Shown here in pieces: positions 1-64,000 of a DNA stretch of 64,000 nt. Every line of letters begins with the position of its first letter. The stretch's first letter is position 1. The notes under the pieces were generated by a model that was not told the origin of the DNA, did no database searches, and was given only the letters and a program-made list of their open reading frames with translations. The position numbers and the translations under genes were made by a program. Source of the stretch: Macrostomum lignano (lineage: Eukaryota); assembly GCA_002269645.1 (NCBI GenBank), contig NIVC01003380.1, positions 1-64,000 of the forward strand. Direction: 5' to 3'.

Positions 1-379
1 TTCATATAATTCATTCAAGTTAAATTTACTTCAAAGCTATTCACACATTTCAAGTGTTATCGAAATGTGGAATTGAAAACTTGCGATTATTATCACCCTT
101 TGAAGAAAGATAATAAAATGATCTATTCTTGAGTACCTATAATATTTCGCACCAACTTGAGCAGATGGTTTACAGATAATATACCAACAACCATGTCAAC
201 ATGCTTCTTTATACTTTATACACGAACACACAGACAGAAAATATTCAATAACTCAAACCAAGTCTACATTACACCAGTTGTTTGACTATACTTGCATTTT
301 AAGTCAAATGAAGCGATCACGTAAGCAGGAATTGGTCGAGCGCTATGTAAAAGAAGGTAAGATAATCACCTACTCTAAG

Positions 380-602
380 TTCAGTCTTTTAGATTGACTG
401 TCTGCTAGTTTGGTTTCTGTTTAGATTGATTCTCTGCTAGTTCGGTTTCTGTTTAGATTGATTCTTCGCTAGTTCAGTTTCTAGATTGATTCTCTGCTAG
501 TTCGGTTCCTGTTTAGATTGATTCTCTGTTAGTTCAGTTTCTCGATTGATTGACTGCTAGTTCGGTTCTCTTTTAGATTAAATGTTTGCTAGTTCAGTTT
601 CT
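380..602. repeat. Degenerate tandem repeat, about 7 units of 28-32 bp
   Basis: Unit AGATTGATTCTCTGCTAGTTCGGTTTCTGTTT recurs at about 391, 423, 455, 483, 515, 543 and 575. Confidence 0.85.
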
Positions 603-1669
603 ATATACATTGTATATACGCACCTATACCAAATTTTCCCTCATCCAATCATTATTACAGCATTCAAGAATGGTGTCTTCACGCAACCACCTCCAGATCA
701 GTGTAAACGCATTTGCCACGAGGCCACCACATCCAATTCTGCTGCAAGAGCATCATATTCTACATCTCTTGCCAGAGTAACCTCGATTCATATTGAGAGA
801 CAGACAACCGAGCTAGATCGCTCTTATGCAAGAACTGATGTTATTCAGTCAATTAGACAACAATCGAACCCGCGACCAACTGACCGAGACCAACTGCAGT
901 ATGCACCATTACCACCAGTCAGCTACAACAAACCAACAAAGCAAGCTCATAGTAGGCCTACAAATACCAAGCCAACGGCAGTACCTGTCACTATCATCAT
1001 CACTGTCACTGACACTGTCATCATTCTTCTTATATACTAAATCTGAAAATGTTTGTAACTTTGTTTATAAGTTTCGCATCTCCTCTTGAACCACTTGGTA
1101 GATTTTCGTCAAATTTGTTTCATTCGATGTGGAATTCTACTGGGATTATGTGGTCTAATTTTCATTTTGATGTCGTAGTGTGAAGCCTCTCAAATTGGAG
1201 AAATACTGTATTTCGCCTATCTAATTAGTGTATTTTTCTCGCAGTCAGAGTTAAATTTTCAATTTTATATCTATGGTGGTCCGTGAAGTTGACTACGCGG
1301 CCGCAGCATCAGCAGCAGCAGCAGCGGCGGCTCGAGTCTAAATAAAGTCTTTCAATATATAAAGCTAATTATATAGTGTATTTTTCTCGCATTGATTTTA
1401 TAACCTTGAAGTTCTTTAAGGTGAGTTCAACCGGTGAGTTCAACCGGTGAGTCTGTTCAACTTCGATTCATTCGTATTCGTGCTGGATTGGAGTGATTTG
1501 TCTGATCTTCTGTTTGTTTGTTTGTTTGTCAGCCTGAACCGGTCGACCTGTCTGATCTTCTGTTTGTTGTTCGATTATTTGTCGGCCTGAACCGGTCGAC
1601 CGGTCTCAACAATTTCATGTGAATGTGTCTCTTAGTTTTTGATACCTGGGCGCGGGTGTGCTGTCGCTC

Positions 1670-4600
1670 ATGCCGAAGAGGAAGCGAAAGAGTGAGTTAG
1701 TAAAGAGTCGGGAAGCAAAATTGCGTCGTCGGCAGGAAACAGCGGAGGAGCGTAATTCGCGGCTTGAGAAACAACTAGAGTATAGTCGGAAGCGTATACA
1801 GAACGAATCCATAAGTGCACGGTCTGACAGGTTAGATGCCGCGCGTGTTCGCTCAATTACTCAAACGGCTAAAAACTAATTTCGGCGAAGTTCAAGCGCA
1901 TGTCTGCGCATTGGAGTACCAGAAGCGTGGCCTTCCACACGTGCACATTCTTCTTTGGTTGGCACCTCAGTATCGAGTTACACCAGACAAATATGATCAG
2001 TTCGTCTCAACAGAGATCCCGGACCCTAGCAAGCAGCCTGTTCTTTATCAGCTGGTTCGAACACACATGATCCATGGTCCTTGCGGAGCTCTCAACCCTA
2101 GGTGTTCTTGCATGGAAAAAATAGTTGTTCGAAGAATTTTCCAAAAGACTTTTTACCTGAGACGCTCGTGAATGATTCCGGCTATCCTTTTTACCGGAGA
2201 CGGTCCCCTGTGATGGGAGGCTTCACTGTCACAAAGCAATGCAGCGGTCGTCAGGTTGAAATGGACAATCGATGGGTTGTGCCTTATAATCCTGATCTAT
2301 TGAGAGAATTCGCATGTCACTTAAATGTTGAAGTATGTGCGACCGTCAAGGCCGTCAAATATATAATTAAATATTTGCTAAAGAGTGGTGACATGGCAAC
2401 ATTTAAAGTTTCCAGAATCGATGAAAAGCAAGATCCACAAGAGCAACCCAAGCCACAACAGCATCAACAAGAACAACAGCAGCAGCAACGAGAACAGCAA
2501 TCAGAACAGCGAATGCCACAGCAACAAGAACAACAGGAGCAGCCACAGGAGCATCCGGCAGAACCAACCGTGGTCAACGAAATCGCCGAGTATTTATCGT
2601 CCAGATACATAGGCCCAATGGAAGCAGTAAATACAATCTTAGGCTTCCAAATCCACAACCGCTTTCCAGCAGTAATCAGACTTTGCGTTCATTTACCAGG
2701 TCAGCAGCCGGTTTACTTCAATGAAGAAAATGCACGCGCCAAAGCACGCACACCAAGTGACTCAATGCTTACAGCATTTTCAAACTCTGTTGCGTCGACG
2801 AGTTTGCTAAACGGTTGCTTTATATCGAAGCACCATCTTACTATGTATGGCACAAGGAAGCAAAGGAATGGCGTCGTGCTCAGCAAGGAACTTCAGTTAG
2901 TGGCTTTCGTGGTGTAAAACGCACTACTAACATTGCCCGCATGTACACAGTGAGTCCAAGAACGGGCGATTTGTTTTACCTCCGGCTGTTGCTGCTGCAC
3001 GTTAGAGGACCCACATGCTACAAACATTTGCGCACTGTGGACGAAGTCGAACACACGACGTATAGGTCTGCATGCGTTGCTCGGCAGCTATTGGAGCACG
3101 ACTATCACTGGAGACTCAGTTTGAATGAGGCCGCTCCGACACGAATGCCCAAGGCCCTGCGTCATTTATTCGCGGTCATCTTAGTCTGGGGCGAACCAGT
3201 TGATGCTACTGAACTGTGGCGGGATTTCTCCGAGTTCATGAGTGAAGATTGGCGCTATCGAAACTCGGTTTAAATGATGACGAGGTGACGACTTGGTTCT
3301 TCGAGAGCTTCAGTCGATGATTAAGTTCATGGGAGGTCGCAATCTACCAGACTATGGTCTACCAGCAGCAAGCGAAATACCCAAGGCTGGGCCAATCCAG
3401 TTCGATCCGATGGAACAGTCTGACATCTTAACTGAACGATTGCCTTTGCTTACTGACGAACAGAGAAGCATATACGATCAAGTTATTACTAACATTTCGA
3501 ACAAAACTGGTGACTTGCAATTTGTCGATGCGCCGGCTGGAACAGGCAAAACCTACTTGCTGGAAGTTATCCTTTCGTTTGTCCGCAGCCGAGGGCAGAT
3601 GGCTCTTGCTGTAGCGTCCTCCGGAATTGCGGCCACCCTGCTTCCTGGGGGTCAAACTGCACATTCGGTGTTCAAGATTCCGGTAAGGACTATGAGATTC
3701 GAAAGGGAAGTATGTTCCGTTGGTGCTCAATCCAAACTGGCGTCCATCTTCAGAAAAACCGAGCTTATTGTGTGGGATGAGATATCGATGGTTAACAGAA
3801 AAGATCTGGAAGCGGTTGATCGAAGTTTAAGAGACATTAGAGATAATGAAGCTCCGTTTGGCGGAATAACAGTTGTTTGTTGTGGCGACTTTCGGCAGCT
3901 GCTGCCGGTCGTAAAACATGGAACACGCGCAAACAATGTAATCGCCTGTGTAAGTCGATCAGCTCTGTGGTTAAAGTTTCAAAGACATCACTTGACACGA
4001 AACATTCGACTTTTTAACAGTGGCTCTGTCGATCAATCGGCAAACTGGTAAGCTGAGTTTCTACTTCGGGTAAGTTACTTTCGAATTATTGAAAGCAGGA
4101 TGTGACAGTGGGTCTCATACTTTACTCTATTTTGTTTCTAACCATTTTAGGTTGGCGAAGGTTCGATACCGAGTGATTCAGACGCCAATATCGTGCTACC
4201 ACCCGAAATCGTTTTGCCTGGTGACGCTACTGATGTTGATTTGATCCGGTTTGTATACCCAACGTTCGCTGGGATCGAAAACAGGGAGAAGTTGTTTGAG
4301 AGCCGCGTCATTTTAGCTCCACTAAACGACTCCGTTGATAAAATTAACGATGCATGTTTAGATTTATTTCCAGGCGTTGATCGCGAATATAGATCAATTG
4401 ACAGTGTCGAGGATGAGGATGACTTGACGCACTATCCACCTGAAGTGCTGAATAGTATGGACGCACCTGGATTGCCAAAGCATCGGCTTTGTCTCAAATG
4501 CGGGATGCCTGTAGTTCTACTACGAAACTTAAACCCACCACGACTGTGCAACGGAACACGATTAATCATTAAGGAATTGCGAAACAATATCTTACAATGT

Positions 4601-4906
4601 CAAATTGCTGCTGGTCAATTCAAAGGCGAAACAGTTTTGTTGCCGCGCGTACCATTGATACCAAGTAATTTGGATCTACCTGTTAAGTTCAGAAGGCTAC
4701 AATTTCCTCTACGACCCTGTTTCTGCATGACTATTCATAAAGCACAAGGCCAATCCCTTGACGTAGTTGGAATTGACCTTGCAGGTAGCTGTTTTGCGCA
4801 TGGACAGCTCTACACTGCACTTTCCAGAGCAAAAAATGTTTGTAATGTTCGAGTTCGAATGTGCGGCGAAAGAACCAAAAATATCGTTTACCCAGAAGTT
4901 TTTTGA
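1670..4906 (+). pseudogene. Helitron RepHel (HUH Rep plus PIF1-family SF1B helicase), disrupted
   Basis: Basic N-terminus (MPKRKRK...). HUH motif EYQKRGLPHVHILLW and motif YIIKYLLK. Helicase motifs DAPAGTGKT, IVWDEISM, CGDFRQLLPV and TIHKAQGQSL. One intron at about 4071-4150 (EFLLR|VGEG). Split by frameshifts near 1850, 2130, 2810 and 3275 and by an in-frame TAA at 4049-4051. Confidence 0.92.
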
Positions 4907-5159
4907 ATTGGACGTCTTTATTATCTATTAATAATTTTTTACAATTCAATGTAAAAAAAATATGTTGCTATTTTACTACGAGCCACGATTAAATATTGAA
5001 AGTGCATGCTGTCACCCAAAACGTCTATGAGAAAATGTGTGTCCTGAAACTGTATTTTTCGCGGAATGCATAAGCTTGAGATGCATTTCTAGCTTAAGAT
5101 GAATTTATAGCTGCAAGTAGTAAATTCCATTAAATTTGTCTTCATCGTTATGTTAAAAG

Positions 5160-6330
5160 ATGGCAAGCAAGCTAAGCAAGTTAACGATTTCTTCTCTTTC
5201 TGTCGGTCCCATGCGCGGCGTAGTCTCCGGAATTACTTCGTTAAGAACTGAGGTAAGCTTCCATAATTTGCTATTTTGCTTCATATATATACTTTTTTTA
5301 TAAAATCAATCCACTTAAACAACATCGTTTTTTACTAAACCAGATTAGGGATGGCAAGAAGAACAAATGGTTTTCGTTTTTGATGTCAGATGAGTCAGGT
5401 GAAATCAGAGTGGCAGTTTTTGGCGATGAGTTGCAAGAACACTGGAGCATTTGCGAAAACGGGCAAACAATCTCCATCCGTGAAGGAATGGTAAAGTGTG
5501 CTAATCCAAAATTCAACCGAACAAGCAATATGCATGAAGTTACTCTGTCAATCAATGAGGATAACAAGGACTCTCTCCGCCAGTGTAGCGATGCGATAGT
5601 TCCCATAAATGGTCCGTTCAAAGCGCTCTCCGAACTACCAAGAATTGGAGTGAATGGGTAAGTCCATCCTCAAAATGTAGAATAAACAGGAAGATATATA
5701 TACTTCACACATTTTCATTCTTTATATTTTCAGTTTTGTTGATGTTCTCGGTGTCATTGTCAAAGTAGAACAACCCGTTGACGTCAACACGCGTTCCGGA
5801 AAGTTGGTGCAGCTCGCAAAAGTCTGCATCGTAGACAAATCTGGTTTTCAGACTTTTTGCAACTTCTGGGACGCCTCTGCTACCCAGGTACATTTGTGGA
5901 GACCAGGAGACGTAGTCGCCATTAGAAAAGCCAAGATTCAAGAGTACGCCGGCTCGCTTTGTCTTGGTTGCTCATCATCAACTATTTCGTATTCGCCTGT
6001 TCACGACACTGCTCAAGATCTGAAAACCTGGTACGAAGAGTCCGAGAGCAGCACCCAATTTCTACCGCTAGCTAATAGCTCAACTATGGACATTACTGAC
6101 ACCGCAGCTGACGACGTGCTTGCATTTGAATTCCCAGCGTCGATGCAGCCGCATATCGACCGGATGCGTCGAGTTGTTATCCGCTGTGGAGCGCAACGGG
6201 TACTTATATATACATATGTATATTAACGGGTATGATTTGACTTTTTAATAGTTTGTACTTGAAGAACACATTAATACACTTTCCATTTTAGTACGTTGGC
6301 CTGTTGAACATTTGTAACGAATTCCTATGA
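5160..6330 (+). CDS. Helitron-borne RPA70-like ssDNA-binding protein (two OB folds), 4 exons, about 303 aa
   Basis: Exons 5160-5252, 5344-5657, 5734-6199 and 6292-6330 join in phase with GT-AG introns. FSFLMSDESGEIRVAVFGD resembles RPA70 DBD-A. FVDVLGVIVKV...DKSG...NFWD...VVAIRKAKIQEY...LKTWYE resembles DBD-B. Confidence 0.8.
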
Positions 6331-6889
6331 AAGATGGAAAGCTTACGGGAAACTCCCTGAAAAATACGGGAATCTGCTACAACCCCAAGTAACCGAGGAT
6401 ATTTTATGGTTAAATAATTATTTAGGATATGCTGCAAGTAATTTTAGGTTGCTGTTTAAGTTAATCGTTGTCGATTACGTTAAGATTCAATGCTGCTGAA
6501 AATTTCAATTTGCTAGATCAAACTTTTGTTCTCAAACTTTCAAGCAAATTAACTACTACTTAAATTTGTTCCAGAATTTTTAATCGAATAAAACTAAACT
6601 AACCCAACTAACTAAACTATACTAACTAACTAAATTCACCCGCAAAAATACAATTGTAACCTTATGCCACATGCTAAAAGTAATAATTAAAAGCGAGTCT
6701 CTGAAATAAAAAGTGATAAGTTTGCCCGCAATAACTTCAACATGTCCATGGTCGGATGCTTTTCTTACTTGTTCTGTATATCAGCATACTTTTGAGTACA
6801 AAATGGACGTCGGTTTTATTTGATTGTTAATTTAGGCCTTAAAAATCCAATGGAAGATTGCGTCTAATCCAAAGAGAACTGTACAGTCT

Positions 6890-6916
6890 CCCCCCGAAGG
6901 GGGGCAAATTCTCTAG
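6890..6916 (+). terminator. Helitron 3' terminal hairpin and CTAG (rolling-circle termination signal)
   Basis: C6-GAA-G6 palindrome followed 8 nt later by CTAG|T. Confidence 0.85.
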
Positions 6917-7140
6917 TTTTATATACTAAATCTCTAATCTATGTCTGTCCGTGTAAAACGCTCTACAGACTGCAATTCTTGACCAATTTCGAACGCGTTT
7001 TCACCAAAAAGTTGCAACTCAACCAAGGATTGTATGGTTAACATTTCTTTTATCTGCTTCAATTCTAAAGGTCTTAAATATTGAAAAAACTGTATTTTCC
7101 CTATCTAATTAGTGCATTTTTCTCGCAGAGAGCTCAAAAA
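6917..7140 (+). mobile_element. 5' end of a second, related Helitron directly abutting the first
   Basis: TTTTATATACTAAATCT matches the head at 1028. The block ACTGTATTT..CCTATCTAATTAGTG.ATTTTTCTCGCAG at about 7089-7127 matches about 1205-1245. No matching 3' end was identified. Confidence 0.7.
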
Positions 7141-9058
7141 ATAATAATACGTTTATGGCCATAGACTAAACTTTAACTTCTTGAGCTGATGCTACGAGCT
7201 ATAAATAATTAAATATTTGCAAGCTTCAGTTTATGCACGTGGGAGATAAAATACGCGTATAATAAATTAATTTTCATTTATTTGTAGCTTGTGCCTGCCT
7301 GGACTAATCGCTAAATTGCAGACGATGCAAAATCTTCGTTGCATTGATGTGCAAAAGACTGCCAATATCTATCGAAAATTGATTATATAATGAGCCGTAC
7401 AATTATTGAAAGGATCATTGCAGCTTCCTGAGGATACTGAGGGGCCAGCAAAGAGGAAAACTGCAGACTGCTGAGAATGAGAATTGTTGTTTCTCCTCAG
7501 CAGGTTGCTGAGGAGAACTGCAGATTGTCGAAGGGATCATTCATTTAGACTGCCAAGTTGAAAAACGAAAAACTGCTGAGGTTGTTCCTCAAGACTTATG
7601 AGTGTATAGCTGCAAACTTCCGATGGGATAACTATTTACAGAGTTTTAGTGGATAATAACTGCAGACTGCTGAATGAATTATTGTATTTTGCAGATGTTA
7701 ATGAAAGTTGTAGACGGCAAAGTGGATAACTGCAGGCTGTTATTAGTATGACTGTCTGTTTTGCGGGATTAGAAGGAATAGCTAATTTCAAGAATTACTG
7801 AATTGCTGTAGACAGGCAATAACAAGCATAGGCTAAGCAGAAGGTCGGCAGTTCGAGTCTGCATTGAAGCTATGCAAACTATTTTGCAAGCTTATTTGGC
7901 TATGGTCGCGGTAACGGCGCATTAGAAGCTGCATCTGATGATGGAAAAGCTCGAGCGATGTCCCATTTCGCGAGCCAGCGATTCACGAGCTCTGCAGTGA
8001 AGTTAGTATATTGATTCATTAATTTGTTGATAGTAACAAAAGATATAAAAAGTGTGCAATTTTTTAAATAATTGCCGCATACAGGCACTACATCATGACG
8101 AACATATTTTAAGTATACATGCAATTCTCCTTCACAGATAGTGGACGAGTCCTATTACAAGCTTCACAAAGCGTTTCGCACAGAGAATCTCAGATGCTCT
8201 GATGATGAGAAACTTCAGTATGCGATGTTCAGCAGCAATTTTGTGTTCGACTTGTTGTCTGCAAGACCTGTTTAAGCCGATCGTATCACTAATGGAAATC
8301 GCACAGGACCTTCAGATGTCGCACTGGAAGGTGTCCCTGCTGGTCGACCAAGTCGCGAAGTTTCTACTCGATTGGTCTACAACCTTCCGTGTTGAAGACT
8401 ATCTGCGACTTCAGGTAAAATTCATATACTGTATTACAATTTAAATGGAATAGTTTTATGAGAGCTTGATCATTATTGTGTCCTTCGCACTTCATTGCAA
8501 CTCAGGCATGCCATCAGTCAATCCTACCTGGAGGGTCCTATAAGTCCATGAAGCTGCTTGAGGGCTGGATTGTCCAGCCAAATACCACAGGTGTGCACTA
8601 GAAACACCCCACGGACTTTACTTGGCAGCAATTTTACTTGGCGTCTCTGTGATCCCCAAGATGTCGAACAGGCAAATAGTAGAATCATTTGTAACTGTGG
8701 CAATAAGTCGAGTGTGCATGGTTTGTTATTTTAAATCAAAATACTGCTTCTTCTGCTGCCTTTATGAGACATCATAAATTTGGCCGCAGCACTCCACTGC
8801 TCATTTTTGGCACATATGGAAAAATGTCTAAAGCGGGATCCGTCTTTTGCCATGGATGTGGCTAATGCCATCTGCCTTCTGGCCACTGAAAATTTAGATG
8901 AAGTGGTGGAAGGCAAGATTAACGCTCCTGAGATGCAGCAGCTCGTACGTCTAGCTTCACAGCGCAAGAAATCTATACTTTGAGAGACGCTGGCTCGAAA
9001 GTACACAGAGTCATTTATAATGACGATTCACCACTCCTTCATGCCTAGTGAAGGCCGC

Positions 9059-9318
9059 TGTTATGTCCTCTTCTTCTTCTTCTATACCGACTATTGCCTC
9101 CAGGCTACCATCTGACATCAAAGTCAAGTCGAAGAAGCATTATTTAAAATACGAGCTGTTCACAAGCTTTATTTGCCTCTAGCCGGCGCACGTCTTGCTT
9201 GCCCTTTGTAATACTGTTAGCATTCGGCTCTTAAAGAAATAAAAGATTGTACTCTAGACTATAGACAAAAGAAGGGAAGCATTATTGCATTTGCTAAATT
9301 AAAAGTCCATACACAACA
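9059..9318 (-). repeat. 3' LTR (260 bp)
   Basis: Direct repeat of 11275-11531, roughly 95% identical by eye with one 3-bp indel. Adjacent to the purine tract AACAAAGGGGGAA on the minus strand. Confidence 0.92.
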
Positions 9319-9336
9319 TTCCCCCTTTGTTAATTA

Positions 9337-11274
9337 TTATCTCAACCGGTCCGGTTTCTGCAATTTGTCTCTGTCCCTTAGTCGTCTAGGTTCTTTAGCC
9401 GATGTGTCAGTGCTCTTGCCACGAGTTCCGTCTGAGTCGGTTGTCTGTGGTTCGTCCTGCACGGGCACGCTTTGGGCTGCTGGATTTGAGATGTCCTCAC
9501 TCTGCATTTGCTCACGAGCCAAGTCAGTCTGATCGTCCTGATGCCTCTTCATGATTGGTGGAATTCGGGTGGGAAGAACGTCTGTCTTGACAATTTGATC
9601 AACGTGCCTCTTCCAGATTTGCCCGTTGACCTGCAGTCTGTAAGACATTGGTCCTGTGCGGGTGACCACCTCGGCAGGAATCCATCTGTTCTCTTTCTCC
9701 CTTCTGAAATCAAGCGTCAGAAGTTTTTCTCCCTCCTGGAACTCATGCCTCACTGATTTTCCATCGCGCTTGAGAACAGGAACGATTGGCGATGCGAAAT
9801 CCGATGCCTTCACCTTCGTGATGATTCCTTGGGCTTGCAAACTCTTGAGCTCGTCCTCAATGAGACCTTTGATTGCAAATGGAACTGGCCGACTTTTGAA
9901 ATACTTTGGTATTGAATTCTCCTTCAGCACTATATTGGCCTTCAATCCTTCAATGGTTCCCAATGTCTCAGCAAACACTTGCTCATGCCTCCTTACCAAT
10001 AGATCTATAGGCTGGACTAATGTGGTCACGTTCACACTCGCAAACTTGTCCCAGTCAATCTTGATCTTAGAAAGCCAGTCGCGTTCAAGCTGATTTACTC
10101 GTTCTCCTTTGCCATCAGTACAGGCAATTGGTAAAGCCTGACGTTGTGGCTAACCACGTCAATTGTTGCATCACCTAATACTGGGATTGAGTGATCCGTG
10201 TAGCTGGACAACCTTATGGTAGTCCTTGAAAGCTTCAGGCCAAGTTGCTTGCTGGTCTTCTCGTTGATCAGGGTTTTATCCACACCAGTATCCACTTGAA
10301 ATCTTACAGCTTTTCCGTTCAGTTCCAGTTCGCACTCGTATGGTGGAGAAGTGACATGCGCGACCTGTCCAGTCGAGCACACTGTGACTTCAAAGCACCC
10401 CTGTGGTGTCCCTGACTCGTACAGTTTGAGTCCCTGCTGTCTGAGCTGGTTGAACTAGTGCATAGTGCACTCTGCCGTGTCTCTTATGTCTGGACGAGCT
10501 GAGTTTCTTTTGCTTTCCACCTCCGGAATCTTTAGTCCTGTCCTTTGTGCGGCAGGCATCACTTTTATGTCCCACTCGACCGCACTTGCTGCACGTCTTG
10601 CTACGGTAGGGGCAGTTCTTTGCCCAGTGATCTTGTGCATTGCAGCGGAAGTATCCAGATTGATTATTTCTGTTGTTCTTCTCTGACAAGCCGTCTGTCA
10701 GATTTTTACTGGCTCTTGAAGACTTCACCGCCTGGATTGCACCGGTTGACAAAATTGTCACCACACCTCTTTACGCTGCTTCTATCGCAGTCGCAAGAGT
10801 AAGTGCTCCAGTTAGTGTCAGTGTGTCTTCTTGCAACAGACGCTGCTGTGTCAGGCGATTCCTTAGGCCGACAACGAACCTGTCTCTCAGTGCCTCGTCC
10901 AAGAATTCATTAAAACCACACGTGGCAGCCAACTTCCGCAGACTTGCGATGAAATTGCTCACATTTTCTCCTTCATGTTGGGCTCTGCTATGGAAGTTGA
11001 ATCTCTCGACAACGATCTTAGGCCTTGGGTTAAAATGCTCCCCCAGGGCCTTGACTTGATCGTCGAAGTTCACATCCTTGGGCTTCTTTGGTGACAGCAG
11101 GTTGCGGAGCAATTGATAGCAGTCATTACTAATCACTGTAATCATATTTTCTGACTTATGTGCCTCCTCGGTCACTTTGTTTACGACGAGAAACTGCTCG
11201 AGTTGTTCTTTATAAGCTTCCCATTGCTCCGGTTTAGCCACGTCGAACTCTCCGATTTTTACACTCGTCGCCAT
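9337..11274 (-). pseudogene. gag-pro-(deleted pol) of the LTR element
   Basis: Gag MATSVKIGEFD...ERFNFHSRAQHEGE...LRDRFVVGL. Knuckles CNAQDHWAKNC and CSKCGRVGHKSDAC. Protease RFQVDTGVDKTLI. RT start FASPIVPVLKRDGKSVR joined directly to HEFQEGE...WIPAEV...YRLQV..WKRHVDQI. Premature stop at 10771-10773 and frameshifts. Confidence 0.9.
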
Positions 11275-11531
11275 TGTTATGTCCTTTTCTTCTGCTTCTA
11301 TACCGCCTATTGCCTCCAGGCTACCATCTGACATCAAAGTCAAGTCGAAGCATTATTTAAAATACGAGCTGTTCACAAGCTTTATTTGCCTCTAGCCAGC
11401 GCACGTCTTGCTTGCCCTTTGTAATACTGTTAACCTTCGGCTCTTAAAGAAATAAAAGATTGTACCCTAGACTATAGACAAAAGAAGGGAAGCATTAGTG
11501 CGTTTGCTAAACCAAAAGTCCATGCACAACA
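11275..11531 (-). repeat. 5' LTR (257 bp)
   Basis: Direct repeat of 9059-9318. Followed on the minus strand by PBS TGGCGACGAG, complementary to the 3' end of tRNA-Ser(GCU), which overlaps the gag ATG. Confidence 0.92.
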
Positions 11532-13164
11532 GGCGCGACGGTGGGTTAGAGCCTGATGTCCAAGGCCAAGTCAAAAAAGTCCAATGTGAAGACCCAAAAC
11601 CCAGAGACTTGGACCTTTGGCTTCTCATAATGCTAAAGTCAGGAAAGTCGTTCAGGAGTCAGTTGAACGAAAAAGCTGTATACGCCTTGTTTTACAGCAA
11701 GCCACAGGTATTTGAGCATGCTGGAAAGGCAGCATGCTTGTTGTTGGACTACACTTTGCATCGTGGCGGGTGCGGCACAGATGATACAGTGTACCTATAT
11801 GGCTTATTTCAAACCATTAGTTGTATTGTTAATATTGGTTTCAGTTATGTAAAAATTGTATGCATAATTCATTTTTTCACAGGCAATTATTAAGTCATTT
11901 TAAGTGACAATGTGCTCCCAGCAGATGCCTAGCTGTCAGAATAACGAGACGCTGCAAATGCGCAAAGTTACAATGGATGGTGCCACCTATCGGGACTAAT
12001 CCATATAAGCAGCTACGAGTACTTGATCGAGCTGGTAAGCTATATTACAGCGGCGACCAATCTTGTGGCCTATGGTAGTATCATGCCCTTGTCCTCTTTG
12101 CAAACATCTCGTGCCATACTACTATTAGAAACTGTTAGAAACTGATATGATACCAGTAGAAAAAAGTAAAAGTACATACAAAAGTACATTAACTATCAAT
12201 AGGAGAACCTATGCTAGGTATTACCCTAGCACAACTTGGTGACAGTTGTAGGACATTTATTAGTAAGAGCAATTAGCATTGTTATAACATTTATGACATT
12301 GATAGTGAGAGTGCATTAATAATAGTATAATACTATATAATAGTTCTAATAGTTTACTTATTTTTATGCTTCTTAGAAAACTCTATTTAAAATACACACT
12401 AAAAAACAAATCATTTATCTTTTGTTTAAATGTTGTGAGTTATAAAAATATTTGTCACAAATATTTTTTGTTTGAAAAAATAAGAAATCTTAGACTTAAG
12501 TATAAATAGGAGCCTAGAAGAGGCCAAGAAAAATAAATTGTGTTAACTTGTTTCCTTCGTATTACAGTTCTGCAAGCTAAATAACTTGCTCTGAATATAT
12601 TTGCTAGATTGCAGTATTCAAAAAGCCTTACTCATTTTCTAGAGTATTAAGCCCCTCATTGGGAGTATCAGAAACTGCTAAGAGCGAGAATTGCCTCAGG
12701 GAAAGAAAGCACTATAGAGTTGTAAGATCGCCTCAGGGCAGGAAAAGTGCCTCAGGGAAGGAAAAGCACCTCAGCTCAGGATGGAATTCTTGCTCGGGGG
12801 TAGGAAAATGCGCGCGCATATTTTTGGAGCAGCGCGCAAGTGCGCACGCCCCATAATCAGGAAGGTGGCACAGTGTGCGCCGGAATAATTTTTGGGACGA
12901 TTTGTGCGCTGTCTATGCGCCATTTGTGCGCTGTCTGTGCGCCACTCTTCACGAGTAGAGTTTTCTAAGAAAGGCCTTCATACGAAAAGCCTTTTTAAAA
13001 TTTTACACAATAATTTCATTTTAAACAAACTTAAACTATACCTACAATTGGAGTAATGCAAAATTGACATCCTTAGCGATAATTTATACTAATTTTATTT
13101 ACTATTAATTTTAAAGAAGCAAAAAGTTTACCACTGACTTTCTAGACTATACAAATCTCCTTTA

Positions 13165-13330
13165 TCTCTACATATAAATCAAAACTCTGTCTGTGTGTGT
13201 GTGTGTGTGTGTCTGTGTACAAATTTGATCGCTATGGACTCCCAAACCACTCAACCAAATTACACCAAACTTTACACCCACCCTAAACTTACTACCGAGA
13301 ATGTCTTAGGCTACCTTTAAATTTCCTAGA
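13165..13330 (+). mobile_element. Probable non-autonomous Helitron 5' end
   Basis: A|TCTCTACATATAAATC start, (TG)n microsatellite, then AACCACT...ACCAAATT..ACCAAACTT. Layout resembles the heads at 1028 and 6917. No 3' hairpin or CTAG found. Confidence 0.45.
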
Positions 13331-14087
13331 CTCAAGTCTTCCTGCCTAAAAGTACAAAAAACTGCTCAAAATGCGCAATTTTTTCACTTAATCCTCCATG
13401 GCGCCGCTCCACTTCTACCAATTCTCTTCAAATTTGACACAGATAATCTTAAACTATTTTGGCACAATCATGTAAAAATTGTAAAAGTTAATCCTGAGCG
13501 GTGTTGTGCACTTTTAAAGTTAGGCTGTTTTTTCAGCGAGACAGCCACCCCAACCTCCGCCCGCCTGCCTCTCTTTCCCGATCTGGGCCCAGATGTGTAA
13601 AAGGGTTTTAAAATTGACTAACTTTCAGCTGCTATAAGTTTGCTCCACGTGAAGCGATTGATTTCTAACTTAACACAATTCTTCTTTGATTCATTCTGTC
13701 TAAATGTAAAGTCTCAACTCTGTATCTCAAACAGGACGCAAACTGTAAGCATGTGAAGTTTGTCTGCTTTTTCTGTTGTTTGTGCCGCTCTTTCACTCAT
13801 TCCCCCAGCTCAGACGAAGGGTCAGGCGATAGGGCTCAATGTACAGTGTTTTGGAATAACTTTTTAATAGCCTTCTCTGTACCCCCGCGAGTGGAGAGGC
13901 GTGTGGGAAGGAGAGAGTTTAGCGAGAGATTCAAACTACTGTACTCTGTATAGACAAGTCGCAGCAGTTAAACAAGGATGGCAAATCAAGGCTATGTGGG
14001 ATGGTTTGTAAAAATAGCGAAAAATTAATGAATAAACTAATTACAATGCAATCCTACTAAATTAGTTACACCATGAAAATTTTAACA

Positions 14088-15330
14088 TTATATGAGTGAG
14101 GAGAAGTGAGTGAGGAGAGAGAAGAGGAAAGAGGAGAATGAAGAGGGGAGCGAGTAGAAAGGAGAGAGTAGATCAGCGAGTAGAGGAGCGAGTGGAGAGG
14201 AGAGAGTAGATGAGCGAGTAGAGAGGAGAGAGTAGAGAGTAGAGTAGCGAGTGGAGAGGAGAGAGTAGAGGAGCGAGTAGAGAGGAAAGAGTAGAGAGTA
14301 GAGTAGCGAGTGGAGAGGAGAGAGTAGAGGAGCGAGTAGAGAGGAGAGAGTAGAGTAGCGAGTGGAGAGGAGAGAGTAGAGGAGCGAGTAGAGAGGAGAG
14401 AGTAGAGAGGAGCGAGTAGAGAGGAGCGAGTAGAGAGGAGAGTAGAGGAGCGAGTAGAGAGGAGAGAGTAGAGAGCTGCAGATGAGAGGAGAGCAGAGAG
14501 AAGAGCAGAGAGGAGTTAGTAAAGAGGAGAAATGAGAGATAAAGGAGGGAAGTGGAGAGAGAAGAGACGAGACAAGAGAGGGAGAGAGTATATAGAAGAG
14601 GGAAGAGAAGAGAAGATAAGAAAGAAGAAAGGAAAGTGAGGAGACAAAAGAGGTGAAAGAAAAGAGTACATAGGACAGAATGAGAGAACATATAAGACAG
14701 TAAAGATGACAGATGAAAGAGGGGGGTGAGCTGAGAGCAGAGACGAAAATGAACAGACGAGAGATGGGAGAGAACAGAGAACAGATGAGAGATAAGAGAG
14801 AAGAGATTATAGAGACGAGAGGAGAGACAAAGGGAGAGAGAAGTGAGTGAGGCGAGAGGAGAGAAAAGAGAATGGAAGGGAGAGAGTAGAGAGGAGAAGA
14901 AAGATAAGAGAGGAGAGATAAGAGAGAGGGGGGAAGCAGACAGAGAGGGGGGAAGCAGAGAGAGAGGGGGGAAGCAGAGAGGGGGGAAGCAGAGAGGGGG
15001 GAAGCAGAGAGAGAGGGAGGAAGCAGAGAGAAATGAAAAGAGATAAAAGAGAAGAGAAAGGAGAGATCAGAGAGCAAATAAAGACGAGAGAGAAGAGAGG
15101 TGAAGAAAAAGACAAGAGAAGAGTGGGAGGAGAGGAAAGAGAAAAGAAGAGAAAAGAGATGAGATAAGAGAGATGAAAAAGAAGAGAAATGAGGGAAGAT
15201 ACGAGAGAAGAGGGGAGAGAGGAGAGAGGAAAAAAGAGAAGAGAGGAGAGGAGAGAGAGCTCAGAGAGGAGAGACGAGGGACGAGAGAGAAGAGAGGAAA
15301 CAGAAGAGAAGATAGAAGTTTCAAAGGATC
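14088..15330. repeat. About 1.2 kb AG-rich homopurine low-complexity tract with internal tandem units
   Basis: Almost pure A/G on the + strand, with units such as GAGCGAGTAGAGAGGAGAGAGTAGA and GGGGGAAGCAGAGA. Confidence 0.95.
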
Positions 15331-16037
15331 CAATGGATGTAGGGAGAGTCAGAAGCAGAGGCCAGAGTTTGCCAATACATGTTTTAGAGTCAGACAGACA
15401 TTAATTGCCTATTTAAAGTAAAAAGCACCCCAGCCAACAATATCAATGTTTGCCTCAAATTCTAAATGTACGCGAATGTACTCCATTTTGTTTACCTCTA
15501 TCTTACTAACTAACTATTAACAAGTTTTTGTTTCAGTATGGGCTCAGTTTCAGCTCAGATTTCAGATTTCTCAGATTGGAATTCCCTGGGTTCAAATTCT
15601 GCGGGTTTCAACAGCGTGTTTTACATAAAATTGTTAATTTGCATTACAATTTTCATGCATGTCAGGGACCTTATGCGCCGCAATTATGCGCTGCATGCGC
15701 TAGGGACCTCAGTGTGTGCCATGATTGAGCGCTGCATGCGCCAGGGACTTCAGTGTGCGCCATGATTGTGTGCCAAGGACCCCTTGTGTATGCCAGAATT
15801 TTCCATGGCAAAGGCCACCTTCCTGACTATGGCGCATGCCAGTTGTAAAAAAGTCATGATGCAGGTCATGGCAGGCCCATGCACTAAAAATTAAAATTTC
15901 TAGTTTTTCAATTCTAACGCCGACATAAATTAGAAAGTTGTACTTTAAGTGTAAAATAGCTTGAACAAAAGTTTTACTAAACTTTTAAGTAACTGTTTTT
16001 GCTAAAAACTATTATTATTTGTTTTACTTTTGTTTAA

Positions 16038-16071
16038 AATTTTCCGGCGTAAAAACATCTTCTGGACTATG
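16038..16071. repeat. Orphan degenerate right TIR of the CCATAG family
   Basis: Reverse complement CATAGTCCAGAAGATGTTTTTACGCCGGAAAA resembles CCATAGTCCGGAAGGTGGCTTTTACGCCGGAA at 22650. Probably the right end of the copy whose transposase lies at 7874-12078. Confidence 0.65.
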
Positions 16072-17028
16072 AAAAATAAGAGAATTTGAGCACGTATACA
16101 CTACATGGCACATAACCATGTTGAATACATATAAAAGTCAAATCCTATCTGTGATTTTGTGGCAAACAGCTAGCTTCTTTGCAAGCGCATACGATGGACC
16201 ATAGTCAGGAAGGTGTCCGTACGCCGGAATTTTCCGGCGTACATCAGCCCCCCCCCCAAAAAAATGGCGTACAGTTTCGCGTACACGCGGTCCGAAAAAT
16301 GGCGTACAGAGTTCTTGGCGTACACAACACAGTTTTCGCATGCAAAAATCTGTCCAAAAATCGGCCTACAATATTTGCATGTGATTGGCGTAAGAACAAA
16401 CGTTTAAAAAACCTGCAAACAACCCAATTACTTCGACAAAGTATTGTATATCGTTCAATTTTAGTGAATTGGTAAATCTATTTTCATCTTTAAAACGCTG
16501 AAATTACGTAAATTTTGAATCTAATTTATTGTTAACAAAACTTTACTAAAGTTTTGTGTAAGTCAGTTATTTATTTTAACTTATTAACTAATTCTGTACA
16601 ATAATTACTTTAGTATTTTAGATTTCTTCACGTTACAACAGATGACATACAGGTAAGTTAAGATTTAAGTTGCAAATTTCGCGCATTTGCAGTTTTATTT
16701 TATTACATTTGTTAGCAATTTCGTCGTCGAGTTCGTCTTCTTCAAGTTCGTTCTTCAGACCATTCAAATTGATCTGTTCTCTCTCCTGGATTTTTGCAAC
16801 TATTATTATTGTATTTGTATATACTAATATACTGATTGCTTCGCTTGTTGTCTTGACTTGTGTTGTGTTATTGTGTAACTTGTGTGTAACTTTGTAAGCA
16901 CAATCGAATCCACAAGGAAGGAAGTGAAATATAAATATTCAGTGTTGACTCGACTGTGTTGTCGTGTTGATATAGCCAGGCTCATCGGCTCAGAAACTTT
17001 AACCATACCATTGCAAGTTGCAACACCA

Positions 17029-20000
17029 ATGGAAACTAGTGACACTGTCACTGTCACTGACACTGACACTGAGGACGAGGTCGAGGAGATGGAAGTTTCT
17101 TCTGATAATGTCAATGCTATTGATAAAGCTTTGGATTCAACTTCAAGCTCACTTAGCTCAGCTATTGATTCTAGTAAGTGTGGCCTGTTGCTGTTGAGCC
17201 TGGCTGCCTGTTTGCTAATTGCCTGTTTTCAATCTTCTTTTCTTATCTTTTATTATAAATTATAAGTTCTGAAGAAAATAAATTTTAGACAGAATATTAA
17301 ACATTGAGCTAGGGACCAATATGAATAGCCTTGATTCTCAAATTTTGCTTTTAAATATATTATGCTAATCAGCTAATGCAGCCATGCCCATAGCATACAT
17401 GATACATACAGTACAGGCTACAGGCTACAGCCTTGCCTATACTTTTGTTAACATTGACAAGTCTAGTCATTAAGTCTTAAGTCTAGTCATTCATTCATGA
17501 TGATTCATGTTATTGTTATTGATTGTCAGATTCCGACAAGTAGGCCAGTTTTTATCCAATCCAAATCCAATATATGTATATGTTCTATTTTAGTGTAGTG
17601 TAGTCAAACATCAATAAGTATAAAGTATGTATATTGTTTAATTTCACATTCTATTATTTACATGAGATCTGACTCTGACTCATACATTGATTTGATAGTG
17701 ATTGATAGGTGATAGCTGATACTGCCATACTCATACTTAACTTTATTTTATTGTTGACTTATTATAAATTTTTGACTTACTTTTCTTAGACAATACAGTT
17801 AGTTAATTAGTTTTGTATATATGTAGCAATGCAATCCAAAGCTGTAGGCTGTGCCTGTAGGTAGAATGTATGTAGCATTCAAAATCAGAGTCATCAGACC
17901 AAGACCATTTTCATTATTACCATATTATATTAATCCCCGCCCTTTCTATCTATTCTATAGCAACATTATTTTAAACCCCTTAAGTAGCCCCAATAAAACC
18001 CTTTCACTAAAACAGGTTTTTCGGCTGCTTCTACTTCATCAAAGGCAGCTGGTCCTAAGACAGGTCTTAAAGAAGGCTGGGGATTTTTTGCAACCCCAAA
18101 TCAGCTGCAGCCTATTTCTAATTCTAACAATCGCAAGCGAAAGTCTGTTAGTAATTCTGGCCCAAGTCAGTTAGAAGCCAAGCAACCCAAAAGAGTAATT
18201 GCACAGGATGTGCACTACTGTTTGTCCTGCTTAAGGGCTGGTCGAAATTTGCGAAACTGCCGAACAGTCCGTGGTCTTCCACATGATCTTAATCGGCACT
18301 GTAAGAGTCAACACCAGGGGCGCAAAGGTGTTGGACATGCACCTCCTGATTTCGCTCGAAGAGATAACCAGGAGGTTCGAAGGCTGTTGAATGAGCGTGC
18401 CCTGCAAAATGTAGCTACTGTGGAAGACGAAGAGGACGACTTGAGTGCTGAGGTTGATCAGTCTGAACAGCAGCAGCAGCAGTCATCCGATCAGCAGCAG
18501 TCATCCGATCAGCAGCAGTCATCCGATCAGCAGCAGTCATCCGATCAGCAGCAGTCATCCGATCAGCAGCAGTCATCCGATCAGCAGCAGTCATCCGATC
18601 AGCAGCAGTCATCTGATCAGCAGCAGTCATCCGATCAGCAGCAGTCATCCGATCAGCAGCAGTCATCCGATCAGCAGCAGTCATCCGATCAGCAGCAGTC
18701 ATCCGATCAGCAGCAGTCATCCGATCAGCAGCAGTCATCCAATCAGCAGCAGTCATCCGATCAGCAGCAGTCATCCGATCAGCAGCAGTCATCCGGTCAG
18801 CAGCAGTCATCCGGTCAGCAGCAGTCATCTGGTCAGCAGCAGTCATCCGGTCAGCAGCAGCAGACAGACCTGCAGTGTCGTCTACAGTTGCGACTCGAAG
18901 CTGTTGATTCAGCACCAGCTCCAGAAAACATGGCTAAGAAGATCACTGCTCTGCAAAAGGCGTTCGAGTCACAGACGCAGGAGATTGTGCAGATGAAAAA
19001 ACTGCTTGAAAATATATCCGTCAATGCTGTTGCTACATCTAAATGTAGTAAGGGCAGCAATCAAGAAAATAAGTCCAAAATCGACCTCGGCAACGATGAT
19101 GTGGCGGCCACAAATAGTTTCGCTGAGTTACTGCAGTTTGAGTTTTGTTCGCTCAAGTCGTGCGAGAATGGTGACTCGATTTTTAACTGCGTTCCCTGTG
19201 TCACGTTCCTCTGCAAGTCGAAACTGATGCCTACCAACTGTACAGCCGAGCAAATCTACAGCATTCTGTAAGTCGAATGTTTTTTATATGTACTGTATGT
19301 AGAGTCCGTTTAGACGGGATAGTCTTAAAGAAGTACTTAAGGTGTTAATGTACTGAGCTTTTCACTTTTCCAGGAACCCCACCACCACTGAAAAGAATAA
19401 GTCCTTCAGCAGAGGGCTACGACTTTCAGCCGAACGAGTCGCAGGTTTGCTAAGTGGTGTGGACGAGTTCTCCAAATTTCGCAATGAACTCGTAAACCAC
19501 TGTTCGACAAGCAAGACCCACTATTCGGCTGTGAAGGACTACCGAACCGAAGTCGTACAACAGACGGCACAAGGCAAGGTTGTGCGCACCCTTCTCCGCT
19601 GTGCTATTGCGACAATTGAAATGGCTGCTGCGGGTTCGCATTACGAGACTCTAATGAGTCTGCTCGATGCGTCTGATTGTGAAGTTGGTCAGATTGGCCA
19701 TGGCTTGTAAGTTTACCTGCAAACATATCTATAAATAATTTTATTTAAATGCAATCAGATATACTTAATAAATAATAACTTTGTCATTTCACCTACCCTC
19801 CCTCCTTACAAAGTGCATTCTGCAAAGAACTTTGGAAGTTATTAGACGCCTGCGTAAACGACGAAAGTGCAGAGTTTCTGCGGTGTCCTCTGCCTTCGAC
19901 TGGACAGCCGCCTCTGCTGACCATCACCTGCGACAAAAGCACCCCAGGCCGCACAACGAATCAGGCGGCACTCCTTCTAGCTCGCTGCGAAAATGGCGAA

Positions 20001-22273
20001 GCCGTAGCGATTCCTGCGGGTGCACCTGCTGTGTACGACTCTGCAATGCAAGCAGATGGGGAAGCCCTGGCCAAAAGACTAATGCAGACACTTAAGGTAA
20101 CCGTCACTAACGTATTATTTTTTGGACGATTGAAGGGATTCTAACAGTTTTAAACTTTAAATTAGACGAGTGCTTAATTTCATCATTTTGAATCTATCAG
20201 GTGTTGAAGACGCCCACTGCAAGCATCATGGGTATCGTCGCTGATGGCCAGTACCAAGCTGGCACATTCTGCCGCGCTATTCGGACCGAGCTCGGGGCCC
20301 CTGTCGATGACGTCGAAAAGATTCCTGTGATGTGGGATGCGGCACACTACTTGAATCTGGCCGTCACTGATGTTCGCGATGGACCTGATGGGGAGTCATT
20401 GCGCCGGTTTATAAAGCGAGCGAATTTTTTTGCTACCTATTTCAGCCATGGTCGTGGTGAGGCAGCACTGAAAGAGGCGTCAGACGGTTCAGCTCGAGCG
20501 ATGTCGCATTTCGCAGCCCAGCGTTTCACGAGCTCTGCAATCAAGTAAGTACCAGCTATTATCAATAAATAGTCTAATAAAAATGGTGATGAAAAGCGTA
20601 AATAAAAATTTATTTAATGTCCTCCCACTACGCTTCTTTTTTTAGACAGTGGTCCGCCATTGAGGCAAGTTACGCCGCTCTGCACACCGCATTTCGAGCA
20701 GAAAATCCGTGCTGCTCTGATGACGAAGAGTCGCAATATGCAATGTTCGGAAGCGACTTCGTTTTTGACTTGCTGTGCCTGCAGGACCTTTTTGGTCCAC
20801 TAGTCTCCCTGATGGAAGTGGCTCAGAACCTCCAGTTGCCTCACTGGAAGGTTTCCGTGCTGGCCGATCGGGTAGCGAAGCATTTTGCTGATCACTCAGA
20901 GGTTTTCCGAGTTGAGGATTACCCACGACTGCAGGTAAATGATTTGGGCCTATATGTAAGGGCTTAAACTATATTTAAAGGGCTTAAATTTGCGCATTCA
21001 TTTCTTTCCTACTTCACTTCAATTTTTACAGCCCTTCTATGAGTCCATCAAACCGGGAGGCTCATTCAAATCGGTCGAATTGATGGGCGGATGGCTTGTA
21101 CTGCCGGACAAGCCCACGGTGACCGCTCGAGGCAACCAACGCACCGGTAGGCCAAGCAGCAGGGTCGACTGGCAACTCCGAGAGTCCCAGGATATGGAGC
21201 GGGTAATTTTTAACTCTGAGTTTTAGCACCGCTACTGTGTAAAAGTATAAACTTCTGTCATGTCATGATTAGTGTATTAACGCACTTATATATATTTATA
21301 ATTCTCTCCAGGACCTAGTCCAGTTGGCTTCAAGCCTGCACCGCTCCTTTCTTGCGCGATTGGAGAAATGCTGCGTCAGGGATCCGTCAATTGTCCTGGA
21401 TGCAGCATCTGCCGTTAGCCTGTTGACTGCCGAGGACATCGAAGAGGCAGTCGAGAATGCAACTCATGCCGTTGAGATGAAGCACCTCGTCCGCCTTGCT
21501 GAAAAGCACGAGCGTCTCGCACCGCACGTGAAGTCGTCCCTATCACGGAAGTATTTGGAGGCTTTTATCACGACTATTCACGAGGCATTCATCTCAGGCG
21601 ACGGCCGAGATAACTGGCTCACACCTGCTGTACAGGGTCGCATTATTAAGGTCTCTGCGGAACCCCGCAAGTCAGGCGATCTGGCGCTTCGACTGCGACT
21701 GACTACAGAGCCAGGCGAGTCTGTCTGCGCCACGCTTAACGAGTCAGCAGTATATGCGGCTTTTTACAAGGACCCTCGGGTTTATTCCCGCGCTGGTCAA
21801 GCCACATGTCTGTTGCTCGACTTTGCTCTTCACCGCGGCGGCACAGGTGAGCATGAGCTAGTCTGAAAAGTTTTAGGTATGCAGAATTTTAATACTTTGT
21901 AATTATGGAAACTTTCGTTTTTTTAGAAGTGATTGTCGAATCCTACTACGCGACAATACGCTCGCAGCAAAAAATCGGCGGTCAGCTCAACGACACGCTC
22001 GAGGTAAGAATGAAGCTGCGCTGGATGCTGCTGCCAGTGGGTACCAGTGCCAATGAGCGACTCTTGGGACGAGCTGCGAAACTTTATTACACTGGCGACA
22101 GTCAAAGAAGCTTGCGGCAACACCGTGGACCACTCTTCTTCGACCCCAAAGCCCGCGCTCGCAAGAAGTATGAATCTAGCAAAGTGATTGATCGGCGCCG
22201 GGAACAGGGTAGTCGGTGTCTGTTCGTCGGAGCCGATAAGTCTCTGTCAGAATCGTTGTCTGAAAACAAATGA
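17029..22273 (+). CDS. hAT-like DDE transposase, 9 exons, about 1232 aa
   Basis: Exons 17029-17173, 18016-19267, 19374-19706, 19814-20096, 20201-20544, 20646-20934, 21032-21202, 21312-21846 and 21927-22273 splice GT-AG in phase without stops (3699 nt). RKRK NLS-like motif and zinc-finger-like CLSC...HCKSQH and CVPC...HCSTSKTH. Putative triad TCDKST, VADGQY and IVESYY, with WDAAHYLNLAV. Start codon uncertain. Confidence 0.82.
18482..18859 (+). repeat. Coding 18-bp tandem repeat, about 21 units, (SSDQQQ)n
   Basis: TCATCCGATCAGCAGCAG repeated nearly perfectly; the last four units encode SSG. Confidence 0.95.
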
Positions 22274-22649
22274 ACTTTTTAATAGGTAATTAATACATAA
22301 ATTTTAAATCTGTAAATTGCAGCGTTTTTTTGGGTCCTCAATTTTGGCGTACGCTTTTTTTGGGCTATTCAATTTTGGCGTACGTCAAAAAGCGCTTTTT
22401 TAGGGCTTTTCAATTTTGGCGTACACAACATTTTTTCTTAATTTTCATTCCGGCGTACACTGGACACCTTCCTGACTATGGACAACGGAGCGTGCACACA
22501 CCTTCTTTAAGAGTGCCCAAGTAGGCTCCTTTTCAGCGCGCAAGCGCAAACAAATTTGACAAGCACGTACAAATGCATAACAACTTTTGTGCAAGAATTC
22601 CATCTTGGCCTCAGGGCAAAGAAAATGCATAAGGCTATGACTTTTGATC

Positions 22650-23109
22650 CCATAGTCCGGAAGGTGGCTTTTACGCCGGAATTTTCCGGCGTAATTTTGC
22701 ACTCGCTGACAATCTTGGCGTACATTTGGCGTATAGAATATTCAGGTTCAACATGAAGTGTAAACAACTGGCATACAAGAAATAGAAAAGTTCAGGGCTG
22801 ATGCAATCGTGTAGTTAAATATCAATTAACCAAAGCTCTTCTGAATATAAACGGTTAACAAAACAGAAAATATTAACGAAATTTACGAGAAAAACAAAAT
22901 TAAAACAAAGAATATTAGTTTTTGGAAAAAATCAGCCGTTTTCAAGTAAATAATTATTTTTAAGTTTTAAAAAATACAAATTCTTTAAAAAGTTGGCGTA
23001 TAAACAACTTTTGACTTGGCATAAAAAAATTTTGAACTTTACGTCGGCGTAAAATTGAAAAGATACAAATTTTCACTCCGGCGTACGCCTGCCATGATCC
23101 GGACTATGG
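22650..23109. mobile_element. MITE of the CCATAG family (460 bp)
   Basis: 12-bp TIR CCATAGTCCGGA. 8-bp TSD TTTTGATC/CTTTGATC. GGCGTA subterminal repeats. Confidence 0.85.
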
Positions 23110-23228
23110 CTTTGATCTAGGCTAGGGAATGCCAAGGTCAAGGACTGAGAGAAAACTTATAGGAGTAAATAGAGTAGACTGTGCCATTAGACCGCTCAGG
23201 CCAAAGAGTATAGTATATGTATAGACAC

Positions 23229-26200
23229 GGCAATCCTACACTTCCGTTCGGTAAATTATTTTCACATTTGAATTCGTACCACTGAGTCAAATGACGTTGA
23301 TTGGCAATGTGTCTATGGCCAAAAGTTTGAGCGAACAGAGTTTAAAGGGGTGTCAGTTTAAGGGAGCTGTTGCTTGTGAGCTGCTCATTATTGAGCTTCA
23401 ATTTCTCATATCTTCCAGTCTTCATTGCCATGGAGACATGTCCACACCAACACCGTGGAGGGCACATGGGCCCACGCGAAGCGCAAGATCCGCAACATGC
23501 ATGGCACGAGCGACGCTCTCTTCGATGCACACATTAAGGAATTTCTCTGGCGTCGTCTGTATCCCCAATGTCCATTTGGGGCTATCCTGTACTAGGCATT
23601 CTGGTGAGGTTTTTGAAGTTCTAAGATTAACTTTTTTTTTATTTTCTTAGATAGAGCATATATGTATGAGTAAAAGGACACCTCATTTTTGAAAATTGGT
23701 CAAATAATAAAAAAGTTATGACATTTTAATTTTTTTATTTTTTGTCCCCTTTGTAATGTATTTTTCCCATAAGGCTCTGTGACACTTTTTCACGAAACTA
23801 TCACATTTTTTTACTTTAAATTGGCATAACTTTTTTTCTACTAGATGATTTTTTTTCAGCAAGGTGTCATTTTTTTGCTTCTTTCTCATTCTATACAATG
23901 ATTATGTCCATGTTGTTTGGTTTAAATTTTGTTATAAATAAACTACTGGGAAGTATGACATAACATTGATATTTGTGGAGAAAAAATGATTTATAAAGAA
24001 TGTGTAGGATTTTTTATTGGATTTTTTACCTACTTTTTATATTTCTATCATCTCAGCCTTACAAGTTCCTTCTAGAGTGCATTAATACCTTTAATTAATG
24101 CATTAGATAATTATTAATTAATGAATTAATTAGTGAATTAATGTGTAATAAATGAATTATTTGATTAATAATATACTTATACACATCCATAGGCAATATA
24201 ACTCAAGTGCAGCTTGGACATAGTACTCAGGATATAGTTATGGTCACATTGACATGTCAATTGAAAATAGTATAATGAAAGTACTCATTGAACCAGTTCT
24301 TGTCTTCATTACAGCTGAATTCCGATTTTAACTTCGTCAATATTCAATCACCATGTCTGACTCTGAGTCAGCTAACCAGCTAACCCAGGGCCAGGTTACT
24401 GTACAAGCTGCACTGGATGTTCTCAAGTGCAGCAACCTGGAGATGCTTCTTCAGATGCTTGGCATCAGTGGCGAGACTGGTGGCGGTGCTGTGAAGCCCA
24501 ACTCGGTTGTGAAGCGCATCCAGCGCCTGAAGGTCCAGCTCGCCAGGCTCAAGAAGAATGGACAGCGAGGGGCTGCTGAAGTTCAAGCATTGCTGCACAG
24601 CCCATTTCTGACTGTGTCAATGCCAGCAGCTGCTGCACAACCTGGGCCATCTGCAGCCTTGCCCTCAGGCTCTGGTGCTGGTCCTCCAGCGTCATCCACC
24701 AGTGGCAGTGTCGGAGCTGACACTGCAGCTGTCACTGTAAGCAGTGCTGCTGATGTTGCCACAGTCAGCACTCCTTGCCAACTTCGTGTGCTGCTGCCTG
24801 GCACTGCCGCTGACGAGGCAACACCAAGAAGATCAACGTCATGTGCCAGTCCAGCGCTGTTGATTAAGCGACAGCGGCTGGATTTGTCGTCGGAGATGCT
24901 GGCACAAGAACTGTCAGGTGCAAAGGTAATTCTTTCCACTTCAATAATAATAGACTTTACTTCAATAATTAATTAATAAAAATGGCTCCTGATTTTGAAC
25001 AGTGAACTACTGATGCTCTGAGACCCTACCCATTTAAAACTGTTTTCTACACTACAGTCTGCAAGCTTCGATCTTTCGTCTGAGGTCGCCAAGCTCCTCA
25101 AGGTGGTCGAGCAGAAGGATGGCGAGATTGCACGTCTAAGAGGTGCGCTGCAACGACGGCCAACAGCGCGAGTGTTGAAGCAGCGCCTGAAGAGGTACCA
25201 AGACCGCCTGCATTCTGCCAAGTGTCAGGCTGCCACTGCAATGGCGGCCGCTGGAACTGCGCAGCGCCAAGCGGCAAAAAATTCGCATGACGTGGTGACT
25301 GCTCATGCATTTGGCCGGCTTCGCCGGCTGAACACAACACTCGAAGTGCAGCTCAAGGAGCTGAGACGGCAGGTGCAGCGCTTTCTGGGCATCGAGCGCA
25401 GGCTGAAGTTTGCCAGATCAACAATTTCAGCACTTCGGAATGACATACGCAAGGTGCATATTGCGCTTGGTGAGGCCAATGAGAAGCTACTGCAAGCTCA
25501 GCAGCCTAAACCACACGTCATTGCGACGATGGAGACCCGCCCAGCTGATGAAGGCTGCCAGGCTCTCGGTGGGCGTCGGTACACGCGCCCAGTGATCGAA
25601 GCATGTGTGCACTTGGTGCTGGCGAACCATGTGCCAGTTAAACACGTGCCTTGCGCCATCCGCACAGTCCTTGGGACTATTGCCGAATTTAACGTTGCCA
25701 ACCTTCTCCTGCCATGTCCATCGCACATCAGCATGATAACCTATGCAGTTGGCAACACCCTCGCCAAGACCGCAGCGATGGAGGAGATTCTGGGGGCGGT
25801 CGCTGACGACCGAGGCACGTCACTGAAGACCGACGGGACGTCGAAGAAGGGCCTCCACTTCGCAGAATATGAGGTTAGTGTTGTACTTTTGCTGTGATCA
25901 CTGATCAGGGCAACTGAATAGTGGATTAGCATTTGAATTTAATTGACAGCTGTCAGCAACTTTTTTGTTTTTTATAGTCCTGATCAACTTTTAGAGTTTC
26001 TGTCCTCCATTTTATTTTCATTTCCTTTTCCAACTTTTACAATGACAGGTTGACACTGGTGACGGTCGCCAGTACACTCTCGGCGTTCGCGAGGTGGAGG
26101 GCGGTACGGCTGCAATGTACGCACGCGAACTTGACGGTGCCGTCGACGACATGATTGACGCATACGTGGCACTGAAGCTGCCGGCGTCCAGTGCCGAAGA

Positions 26201-29200
26201 ACGGCTCCAGCTGAAGGCGACGCTTCTTCTGCGACTCCGGTTCATCATGACGGACCGTCACGTGGTGAACCGCAGCCTGCGTGTGATGCTGGATGAGATG
26301 CGAACCGCCCTAGCTGATCAGGTCGGCGAAGATGCTCCAGAGCCAGTGGTACCGTTGTACTGCGGCATGCATCTCATTGTTAACCTGGCAGCTGCTTCTG
26401 AGTCTGCGCTGCGTGAATTTGAAGCCTGCGTGTCTGTTGCACCAATTGGGGCTGCCGCTTTGCCAGGTTTTCACCCATCAAAGACCGAGTCTGGCACACA
26501 GCGCCTGGTGCGCACAGCCTGCAAGGCGCTTCACCGGAATGGCAACGAGCAGTGTGGCGTTGCTGGGCCTTTCGAGGCATTCATGAGTTCGAGACCCAGA
26601 GGAAGGTTCACCATGGAGGACTTTCGTGGCAACAGGTAAGTTTTTATTTTTTGTGTACTGTTTAAGTAGGTAATGTTTCGTACTACTTTAGTACTTATAC
26701 TGATGTAAAAAGGTTCTTACGTGAAAAAGATATGAAAAAGTCTTATGTGAAAAAGCTGTTTTTTTTCCAACAATTCACAGGGCTTATGTTCTGTTTCCCA
26801 ATGGCGGCAGCCTGTTCTGGCAGCGCGAGGACATCGCACAGTTTCTGGTGCAGTATCCCGCCAGCAACCGCCTGCTGTTTGCTGTTCAGGCAGACATCAG
26901 CTCTCGAGTCCTCCTGGCTGGCTGTCGAGCTCTAGGGTTCCTCGACCTCATCCTGCTCCGGCCTCTCTGGTTGCTGCTACGTAGCAAACGTGTCTCGATT
27001 GTCGACATGAACGAGAAGTACGAAGTTCTCTGCCAATGGCTGCGCTCCATTGCTCTGGCACCTGACTTCGACACAACGCAGTCAACATCTGGTCCTTTTC
27101 CCGAGCTGATGCCGCAAGTTTTACTTGGTGCAGAGGCCCAGGCCATCTGGGAGTGCGTCACGTCCGAGGAGCTGCTGGAGGCAGACAACGTCCTGACTTC
27201 CCAGGCAGTGAAGGTTGGTTTATATACCTGGATTGCTGTACTGCTGAATGATTGCATAGTGAATTAATGGAAACCTGCGTGTATGCATGCCATTTGAAAG
27301 AATGCTCACAGATGGCCTCACAAACATAAAAAATAATACAGTCTACAAATACGATTATTATTGCGTGTGTCTCACGAAAATGTTATTTTCTCTTTATTTT
27401 CTCATTTCAGACTATGTGTGCATTCATGGCCATCCTTGTCGAGCGCGAGGTGAGCGACCATTTGCCTGGAGGCCTCCTTCGCAATCTTTCGGACAAGGAC
27501 GCTCAGCTTGCTGCCTCAGCACCGAAGGACAATGTGTCCGGAGAGCGTGCATTCGGCAAGCTTGACTACGGCATCCGTGACAAGCCGAATATGCGGCCGC
27601 TCGCAAGAGAGTCGCTTGTCATCTTTGGCCAGAATGCAACCGCCAGTTGGCTGAGTGAGAAGTCGACGCAGGAGCGCAACACTCTTTTTGACCGAGCTCG
27701 GGCCATGTCCCAGAAGCTGGAGAAGCAGTGGCGTGATCAAGGCCAGGTGATCAAGGAGTACCGCCAGGCTATTCTGCAGCAGCGCTTTGCCACAAAGCAG
27801 AACAAGGAGGAGGCCCGAGCGCGTAATCTCCGGAAGGTGTACCGCGAGGCCGGCGACTATGGTGGACTTTGGGCGACTGAGCAGCAGTTGGTGCAGACTG
27901 CAGAGGCTCTCCCATCGACTGAGCTGGAGCTGGCTCTGAAGGCCCAGTTGCGCCTTCATCGAGCAATGAGTAAATAAAATTCTGCTCTGTCAATGCAATG
28001 TTGCAGTTAGATGTTTAAAAACTTACAGTTACACTTGCAAGTTGCATACAAATACAATAGATGTTATTACTCTCAACTTTTTTTCAACACAGAGACTCCG
28101 CTGCCGGCTGGCAAGAGTGGCCTGCTCAACTTCAGCTCACGTGGCGTCAAGCGTACGCTGAAGCAGCTCCAGGAGCAAGTCTCCGAGCTCATCACCATCG
28201 TCAGCGCATCAGATGCCAAGACCAACGCCGAGTCAGAGGTAGTCACTGAGGCCGAGGGCGAAATTCTCCCAACTGCCAACTGTGCAGCGAAGATCAGCGA
28301 GCTCGTGGCAAAGAAGCTGCAACCTCCTGCTCCCCGGCAGCCAAACAGACCGAATCGCGGACAGCGGCAGCAAACTGAAGGTCGTGGTCGTGAAAAGGAG
28401 ACTGACAGCGATCGTGTGGTACACAATGAGGAGGACGTGCAACGCACACTGAGCAACATCCCGGAGCTCGTCGGCACGAGAGTTGAAGTACTCTTCAGCT
28501 ACACTGATGGGGACCAGTGGGAGGAGGGTGCTGTTGTACGGCAGCTCCCAGCAGCCCGTGGTAGCCGGGACTTTCTGGACCGCCGGTTCACAATTGTCTT
28601 CGACAACTACCCCAACGAGCACTTTGAGTACGATCTGTATAAAGATTGGCTGGGGTCCACACTCAATGTTCTCTCCGATTGATTCATTGATTGATTCCAA
28701 TTGATTGTTTTGCGTGACGCCTGCATTCTAACCTCCCACACACACTGCCTCCCACACACACTGCCCCCAGCCTCACTTATTGACACCATACAATTACCAG
28801 ACAAACAAAGACCTGCTAATTGTTGTTGTATTTTTTTTCTAGCATTCATGCCCTCTACATGCCAGTTGCCAGCAGTATATAACCAAGTTGCAAGCTGTAC
28901 ATATAAGGCACAGTTGGCATAGTTCTCTGTATACCATAGTTTAAAGATTATTGCATCAGCGTTCTTTTGCATTGTGATGATAACTTCTTGCATATGATCG
29001 AACTCTAAGAGGTCCAAAATGGCCTCATCAGGCCAAGTATTTAAACAATGCAAAAAAACATCAACAGCAATCGCAATGTCCTGTTGTTACTTGCTACTTA
29101 CTGCTGGCCACTCGCTACATTTTTCATGTCATTTTGTCGAATGTTACTTTAATGCTGGTATGCTGGTGTTATATGTATATATATATATATATATATTGAT

Positions 29201-30254
29201 GTAGTGCAGTAACTTGTTGTCATACAGCTGAGCCAGCAACGTGTGTGCTTGCCGAGTGAGCAAGTAATGTGAAAATAAATAAGACTCACAGATATTCATA
29301 TATGACAGTGTGTCTATATCTGTATACATACGTATCGAAATCGTTTTTTTATTAAAAGTGTCACAGTCAAGCAATGTGCACAAATTGATAAATATGATTA
29401 CAATGCAAATTGGAGAAAGATGCTGCACACGAGTTGATCAATGGTTGTGCTACCGGATCCAGGGCCAGGGTGGTCTGAAATGCAACGTAGGGTGGTTTAC
29501 TTTGAATCAGTCGCGCGTTGTTGCGCGTTAAGATAGCTCCAAAATTATTTTTGCATCTTATTCACCATGAAATCCTACGTAAAAAACATCGTGTCACCAC
29601 CCTGTCACCAGTCTTGTTTCGAGTCAAAAATTTTAGTTGAAGACTTTGGACTAATATTTATAGAAGAAAAATATCTCAATTTTCTTTGCATTGCAGAAGA
29701 AATATATTCCGTAACTATTAATCTTTGTTTTACTGAAAACCGCTTATCAAAAAAAGCACTCGTTTTGATGCAATTCAAATTTCTGTCGGTCACTTAATTT
29801 TCCCGTGTTGTCACAGTTTCCAAAGCATGGTGAATTTGTTTGTTTTTCAAATTACCGTAGCTTCACTATTTGACATTGTAGGAACCTCCAAGTAGTCTCA
29901 AATTAAAGCTTAAATCTCTCTCTTCAGGACATATATTTCCGTTTTTCTTAACTCTCTTGGTTTTCTAGTTTTTTTATCATATGAAGTTGGTATCATTTAG
30001 CTCTTTTTAGCAGATTTTGCTCGGCACGCACAGGTCACGTGACCCTCACCAGAATGCCTACCTGTACTGGATTGGACATTACTATCCATTGTAGACACCT
30101 TAATGACCTGCAGACACACTCTAAGTGACTATGCGCTCTAACAGACTGCTACCATGTTCCACTGTTTTAGTTTTGTTTGGTTACATTGTTATTTACCACG
30201 CCTGTTCAAAATTCAATGTCAAAATAATTTACCGAACGGAAGTGTAGGATTGCC
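23229..30254 (+). mobile_element. Full-length DNA transposon with GGC termini and 9-bp TSD (hAT/MULE-type DDE group), 7026 bp
   Basis: TIR GGCAATCCTACACTTCCGTTCGGTAAATTATTTT(C/G)ACATT of about 40-45 bp at both ends. Perfect 9-bp TSD TATAGACAC at 23220-23228 and 30255-30263. Confidence 0.93.
24353..28682 (+). CDS. DDE transposase with coiled-coil N-terminus and C-terminal Tudor-like domain, 6 exons, about 1185 aa
   Basis: Exons 24353-24925, 25058-25873, 26049-26635, 26781-27213, 27411-27969 and 28093-28682 splice in phase without stops (3558 nt). Putative triad KTDGTSK, MTDRHVVN and SGERAFG, with the CxxH motif YCGMH. Confidence 0.83.
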
Positions 30255-30939
30255 TATAGACACTACTAATAGGTATAAGTACATTGATACAAAAGTACAT
30301 TAATAGAGAGAAGTTTAACCATGCCTATTACAACTTTGGTGGCTAATTACTGAGATATTAATAGAGGGAACTAACCCCTACATCAACTTTGGTGGCATTG
30401 TGAGATTATTTATAAATACAAAAGGTTAGCCCTTTGACAATAGGATTATTCTAAGGGACAAAAGTTAGCCCTATGCTACATTCAAGACCAATGCTTGCTT
30501 ATTTTTTGGGCAAATACTATATACGATTTAAAGTGTGGCTAGGCTAGGGCTATCTTAGCCTTAGGCATATGCTTCTCATTGTCATTGGCATTAATTAATT
30601 AATAAGTAAGTCTTAATAATAAATAGGCCTAATATTAATAATAATTATGTTCTAGTTCTATCCCTACCCTAAAGTAAGCCTAAAAGCCTAGGCCCTAAAC
30701 TAGCTAAACTAATATTTTATGAAAGAAAATCAAATATACTAAAAATGAAAATTTTACTCTAATTATATATTACTTTAATTTTATAGATTAGATTAGAACT
30801 AGACTAGCTTTTATTTACTTAATTAACATTACAAAACTATCAATTTGTCTAACTCGAAGTCAGGCAAATGGCAAATTTATGACATGAGATAGAACTGCCT
30901 AGTAGGCTAAACTTTGCAGACTGACTAACTTGATAACTT

Positions 30940-30975
30940 ACCATTACCAATAAATTCGATGACCATACATCCCTA
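30940..30975. repeat. Orphan hAT-type right terminus
   Basis: Reverse complement TAGGGATGTATGGTCATCGAAT. Same TAGGGATG start as the element at 31017; no partner found. Confidence 0.4.
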
Positions 30976-31016
30976 GCCAAAGCAAAGGGCTAATGTGCTA
31001 TATACAAAGGCGACAG

Positions 31017-34000
31017 TAGGGATGTCGCGATTCCCCGGGGAAAAAAAAAAATAAGTAAAAAACGGCGGATAACTTAGATCTTAAGTAATAAAGTGGCATT
31101 TTTAAAACTTTGATTAAAGCTTCGGACTACATGTTCAAGGCGCAAGGATAAAAACTTTAAGCAATGTTTGTTTAAAACTGTATTTAATTTGACAACGTGA
31201 CATCACCAAATCGTGCGCGCACCTGGGTCGTTCTCAAAGCTAGGTCACAACTTTTTGTTATTGCAAAAAAAGTTTATACATCGACCAATAATCGTACAAA
31301 AAAAATTCTTTCGACAATTTCTGTAAGAAGCTGCTACTAAAACCACAAGAAAACTTGAAATTGACAAGAAATCAAGGCTATTTGTTATTCTTTGTTGCGG
31401 AAAATAAACGACAAAAATATTAAAGAGAAAATAAAATTTTCTTCTATTTTTATTTTAAATATGCAGTTAAATTTCTTTTGCAAAAATAAAAGAACAAGAA
31501 ATTGACAAAGGAAATGTTTTTGAGCACAGCATTTTGTTACTCTGCTCTAAATCCCAGACATTTAAAATTATCGTGTGCGAAAAAGTGCGAAATTATTATA
31601 GCATGCACTCGAAAGGACTTCGATCAGTTTAACTAATCACTGAATTAAGAAGTCTAAATAAGTCTTGAAAGGTTGAATTAAAAATCAAGTTTTCACTATG
31701 TATCTTTTCAAAGTTAAGATGATTCGACAAATAAAGAATGTTCATTTTTATGGTTAATAGAATTGTTTTCATTTTTACATTAAATATAATAAAATCTAAC
31801 TAATAATAGAAAAAGTCAGGGAACTATCCTTGAACACCAAAAAGCACATTGTGGATTTAATATCGACTGCATGTTCCTTAATAAAGGAATTCGGATACTA
31901 GTATATATTTGATTATTTGTAGCATAATTTCTGAAAACTATAACTTGCTTGATTTTACTTTAAGTACTTATTACATTAATACTTATACCAAAGCTACATG
32001 TACTTAAAATAAAAAATTATAGTTACTTATTAGACATTTTACTCCAATTAACTTAAAATAATTCAAATTTATTTTAATTAATTCATTTTTTGAAACTTTT
32101 TGGAAAATAGACAAAATTGAATTATTTAATTACCAAAAACCTACTAGCTTAACTAAAATAGCAATTAGTCTTTAAGAAAAGATTTCACTTGTTAATTGAG
32201 AAAAATGAGGATGTGCGAGGTGTAAAAATGCGAAAGAGCATGCAGGAAACAGAGACAAACAAAAATGTAGGTAAAAGACACTGCACATGCACATAATATG
32301 ATAACCAGACATAATGCGCACACTGAAACACCAGTAGCAATGACGCCCAAGCTTTTGATGATCACAAGTGAAAAGGCAAAACCCAGCCATCTAATCAAAG
32401 AAGTAGACTATAGCACGCATATTGAGTGCATCACGCATTTTTTGCAGAGAAGCTCGAAAATTAACATTGTATTCTGTGCACAACCACCAACTGCGACAGG
32501 GTCTGCCGGGGGATTTGTGGGCACGCGGTCGCGGATACAAATCGGAGGAGTCGCTGACCATTCTGAAATTACTAGCTAGCACATGTAATTTTGTGTATTA
32601 ATATTTTTTAGCCCGCTTTATTTCTATGCTCTCGTCCGCCTCTCGTTAATGCATCCCCAGACTCATGCAAAAATTAAACTTATGATCGAACTATGCATGG
32701 CTTCCGTCCCTCGCTTTGAATCTCTCACCTCCCCATAGTTCCATCAACCTTACCGTAGTGGCTTCCTATGCAAAAATCATCCCTCCGCATCTTACACAGG
32801 CTACTTCAGGCTGTAGACTGTACTACACTATTAATTAGTTGCGCGAAAGAATCTACATGTATTTTGATCGCAGCGCAGCGCGCTGCTCAAAGAAGTTTAG
32901 ATCTATCTAGATATTCTAGTAATTTCAGGTTTGTCCATAGACTAGAGCTCATGAGATGAGAATTCCATTAACTAGTACATTTAATATGAATGAACAGCGT
33001 GTGTGTGTGCTGTGCATACATATGTATAATATACGAGTAGTTTATGGGCCAAATTATTGTGTGGCACAATTCTTGGCATCACTCAGCAGGCACAAGATGC
33101 AGTTAAGCAGCGCACGAAAATTCTACAAAAGAAATTGAGCCTGGTTGAGGTGATGCGAGGAGGCAGATCCACACAATCTCAGTGAATACACCAGACTGCA
33201 CCAGATACGAGTCCAGTCGAATGTGCGCACTGGTCTAAGCAGCACACGCATGTCCTTCTGACAATGACGGCACCTAGCTTCGTCCAAGCCTTTGCCAGCG
33301 TCACTGACAGCGTCAATACTACCATGCAGTGCCACCTGCAGCACCGACAACGGCAATTCCTCCAGTTAGCCCACAACAGTGGCTAAACTGAGGGACAGGG
33401 AACCTACCCACAGAAGACACACACATACACACACAGCACCGGCAGCAGCACTCTGACAGCATAACCTAAAGCTCCATGAGCTCAGTTTTCAAGCATTGAA
33501 GAAGCAGAAGCAGTCATCTTGGATCCAGGGATCAGGAAGAGTGTTGCATGTCCGACATGTGCTGTTTCCGTGGCAAAAGGTGATGGAGCAAATTAATCAA
33601 CACTTACTATCTAGCTCGTATTAAGACTAAAAAACTGAGGCAAGCTGGGATTAAACTAAAGAAAATTTTTTACTATACTTTTTTACCATACTTTTACTAT
33701 ACTTCTATAGTATAGTAGAGAGGTACTCTATTTAAATGCAGTAAGAAGTGAAACAAATTTATATATTTAATTATTAAATTAAATTAATTCAAGGTAAATA
33801 ACTAATTTAACCAATTTATTAGGAGTATTTATTATTATAATAAAGTGATTTTTATACCTTACACGAAATAAGCTCTACATTCATTTCTTAGCTTGGGGCC
33901 CATCTGTATAAGGTCAGTTTCTTCAAAATGCTGATTAATTAATTAAGGCCTGTTGTCTTTACTTAAATTTATAAGGGCATCTTAGAAGTTAATATTACTA

Positions 34001-35624
34001 TATAATACAGGTATAATAGTATTACTATATTATAATAATATAGTTGCAATTTTAATGACTATTGAATAAGTTTAAATGCTTCCCCTATTGACTCTAAATA
34101 TATGGTATCTTTCCCTTCAGAAAAAATTAGCATAGAATGACTTGATGAAAACAAAAAAAATCATTTCGAGATACACATTTGCTGATCATTCAGGTCAAAT
34201 TTCAAGGTCCAGTTTTGCACATGTTTCTCTGTAGCTTGGTTACAAGGATTTTAATAAAAATATAATAAATATGTCCAATGAACTAACTGATACATAGCCA
34301 AATTGAAGTATTTTCAAAAACAAAAAAATCATTTGCTCAGTTTACTTTACTGGATATCTGTGTAAAATTTCAGCTCAAAAGGTGCTCCATGGAGAATGCT
34401 AGTGTGGTTACAGGATATTTATTTTGTGCTTCAAAGTAGGAGTTAATTGCGATGCATGGTTGCTTTTAATTATTTTTATCAATAATAGTGCTCTATTTCA
34501 TAACAATTTTTTACAAAAAGATAATAAGACATGTTTTTCTAATTATCTGCATCAAAATGTATCATTTTAAGCGCACATTCTAGACGTCAGCTGAAAAATA
34601 CATTTTGTGAGACGCAAAGAGGCTATCCCACCGGAAATGCTAGGCGTCCAGTTAAGCGTCTATAAAATCATTTATAGTGCAGTTTATTGAGCTTTAAAAA
34701 ATTCTTAAATTAAATTTATATAAGCTTTCATTTTAAATGTAATATAGCAAGGTTTCAACACAACAACAACTTGTTTTAGCTACAGACATCTTGTAGTATC
34801 AAAAATTAACATCGGTGAAATGATTGAATTTGAATTTTTTCATCGCTAATTATCGCTTAATACCGCCAGATGATTAAAAACACTTTTGCATGATAAAGTT
34901 CAACCCAAAAATTATCTTTATTCACAGATAAAAGTGTCCTATTATTTTGAATATGGCAGTAACAATAGTAAATGTTCGGAAAATTGTTAAAATTTTTGCT
35001 CCTTCTAGAATTTGCGAACGACCCACCTACCTTTGTCAGAAAGAGTCCAGACTCCGGAGGCGGAAAATGCATGCTCAGCAGCTACACTCGTGGGAGGATA
35101 ATTAATGAATGAGACTGCTTTTATAATCGGAATTTTAATTTCTTGCAGTTGCAGATACATCACCATTTTGTCCTTGTATAATAGGGAGTATTTTGTTATT
35201 GTAATGACACCCCCCTATGCGTCAGTGACTGACGCAGGACACAGCGCTGCATGCCTGCGTCAAATGCGTCAAGCCGTCAACGCAGATTAACACAATAGTC
35301 AGTAAGGCTTCTTTTTCCTGACGGGTTTCTACGCTCGTACGCGCAATTTGCTAGATTGAAAGACTCATGTAGTGGAAATTAAAAAACATTCAAACGTGTG
35401 TTGTGTTTAAAATAATACTGTACATTGAAATAAGCATTTTGCTGTAAAAAAAGCATAGACAGAGTTTCAATCAGCTTTCTGTGAATGATTTTCTTCTTTA
35501 AATGGCGAAAATTAAGTTAAAAATGCTTTTTTTCTCCCCGGGTCCCCTTTTCAATTCCCCGGGGAGTATTCCCCGACAAGCTCCCCCGGGCCCCGGGGAG
35601 CACTCCCCAGGGTCGACATCCCTA
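31017..35624. mobile_element. Non-autonomous hAT element (4608 bp)
   Basis: 11-bp TIR TAGGGATGTCG. Perfect 8-bp TSD GGCGACAG (31009-31016 and 35625-35632). CCCCGGGG subterminal motifs. No intact transposase. Confidence 0.9.
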
Positions 35625-37364
35625 GGCGACAGTATGTCAGTATCAATTTTTCGTGACTCAAACACTTAGAATTTCTCCTGTCCATGGTTTATAAACGGAA
35701 AGGCTCAGAGTGTGGTAGAGGTGATGGTGCTAGTGAGGTGGCGGCGGAGAAAATGAAAATTTTTGTGGTCGGCGGCTGTTGGTCCACTACGAGTCTATGA
35801 CCGGGGGGCCTTTTCATATTGCTTGTTCTGGTTCCAGAACCAGAACCAATTTGTGAAGTTATAACTTTTTGTCTCCATAACTGCTATAAAGTTTTTATTA
35901 TTGAATGACAATCGCCAAGAAGAAAGTGAAAAATGGTGCTAAGTGAAGTTGTTAAGGCAGTCAAACATTCAACAGAATTAAATAGTTATACTGCTATTTT
36001 TCTTGGAAGATCCGAACCGATTCTGATTCTGGAAGGTAATAAAAAGCCTCCGGTTTTTTAGTTCCAGTTCCCAAATCGTACTTTAAAATCCCGCCGTAAC
36101 GGATGTTAAAATGCATATTGAAACAATTTTTTATTGCTTTAAGAATGAAATTGACATTAAGGTTCAAAAAATTGAATAAAATACTATATTATTCAAACTT
36201 TTTTTATTTTATCTCTATTTTTTGTAGAAACAAGTACTAAAATAGAGGTGAATATTCCAAAAAGCACGGTTCCACTCGAAGCAGCTCGATCTACATTATC
36301 GTTATATGTGATACTGTGACGATAACGATATGAAGTAAGAACTCCTTAAAATATGATAAAAATAAAAAATTAATATTTAGAATGAATAAACAAATAAACT
36401 AGTAGACATTTATAAAAAAATGTTTCGTTCTTTTTACACTTGATAAATACAGTAGTTAACTACAATTAAGTTAACTACAATTAATTTAAACTCACAAATA
36501 TTGTGGGAAATTAAGAAATTAACTAATAGCAATTCAAATAATGGTTTTCATTGACGCCTAAAAGTGCGTAAAAGTTAAAGGTCCTTATAAAACATGGGTT
36601 TTGAATATTACATGTGAAATAAAAATATTGAGATAAAAATATAAGATGAGATACATGCAATTTATAAGATTATGATGTTACTTCTGCAGAAGAATACATG
36701 TAATTTTCGTAAAAATTCTATCAATAATTTAATACAGTCATTACGTAAATTAATCCAATAGTGCACCTTGAATGATTAATTGTAATTTCTCTGCAGACGT
36801 TACAAATCTAATTGATCAAATATTAAACATGTAAATATGTTGCACAACTAGATGTAATTCTTAGCTTGCATGTGATCAGGGGCGTGAGCGCGTCGCTATG
36901 GATTTTATGGTGGGGGACAAAGTCAAGAATTCTGAGTGACGAAATCAGTACAATATTTTTATATCGGTGTTTTAACACTCAATTATGCCACACAGACACT
37001 CATTTTGTTCGATTTTTCATAGATTTTACTCAGGCCAGGGGGGGGGGCATATGCAAAGTTGTCCCGATGTCGGCCCCTGTCCCGTGTGGTGACACGGGCC
37101 CTTGCATGTGATTATGCATTTAAAGGTACAATTTCGTAAAAATGAAACAATGTACAAGCTGGAAACAATTGCATATGAATGAAGTCTGTACGCGCCAGCA
37201 TGAACCTCGGAAAAATTGGAAATTAGAGGAGTTACAACTCCGAAAGGCCGAGACCTTTCACGACTGTGAAAGGTCTCGGCCTTTACTCGGCATTTTTAGG
37301 GTTTTTAATTTTTATGGCATTTGATTCAGTGCTAAGAGCAGCACTTCCTTTTGTCCTACGAACC

Positions 37365-38750
37365 TGTCGAGTTCCCAGCAGCTAGTTGACGCCATCATAT
37401 CGTTGTATGGTGATACGCTGTGGTGACGGCAGACGGCTTGTCTGACCTTGTCTGAAACTTCGTTTAAGAGTGTTACACAGAGCGACACATTCTAGCGCCG
37501 TTCCTCTTCGTGCTACTCCTGGCATGGATTGTGCAGCTTCCGAACGGACCCCCTTCAGCAGGCGACGGCTTCCTGCTGCGCAGACACATCGGTTGCCGCC
37601 TGAGCGGTTTTGTGCTACGCCGACGACCTTACACTCCTGTCCTCAACTGTTGATGGTGCACAGCGCTAGATTAAGGTTGGTCGAGGTGGCATCAAGGTGT
37701 CGGCCTATTTGTCTACACGCTGAAAGACCGAGGCGCTGGCATGACCATCTCAGCGAGCCGATATCCCAGCGGAGCTGACATGCCGCGGCGCAGACGGGCA
37801 GACGACCAACCTCGCGCGCTGTCAGCGGTTCGCCTCGCCGGTCTGATGCCCAACGTTGAGGACGAAATTCGGCGACGACGATCTAGATCGAGAGGACTTG
37901 CCTGGACGGCCTACCAGTCGATTCGCGTCATCCTTCAGTCCAAAGCGCTGCCCGATCGTCAGAGGGCTCGGCTGTTGAGACTGTGTTGCTCGACAACGCT
38001 GCAGAGACGTGGATGTTCGAAGGACGCTAGAATTCGCGCTACTGGATTTTGCGCTAATTGTCTTCTGCGCACCAGGATTTTGCGCGAATCGGAAGATTTT
38101 AGGCGACCTGAAATTGAATTTGACTGCATCATTTCTCGCGACTTACTTCAAGTGACTAGATTTCGTGCGACGTAGAATTTCGTGCGACTGGATTTTGCGC
38201 GACTGAATTTCGCGCAACCAGATTTCGATCGACTTGATTTAAATCCAGTCGTGTGAAATCCAGTCGCTAGAAAGAAGTCGCGCGCTTCAATTCCAGGTCG
38301 TGCGATTTCCAGTCGCCCAAATGAAGTCGCTCGAATGCCAGATCGCGCGAAATCCAGTCACGCGAAATCCAGTCGCGCGAATTCTAGCGTCCCGATGTTA
38401 ACGGCCACGCTGGAGCAACAGCTGTACAATTGGAGCACTCGGCCCGCGGGGCTGCTCTATGCGTTCAGGCTGACAAAAGCGTCCTGTCCAAGGATGTACC
38501 CTCCTGCAACGAGACGGCGACTCCAAATGACAGGCGGTACGTTATCCGGGCTATTGCCCAAGCCGAGGACCGAGAACACGGAGATACGTGAACTGCATCC
38601 TGAGCAACGTTGGGCCACCCGACACTGTCGATCAATGGGCCGGACAATTGATTCTTCGCCTGCTGACATGTCACCTGACACTCCCTCCACTGACTACTGG
38701 GGCGACTGCGTATTTTTGTTACTGTTGTTCTATAATTACCTACGAGTATA
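37365..38750 (+). pseudogene. 5'-truncated non-LTR retrotransposon (RTE-like LINE) reverse transcriptase remnant
   Basis: Frameshifted motifs PQQLVDAIISLYGD, GVL..DT.LAPFLFVLLL, CYADDL (YADD at 37616-37627), EIRRR..GLAWTAYQSIRVILQS and AETWMLTATLEQQL. Confidence 0.8.
38018..38394. mobile_element. MITE inserted in the LINE remnant
   Basis: TIR GGACGCTAGAATTCGCGC. 5-bp TSD ATGTT (38013-38017 and 38395-38399). Internal ACTGGATTT.GCGCGA repeats in inverted halves. Excision restores the codons AETWMLTAT. Confidence 0.8.
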
Positions 38751-41700
38751 AGTAGCCGGTTATTTTACAAATTCAAAGTTACAAACCCTTGTAGCTACGA
38801 AATCCTACAGTTTCTGACGTTTCAACATCACGCTATGCAAGATTGGAGACGTGCACTGAAGAGACAGTAAGGTCTGTGAAGCTGATTTTTTATGTAAACA
38901 CAGATTTCAGATGGTAAATTTTAGTTTCGAGCCAAAAATCCTTTTACATTCAACTGTTTTTTGCCAAATCGATCTTTTTGTTATTATTTTCTTATCGGGA
39001 ACTGGAACTAAAAAACCGCGGTCACTGGTCCACTAGGCTTCAAAAAGGAGGCGGTATAATATTTTGAATTTCCGCCGGCGTTGAGTTTGCACGAATTAAA
39101 GCCGGAAATCGCTCAGTTTAACTTTCCACGAGTTTTCTCCTTGATACTATATCTGCCGGGGTCCTCAATTCCGGGGGGAGGGTAGTTGTGGTCGTAGTCG
39201 AGCGGTCTTCGTTAGGCACGGTCGTTCAAATGGGGTCCTTAGACACCGAAGTTCAGTGTACGTCGAAAATGCTTAGCTGATTACTGTCAGTAGAGTAAGC
39301 GCTGCCACCACCGTAATTTACGTATTACGGAAAGTTGCTTTTCTCAGAGCTCGTGCGGAATTGAGATTAATTTTGTTATTTTACGCCCCACGGGCAAATC
39401 ACTTAAGAGAGGCTAATGTGCTTAAATAGGCGTATTTTATTGAGTTAAATTTAGTAAATTAGGATCGGAGTCAACCAAAGTAACAAACGAGGGATGACGA
39501 TAAACGGGGGAGCCGCGGTGCGCGAGGCTCGCTAATTAGGGATCAGTAAGTTAATTTTTTTGTAGCTGATTAAAGAAAGTCAAATAAGCGGTTAAAATAA
39601 CGGTAACTTAAATGGGTATAACGTAATCTTCCAGAGAGAAAAGAAGTAGGAAAGCAAAAACACCATGCGCACGAATAATTAAATAGGTTCACGTGTTTCC
39701 GGCGATGACGCAAATTGTACATCAGATGGCCGGGTGCGGGCAAAAGTTGGTGCACACCGCGGTCAACGCCTGGTGCATAACAAAATTACGGGGGTGGGGG
39801 GCATAAGCATAAATTACGAAAACCAAAAATTGGGATGACAAGACCAGGACTGGGAAATGGGGCGCCAAACACGGGAAAAGATGGGCCAACCCGGGACGAG
39901 GAATTGGGACGATGACGAAGGTGCAGACGTCAGGGTAGCACCTCAAGGTGGGGCCAAACCCCGGACGATAACGATCAAGTTCGCGCGAACAGTAGATTAC
40001 TTGAACGAGGTAAATGTAGCTCACACTACCACACTAGCACTTTACGTGTTTTTGACCATTTAAATTTTTAATTTCTATTTTCTTCAGCCCGTGATTCCCG
40101 CATTTTTTAGTCCTCCACTGGGACGCGTATAGTATAAGTCAGGCTCGTCTGCGAGATAACGAAAATCTTTCGTCATCTTTGGTGCCCGCAGCCGGGATCC
40201 CTCCCACCTCCACCGTCAGGACTCTCAGCGGTCCATCTGTCGGAGCCCGGTGTCCATTGTCCGGATTCGGCCCCCCTTTTCTAATTGCTCTTTGTTGAGT
40301 ATCAGTACTCGCCATTCGCGGGGCATTATCGCCCCACTGTCAGGCCCTCTAAAGTTCCCGGGATGGAACTTTCGCGCATTATTTAAACCCGCACTAAACG
40401 GGCTGACATGTAACTCTTCTTTCCTCTCCTTTTCATTTCTCTTTACACTTTTATGTTTTACTGCTTTGTGTTGCTTAAAATTTTTTTATGATGAGGACCA
40501 CGCACTTTTTCCAAATTTCACGCTCGCACATGGGCTCCAAACTTGCTAGCCTACTAAAAACAGGCTATGGGCGTTTTTCTCCTTTTTTGTAATTTTCCTA
40601 GAATTCATACTAGTTATATGACTTTGCCATACTTGTAGTTATAATAACATATGTGCGGCTTTTGGGTCATAAATCATTGCTTTCGAGCTGGTATGACAGC
40701 CACCTGCGCCTCACTCAATGCTGAGGCTGGCGCCAGATGGTCTGAGAGGATGCGGGCGGTAGCTTCTTTCTCATCATTTTGACAGGCCATCAAGATTTAT
40801 GAGGTCAGGGCCTATTGTTGTTCGTGTTTACTCAAGCGTGTGACAGCTTTGACAGCGATGCGTTTTACCCCTAAAAGTACCTTGGGATTAGCGATTTGCG
40901 ATTTCTCTTTATTATCTTAACTTTCTACTTAATAAGAGCTTCCTAATGTATACTTTTTCATTAATTTTTCTCATTCCTACGCGAAAGGTCATAAATCATT
41001 ATGTAGCGATTTTGAGTGGTTTATGACCGCACCTGCGTATTTTTATGGCCCCGAGCGAACTGATAGGATCTTCTGGTCACGTGAGTTTGGGTGGCAACAA
41101 GCTCAGCCAATCAGAAAATTCGACGTGCGTTATAACTGTTCCATTATAACAAATTGCGGTCCGGTTGGCGGCTATTTATACTGGTGTTTTTGGCCCGCTC
41201 GGACTCAACCTCCTGCTCCGCCTCCTGGGACCTTGGCCTAACTTAGACCTGCCGGTGCTCGACCGTCGTTTCTTGATCCCCGGATCGCGACTCCCCCCAT
41301 CATCATCAAGGACGAATCCCCCCGGTCGTCAGCAGCGAACATAAAGATTAAGAACATCACCTGCTAGCTATCTGCGAAGATTGTTACATCAGCATCATCC
41401 CGGGTCTACAGCTGCGAAGCACTAAGCCGATTCGGTCACTGTGGATTACCTGGTCTCCGGCTGTTGAGTTTCTGATTGGTTGGATGAGAGGCTACCTAGA
41501 CTTGCTTGATTGGGTGATCCCTTATCTGTCCCCTATTTTAGTAGCTGGATTAGGCGCACACTTTTGCTCATTTTGTTCAGCGGTGCTGTTATTGAGGCAG
41601 AAATCATTTAATACGAGCGTAATACTGATAGTAGTCTGATACTCCAATTCAATCTGAAGTGTGAAGTGATTTAGTGAGATGGTTAAATCTGGCAGTTATT

Positions 41701-43319
41701 GTTATCGGTTTTGTTTCTTTGTTCGCCGATGGCTCAGATGAGTAGTTAAGCTAGTAGGCGCCAGTCGCAGTGGACCAATGACAAGGCAGTCCTCAGTCGA
41801 TCAATCTATCAAATCAGTTAGCAAAATTGCCAATAGTGCAAAATCGGCGCTAGAGATGTCTGTGCACTCTAGGTTCGCCAAGCGGCTCAGGTAATGAATC
41901 ATGCGGTCTCTGATGTTCGAGTTAGCCTATCATCAGCGCTACGAGAGGCTAGTTGGCGCGTTGAAGGCCAAAAGTACAATTCCTCGTATTTAGCAATGTA
42001 ATAGTACATGTAGCTACCCCATAGTCTCGCCACTGCAAGAATCCCATACACAAGTCCCCTCTGTACCTGCATGGCCAATGCGATCTAGTCCCAGCAGTGT
42101 CCCTTATCATCGGCTATGACTTCGAGACAGGGACTAATTGAGTAGTCCCTGCTTCGAGATTGACAGCAAAAAGACACTAGTTGGCAGGTAAGTGCTGAGC
42201 CCCCTCTAGTCGGAAGCCCGATTTCGAAAGTTCCTGTTTGGTGAGCCAGAACGCACGGGCTGGAGGCAGAAGGTTAGTTAATCTGCGGATTGGCTAATCT
42301 CTACCTTCAAAATTCTCCCTGCTTGTCTCTCGCTGTCCCTCTCTTAGCTATAGGACCTAGACTGCTCGCCACAAGATCAAGCTACCATGGGGCTGACCAT
42401 CTGACAGGAGTGGGGGGCCAGGACTCTAATTGATTTATTTCTAAGACCTGAGGCCTGAAGGCTTCCACAAAGGAGTCGAAAAGGCCGAAACCCATCATTT
42501 AACACTACTTATTTTGTGACCCAGCGCAACCCTCTAGTTTTGTTTTGCACCGCGCGGCTCTGCCGAACGCTAGGCTCGCAGGACGGCTCCAGCAGTAAAT
42601 AATAAACTGCAATAAAACCTATTTAGCTTGTATTCTAATTTGATCATAAAGTTTAGCATCGTCTTTGAGTATCCTGCATCGGAGCATATTTAGCATCGAC
42701 TTGCCCACTTGGGCGTAAAAATATATACCCATTCTCAACCTGCTCTGAGAATTAACGGTCTGTAGTACGTACGTTAATTTACCGTGGTGGAAGCAACACG
42801 CTACCTGCGGTCGTATAAACTCTAAGATAAATATATTTTTGCAAGCCATATAAAAATTCCCAGTAGTAGTCTTTATAGTCCAAACTAATTAAGGGCTTTG
42901 GGGCATAACTAATTTATTAATCCAATAAGCACTCAGTTATAGTCAGTCCAGCGTCAACTGGCGCTGCATTTTAACACTGTATTTGGGGGAGAAAGCAATA
43001 ACTGCACAAACTTTTGAGAAATATATCTGAATGGAGCCCACAAGGACAACTTGTCAACTACACAAGTTGTCCTTGGGAGCACAAAATTGAGCAAAAACTG
43101 AATCAATAGCTGATAGCTGGGCAGAAAATTGGCAAAAAACATATATCACTGAAATTATTCTACTGTGTAAAGTATCAGTGGAGAATGAAGCGGAGCACAT
43201 GCAGATGTGTCGAAACTATCCAGGCTGCACTTTAGCTGCCAGTACGTATTAAACTGTTAATTCGTTCACCTGTTTCATATTTTTGGATGCTAAAAATAGA
43301 AAAGAACCGATCGAATTCA

Positions 43320-43810
43320 AACGAAAAATACATGTAGTTCAACGAACGATTCAATAGGGATAGGGTTAGGGTTAGAGTTTAACTGTGCCTTAGTTAGGGT
43401 TAGGTTATGGTTAGGGTTTGAGCTTGTGCCTTTTCGAGCTTGTGATGGTTGTTGCTAAATCAGTTTTTCGACAATATGACTTTTCGACGATGTGACTTTT
43501 CGACGATGTGACTTTTCGACGATGTGACTTTTCGACGATGTGACTTTTCGACGATGTGACTTTTCGACGATGTGACTTTTCGACGATGTGACTTTTCGAC
43601 GATGTGACTTTTCGACGATGTGACTTTTCGACGATGTGACTTTTCGAGTTAGTGACTATTGAGCTTGCGATGGTGATTGTTAAACTTTTCGACGATTTGA
43701 TTTTTCGAGCCTGTGACTTTTCGAGCTTGTGATGGTGTCTGCTAAATCAGTTTTCGACGATGTGACTTTTCGAGCTATAGTGATTTTTCGAGCTTATGAT
43801 GGCGACCACT
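43320..43810. repeat. Repeat element with TTAGGG-like motifs and a 16-bp tandem array (about 10 units, 43485-43646)
   Basis: GGGTTAGGGTTAG-like motifs at 43357-43420. Unit GACTTTTCGACGATGT. Confidence 0.8.
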
Positions 43811-43849
43811 TACTTAGGGGGGGGGGGGGGTCTGTCCAATTTGACTTGT

Positions 43850-44560
43850 ACTCGCGGCTGAAACAGTTGACGCTTGATTGCCGCCTTCAAGCAGGAATGT
43901 GCGCTCTCAGTTGGATTTAGAAAAGACACACCACGTGGTGGCAGCTAAACCACGCGCCATGTTCATTTCAAGCTGTTGTGGGATCCTCACCCCGTTGGGA
44001 AAGCGAGCGCCTGCATCCATAATTATGCAGAAATGCACGGTCGGCTGCTTTTCGACGCCTTTATTGGCCAGAATTGAGCAGCTCCTCGATGAACACCTGT
44101 AATTAATATGTCGGCAGTCAGTGTCTGGCTCACGATCGTATAGAGAACCAGGCCAAGATCCGGTGAAATTGCCTGGATGATATTCACTTACTGCACTCTT
44201 CGATCGTTGCGCATGTGTGTCTTGTCGATCCACGTACATGCATGTTAAATCCGCAATCTCGTCAACATAGATCAGATGACATTCAGGGGTCAGATCACAA
44301 AGTTTGCAGCTTCACCTTCAGCCATTGTGAAAAGAGGGCATGGGCGCTATCACCCCCTTTCAATTGCACTCACAGTCAGCTCGTACTTTTAGTTGCTTAT
44401 CTTGTCATAGCATAGGAGCCACCTGACGTGCTACGTGATCTTGTTCATCTAGCGCTTATCCTGCGGTGACAAAGCTCTCCTATCTTCCTCCAAAAGCTCG
44501 CTGCATGGCTTCCTATTCTTCTACCGTGTTGAATGTGTGCGCCGTTTGCTTCGAAAGCGA
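43850..44560 (-). pseudogene. Degraded Tc1/IS630-type transposase remnant
   Basis: Frameshifted LIYVDE..GFNMHVR, GNFT..LA, CIIMDAGARF and AAIKRQL, homologous to the fragment at 45010-45422. Confidence 0.6.
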
Positions 44561-44567
44561 CACCAGT

Positions 44568-45960
44568 GGGGTGTTTTATAAAGCTAAGTTTGATCTAAGT
44601 GCCAACTTACGCATGAACTTAGGGGTTGCATGTTTTATAAAGGTAAATGTGAGTCTTAGCTGGGAACCAACTTAGGTGCGACCCAGAGTAAGATAAGATT
44701 GAACTTATGGTCAAAGTGTTTTATAAAGATAGCATTCTATGGCTGAAAACCCCAACTTCGACCCTAACTTTAAGACACATCGAGAGCCTAAGTCATTTAC
44801 ACCTTTTTGCATTCAATTTTAACCAAAGTAGCATTCAATTTCAGCAAGCTGGCATTCAGAATCGGCAATCTAAATTTAGCCAACCAAATCTTCGTTCAAT
44901 TTAAGCATGCTCGCATTCCATTTCAGCGAACACATTCAATTTCGGCAATCTGCACTCAATTTAATTTTGAATGCAGAATGCAGAATGCAGGAGAGATTCG
45001 CCGAATTTCTGCAAATTGTGATGGGTAACGCTCAAATGGCCTGGCCGCACCAACTTGCATACCTTATTTTTGATAATGTCAGCAGCCATAATGACGCTGA
45101 ATTACAAGAGGTTGTGGGACTGGCTGAGTTCCGTTGACTCCCTAGATACAGCCCATTTTTAACACCCGTTGAGAGCGCCATCTCCGCATGGAAGGCGGCC
45201 ATTAAAAGTGAACTCAGTGACAGCCGCGAAGTTTTCATCAATCCATCCGACGAAACTCGCGCTGGGCGTACACTGGCTGAATATCGAAGGGACGAGCTGA
45301 TGCGCTTCGCCGATCTAACAGTGAACGACAGTGTCACTCGGGACAAGTGTCTCCAGTGGTACAATCACTGCTTCAGCTTTGTACCGAGATGCCTGGCCAG
45401 GATGCACATCAATGGAGACTGAAGGGCCACACTTCACGTGACTTCGATTTTCTGCTTCTGTTCCCTATGACACTGTACATGTATTGGACGACATTTATTT
45501 CGTTTTACGTTTAGCTAATAAAAATTTGCTGAATTTGAGTGCAGATTGCCGAAATTGAATGTGTTTCGCTGAAATGGAATGCGAGCATGCTTAAATTGAA
45601 CGAAGATTTGGTTGGCTAAATTTAGATTGCCGATTCTGAATGCCAGCTTGCTGAAATTGAATGCAACTTTGGTTGAAATTGAATGCAAAAAGGTGTAGTC
45701 ATTAGTAAATCCACTCGTCTTCGTTGCTTCAAAATGCTGGCAATTATTTTGGCCCGATGGAACAATGAGAGGCATCGAGTTCCACGAGTGTTTTGAGACA
45801 GGTAAGTGTTCTGTACGATATGGTTTAACTTGCCTGAATGCATGAATGGCTTCTAACATTCTTCTGTGACTTTCTAGGAGCCTTAGCGGACAACGAGTTA
45901 CTGAAACAATACCGGTTTGGAAGATAGACTACTGAGAGTTAAATCGATTTTATAGCTTAT
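44568..45960 (+). mobile_element. Harbinger-like element remnant (left end and transposase N-terminus), split by a Tc1 insertion
   Basis: GGGGTGTTTTATAAAG...CTAAG/AACTTA subterminal repeats at 44568-44790. ERHRVPRVF*DR, an intron, then ALADNELLKQYRFGR at 45770-45930, resembling the HARBI1-type N-terminus. Confidence 0.4.
44800..45695 (+). mobile_element. Internally deleted Tc1/IS630-type element (896 bp)
   Basis: TIRs of about 160 bp starting CACCTTTTTGCATTCAATTT. TA TSD (44798-44799 and 45696-45697). C-terminal transposase fragment LIFDNVSSH...LPRYSPFLTPVESAISAWKAAIK. Confidence 0.88.
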
Positions 45961-46092
45961 CTAATATGGGTTTCCCCACTGACTATACTTTCTCAAGCCC
46001 GAATGTAAAAAAGAATTTTCGAATTTGGCAATTTTTTCTATGGCTTGGATATGAGCTTTAGAGTTCTAAAAATAGTTGTCTAAGGTCCTACC

Positions 46093-47033
46093 CACAGAAC
46101 TTACACAGAATGCTCAATCAGCGATTTAATGAAATTAAACTGCGTAGAAATAGATATGCGTACAAACTACTAATCCGGTGAAGAAACATAAGTAGCCATA
46201 GACTATTACTCAAGTGTGTAGCACAAGACCGCCTGATTTATTAAGTCAGTAACCAGAAACCATGCAGCAATCGAAACGTAAAACGTGAAACGTAGAAACC
46301 AGTTAAACTGGAGCACAAAAAGTTTTGAAGTGATGCAACTCAAAAAGTTGGATAAAAAACGGACAAGTGTCATTAAAGCACAGGTTGGCGCAGACAACTC
46401 CCGATCTTTCGGCGAATAGTGACGCGGCTTGGCAGTTTAAATCCAATGTCTCGCAGGAAACGATGGCAACGGGGACTATAGTGGAGAAGTCCTGTTGCAA
46501 TTCGGAGTGACGAGCGTGACCACGTTGGTCGATTCCTGTTCGCATTTTTTGTTGATCGTTGATAAATGCGTTCACTAGAGGGCTCAAGCCATGGCACCGA
46601 GTTGAGGCGGAGGAAGAGTTGACACAGGAAGCTGCTTCCGTAGATCGCAATCTAAGACGCAGAGTTTTCATGCAAATAATATTAGTCACGATTCGACTAA
46701 GCTTACCGGGCACGGTTTGAAGGAAAGCTGTGAAACCTGGTTTCTGGTGGACAACGATAGGAATAATTTGGACAGCAATAGGCAGCACACTGTTTTCGCG
46801 ATTTTGCAGAAGGCATACTTCACTGCAGCAAAACCAAACATCCAAATTCTTTGTGAAAAGACAATGCTGCTGCAATTAATTCTATTAAATGAATATATCT
46901 TGTGCTACACACTTGAGTAATAGTCTATGGCTACTTATGTTTCTTCACCGGATTAGTAGTTTGTACGCATATCTATTTCTACGCAGTTTAATTTCATTAA
47001 ATCGCTGATTGAGCATTCTGTGTAAGTTCTGTG
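46093..47033 (-). mobile_element. Internally deleted P-element-superfamily transposon (941 bp)
   Basis: Perfect 136-bp TIRs starting CACAGAAC. Perfect 8-bp TSD GTCCTACC. Minus-strand remnants YCCPNYSYRCPPETRFHSFPSNR (THAP-like) and LLHYSPRCHRFLRDIGFKLPSRVTIRR (P-transposase N-terminal motif). Confidence 0.85.
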
Positions 47034-48632
47034 GTCCTACCTTCAAAATAACAAAACCAAAAGTGGTAAAAGTAAGCGAAATGTGGCGCCGCTGTATTCT
47101 GTGCCTGGTAACTGACCGCCTTCGTGTGGTTTTTTCGTCTTTGGGTCAGATAGATAGCTCTTCGATCGTTGCAAATAGGATACTTTCGCTGTTCGTGAAA
47201 AAATCCGTTTACACGAATTTAAAGCAACCTGGCTTGTGCTTGCCTCGAGTCTAAGTCTTAAGAACTTACATGCATGTACGTACGAGCTAGAAGGGTCTCT
47301 CTCAAATCTCTCCGCTTCCAGTGACTTAATAGAAATGAGACTTCTCTGACGATTTAAAGGCAGACTCAGTCCCAGGATCAAATGAGGCGAATAACAACGG
47401 AGGCAAATTGTGTAGCGGTAGCACTCAGACTTCTTAAACGCAGTCAATGTAATTGTTAGGTTATGGCCGATGGCGGAAATTTATTATGGTCAGATAGACC
47501 CGCTCGCTATAGGTTTCTGTCGGCAATATGAGAGTGGGACTGGGCCTGGTTGGCGCTGAATCCATGCTATGGTACTCTGGGCACTGCGACCAGGCAACAA
47601 AAATGGCGATGGATAGCAAATGGGCTACGGCGATGAAGTGGCGACGGTGAAGGCGTGGCGTGATTCCCACTCGGGACAGTGGCGTGACTTAAGTTCGGCA
47701 GGGTGGACTTGCGCGAGCAAACTTGGCAGAGGCGGAGAGGGAGAGCGAGAGAGCGCGGGCCGGAAAACAAGGGTAAACAAGGCCTAACCCCGGGCGCCCC
47801 AGCCAGACAGGACTGATAACGAGCCGGCTGGGGGTGGGTGCACCACAAAGCTTAATTTCAGGCTAGCATAATATATGCGTGGCTTTCCTATTGGCCGGCG
47901 TGAAAACCAACTAAAAAACAGGAATTATCGATCGCATTGTACGTACATAGGCTTTACGAACGTCACGCAATGTTGTTAAAATTCCTTGGGCATTACTATA
48001 AGCAGACGTTAGAATGCGAGACCATCAAATTAACAATATTATAGAATGGCATTGGCAACTGCTTTCGCTAAAACGGCCCTTGTCGGGGCCACCTCAACTG
48101 ACAACGTCACACTTCGTTTTAGGCTCTATCAAGAATTTTTAATACATATGCAGACAGCGCATACACAGCTGTGCGCCTTGTTAATTGCGTTCCAACTTCA
48201 TCATCCCTAAGCCAGTTTTTGCGCAAAAAATGCAGAAAAAAATGTGCATAGCTTTTACGGTCTACATGTGTAGGCAGTGTAGCTACTTTTGAATTGAAGA
48301 AGAGAAATCCAATTAAGGGCTCTCTTTGTTGAACCCACGTATAGGCGTATTGCCTGCTTTTCAAATGGGTTTTCATTCCTCCTTCTTTTCGTGGAATGTT
48401 CAATATTTAATGATCAAGGAACAATGGAGGCTGCCAATTAGAAGTTTTTCTGCTACCTGCATGCTGTATGCAATTTTTGGCACCAATTAAAAAACAATGG
48501 GACTGGGCTGGTAAGAATACCTATTGGCCCTTAGCTAGCAACCTCTCAATATAATCAGATACACTCGCCATCTCCAAAAAAGCAGAAAGGCTCAAATTGA
48601 AGTTTTACTCCAAGCGAAAAGTTTTATAAAAT

Positions 48633-49775
48633 ATGATTTTGCCAAGAGCCTTCGCTTTTTGTCTAATTTTCGGTAGGTATCTCTCGAATTAATAATCGCT
48701 TAAAATTTTAAGAACGTTACTTAATTCATAGTTGAAAACTTTTCCAGCAACATGCAATTCGACACAAAGCAAATTCTTCAAACTGGTAGCCGGGCCGTTT
48801 GTCATTGACGACTCGGTGAGTAGCGAGGTTTTCAATGTCACTGGCATCACCTCCAGCATTGACTGCGCGGCTAAGTGCCACGCGGAGGGCTGCTCAGTGG
48901 CGGTGGCTCACGAGAGCATCGGGCTCTGCCAGATGGCCATGGTGTACGAAGGTCACTCGGCCGGGAGTCGCGTGCAGAGACTGCTGGGCTCTGAGGCCGG
49001 GGCCAAGGTGTGGACGTTCGATACCCAACAAGCAACAACTACAACAACGGTAACTACTTCGCCGCCCGAAATAACATCAACAACAGCAGACCCGCCAACA
49101 ACATCGGCAATGGTTAACCTGAACTTCAGCAGAGAGTTTTTCAGTAAGCGTCTTTGTTAATCTTTAAACGAGCATTTAATAGAAATTGAAATTGAAAAAA
49201 TTCTAGTCTTCAGTGAAAAAAACTAAAAAAATAATAATGATACTATCTTTCTAAATTTCTGTGTTCAAAGCTTCTTTAGGATCTAGAAATATTACATTGG
49301 ACTCTATAGTCACTCACTTTTTCCTAAAAACTGAAAAGGATTTTTTATTGGGCATTAGCGTCAGCGTCAGCCCGGATCCAACAATCCCTCTATGAGGAAA
49401 GACGACCATACTATTGGCGGCTGCGGAGCCGGCTGGCTGGGCAAGGCTGTCAACGCCAGAAACTTAACGACTGATGGAGACCGGGGCGGCAGCTTCGCGG
49501 ACGGCTGGTTGGGCGGCGCCCCAGCCGATGAAGGCGGCGCCGGTGCTGGCGGCTTCGGCGGCGGTGGAGGCGGTGGGGGCAAAGATTTAAAAGATGATAA
49601 TAGCGGAGGCGGCGGCGGCGGCTACAGCGGCGGCGGCGCCGGCACTGCTGGCGACCACGGTGGCGGAGGCGGCGGCTCCTTCTGCGGCGGCAGCGGCTGC
49701 GCTGCCACCAGCGGCGGCAACACCGGCAGCGATCAGGGCTTCGTCAAGGTGCAGTCGATTCCGACTTGTGGCTGA
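48633..49775 (+). pseudogene. Paralog A of the secreted PAN plus glycine-rich protein, with exon 3 and the start of exon 4 deleted
   Basis: Exon 1 at 48633-48672 (MILPRAFAFCLIF, signal-like) and exon 2 at 48748-49143 (PAN plus Thr linker) are open. The last-exon sequence starts abruptly at about 49366. The nearby AG acceptors at 49358, 49364 and 49370 are out of phase. Confidence 0.75.
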
Positions 49776-51480
49776 AAATTTTACGACTTAATTTTCGTCG
49801 ATTCAGTAGAAGATTTTCAGCAGAGACCAGTTTCAGTTTGCAAAATTAATTGGCAAGAGTTGAGGCATTCGAGAACTTTCTTTGCTTCAGGCTCAGGTAA
49901 CGGCGAAAAGAAACTTCATGGTTTATCTTAATAAGGGAGCTTTGATTGCCCAATTCAAAATCTTGGACGTTAAGAAAATGATGCACTTTGTGTTAATGTA
50001 GATCGTCACTCGTAGGATTGCAAAAATTTGGGAAGAAGAACCAATTTAAAAAGAATAATATGGGTACATTGATGACAGCGATCCTTATTCTATATTCTAT
50101 AAATGAAACAAAAAAACTTACATGCAAATTTTTATGTTTTATAATGTTGTTTGAATTTTCTAACTATATACATGGATTTCGACGCATATAATTATAATTT
50201 TATACTTTAACAGTGTATGACCTGCCTATTAAATTCTGACTATCTATCAATCTATTCATGTAATGTAGCACTAGTTTCACTAAATTTGTTGATTGCAAAT
50301 ATTTGTGTTTATTTTATTCTTTTTCTCTTTTCTTTTTCTGAAATCGTGTTTTCAAAAGATCAATTTACGCAATGTAAACGCGAATATTTCTGTAGTGCTA
50401 TTTGCCGATTAAAAATGTTTATTTATAATCAATCTTTGTGCGGAAACCTGTCATAGAACTCAGTCACAACATAAATTTCAGTTTTCTATTCTTTGTTTTA
50501 TTCTTGTTTCGCGTCTTATTTCCAATAATTATTTTCTAATAAAATTTAAAACTTCTCTTTTAATTTTTAAAATTTACTTCATAAACACTGTTAAAATAAT
50601 AAACATGTCGATTCATCTGTCATCTTCGAAAATCTGAGCGGGAGCAACTGAAAACTTAGTAGGGTACGAAATAAATTATAGCTGTGTAGAGAGGAGGATG
50701 ATGGATTTCATAATCCGTAAGGCTTTTAGATGTTTGGTTAGTCAGTGAAGAGAGTTTGATTTTGGTTTAAGTGCTTGGCGTATGCGAGCTTTTAAAAGCT
50801 GTATCTGGAATATTCGACGATTTTAACAAATATGCGGTATTTTATTATGTACAGCAGTAGCTATTAGAAGCAAATATTGATAGCTAGAAGTGTTACAGGC
50901 CTCTTAGCTCTCTGTTTAACAATCCCACTGCTGCAATCAAATTTGTTGTAAGAGGGGTCGGGGTTGCCGGGGATTTCTTAGGATTTGGAGAGAAATATAC
51001 AATTTCTACTACTAGAAGGAGTAAGCCTTAGGTTGCTCCTGGTGGCGTGGTGTGTCCGAGCGGCAAGGCACTATATTTCTACTCAGTCCGGATATCTAAG
51101 GAGGGGAAGGAAATAAGGAGGGGAAGGGGAATAAGGAGGGGAAGGGGAATAAGGGCTTCGCGGTGGATCAGAATTGCCTGGGAAACTGGCGCACTAGGGG
51201 AATTCTAATAACTGATAAGGGACGCTGACATGGGAGGGATGCGCTTAATAGGGAATTGAATGAAAGCCGGGTGCCTAATAGTTGGGGGAGTTAAGTGGGT
51301 AAGTGGGATAAGTGGGAGTTAAGCTCTACCTCCCGTCTCCCGAAAAGCCTAATGGAATAGGAAGGTAGAGTAATCTTAACCACTAGCCTCCCGTGCCTAT
51401 TTTTGCTCACACCCATTACCTCCCACAGCAGCTCTGCTGCCATAGAGTGTTCAAGCAGAAGCTAAAAAAGCTTGAGGCAC

Positions 51481-54400
51481 CCCTCTGGTAAATAAACCAG
51501 ATAACACCACAAGATAACATTCGCTCAAACAAGATAACATGCCCTATTCCGGTTATGCAAAATGTTATCTTGTATGAATCTTGTTTGCGTGACGAAATCT
51601 TACGTTTCCTTGTTTCAAACAAGATTCAAAAAGGATTTGCTGACCAGATAACAGTCGGGTAATTCATGCGAATCCTGCAGGGAAACATCGTGTTATCCTG
51701 TTTGTTATCTTGTTTGTTATCCTGTCTGGCAAAAAGGATTCGCTGACCAGGTAACAGTCGGGTAATTCATGCGAATCCTGCAGGGAAACATCGTGTTATC
51801 CTGTTTGTTATCTTGTTTGTTATCCTGTCTGGCAAAAAGGATTCGCTGAGCAGGTAAAAGTCGGGTAATCCATGCGAAAGAAGCCGGAAGGCATTGACAT
51901 CAAATTTCGCAGTAAAGATGCGTATAAGAAGTTGGTGATTCAAGATTTTATGAGTAGCATCTCTATATTTAACAGCGGGTTGTACTTTGTAAGCGCCTTG
52001 TACAAACTAAACAAGGAACAGGAACAAGCTCAACAGGAACGAAAACTTCTGGAGAACAGCGTGGCATACGTATGAGTTTCGACAGTCCAGTTATAAGTAG
52101 ACCTACTTATACTGTGGATACTAACTGATACTACTGAATTGGTGATCTGCTGCGAGCTGGTGCTGAGTCGCAGGTCGGACCTGCTGTACTCGGACGCGAC
52201 TCTGATGGCAGTCGACGCGTGAGCCAGACGTTTGAAAGATCGGGTCGCGCGCACGGAAGGCGATTAATGAGACCACTGACGGGGGCTTGCATTATATGCC
52301 GGCGCAATGGAACGACTCTGCATTATTAAAGTTAAATTAAATGGCGATGGAAGGCAGTTTCTCCAAAATATACACAGTTATAAAGAAACAGTAATGTACA
52401 TACACACTCGATCGCCCAGCTCTAACAGACAGCGACGGTTCGCCGACAATCATTACCAGATTGTACGACTGTTCACTAGTAATGTCAGCTACGTCGATAG
52501 AATTGTCATTCGTAGCATAGTCGTCGTCCGGAATCAACTGGCTTTCGTTGATCGGCTGCTCGTAGACCGGAGACATAGTGAATGGTGTATCATCTGATGC
52601 TCCGGCTCGCGCGGCGATGGCTTCGTTGCGTCCACGAAATGCCGACTACGCTGGAAACTCTTACCTAATTGTCTTCGCAATCCCGTATGCCAACGGTAAT
52701 ATCCAACCGACTTGGCGTTCCAGATGTCGCTAGTGCGATGGACGACATGCCAGTGGTAGTCAAACCTCTCGCACACAATCAGGGCGCAACAATTTTTCAA
52801 TTGTCACCTGTACGGAGGATGGGCACAGCCTCACATTACGGACGCTACAGAGCCGCCGAAAAGCAGATCAATTCACCTTGCAATTTCGAGGCTTTATTAC
52901 CCCTCGGATTAAAGATTGACCCGCGTAGTCAAATAAAAGTGACTACTCTTAGCCGCTGCCTTGAGCCACAAAAGACGCGAGGTTTGATTACCCCTCATAG
53001 GTCAGCATTTTCAGTCAACTGCTCAACTTTGATTCATCGGTTGAAGCGGGGTTCAATTATCACTCACTGGTGACCATACACCAACACCGCAGACGCTTTA
53101 GACAACCCAATGGAACATGCTCTAGCAAGAGCTAGAATAACGTCTGTCTTAAAAAAGGCTTACCTTAGAACTGGGCCAGTAGGAGCTTTTGGAACCATGC
53201 CACAGCTCCATCTAGACACCCAGCTGCACCAGATAATAGGGTATTCTGATACACTAAGTAACCGCGACAGACTACATGCCATTGGGAGTCAAACCTATCC
53301 AGCACAATAAGAATGCAATAGTTTGTCGGAGCAAACAAAGCTATCACCTGCAGGGAGGGTGGGCACGGCCTCACATTACGAGCGCTAGCGTTTGCTGATA
53401 TATGGCACTTTACCCCTCGCAGGTCAGCTTATCAGCTGCCTTGAGTCCCAACAGAAGCGAGGATTGATTATCCATCGCAGGTCAGCTTATGAGCTGCCTT
53501 GAGTCCCAACAGACGCGAGGATTGATTATCCATCGCAGGTCAGCTTATTAGCTGCCTTGAGACACAACAGACGCGAGGATTGATTATCCATCGCAGGTCA
53601 GCATATTAGCTGCATTGAGTCCCAACAGACGCGAGGATTGATTATCCATCGCAGGTCAGCTTATCAGCTGCCTTGAGTCCCAACAGAAGCGAGGATCGAT
53701 TATCCATCGCAGGTCAGCTTATCAGCTGCCTTGAGTCCCAACAGAAGCGAGGATCGATTATCCATCGCAGGTCAGCTTATCAGCTGCCTTGAGTCCCAAC
53801 AGAAGCGAGGATCGATTATCCATCGCAGGTCAGCTTATCAGCTGCCTTGAGTCCCAACAGAAGCGAGGATCGATTATCCATCGCAGGTCAGCTTATGAGC
53901 TAGCCTTGAGTCCCAACAGACGCGAGGATTGATTATCCATCGCAGGTCAGCATAGCAGCTGCCTTGAGCCACAACAGAAGCGAGGATTGATTATCCATCG
54001 CAGGTCAGCATAGCAGCTGCCTTGAGCCATAACAGAAGCGAGGATTGATTACCCCTCGCAGGTCAGCTTATCAGCTGCCTTGAGCCACAACAGAAGCGAG
54101 GATTGATTACCCATCGCAGGTCAGCATAGCAGCTGCCTTGAGCCACAACAGAAGCGAGGATTGATTATCCATCGCAGGTCAGCATAGCAGCTGCCTTGAG
54201 CCATAACAGAAGCGAGGATTGATTACCCATCGCAGGTCAGCATAGCAGTTGCCTTGAGCCACAACAGAAGCGAGGATTGATTACCCATCGCAGGTCAGCA
54301 TAGCAGCTGCCTTGAGCCACAACAGAAGCGAGGATTGATTATCCATCGCAGGTCAGCTTATGAGCTGCCTTGAGCCATAACAGAAGCGAGGATTGATTAC

Positions 54401-55394
54401 CCATCGCAGGTCAGCATAGCAGTTGCCTTGAGCCACAACAGAAGCGAGGATTGATTACCCATCGCAGGTCAGCATAGCAGCTGCCTTGAGCCACAACAGA
54501 AGCGAGGATTGATTATCCATCGCAGGTCAGCTTATGAGCTGCCTTGAGCCACAACAGAAGCGAGGATTGATTATCCATCGCAGGTCAGCATAGCAGCTGC
54601 CTTGAGCCACAACAAACGCGAAGTCCAGTCTTATCCATAACTTCATAGAGATTCGAGTCAATGGGAGCTGATCCCTGTGGATTTGCCGAATCACTTGGTC
54701 TAGATCACTGAGGAATTCCGACTGAACTCCTGAAATCTCATCCAGAATATTTTCATTTGGAAAACCTGAAATTTGGGTCTACAATTAGAATTTAGCAGCT
54801 GTTCCAGGTTAAAAATTTCGGAAAATGCAGCCGGAACCGCTTTCCTTTTTCCCGAACTTTTGCAGGATCACATTTCCGGAAAAAGGGGCTATTCCGGGCT
54901 AAAAATGCTGATCCGGGCCTTCATTTGGAAATCATTTGGAAATGATTTAAATCTTGTACTGTTATCTGTCTTTCAAACAAGATTCGCACCATGTTATCCT
55001 GTGAAATTCCGATTCAAACAAGATTCAATCAAACAAGAAAACAAAAAATTACCTGGTGGCGAATCTTGTACTGTTATCTGATTTTCAAACAAGATTCGCA
55101 CCATATTATCCTGTGAAATTCCGATTCAAACAAGATTCAATCAAACAAGAAAACAAAAAATTATCTGGTGGCAAATCTTGTCATGTAATCTGATTTCTAA
55201 GCAAGATTCGGGCCATGTTATCTGGTGAAATTCAGATAACTCACCAGATAACAGTCAAACAAGAAAACAAAAAATTACCTGGTGACGAATCTGGTGGTTT
55301 CACCAGTTTCGCACCTCAAACAAGGAAATCGGTAGTGAATCTGACAAGATTCGCAAATTATATTGTGGTGTTATCTGGTTTATTTACCAGAGGG
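51481..55394. mobile_element. Non-autonomous CMC/EnSpm-like TIR element (3914 bp)
   Basis: Perfect 32-bp TIR CCCTCTGGTAAATAAACCAGATAACACCACAA. 2-bp TSD AC. Long subterminal repeats (about 102-bp units on the left, about 120-bp units on the right) rich in GTTATC/AAACAAGAT. No transposase. Confidence 0.8.
53417..54615. repeat. Minisatellite, about 21 units of 57-58 bp
   Basis: Unit TCGCAGGTCAGCTTATCAGCTGCCTTGAGTCCCAACAGAAGCGAGGATTGATTATCCA, and a 57-bp variant ...CATAGCAGCTGCCTTGAGCCACAACAG.... No spacers. Confidence 0.95.
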
Positions 55395-56302
55395 ACGTCT
55401 CACTCCCTTACCCTCCCACAGTTTTTAAGCCAAAAAGCCAATGCTTTATTTTAAGCTTTTTTTGCTTTATTTTATTAAATATGAATTAGGAAGTGTCCTG
55501 GACAAATTTAACATTCTTTTTCACGTGAAGAGAATCTATGCAGAATAACAAATTTCATGATTCATATTTAATAAAATAAAGCAAAAAAAAGCTTAAAATA
55601 AAGCATTTTACTGAAAGTTTGTTAGGAATAAACAAATTTAATGCTTGTTCCTACGATTCGTACGACAGAAACTAAAGTGTCTGTAGAAGTGTCTGAATAA
55701 GTGTCGGCGAATGTTTTTTTTGACTCAAGGCTATTTTTAGAACAAACTGTTCTTTTGGCGCCAGGCCTATAATTTCAAGCCAGCACAAGTTGCCTTCTAG
55801 AGAGGCTAATACGCTTGTATTTATACTCTTATTACTAAAAATGGCGGATAGTTTAAAACAAAAATATTCTTATTGAAAAGTTTTTATCAGAGATGCGCGC
55901 TGAAGTTACTAATTTTCTAACAAAATAAACATTTAATATACGTATTATTACTAATAATAAAGTGTCAGCAGATTACTCGTAAAATACGCAAGAAAAAGGC
56001 GGTAAGTATTAAGATTCTATTTATGCGCAAATAATAATCGATAAGGCAAGAGTTAATAGATAAGGCTAGTTTTGAGAACAAAGAATTAGGTATGCAACAA
56101 TGATTAAAAGAGTTATGTACTCGTAGTTATACAATTAACATTATAATAGGCCGTTACAGAAGCAAGCAGGATCTTAGTTTGTATCCTGACACACCAAGAA
56201 GAGGCTACTCCAGTTCCTTCCTTGAGCCGCTTAAGGTCCCCTTTCCTGGTTGTCAGCCATCGTACCCAACTGCCACGACTGCTCCAAAAAATCTATCGCA
56301 TC

Positions 56303-56508
56303 GTGTCTAACAGGTTGCATTGTTTCTAATATGTTGCATTGTGTCTAACAGGTTGCATTGTTTCTAATATGTTGCATTGTGTCTAACAGGTTGCATTGTT
56401 TCTAATATGTTGCATTGTGTCTAACAGGTTGCATTGTGTATAACAGGTTTCATTGTGTCTAACAGGTTGCATTCTGTCTAACAGGTTGCATTGCGTCTAA
56501 CGGTTGCA
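56303..56508. repeat. 19-bp tandem repeat, about 11 units, two alternating variants
   Basis: GTGTCTAACAGGTTGCATT alternating with GTTTCTAATATGTTGCATT. Confidence 0.9.
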
Positions 56509-56650
56509 CATCTGGCCCAATTAGGGTAGGTGCAATCAATTATTATTATTATTATCGTGTCCAGCAGACTGTGTTCTGTTGTTGAATTAACGAACGCAGA
56601 AACAAGATAGATAATTATCCGGGCGCTCAGTGGCACCAAAAGAAGGCTTG

Positions 56651-56768
56651 GCCAATAGGAGGACGGCTCGTATATTTATGCTCGCGGGGAAGGAAAGTTC
56701 TAGAAAGACCGGGAAAGGAAACTTCTGGAACTATGCGTAAACAAGTCCTGCTGTGGAAGTTTCTAGAA
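56651..56768 (-). promoter_or_regulatory. Cluster of three perfect heat-shock elements next to TATA-like and CCAAT motifs
   Basis: GAAnnTTCnnGAA at 56693-56705, 56718-56730 and 56756-56768. CATAAATATA on the minus strand at about 56671-56680. CCAAT at 56652. Confidence 0.65.
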
Positions 56769-57669
56769 ACGCTGTCCCCGAACTATCCCTACGCATTGCA
56801 TGCCTTTGCAATACACAACAGACTGCATCGATGTCTATCAGCTGATCCAATCTTGCATGTTATTTGTACCTCACTTTTTCCGCTGCACTTCCAAAACTAA
56901 ACAACGGGCACATTATAGGTATCTGAGTAGCTAGCTGATAGTGCTTCATGCAAAAAATGTGCAAAACTACGTGGACAAGGGTAGTAGTATATTTCGTATA
57001 TTCGGGTAGTGAGTTTCAACTGTTTCAATTAAAATAGACGCGTCGTAGCGGATAAATACGGTTGAAAAGTTAAACAAAAAGTTTAGTTTAGAAGAAATAA
57101 ACAAAAAGAATAAGCTGGACTTGAGTAACAAAATAAAGATTAAGAATCTGGTACAAAAGAAAAGCATTGATTGACGTGCCGGCATTTGAGAAAAATAACT
57201 TCATAAACAAGATAAATTATCACCAGAGAAAATTAAGTATATGTGGACTACTATTGTCAAATAAAAAGCTTTTTTCAGTAAAAAATCGATTATAACAAAC
57301 AATGGCGAAAGCCAAAGGTGCCTTTTGAAAAAAAAGTTTAAATATTCTGGCGACAACGAACACTACAGCATTCAATAGGGCATGCGAGTGAAATTGGAGG
57401 CAGAGAAAAGTTTAATAATGATAATTTTGGCTTAGTTTGTAAAAATTTCCTTAAAACGATTGTAACATTAAAATTCAAAAACAGAAAAAGCGTTATTCAA
57501 ACTTTTGTTGACTCTGCCACAAAAAATCTTGCATGACTTCGAAAAGAGATTTTATAAATAAATTAACAAATAAACTTTTTAAAATGATTTGTTATAAGGG
57601 CTTTGGCAATTTTCGCTTCCAGTTTCCTTCGATACGCCATCATTTTAGCTTTTCTCCCAAAAAGCCCCA

Positions 57670-60142
57670 CTAATTGCATTGATCAATCGGCCACACCTTG
57701 ACGAAGCCCTGGTCGCTGCCGGTGTTGCCGCCGCTGCTGGCGGCGCAGCCGCTGCCGCCACAGAAGGAGCCGCCGCCTCCGCCGCCGTGATTGCCAGCGA
57801 CGCCGGCACCGCCGCCGCTGTAGCCGCCGCCACCGCCACCGGCGTTGAGACTCGTCATCGGGTAATTAGCTCCTCCGCCTCCGCCACCGAAGCCGCCAGC
57901 AGTCCCAGCGCTGTCACAAATCCAGCCATCAGCCAGACTGCCGCCTCGACCTCCATCGTACATGTTACTTGGTGGGTTTGCTGCCTTTCCCAGCCACCCG
58001 GCGCCGCAGCCACCGACGTAAGAGTCTGTTTTCCTTCCAGCGGGGTTGTTGGATCCGGGCTGACCGTTCGCTCCTCCGTAGCCGTAGTATGGAGTGTCAC
58101 CGGGTATCGAAGCCGTACCGGATGTTCCTCCGGAACCGGCGGCGCCTGAAATATTAACCATGGAGGGGTATATTTTACGAGATATTAGAGTCATTGATGG
58201 ACAACCGAAGCAGAAAGACCCTAAAACTTGATTTTTTCAGAAATGAGCTGCTAGACACCGATTAAGGAACACTTATTAGTTGTGGTATCTGTCCTAGCTA
58301 TAGTGTTCTACCGTAATTACATGTACGACTATGCAGTTACAGGAAAATTTGGCGCAGCATTTTTTTGAGCAAAATTCGGTTACGGATTGCGACTACGGAG
58401 ATCCTGCCTAGCTAGTGGCGGCTACGGTTACGGATCAAGGACGGCTTAAGTGGAAGGACAGGAAACCTCGTTTTTGGAAAATGTTTGAAGGCAGGTTTCC
58501 TCCGAAAAAAATACACAGCGGAGATAGGAAGTTTTCATTTTTTCAGCACAAAAATTGTTATTGCTTTTGATAGGAGGCAGATCCAGTGTTCGTCTTTTGA
58601 TAATTTGCGCCTTTCTTATTGCTCTATTGATATTCATAAAGCTTCTAGTTCAGAAAAATCGGATTCTATGTTAATTTTTTATTCTACCCACGTAGTCCAA
58701 TTTTCGTCGCTTTTTAGTGCAACCACCCAGCTTCCTTCTAGTGCCATTGTGAGAATAATGGCGTATCATTTGTGTACATATGTTACTCGGCTCCACTTTA
58801 TGGGCTTAAGTTGACGGGCCCATTGCGATGTTTTTCCAACTTCTTTAAATTCGAATGAAACATTTACCACTAACAATACTACATTTCACTCTCATAGTCG
58901 CTGGGGACAGGGCCGGGGTAGCAAGGGGTCTCGTACTGCAATGTGTTTTAGGCAGCTAAAGAAAAAATCTAAAAAAACATTCAACTATGTTTGATAGTCT
59001 CTATTGTTATTCATGTCAGAGATTCAGCAGGAAAAGTAGCCCCTTTTAGCAAGAATTCTTAGACTAGAAGCTTTGTTACATGTGCCTCAGCATTCCACCT
59101 TGATCATTGGCAGGCCCGATCACACACATACCGACAGAACATTTTTAGTGTATTGGATTAACAGGCATTAAAAGCATTACCATTAGTAGTGTAACAGGCG
59201 CCTCCACCACCGCCGGCGGCCAGAAGCAGTGTTGGCAAACCAGTCGTGTTAAATGTGTACACGAAGCTGCCTCCGCCTCCGCCAGCTCCTGTGTAGCCCC
59301 CCCCAGCTGAGCGATCCACCAGCACCGCCCTGCTGTCCGACAGCAATGGTCAGCAGGATACCGGCTGTCAGGCTGAAGGTGCCAGCGATGGCGGCTCCGC
59401 GACCGCCTGATTTGGCTGTGCTGGAGCCGCCGCTGGCACCGGCAGCTTCAATTCGGTAGCACCCGGTGGAGTTGATCAGCAGCTGCTGGATGGAGCCGGT
59501 CCGGCCGGTTCCGGTGTCTGAAATTTACGACTTCTGCTGTTAGGGAACTGTGCCAACGATCTTTTATTACTTTGGCTGGCGATAAAGTCAGGATCTTGAG
59601 CTTTGTCCACCATGTCAACAGCTTGCTTCTTTCTTGCTTGCTTCACACATTTTCTCGACTTTCCAGACAAGCCGAAGTGAAAGAGTAGAAATAAATGCTC
59701 ACTTATAAAAGTCCTGTTGTCCCGAGGTCCCGAGCTTATCTTGTCGAACGTCCAGACCCTGGCTCCGGCCTCCGAGCCCAGCAGCCTCTGCACGCGACTC
59801 CCGGACGAGTGGCCTTCGTACACCATGGCCATTTGGCAGAGCCCGATGCTCTCGTGAGCCACCACCACAGAGCAGCCTCTCGATAGGCACCTCGTCACGC
59901 AGTCGATCTCGGAAGCCACCCCGGTCACATTGATCACTTCGCTGCTCACCGAGGCGTTGATGGTAACGGGCTCATCGACCAGGTAGTACTCTTGCTCAGG
60001 AGCTTGGCTGGCAGTCACGCAGGTGGCTGAAATCAGCAAATTAATTGGGAGTTCAGGGATATTTGGGTCAAAGTGAGTTGCGGAATGGATTAGGTATCTT
60101 ACCGGTGGAGAGCAGGCTAAGTAGTACTATTTGCGAAATCAT
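57670..60142 (-). CDS. Paralog B: secreted PAN/apple plus ALK/LTK-like glycine-rich protein, 4 exons, with a +1 frameshift in a G8 run
   Basis: Exons 60142-60103 (MISQIVLLSLLST), 60026-59703, 59517-59181 (337 nt, one base too long) and 58145-57670. YRIEAAGASGG...GTFSLTAG.LLTIAVGQQG...GGGGSFV...LLLAAGGGGG matches the ALK/LTK glycine-rich domain pattern. Confidence 0.75.
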
Positions 60143-61923
60143 TTCAGTAAAGAAAACTAGGATTGAATATTATAAAATCAGGGTTAGTCTTGATTTGTAT
60201 CGCCTTGAAAAAAGACTTGAACCCCTGCTTATTAGGAGAGCCTCACAATTTCTGTGGTGCGAGAATTTTGCTAAATAGCCTAAGTATACCACAAGGAAGG
60301 CAGGTAAACAACCTCTTCATCGCTATTTTTACCCTTCGGTCAATACGCCAGCCTCTCAATCCTGTCAGGCTTCCCTGGCAGCTTTCAGCTTTTGTCTCAG
60401 TTTTTGCCAGTGAATTTGGGAGCCTCTTAAAACAAAAGCAAAGACCAGTAAGGCGGCAGGCGAGTCTTGCTGAGCAAAGAACAATGATCAGGAGTAGAAA
60501 CTCTTGTTGGGTGTTGAGAAGTTAGAAGCATCTTCCTCCTCTTTTGGCGGGGCCGGGTTAATAACTTAGAAGATCGCCTTGGCAACAAAGGCACTTGGCA
60601 ACTAAATGGACGAGAGGGGCAGGAGGACAGGTGCTCAGCGTCAGCAGGGTAGGAGGCTTCTCTCCTCCCCTTTCAATTTTCTGCTGACTTTCAGACCCTT
60701 TTAGTTGAGCTGACAATACTCACTCAAAACACTTCTGTACTGCTTTTTAAGCACATTAAGCACAGGTTTTTTGAGAAACAGACTTTCCTAGAACCGAAGA
60801 AGTTGCTTCCTTAACCGATGTTCGGTAGTATGGCCCATGGGCGACATTACTTGACAGAGAAGATTGTTAACCGCAAACATTTAACTTTAGCTTAAATAAT
60901 TAAAATGGAACACCTCTGCGGCGTGTACAACGATTTTCAAATAACAATAAGAATCAGGTGTTAAAATTCTTTTGTGCAATGTTTATTTGTTATAAAGAAC
61001 TGCATAGTGCACAAGCTGCGATCGAAATCGAACAAATCGGGTTGTTAATGATGCAGAGCTTAGAGAAATGGCAACATTTAAAACTTGCACAAGTAAACAA
61101 CTTCTCTTGAATCTCCCTAATTGCATGTTGCACAACTTCCACTTTACACTGCGGGGCGTATATTACGTAATCACCACGCTGAGCGATAGGGTGTAACAGC
61201 AAAATTACAAATTCGAATTACACCCTCATGGGGAGGTCCGAGAGAAGTTGCTTACTGGCCCAAAGGGCCCAAATTAAATATCACAGATTGAAAAACCTTT
61301 TTTACTTTGTGAAAGAAAAATACAGCAAAAAAAGCAAAAAGAACAGGAGCAACTATGAAGGCAATTTCTAGCAGAAAGTACATGATGTTTACGAAGAAGA
61401 AAATGTACTAGTAGTAATAATAACCGTATGCATGTGCTATATAGAATTGTTGTGTCAGGTCACGGGTAGGGGCTGAAGCCCAGCGGTCCAACGTGGCGCT
61501 CTGATGTGCCAGCAGCCCAGGCTCGATACCAAGTGCAGTCACATTAATTTGGGGCTGAATTGGAATCTCGGCTTGGCTCTGCTCCTGAAATTAACGTCTT
61601 TGAGGCCCAACCCCCAAGGCACAGTGAAGTGTACATGCCTAACGATAAATAAAGTCAGGGCCGCTGTAAACTCCTGTGTGAGTGTGTGCCTGTGCGTATG
61701 ACTGCGTACGTATCCGCGGGCTTGTGTGCCTGCTCAGGGGATTCGGCGGAATGGGCGCCAGTAATGGCTCTCGCCGGTTGTGTGCCAATGTCGCGCCTAA
61801 AGTGCGCCAGGCTACACACAACCGCCTGCCTCTAACTAACTAGAAATCTTACTTAGGCTGGTAAATAACATTGACAAAAACGTTCGAATTCTCAACCCAA
61901 AGTTGTTTTATCATCAAAACTGT

Positions 61924-63631
61924 TCAATCGCAATCCAGGACCGACTGCACCTTGACGAAGCCCTGGTCGCTGCCGGTGTTGCCGCCGCTGATGGCGGCGC
62001 AGCCGCGGCCGCCGCAGAAGGAGCCGCCGCCTCCGCCACCGTGATTGCCAGCGGCGCCGCCACCGCTGAAGCCGCCGCCTCCGCCGCCGCCATTGTCGTT
62101 CGTGGGGGTGCTGCCGCCACCGCCGCCGCCTCCGAACCCTCCGGTTCCGCCGTTATAGTTGGTGTTAACGGCTCCGCCGACCCAGCCGTCAGCCAAGCTT
62201 CCACCGTGGTCGCCGTCGTGCTGCGTGGCTTTAGCGTTGGTATTCTTGCCAAACCAGCCGGCGCCGCAGCCGCCGGGGTAGTAGTCTTCGTCATTATTAT
62301 CAGAATTGCTGAAGCCCGCCTGACCGTTGCTGCCGCCGTAGCCAGAGTAATCAGAATCCCCAGCAACTGAGTTCGTGCCTCTTTCGTCTCCTGAGCCATC
62401 AGCACCTGAATTTTGAAACACGACAGGAGCTTTAACTTTGATAACTGACTACTAATAGTAAGTAGTAAGCTTGTAAATAACCAATCAATCAATAAGTCAA
62501 TCAATCAATCAACCAATCCATCAATCAAAGGTTAGGGCCATAGTCATTGCTTTTGCTCATTCTCCTCTAGCTGTACATACTTTAAATTTGCTCAGTCACT
62601 CGTTCGTTAAATAATTCAACCCTGATGATGTCAAATAATGAGTCCTAATCAAGAAAATAATTGTTAATTATCTCTTTAATTTTTTTTAATCCGCTTCATT
62701 CTTCTTTGATAACCAATGCTCGCGTTCGCATGAAGGCTCTCATCTCAAACAGGTGATTCAGCAGTCAGACGAGACCCTGCTCTGGCACTTACCAGCGTCA
62801 TAGTAGCAGCCACCGCCGCCTCCGCCAGCAGCTAGCAGCAGCAGCGGGTTGCCAGAGGCGTTGACAGTGTACACAAAGCTGCCTCCGCCGCCACCTCCGC
62901 CGCCATCACCGCTAGCGGGGCCCCCCTGCTGTCCGACAACAATGGTCAGCAGGGTGCCGGCAGTCAGGCTGAAGTTGCCTGCCATGACAGCTCCTCGACC
63001 GCTCGGTTGTCGAGCCCCGGGACTCCCGCTGGCACCGGCAGCTTCAATCCGGTAGCAGTGGGTGGTGTCGATCAGCAGCTGCTGGATGGTGCCGTTTCTA
63101 CCGGTGCTGGAGTCTGGAAGATGGAGTTTAGCATAGAGAGATAAATATTCGCAGATCTAACGAAACTTTGGAATTTTGCAGAAGTCCTTACTGAGAAACT
63201 CAATGCTGAAGTTTAGGTGAATTAGCGGTGCGTCGAACGTCCAGACCCTGGCTCCGGCCTCCGAGCCCAGCAGCCTCTGCACGCGACTCCCGGACGAGTG
63301 GCCTTCGTACACCATGGCCATTTGGCAGAGCCCGATGCTCTCGTGAGCCACCGCCACTGAGCAGCCTCTCGACAGGCACCTCGTCACGCAGTCGATCTCG
63401 GAAGCCACCCCGGTCACATTGATCACTTCGCTGCTCACCGAGGCGTTGATGGTAACGGGCTCATCGACCAGGTAGTACTCTTGCTCAGGAGCTTGGCTGG
63501 CAGTCACGCAGGTGGCTGAAATAAGCCAATTAATTGGGAGTTCAGGGATATTTGGGTCAAAGTGAGTTGCGAAATGGATTAGGCAGCTTACCGGTGGATA
63601 GCAAACAAAGTATTATTAGTTGCGAAATCAT
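61924..63631 (-). CDS. Paralog C: intact secreted PAN/apple plus ALK/LTK-like glycine-rich protein, 4 exons, 388 aa
   Basis: Exons 63631-63592, 63515-63192, 63113-62793 and 62405-61924 splice GT-AG, all phase 1, giving 1167 nt with no internal stop. Signal-like N-terminus MISQLIILCLLSTATCVTA. PAN-like DCVTRCLSRGCSVAVAHESIGLCQM. Glycine-rich domain ends FVKVQSVLDCD*. No transmembrane helix. Confidence 0.88.
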
Positions 63632-64000
63632 TTCAGCTAAAAAAGTTCTACGAGTAGTTCGGAATGGAATAAAAATTTTAAGATTTTTCGTAATCTTATC
63701 TGTTTCGTCTCTTGCTGTTAAATTTACTTTTTTATACCTAATTGAAAAGTTTCTCCTCTTCCTTGAGAGAGTGGCGTCCATATTTCCGTGAGAGGCGTCA
63801 GCTAAATAGTCAAAATGCTTGGACCACAATGAAGACGCAACCCTCTCAGCGAATCAATAAGCCAGCCTTTCTCAAGCGCTGCATTTGCTGTCTGAAGATG
63901 CACGCCTGCTTTATGTTTCCTGTTCCTATTTTTGACAGCGGCTGGGACTAACTTGGGAATAAAAACAAAAGAAATATTTTCTACAGAAGTAACTTTAGCT

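Follow-up and report, generated by a model that had tools for sequence, protein, structure and literature searches.

P elements generate 8-bp target-site duplications (TSDs), carry a THAP domain and possess a P-type catalytic domain with a GTP-binding insertion, while the TSDs of MULE/MuDR elements are 9–10 bp long. Kolobok elements, on the other hand, are flanked by a TTAA duplication (PMC9587614) and Zisupton/KDZ elements by 8-bp TSDs (PMC12730594). The termini of hAT elements follow the motif 5'-YARNG (PMC3014272), and a C/DxxH signature is common to five superfamilies (PMC9587614).

The DNA analysed here (the window) comprises 64,000 nucleotides of the flatworm Macrostomum lignano (assembly GCA_002269645.1, contig NIVC01003380.1, positions 1 to 64,000). 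Within it, positions 16199–22481 house a 6,283-bp element which probably represents an autonomous DNA transposon of the cut-and-paste type, from a hAT-like lineage that has diverged deeply, the copy being coding-intact and possibly active. The lineage is regarded as novel on a provisional basis.

The element is bounded by perfect 20-bp terminal inverted repeats (TIRs), fully complementary to each other as the earlier note had claimed (Table 1). The first 17 nt of the 5' TIR are identical in the TIR of another M. lignano element, L004, and the window contains 5 instances of this 17-nt tip, where chance predicts 0.10. When metagenomes were scanned with the same string, 76 single matches came from unrelated soil, gut and marine contigs; they lacked extended similarity and were set aside as chance. 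The flanking 8-bp TSD is not perfect, its two copies being identical at 6/8 positions, while the 8-bp length stands, the family generating TSDs of this size which are perfect in four relatives. By binomial arithmetic, a flank match of at least 6/8 at a fixed position has a p of ~0.004. Both mismatches are transitions at CpG and are compatible with an original ACGACGGA. An A at position 4 is apparent among the TSDs.

An alternative start at CA, with the outer C/G assigned to the flank, was rejected. The outer C/G belongs to the element because direct repeats adjoin CC...GG in 4/4 perfect cases, namely L001 (GACATACA), L003 (TGGAAATA), L004 from M. lignano (GACATCAA) and L006 from the octocoral Paramuricea clavata (TCTATAGC); in L002, L005 and L007 a simple scan found no TIR or TSD. 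Element ends read CCATAG in flatworm copies and CCAGGG in cnidarian-type copies, and since CC...GG recurs in M. lignano, Paramuricea clavata and metagenome relatives it is considered a family trait. Neither end fits YARNG; read from position 2, CAGGG fits and CATAG does not. The description of CC...GG termini as atypical for hAT therefore holds, the hAT motif being YARNG (PMC3014272). The same ends recur in relatives from another phylum.

Between the TIRs lies a gene of nine exons and eight GT-AG introns, whose 3,699-nt CDS encodes 1,232 amino acids with a single terminal stop, reproducing exactly the structure proposed in the earlier note. GC content is 50–60% in the exons (41% in exon 1) versus 27–35% in the introns. 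None of the eight intron lengths is a multiple of 3, and retention of any single intron leads to an early stop. Alignment to M. lignano proteins and to intronless relatives is seamless across junctions 3 to 8 (exons 3–9), which are the junctions covered by this homology check, exon 2 being misaligned by its own repeat at junction 2. Exon 1 is required because exon 2 contains no ATG upstream of the zinc finger.

Table 1. Features of the 16199–22481 element and of neighbouring copies, in window coordinates
Feature	Position	Strand	Details
Non-autonomous element, sister subfamily	12851..15832	+	2,982 bp; same TIR tip; GGCGCAC-type repeats; TSD CGCACGCC/CGCATGCC (7/8)
Degenerate MITE remnant, same family	15854..16071	.	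Inverted-repeat evidence; boundaries approximate
Left TSD	16191..16198	.	ACGATGGA; 6/8 identical to right copy
5' TIR	16199..16218	+	CCATAGTCAGGAAGGTGTCC; 100% complementary to 3' copy
TIR-proximal palindrome	16219..16242	.	GTACGCCGGAATTTTCCGGCGTAC; two inverted copies of the subterminal motif
Left subterminal GGCGTAC repeats	16236..16323	+	Copies at 16236, 16266, 16301, 16317
Exon 1	17029..17173	+	aa 1–48, acidic N-terminus; least certain exon, without homology support
Exon 2	18016..19267	+	CCHH-type zinc finger, disordered linker, second CxxC (C440, C443)
Minisatellite	18474..18860	+	In-frame 18-bp unit, 21.5 copies, 98% identity; encodes (SSDQQQ)n in the linker
Exon 3	19374..19706	+	Gene model and alignment to relatives
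Exon 4	19814..20096	+	Predicted first catalytic Asp D617 (19932–19934) in TCDKSTPGRTTNQA
Exon 5	20201..20544	+	D686, W716-D717-A-A-H720, QRF780xSS
Exon 6	20646..20934	+	Start of mainly helical insertion domain (W788, W853-K854)
Exon 7	21032..21202	+	Gene model and alignment to relatives
Exon 8	21312..21846	+	Gene model and alignment to relatives
Exon 9	21927..22273	+	Predicted catalytic Glu E1122 (21938–21940) in VIVESYYATIRSQQ; stop codon 22271–22273
Right subterminal GGCGTAC repeats	22346..22458	+	Copies at 22346, 22377, 22418, 22452
3' TIR	22462..22481	-	20 bp, perfect complement of 5' copy
Right TSD	22482..22489	.	ACAACGGA
MITE, non-autonomous, same subfamily	22650..23109	+	460 bp; GGCGTA repeats; TSD TTTTGATC/CTTTGATC (7/8)

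The zinc finger in exon 2 (at about 18213–18311) follows the pattern CxxC...HxxxxH, with C117 and C120 invariant. The linker region corresponding to the minisatellite is disordered in models of homologues (pLDDT below 50). The minisatellite expansion amounts to 387 bp within exon 2 and, along with the 6/8 TSD, counts against activity.

Residues of the predicted catalytic core are conserved across the relatives. In the AlphaFold2 model of the homologue P0005, D617 (D in 34/35) comes shortly after the first core strand of its RNase H-like fold, and the predicted second catalytic Asp, D686, falls at 20243–20245 within ADGQYQ (D in 29/29). This is followed by W716-D717-A-A-H720 (20333–20347), a C/DxxH motif continuing into LNL, with D in 29/30 and H in 30/31 relatives, and by the block QRF(A/T)SS, in which the F780 column is Phe in 27/27; the E1122 column is E in 22/23. 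WDAAHYLNLA and VESYY, both singled out previously, are indeed present (aa 716–725 and, as VIVESYY, aa 1119–1125) and occupy nearly invariant family columns. A Pfam search of the 1,232-aa protein (E<=10) matched no model, and a PDB sequence search gave no match.

Subterminal repeats accompany the TIRs. GGCGTAC occurs in 14 copies in the window versus 2.9 expected, 12 of them in the 16199–22481 element or the adjacent MITE; the leftmost 125 bp of the element hold 5 copies and the rightmost 136 bp hold 4. The repeats share the same absolute orientation at both ends, in addition to an inverted copy proximal to the TIR. Equivalent palindromes occupy the same place in L006 and L001, and cnidarian and flatworm copies alike retain both the GGCG(T/C)(A/G) subterminal repeats and the TIR-proximal palindrome. 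By analogy, the GGCGTAC repeats are putative transposase binding sites.

Non-autonomous copies cluster around the element (Table 1). The repeats of the two subfamilies differ by a single base, GGCGTAC in the element versus GGCGCAC in the 2,982-bp copy of the sister subfamily. The MITE shares its tips and its GGCGTA repeats with the element, whose transposase could for this reason mobilise it.

Beyond the flatworm, family members are found in corals and jellyfish. Relatives from M. lignano, Paramuricea clavata and two metagenome contigs share a common architecture of CCA...TGG termini, perfect 8-bp TSDs and subterminal GGCG(T/C)(A/G) repeats, and the family as a whole comprises 1,796 representative clusters at 50% identity (E<=1e-3), with transposases of 1,000–1,230 aa. 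In the cnidarian-type relatives each gene is a single uninterrupted ORF without introns, so the introns look like a trait of the flatworm lineage and not like a family-wide means of regulation. Named members are annotated as "hypothetical" or with unrelated domain names. For example, Pfam scans did not reproduce the UniProt names of M. lignano relatives (SET, SWIM-type, HECT and DUF4371 domain-containing), which are put down to artefacts, whether from gene-model fusions or from other members of the clusters. A literature search on the TIR strings, hATm/hATx/hATw and Novosib found nothing naming this family.

Structural evidence derives from two homologues, P0005 (34% identical) and M. lignano P0001 (44% identical), rather than from the 1,232-aa protein itself. 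For the AlphaFold2 model of P0005 (pLDDT 74.7), the top 5 Foldseek matches in the PDB are all Hermes (E 8.5e-5 to 2.2e-3, probability 1.00), with target-normalised TM scores of 0.55–0.60 over about 630 aligned columns. The AlphaFold model of P0001 (pLDDT 70.3) likewise has Hermes as all of its top 12 matches (E 1.5e-5 to 5.2e-4). P element, RAG1 and Transib structures are absent from the best 50 matches of both models, and ISCth4, assigned to the IS256 family from PDB titles, matches far more weakly than Hermes (TM 0.18–0.26 versus 0.5–0.6). TM scores of 0.5–0.6 at 9–10% identity establish a shared fold in these models and are not proof of hAT membership. The comparison extends to superfamilies with solved structures, Kolobok, Zisupton, Dada and Novosib falling outside it.

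Sequence profiles give a more distant picture. No Pfam hAT model, the dimerisation domain PF05699 included, matched the 1,232-aa protein or 41 relatives (E<=10); in the same search Ac-type controls matched PF27041, PF14372, PF27039 and PF05699. The family profile had no match among PDB sequences. Aligned by hhalign to an Ac-type profile, Ac being the one hAT clade covered, it reached a probability of 0.8% at full length and 6.6% with trimmed cores, and global hhalign was likewise not significant; the Ac-like set had been gathered with an approximate maize Ac query used as bait only, the best matches being ~70% identical to the query. The sole hhalign match placed AHxLNL on the CxxH block of Ac (CACHILNL). 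The motif spacing is D-69-D-34-H-60-F here versus D240-66-D306-38-H344-60-W404 in Ac-type proteins, the Ac-type block reading TRWNS and the Trp of RW(N)S being W319 in Hermes, and 342 residues separate F780 from E1122 versus 253 in Ac. At the zinc-finger position, relatives match Znf_SCAND3 (E 8e-10 to 2e-9) or, more weakly, zf-C2H2_12, with no Pfam BED match. Znf_SCAND3 and Spin-doc fingers, borne by some relatives, are probably typical of Buster/Charlie-derived genes.

Taken feature by feature, the element resembles hAT in its 8-bp TSDs, short TIRs and asymmetric short subterminal repeats, and in encoding one transposase whose N-terminus carries a zinc finger and whose DDE domain, judging from the homologue models, is RNase H-like and interrupted by a large insertion that is mainly helical. 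Furthermore, C/DxxH-LNL follows the second Asp, R-aromatic-x-S stands 60 residues on and the catalytic Glu lies near the C-terminus. The earlier proposal of a hAT-like transposase gene between genuine TIRs is borne out by Hermes heading the solved-structure matches of two family members, and its suggestion of a little-studied hAT subgroup comes close to the deeply divergent hAT-like lineage favoured here. Unlike hAT, however, the termini are CCA...TGG, Asp replaces the signature Cys, Phe the RW tryptophan and ESFY the ERxFS block, eight introns occur in flatworm copies, and the protein, whose insertion domain is longer, has about twice the length of Hermes or Ac. The termini and the Phe, together with 0/42 proteins matched by Pfam hAT models, the non-significant hhalign comparison with Ac-type hAT, the large transposases with their extended F780–E1122 interval and a family of 1,796 clusters whose named members are labelled hypothetical or by unrelated domains, would fit a separate unnamed superfamily or hAT sister clade, not hAT proper, sharing with it only the ancient RNase H and insertion-domain fold and C/DxxH. 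This is judged unlikely, for Hermes is the top match at probability 1.00 in two independent models, the TSD length, the subterminal repeats, the AHxLNL block and the sequence and spacing of the motifs all resemble hAT, the profile comparison was confined to the Ac clade, leaving out Buster, Charlie and Tip, and some relatives bear fingers of probable Buster/Charlie type. Drawn more broadly, a widespread metazoan DDE lineage (Cnidaria and Platyhelminthes, ~1,800 clusters at 50% identity), either an unnamed superfamily or the sister group of every hAT clade described so far, is put forward only tentatively. Its hallmarks would be the CCA...TGG termini, GGCG(Y)(R) subterminal repeats shared across phyla, Phe for the hairpin Trp and transposases of 1,000–1,230 aa, and today's domain libraries, perhaps TE libraries as well, would fail to pick it up.

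Other superfamilies share some of these features. Zisupton/KDZ elements have 8-bp TSDs and large transposases in common with the family, in which, on the other hand, the catalytic region matches no Pfam family, hence no KDZ model insofar as the Pfam set used includes one, and the fold match is to Hermes. Kolobok and MULE/MuDR share the C/DxxH signature (PMC9587614) and a DDE domain with an insertion, yet the TSDs here are 8 bp and of varied sequence, unlike those of either, and in the case of MULE/MuDR the IS256-family structure is a far weaker match than Hermes. An element between hAT and P, or a P-like element with splicing-based regulation, as the earlier note had envisaged, is highly improbable. 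P elements and THAP9 do share the 8-bp TSD, the DxxH variant and a spliced transposase gene, the many introns of the 16199–22481 copy included, but no THAP domain, GTP-binding insertion or other P-related Pfam match was detected, the termini are unrelated and P transposase structures are missing from the best 50 Foldseek matches of both models. Nor is DxxH diagnostic of P, the view that assigns CxxH to canonical hAT elements and DxxH to P being inaccurate given that C/DxxH is common to five superfamilies (PMC9587614). The supposed P-like splicing control lacks support, the cnidarian-type relatives being wholly intronless.

The copy may have recently died, looking intact while no longer mobile or mobilised only in trans. 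This reading deserves serious weight, if somewhat short of an even chance: the TSD is mismatched at 2/8 positions, where two other dated copies in the window differ at 1/8 each, a 21.5-copy minisatellite sits within exon 2, and exon 1 and the promoter are putative. However, the 20-bp TIRs are perfect, the 3.7-kb CDS has neither stop nor frameshift, every invariant residue is kept, the TSD copies differ by CpG transitions, a rapid kind of change, and the minisatellite is in frame in a linker predicted to be disordered. An active copy is thus plausible from its sequence, with an intact ORF, all invariant residues and perfect TIRs.

For the favoured hAT-like transposon, a mechanism may be proposed by analogy with Hermes and Ac. 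The transposase would be ordered as an N-terminal CCHH zinc finger, a disordered linker and an RNase H-like DDE domain (D617, D686, E1122), with D717-x-x-H720 after the second Asp and H720 separated from E1122 by the large insertion domain, which is mainly helical. The Hermes counterparts of the triad would be D180, D248 and E572. The zinc-finger region would bind the subterminal GGCGTAC repeats, and the transposase would oligomerise and pair both ends. The DDE site would then cut at the CC/GG tips, probably via a hairpin on the flanking DNA, and the 3' OH ends would attack the target 8 bp apart to yield the 8-bp TSD.

Should Repbase and Dfam lack this lineage, many invertebrate repeats and "hypothetical proteins" are left unclassified, and one new profile could classify these proteins, several of which carry wrong names in M. 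lignano, taken from unrelated domains. The Phe-for-Trp and Asp-for-Cys exchanges, at mechanistically important hAT positions, would reveal which features of the hairpin mechanism are dispensable. In addition, an intact copy whose ends are defined, accompanied by a MITE and a sister subfamily, makes it possible to study in a natural setting how hAT-type transposases distinguish their own ends from those of a relative. Macrostomum is a transgenesis model, and an endogenous cut-and-paste element, if active, could serve as a tool in this organism.

The element at 16199-22481 is coding-intact and quite probably represents an autonomous member of a deeply divergent hAT-like lineage. Rebuilding its transposase gene from the sequence returned nine exons separated by eight GT-AG introns; the 3,699-nt coding sequence gives 1,232 amino acids and one terminal stop, and the model is the same in-phase one that an earlier note had proposed. 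Exons have a GC content of 50–60% (exon 1, 41%) against 27–35% in the introns, none of the eight intron lengths is a multiple of three, and retention of any one intron results in an early stop. On alignment with relatives, exons 3–9 meet at their junctions without gap or overlap; the check covers these exons, exon 2 being misaligned there by its repeat, a minisatellite (18474-18860; 18-bp unit, 21.5 copies, 98% identity) that lies in frame and encodes (SSDQQQ)n in a linker predicted to be disordered in the relatives' models. Exon 1 is predicted, has no homology support, and is needed only because exon 2 lacks an ATG upstream of the zinc finger.

The ends of the element form a 20-bp TIR pair, CCATAGTCAGGAAGGTGTCC, whose complementarity is complete, as previously described, and, given a 3-nt indel, their inverted similarity extends inward through GTACGCCGGAAT. 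Five copies of the 17-nt TIR tip are present in the window, where shuffled sequence would be expected to give 0.10. The 8-bp TSD reported earlier stands as a pair of similar flanks but is imperfect, ACGATGGA at 16191-16198 and ACAACGGA at 22482-22489 being identical at 6/8 positions; both mismatches are CpG transitions, compatible with an original ACGACGGA. The CC...GG termini, already singled out as atypical, recur in the related loci L001, L003, L004 and L006, and since direct repeats abut them in every case they are real and a family trait. The subterminal repeats at both ends read GGCGTA or GGCGTG, the forms found in cnidarian relatives, in all compared elements but two, and these elements also have a palindrome next to the left TIR on its inner side. 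The exceptions are L004 and its derivative in the window, whose repeats, GGCGCAC, differ by one base. The window also contains three non-autonomous relatives of the element, which are listed in the table.

Positions, termini and TSDs of the element, its relatives in the window and the compared loci
Feature	Location	Termini or repeats	TSD
Element, left subterminal repeats	window 16236-16323	GGCGTAC	
Element, right subterminal repeats	window 22346-22458	GGCGTAC	
MITE, same subfamily as element, 460 bp	window 22650-23109		7/8 (22642-22649/23110-23117)
L004-type subfamily element, non-autonomous, 2,982 bp	window 12851-15832		7/8 (12843-12850/15833-15840)
Degenerate MITE	window ~15854-16071		
L004 element, GGCGCAC subfamily (M. 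lignano, GCA_002269645.1)	L004 7421-13438	CCATAGTCAGGAAGGTGGCAG, first 17 nt same as window	GACATCAA, perfect
L006 (P. clavata)		CCAGGGTGCATTCC	TCTATAGC, perfect
L001 (metagenome contig)		CCAGGGTGCATT...	GACATACA, perfect
L003 (metagenome contig)		CCAGGGTGCATT...	TGGAAATA, perfect

Imperfect TSDs are seen in all three datable window insertions, with mismatches that are all transitions (3/4 at CpG); TSDs are perfect in the copies examined from M. lignano and cnidarians. Position 4 of the TSD is A in 6/7 insertions (window copies, L001, L003, L004 and L006), with AT or AC at positions 4-5; this A may reflect a central target preference, the sites being too few to judge.

The window protein matched no Pfam model and had no match in a PDB sequence search. 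A database search returned seven relatives, five from the flatworm Macrostomum lignano (42–51% identity; all hypothetical or oddly named) and two encoded by intronless ORFs on Mb-scale metagenome contigs (30–34% identity). Profile searching added 72 proteins, including some from the octocoral Paramuricea clavata and the jellyfish Rhopilema esculentum, and an exhaustive profile search covering 1.84 billion cluster representatives gave 1,796 matches at E<=1e-3 and 208 at E<=1e-30. Pfam detected a hAT or other transposase domain in none of the 41 family members scanned; an N-terminal Znf_SCAND3 finger is present in three members, and a Spin-doc finger was matched weakly in one further relative. 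Public names label the M. lignano proteins P0001, P0003, P0004, P0365 and P0366 as SET, SWIM-type, HECT or DUF4371 domain-containing; Pfam did not reproduce these names in those of the sequences that were scanned, and they probably stem from fused gene models.

Structure models were made for two homologues, P0005 (34% identity to the window protein; mean pLDDT 74.7) and P0001 of M. lignano (44% identity; mean pLDDT 70.3). Foldseek searches of the PDB placed Hermes, a hAT transposase of solved structure, in all top five positions for P0005 (E 8.5e-5 to 2.2e-3, probability 1.00; TM(target) 0.55–0.60, ~630 aligned columns) and in all top 12 for P0001, which agrees with the broad earlier reading of a hAT-like element. 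The next transposase in the ranking, ISCth4 of the IS256 family, reaches a TM of only 0.18–0.26. As modelled, the core runs strand-strand-strand-helix-strand-helix-strand, the order of an RNase H-like core; C-terminal to it come a long insertion that is mostly helical and, after that, a Glu-bearing helix. At the near-invariant family columns the window protein has D617, D686, W716-D717-x-x-H720, QRF780xSS, W788, W853 and E1122, with a spacing of D-69-D-34-H-60-F, compared with D240-66-D306-38-H344-60-W404 in Ac-type hAT.

Fold, TSD, end architecture and the order of the motifs thus mark the family as hAT-like, yet it lies outside every hAT sequence model applied. Its termini do not fit the hAT terminal motif YARNG (PMC3014272), an invariant Phe takes the place of Trp in the RW block, and the insertion domain is ~90 residues longer than that of Ac. 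Against an Ac-type profile of 16 database proteins carrying Pfam hAT domains, hhalign aligned only AHxLNL, onto CACHILNL, with a probability of 0.8%, or 6.6% on trimmed cores; neither these alignments nor a global one reached significance. The DxxH variant, from which the earlier note leaned towards P elements, is no pointer to that group; the C/DxxH signature is common to five superfamilies (PMC9587614). P element transposase is absent, together with RAG1 and Transib, from both Foldseek top 50 lists. Kolobok is ruled out by its TTAA TSD and MULE, for this element, by TSD length. Zisupton TSDs are also 8 bp (PMC12730594); that group is disfavoured only indirectly, by the lack of any Pfam match and by the Hermes fold match.

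Other mobile DNA is also present in the window. Directly downstream, at 23229-30254, lies a second intact-looking DNA transposon, whose 51-nt TIRs (GGCAATCCTACACTTCCGTTCGG...) are 88% complementary. Its TSD, TATAGACAC, is perfect and, at 9 bp, MULE-like in length; its + strand ORFs (24353-28682) hold D...D...CxxH-like blocks (KTDGTSKKG, MTDRHVVN, YCGMHLIVNL) and had no Pfam match. Three consecutive ORFs at 2102-4906 (+) with PIF1-like helicase, Pif1 2B and UvrD C-terminal domains are probably a Helitron-type element, and at 9337-11343 (-) a gag-like ORF with weak matches to Retrotrans_gag and PNMA adjoins a pol-looking ORF, itself lacking a Pfam match, the two together looking like a retroelement fragment.

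As read from the sequence, perfect TIRs, an uninterrupted coding sequence and retention of all invariant residues count for activity of the element; the 6/8 TSD and the minisatellite expansion in the linker count against it, and exon 1 is a predicted exon. Nothing was found in support of the P-like control by splicing suggested earlier. The transposase is one uninterrupted ORF in the cnidarian-type relatives L001, L002, L003, L005 and L007, the flatworm copies (window and L004) are multi-exon, and two intron positions (window aa ~577 and ~1117) appear common to the copies in the window and in M. lignano, so that the introns look like a lineage feature.

By analogy with hAT biology, the zinc-finger region would bind the GGCGTAC repeats, the element ends would be paired within an oligomer, D617, D686 and E1122 would make the cuts at the CC/GG tips, a hairpin probably forming on flanking DNA, and the ends would be inserted into the target 8 bp apart. 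The adjacent MITE, judged by its identical tips and repeats, is likely a passenger. The two Macrostomum subfamilies have the 17-nt TIR tip in common, with subterminal repeats of GGCGTAC in one and GGCGCAC in the other, and their transposases are only ~45% identical. This points to the subterminal repeat as what determines end recognition, the tip being common to both. From the tip held in common with L004, the window would derive from Macrostomum or a near relation of it. The hAT-like lineage to which the element belongs is widespread and, as judged against Pfam, the PDB and protein names, effectively unannotated.

Follow-up and report, generated by a model that had tools for sequence, protein, structure and literature searches.

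The window, by which we mean the whole stretch of 64,000 nucleotides of Macrostomum lignano DNA that was analysed (GCA_002269645.1 NIVC01003380.1:1-64000), contains three homologous copies of a gene, here designated paralogs A, B and C. A tblastn search of the window with the protein of paralog C places them at 48633-49775 (+), 57670-60142 (-) and 61924-63631 (-), as had been proposed in an earlier note on this DNA, which described a tandem family of secreted proteins joining a PAN-like module to a glycine-rich domain (GRD) of the ALK/LTK type. The parts of the three copies are as follows.

48633..48672, (+): paralog A exon 1, 40 nt, MILPRAFAFCLIF; donor GTAGGT
48748..49143, (+): paralog A exon 2, PAN-like module, a 31-aa Thr-rich (mucin-like) insert, then NLNFSREFF; conserved phase-1 donor GTAAGC at 49144
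49368..49775, (+): paralog A exon 4 remnant, C-terminal part of the GRD only, 134-aa open frame; stop TGA
57670..58145, (-): paralog B exon 4, C-terminal half of the GRD; stop TAG
59181..59517, (-): paralog B exon 3, N-terminal half of the GRD, frame broken by one extra G
59297..59304, (-): G8 homopolymer in paralog B exon 3, +1 frameshift; with seven Gs the frame reads ...SLSWGGYTGAGGGGGSFVYTF...
59703..60026, (-): paralog B exon 2, PAN-like, 97% amino acid identity to C up to WTFD, then a divergent linker; donor GTGAGC
60103..60142, (-): paralog B exon 1, 40 nt, MISQIVLLSLLST; donor GTAAGA
61924..62405, (-): paralog C exon 4, C-terminal half of the GRD, GGCGAGW..GGFGGGGGGG..GGGGGGGFSGGG..GGGGGGSFCGG..GFVKVQSVLDCD; stop TGA
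62793..63113, (-): paralog C exon 3, N-terminal half of the GRD, NSSTGRNG..YRIEAAGASG..LTIVVGQQGG..GGGGGGGGSFVY..LLLAAGGGGGG
63192..63515, (-): paralog C exon 2, PAN/apple-like module and short linker; phase-1 donor GTAAGG
63592..63631, (-): paralog C exon 1, 40 nt, ATG and hydrophobic signal-like peptide MISQLIILCLLST; phase-1 donor GTAAGC

Exon 1 measures exactly 40 nt from the ATG to a phase-1 GT donor in each paralog (48633-48672, 60142-60103 and 63631-63592), exon 2 is PAN-like in all of them, and the stop codon occupies a homologous position in 3/3 copies, 2 to 6 residues past GFVKV, so that the protein does end right after the GRD, as the earlier note had it. Paralog B starts 1.8 kb downstream of paralog C, and paralogs A and B converge onto a satellite-filled spacer of 7.9 kb. 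The window around the cluster is rich in transposons and satellites, and includes a Helitron PIF1 ORF whose matches, about 45% identical, come from many phyla; an Rfam search found no RNA families in the window.

Only paralog C is clearly intact, paralog B being frameshifted and paralog A internally deleted. Paralog C is an intact ORF of 388 aa, the predicted length, in four exons separated by canonical GT-AG introns, and it alone carries, in one open frame, the full GRD signature that had been attributed to all three copies: the frame of B is broken in the G8 run, and A is without the exon that encodes YRIEAAGA. Removal of one G restores a 391-aa frame in paralog B, which is either a pseudogene or the victim of a homopolymer assembly error. 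Exon 3 of paralog A, with its YRIEAAGA, VGQQG, GGGGSFV and LLLAAGGGGG motifs, is absent, tblastn finding no further match to residues 122-229 of C in the window, and the first 30 or so codons of exon 4 are missing too, so that some 124-134 aa from the C-terminal side of the GRD are all that is left of this domain. Enumeration of GT/AG pairs revealed a possible in-frame splice from 49143 to 49402, with a product of 269 aa; we therefore rejected the idea that a phase mismatch makes paralog A unspliceable, as an in-frame AG acceptor exists for an exon starting at 49402.

Paralogs B and C are unevenly diverged. The tract 63232..63644 (-) of C is 96% identical at the DNA level to positions 59743-60154 of B, and takes in the 13 nt before the start codon, exon 1, intron 1 and exon 2 as far as WTFD, versus only 72-82% identity over the rest of the two genes; dS is 0.13 within the tract versus 0.75-0.93 in the GRD exons. 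Gene conversion between B and C, or a mosaic duplication, therefore looks likely as the origin of this shared tract. For every exon pair dN/dS lies between 0.30 and 0.40, and none of the sliding dN/dS windows exceeded 1, so that the GRD loops give no hint of diversifying selection. Glycine runs could be thought of as low-complexity DNA or a chance artefact; we rejected this explanation because of the synonymous divergence at glycine codons, where the 73 codon pairs that specify Gly in both B and C show 37 synonymous differences, glycine thus being retained at a pS of 0.51; the low dN/dS speaks against an artefact as well.

These data also bear on whether the whole cluster consists of decaying, non-functional duplicates. 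The frameshift in B, the loss of exon 3 in A and the neighbourhood rich in transposons and satellites are what such decay would leave, but paralog C retains a complete 388-aa frame with canonical splice junctions and all conserved cysteines and glycine motifs, dN/dS is 0.3-0.4 at a dS of 0.65-0.93, and the defect of B amounts to a single homopolymer base, possibly an assembly error. We consider general decay improbable.

The leader of paralog C was assigned as signal-like by its hydropathy and position: the Kyte-Doolittle value is 1.9 over residues 1-19, small residues follow (VTA|SQ), and the leaders of relatives are similarly hydrophobic. A Kyte-Doolittle scan of C found no transmembrane segment, the only hydrophobic windows being this leader and residues 163-181, which align to a beta-strand region of ALK; the polar C-terminus lacks a hydrophobic tail and ends 6 residues past the last conserved strand motif (GFVKVQ). 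The protein has seven NxS/T N-glycosylation sequons, and glycine makes up 31% of its GRD. PF12810 is its sole Pfam match, with no EGF-like module and no MAM/LDLa region, and a tblastn search of all 64 kb with the human ALK kinase domain found no kinase (best E=2.1). The absence of kinase and membrane anchor had been proposed before, and both stand.

It could still be argued that the copies are the 5' parts of longer membrane receptors, with transmembrane and kinase exons lying past the stop. One M. lignano relative, P0012, does have hydrophobic segments after the GRD and the automatic name 'Protein kinase domain-containing protein', but no Pfam kinase matches it. In-frame stops lie at the homologous position both in the three copies and in M. 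lignano gene models, B starts 1.8 kb past C, A and B converge on the satellite-filled 7.9-kb spacer, and kinase similarity is absent from the window. For this window the longer-receptor reading is largely refuted, and we give it hardly any weight.

That the glycine-rich region is a true ALK/LTK-type GRD, as the earlier note had recognised, is a solid conclusion, based on PF12810, a family profile and a homolog model. Paralog C matches PF12810 over residues 142-298 with 26.2 bits (E=9.7e-6), a small margin above the cut-off of 24.5, and its relatives score 11-37 bits. By phmmer, paralog C alone aligns end-to-end to human ALK (7NX3) with E=0.0098 and 18 bits. Compared with solved structures, a family profile that takes in the window exons (A5) retrieves LTK (1.5e-11), ALK (7e-10 to 2.5e-9) and C. 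elegans SCD-2 (6e-5), and the next match has E=0.38. As a modelled stand-in we used P0001, an M. lignano homolog that shares about 45% identity with C and whose alignment included the window exons. Its AlphaFold2 model has a pLDDT above 90 over the GRD, and all of its PDB matches with E<=1e-3 are ALK/LTK (21/21, target TM-scores 0.41-0.63), with identities of 22-26% in the structural alignments.

The GRD is thus homologous to that of ALK/LTK (TG domain; PF12810; PDB 7NX0, 7NX3, 7LRZ, 7LIR), with which it has in common the motifs Y.I.A.GA.GG, VGQ.G, GGGGGSFV, LL.AAGGGGG, G.GAGW, GGFGGGGGG and GGGGGYSGGG. The fold is predicted to be that of TNF-like beta-strands around a polyglycine-II lattice, the modelled strands lying at both ends and the glycine lattice between them lacking regular secondary structure, as in ALK/LTK. 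In those receptors an EGF-like module follows the GRD (PMC10605310). Unlike them, paralog C is small and predicted to be secreted, has a PAN module in front, and is without MAM/LDLa region, EGF-like module, transmembrane helix or kinase; moreover, the segment before the first conserved strand is some 25 residues shorter in C.

The N-terminal module is best described as PAN/apple-like, on the basis of its predicted fold and cysteine pattern. The exon as found in the window was modelled with a pLDDT of 74.5 as one helix and several strands, where a PAN domain has a sheet of five strands against a single helix, and the best 44 or so PDB matches of this model are all PAN, apple or WSC domains, with weak scores (E 0.008-0.4, TM about 0.5). 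They include the HGF N domain, the plasminogen PAp domain, the factor XI apple domain A4, the WSC domain of fungal Wsc1 and the apicomplexan lectins SML-2 (galactose-binding) and MIC4, whose alpha/beta fold the module is predicted to share. Four core cysteines (C42, C46, C51 and C63 in the exon translation; protein positions 56, 60, 65 and 77 in C) follow the pattern DCxxxCxxxxC...C, are invariant or nearly so in the window copies and the M. lignano relatives, and appear from the sequence to match those of the helix-to-sheet disulfides of PAN/apple modules. Unlike known modules, this one is too dissimilar for the Pfam PAN models, and an outer (fifth/sixth) cysteine pair is not assignable. The earlier identification of this exon as PAN/apple-like is supported by the predicted fold and the cysteines and not by Pfam: neither C nor the separate PAN exons of A and C matched PAN_1 to PAN_4 with E values up to 10 allowed, and a word search with the PAN exon found nothing. 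Among relatives, P0245 just passes the PAN_1 cut-off (21.6 bits versus 21.4), and P0141 (E=7e-4) and P0194 (E=0.01) approach it.

The earlier note had suggested looking at the size of the family, and this proved large. Dozens of predicted, uncharacterised M. lignano proteins are 40-47% identical over their whole length (for example A0A1I8HRN4, A0A1I8GD17, PAA61162.1 and PAA78312.1, the last being BOX15_Mlig009354g1); the databases searched held none above about 50% identity. They show the same order of predicted signal peptide, PAN-like module, GRD and stop. The gene BOX15_Mlig009354g1 has four exons as in C, a 40-nt exon 1, the same intron phases and a stop after the GRD; its exons 2 and 3 both end in phase 1, the former directly ahead of NSSTGR and the latter at the glycine where exon 3 of C ends. 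The PAN-GRD architecture is thus already present in public databases, as uncharacterised M. lignano proteins, and the earlier impression that it was unfamiliar holds for experiment only: the literature searched contained no experimental study of stand-alone animal GRD proteins. The family is not mentioned in an M. lignano seminal-fluid screen and its supplements, nor in the searchable published flatworm adhesion screens.

Beyond Macrostomum, thousands of kinase-less GRDs occur in bacteria, phages and other animals; they are the rule, not the exception. Forty-three top relatives carry EGF, C-type lectin, PKD, F5/8C, CBM or T9SS-tail domains, and the 25 families listed for the top relatives include no kinase family. 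The stand-alone PF12810 'glycine-rich proteins' of bacteria, phages and giant viruses have the same GRD fold and no kinase, and their contexts are extracellular or virion: T9SS or PEP-CTERM tails, virion structural proteins and minor tail proteins. They differ from the family described here in having neither PAN module nor introns, and many are multi-domain or multi-GRD giants. Viral matches, to virion structural and minor tail proteins, reach 28-31% identity with E down to 6.8e-17, and a bacterial stand-alone GRD scores 76 bits. ALK/LTK are no nearer to the family than the best viral matches, and by sequence similarity the PAN-GRD family stands at least as near to the stand-alone GRDs of phages and bacteria as it does to ALK/LTK.

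A role as soluble decoy or modulator for ALK-type ligands, one of those proposed in the earlier note, finds no support; such proteins would compete with a membrane ALK receptor for a Jeb, HEN-1 or ALKAL-like ligand. The GRD is indeed homologous to the ligand-binding module of ALK/LTK, and the protein is apparently secreted and without kinase. But the family resembles ALK/LTK only remotely (18 bits by phmmer, 22-26% identity) and no more closely than it does phage (28-31%, E to 7e-17) or bacterial (76 bits) GRDs, it has no counterpart of the EGF-like module found after the GRD in ALK/LTK, and dozens of divergent paralogs, some pseudogenised, would be ill-suited to a dosage-sensitive decoy. ALKAL ligands are, moreover, vertebrate proteins. 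We regard a decoy as very improbable.

A soluble extracellular binder, lectin- or adhesin-like, is rather the likeliest role. Our overall reading, which we hold with moderate confidence, is that of a small birth-and-death cluster of a Macrostomum-expanded family, the intact product of which is such a binding protein. The product of paralog C would act outside the cell and would not signal by itself. Its PAN module may dock on a glycan or protein surface (mucus, glycocalyx, matrix or microbe), and the rigid glycine lattice would be a stable platform from which variable connecting loops touch a second partner, as the loops of ALK/LTK do with cytokines and, plausibly, those of the phage virion and tail proteins of the same fold with their own targets. 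In the phage S16/T2-type gp38 adhesin tip, a polyglycine-II bundle presents variable receptor-binding loops (bioRxiv 10.1101/2023.11.25.568672). We take this as a working analogy only, for a glycine-rich PPII lattice as rigid scaffold of variable loops: the gp38 tip has a different topology, its homology is not demonstrated, and it is not among the PDB matches of the P0001 model.

A second use of such a lattice would be structural. The proteins could be building blocks of secreted material (mucus, rhabdite or adhesive-gland content, or egg shell), in which the polyglycine-II lattice would give stiffness or self-association and the PAN module would cross-link to glycans, with no specific binding. 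The glycine content of 31% in the GRD, the mucin-like Thr-rich insert of paralog A and the large, tandemly duplicated family fit this picture, and animal adhesives commonly hold secreted glycine-rich proteins. The glycine runs are, however, modelled with high confidence as globular and ALK-like and not as long repetitive low-complexity tracts, the proteins are small (388 aa) and without repeats, and the searchable flatworm adhesion and seminal-fluid screens are silent on the family. A structural function is unlikely, although it carries more weight than decay or a decoy.

The soluble-binder reading can be taken one step further. The PAN-GRD proteins might form an unrecognised class of soluble animal recognition molecules, in which the ALK-type polyglycine-II platform, a fold also built into virion and tail proteins by phages, displays paralog-specific loops that bind surface ligands of microbes or mating partners, while the PAN module keeps the protein attached to mucus or glycocalyx. 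This is a speculative extension that we think unlikely. If it were true, the ligand-binding domain of ALK/LTK would be a receptor-borne offshoot of an ancient and widespread adhesin module, and not a kinase-specific invention.

To our knowledge, work on the ALK/LTK GRD has been confined to its role as the part of two receptor kinases that binds cytokines. The locus, its Macrostomum relatives and the kinase-less homologs indicate that the fold is also used alone, as a predicted secreted animal module, here combined with PAN. Finding the partner of one such protein would provide the first function for a stand-alone animal GRD, and would inform how ALK/LTK gained their ligand-binding domain. Finally, a warning on annotation emerges: relatives of the family appear in UniRef as 'Apple domain-containing protein', 'WSC domain-containing protein' or 'receptor protein-tyrosine kinase', and the last of these names has been given automatically to many GRD proteins that have no kinase.

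The window is eukaryotic in character, its introns being short with GT-AG borders, and it carries three neighbouring homologous genes, paralogs A, B and C. Each combines a PAN/apple-like N-terminal module (PAN) with an ALK/LTK-type glycine-rich domain (GRD).

Exons of paralogs A, B and C
63631-63592, minus strand: paralog C, exon 1, 40 nt
63515-63192, minus strand: paralog C, exon 2, PAN-like
63113-62793, minus strand: paralog C, exon 3
62405-61924, minus strand: paralog C, exon 4, TGA stop
60142-60103, minus strand: paralog B, exon 1, 40 nt
60026-59703, minus strand: paralog B, exon 2
59517-59181, minus strand: paralog B, exon 3, frame broken inside
58145-57670, minus strand: paralog B, exon 4
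48633-48672, plus strand: paralog A, exon 1, 40 nt
48748-49143, plus strand: paralog A, exon 2, with a 31-residue Thr-rich insert
about 49368 to a stop at 49775, plus strand: paralog A, C-terminal part of the GRD, placed by homology after a gap of 220-260 nt

In paralog C, all three introns are canonical and in phase 1, and the four exons splice into a frame of 1167 nt that runs to the TGA stop and encodes exactly the 388 aa announced in the earlier note. Paralog B has the same exon structure but a spliced length of 1177 nt: its frame breaks at a run of eight Gs (59297-59304) within exon 3, and with seven Gs it would read VGQQGGAGGSLSWGGYTGAGGGGGSFVYTF and yield 391 aa. The exon for YRIEAAGA...LLLAAGGGGG occurs neither in paralog A nor elsewhere in the window; the conserved phase-1 donor of A at 49143 is joinable in frame to an AG acceptor (exon start 49402), a predicted junction that can give a candidate product of 269 aa. 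The first exon is exactly 40 nt long in all three genes, and the stop invariably lies a few residues past the motif GFVKV. The three paralogs of the earlier note thus stand as three copies with 40-nt first exons and homologous stops, but the only demonstrably intact copy is C.

Pairwise dN/dS is 0.30-0.40 in every exon pair and reaches 1 in no 30-codon window, while pairwise dS in the glycine-rich exons is 0.65-0.93. Among the 73 codon pairs that encode Gly in both B and C, 37 differ synonymously (pS 0.51); differences this numerous indicate that the glycine runs are conserved as protein sequence rather than being simple repeats in the DNA. The three genes are a real coding family under purifying selection, and that the whole cluster is dead, lesions of A and B included, appears quite improbable. 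The 5' parts of B (59743-60154) and C (63232-63644) share 96% DNA identity over the 13 nt before the ATG, exon 1, intron 1 and most of exon 2, as far as WTFD; beyond a sharp boundary identity is only 72-82%, and dS is 0.13 inside the tract versus 0.75-0.93 in the GRD exons. This combination of low dS and high identity indicates that the 5' part underwent gene conversion or arose by mosaic duplication. In the same pair, synonymous divergence drops again, though less markedly, over the final ~50 codons of exon 4.

The glycine-rich domain itself could be assigned by several routes. Paralog C scores 26.2 bits against Pfam PF12810 (ALK_LTK_GRD), just above the gathering score of 24.5, and aligns end to end, weakly, with the human ALK ectodomain 7NX3 (E=0.0098). 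A profile made from the window exons together with their closest relatives, compared to all PDB sequences, retrieves LTK (1.5e-11), ALK (7e-10 to 2.5e-9) and Caenorhabditis elegans SCD-2 (6e-5), the next match having an E value of only 0.38. Structure was modeled on P0001, a Macrostomum lignano relative ~45% identical to C whose alignment includes the window exons. Its GRD is predicted with pLDDT above 90, with beta-strands at both ends and a long middle stretch devoid of regular secondary structure, and all 21 significant PDB matches of the model are ALK or LTK ligand-binding domains (E 2e-11 to 4e-7). The ALK/LTK-type fold proposed earlier therefore holds, as the P0001 model agrees with the profile and Pfam evidence.

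For the N-terminal module, Pfam PAN models gave no match to the window sequence, and a word-based search with the PAN exon found no homolog. Four cysteines (DCxxxCxxxxC...C) are kept in the window copies and in flatworm relatives. Relatives reach or come close to Pfam PAN_1, and in UniRef relatives carry the name 'Apple domain-containing protein' or 'WSC domain-containing protein'. The structure predicted for a PAN exon of the window itself (pLDDT 74.5) has one helix and several strands, and its best ~44 matches in the PDB are all PAN, apple or WSC domains with weak scores (E 0.008-0.4, TM ~0.5), including the HGF N domain, plasminogen, factor XI A4, yeast Wsc1, the galactose-binding lectin SML-2 and Toxoplasma MIC4. 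We assign the module as PAN/apple-like with moderate confidence.

Could the genes be an incomplete reading of a longer receptor? A tblastn comparison of the human ALK kinase domain with the entire 64-kb window gave 2.1 as its best E value. Paralog C lies 1.8 kb upstream of B, and B and A converge on a 7.9-kb satellite-filled spacer. The only hydrophobic windows of C are the N-terminal leader and residues 163-181, which align to a beta-strand region of ALK, and its C-terminus is polar; the proteins accordingly have neither membrane anchor nor kinase, as first suggested. The seven NxS/T sequons and twelve cysteines of C, ten of which follow the probable site of cleavage, would fit a secretory glycoprotein. 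An independent M. lignano gene model, BOX15_Mlig009354g1 (PAA78312.1, 405 aa), shares the four-exon layout of C: a first exon of exactly 40 nt ending in phase 1, a second ending in phase 1 just before NSSTGR, and a third ending in phase 1 at the same glycine. The 40-nt exon is therefore a conserved family feature, and the stop of this gene after the GRD confirms the kinase-less end. We consider a truncated receptor extremely improbable. Another M. lignano member, more distantly related, contains a single intron.

The best matches of paralog C are M. lignano predicted proteins, 40-47% identical over their full length and named Apple/WSC domain-containing protein, 'PE-PGRS family protein' or, wrongly, 'receptor protein-tyrosine kinase'; no match exceeds ~50% identity in the databases searched. 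The architecture, which the earlier note could not match to any characterised protein, is not new: the domain family is known, and PAN plus GRD already stands in public protein sets, for instance in these relatives, though unstudied. P0245, a protein from a sequencing-run assembly, also combines PAN_1 and GRD by Pfam. What the window adds is new family members, in a clear tandem arrangement marked by gene conversion and decay.

A profile run against 1.84 billion representative proteins gave 6544 relatives with E<=1e-3, of which 140 have E<=1e-30. Many of the relatives are giants with three to seven GRD copies. In 43 of the top relatives that were scanned, 25 co-occurring Pfam families were listed, none of them a kinase; partners include EGF, C-type lectin, PKD, F5/8 type C, carbohydrate-binding and T9SS sorting domains. 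One transmembrane relative of 2116 aa has five GRD copies and EGF repeats, with no kinase. Comparing the P0001 model with predicted viral structures yields 84 matches at E<=1e-3, headed by stand-alone phage or giant-virus proteins (E down to 6.8e-17), several of them labelled virion structural or minor tail proteins; at 28-31% identity they are at least as close to P0001 as ALK/LTK (22-26%). From these partners and viral proteins it follows that the kinase-less GRD is the rule, with ALK and LTK as the exceptions that have been studied. For this fold, ALK and LTK are the only entries in a recent survey of domains built as polyproline-II bundles (bioRxiv 10.1101/2023.11.25.568672), and our literature search found no paper on a stand-alone animal GRD protein. 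Sequence L001 (ENA ERZ26692634, a 494-kb contig) carries at 10001-10939 a stand-alone GRD gene that lacks introns, encodes 312 aa and has no PAN module; as its neighbours encode Ig and collagen domains, it probably represents another animal with a kinase-less GRD gene. Many kinase-less GRD proteins or fragments of M. lignano and phages are automatically named 'receptor protein-tyrosine kinase', and other relatives 'PE-PGRS family protein', 'Dirigent protein' or 'Calmodulin'; such labels seem to stem from systematic misannotation or from chimeric gene models.

Paralogs A, B and C are members of a flatworm-expanded family. As to its role, we lean somewhat towards a secreted and soluble binder whose PAN module would attach to a glycan or protein surface, by analogy with PAN/apple/WSC modules elsewhere, and whose glycine lattice would form a rigid platform with connecting loops that contact the partner. 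The segments that differ most between paralogs are these GRD connecting loops. A structural role in secreted material is conceivable, if rather unlikely. The decoy for ALK ligands, one of the roles guessed initially, is weakened by how remote the resemblance to ALK is, by the lack of an EGF-like module and by birth-and-death dynamics in the family; we hold it to be very improbable. The locus, unsurprising to anyone familiar with GRD distribution, is a sound lead for assigning a function to an animal ALK-type domain that stands alone, which would be a first.

Other features of the window
1836-6226, plus strand: Helitron-like transposon remnant, a string of ORFs
3293-4051, plus strand: PIF1-like helicase ORF of this remnant (PF05970, E=1e-66)
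4193-4906, plus strand: Pif1 2B and UvrD_C domains of this remnant
5804-6226, plus strand: RPA-type OB fold ORF of this remnant
9337-11343, minus strand: retrotransposon fragments
10771-11343, minus strand: gag-like ORF (Retrotrans_gag/PNMA)
10390-10764, minus strand: zinc-knuckle-like ORF
9337-10035, minus strand: further ORF, no Pfam match
14094-15309: ~1.2 kb purine-rich GA/GAGAGAG microsatellite
18474-18860: near-perfect 18-nt tandem repeat (21.5 copies, 98% matches) in a 353-aa ORF, coding for (SSDQQQ)n
20201-29053, plus strand: dense long ORFs of 115-264 aa
43355-43432: short interstitial telomere-like TTAGGG/TAGGG stretch
43465-43794: 16-nt tandem repeat following the telomere-like stretch
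51627-56508: satellites of 103 nt (x2.4), 112 nt (x3) and 19 nt (x11) in the spacer between the 3' ends of A and B
53410-54621: 58-nt satellite (x21, 94% matches) in the same spacer

Four tested ORFs of the 20201-29053 region had no Pfam match at E<=0.01, and the region may be an unclassified mobile element or a multi-exon gene. The GA microsatellite accounts for the extreme GC skew (0.545) and AT skew (0.415) of the 14-16 kb bin.
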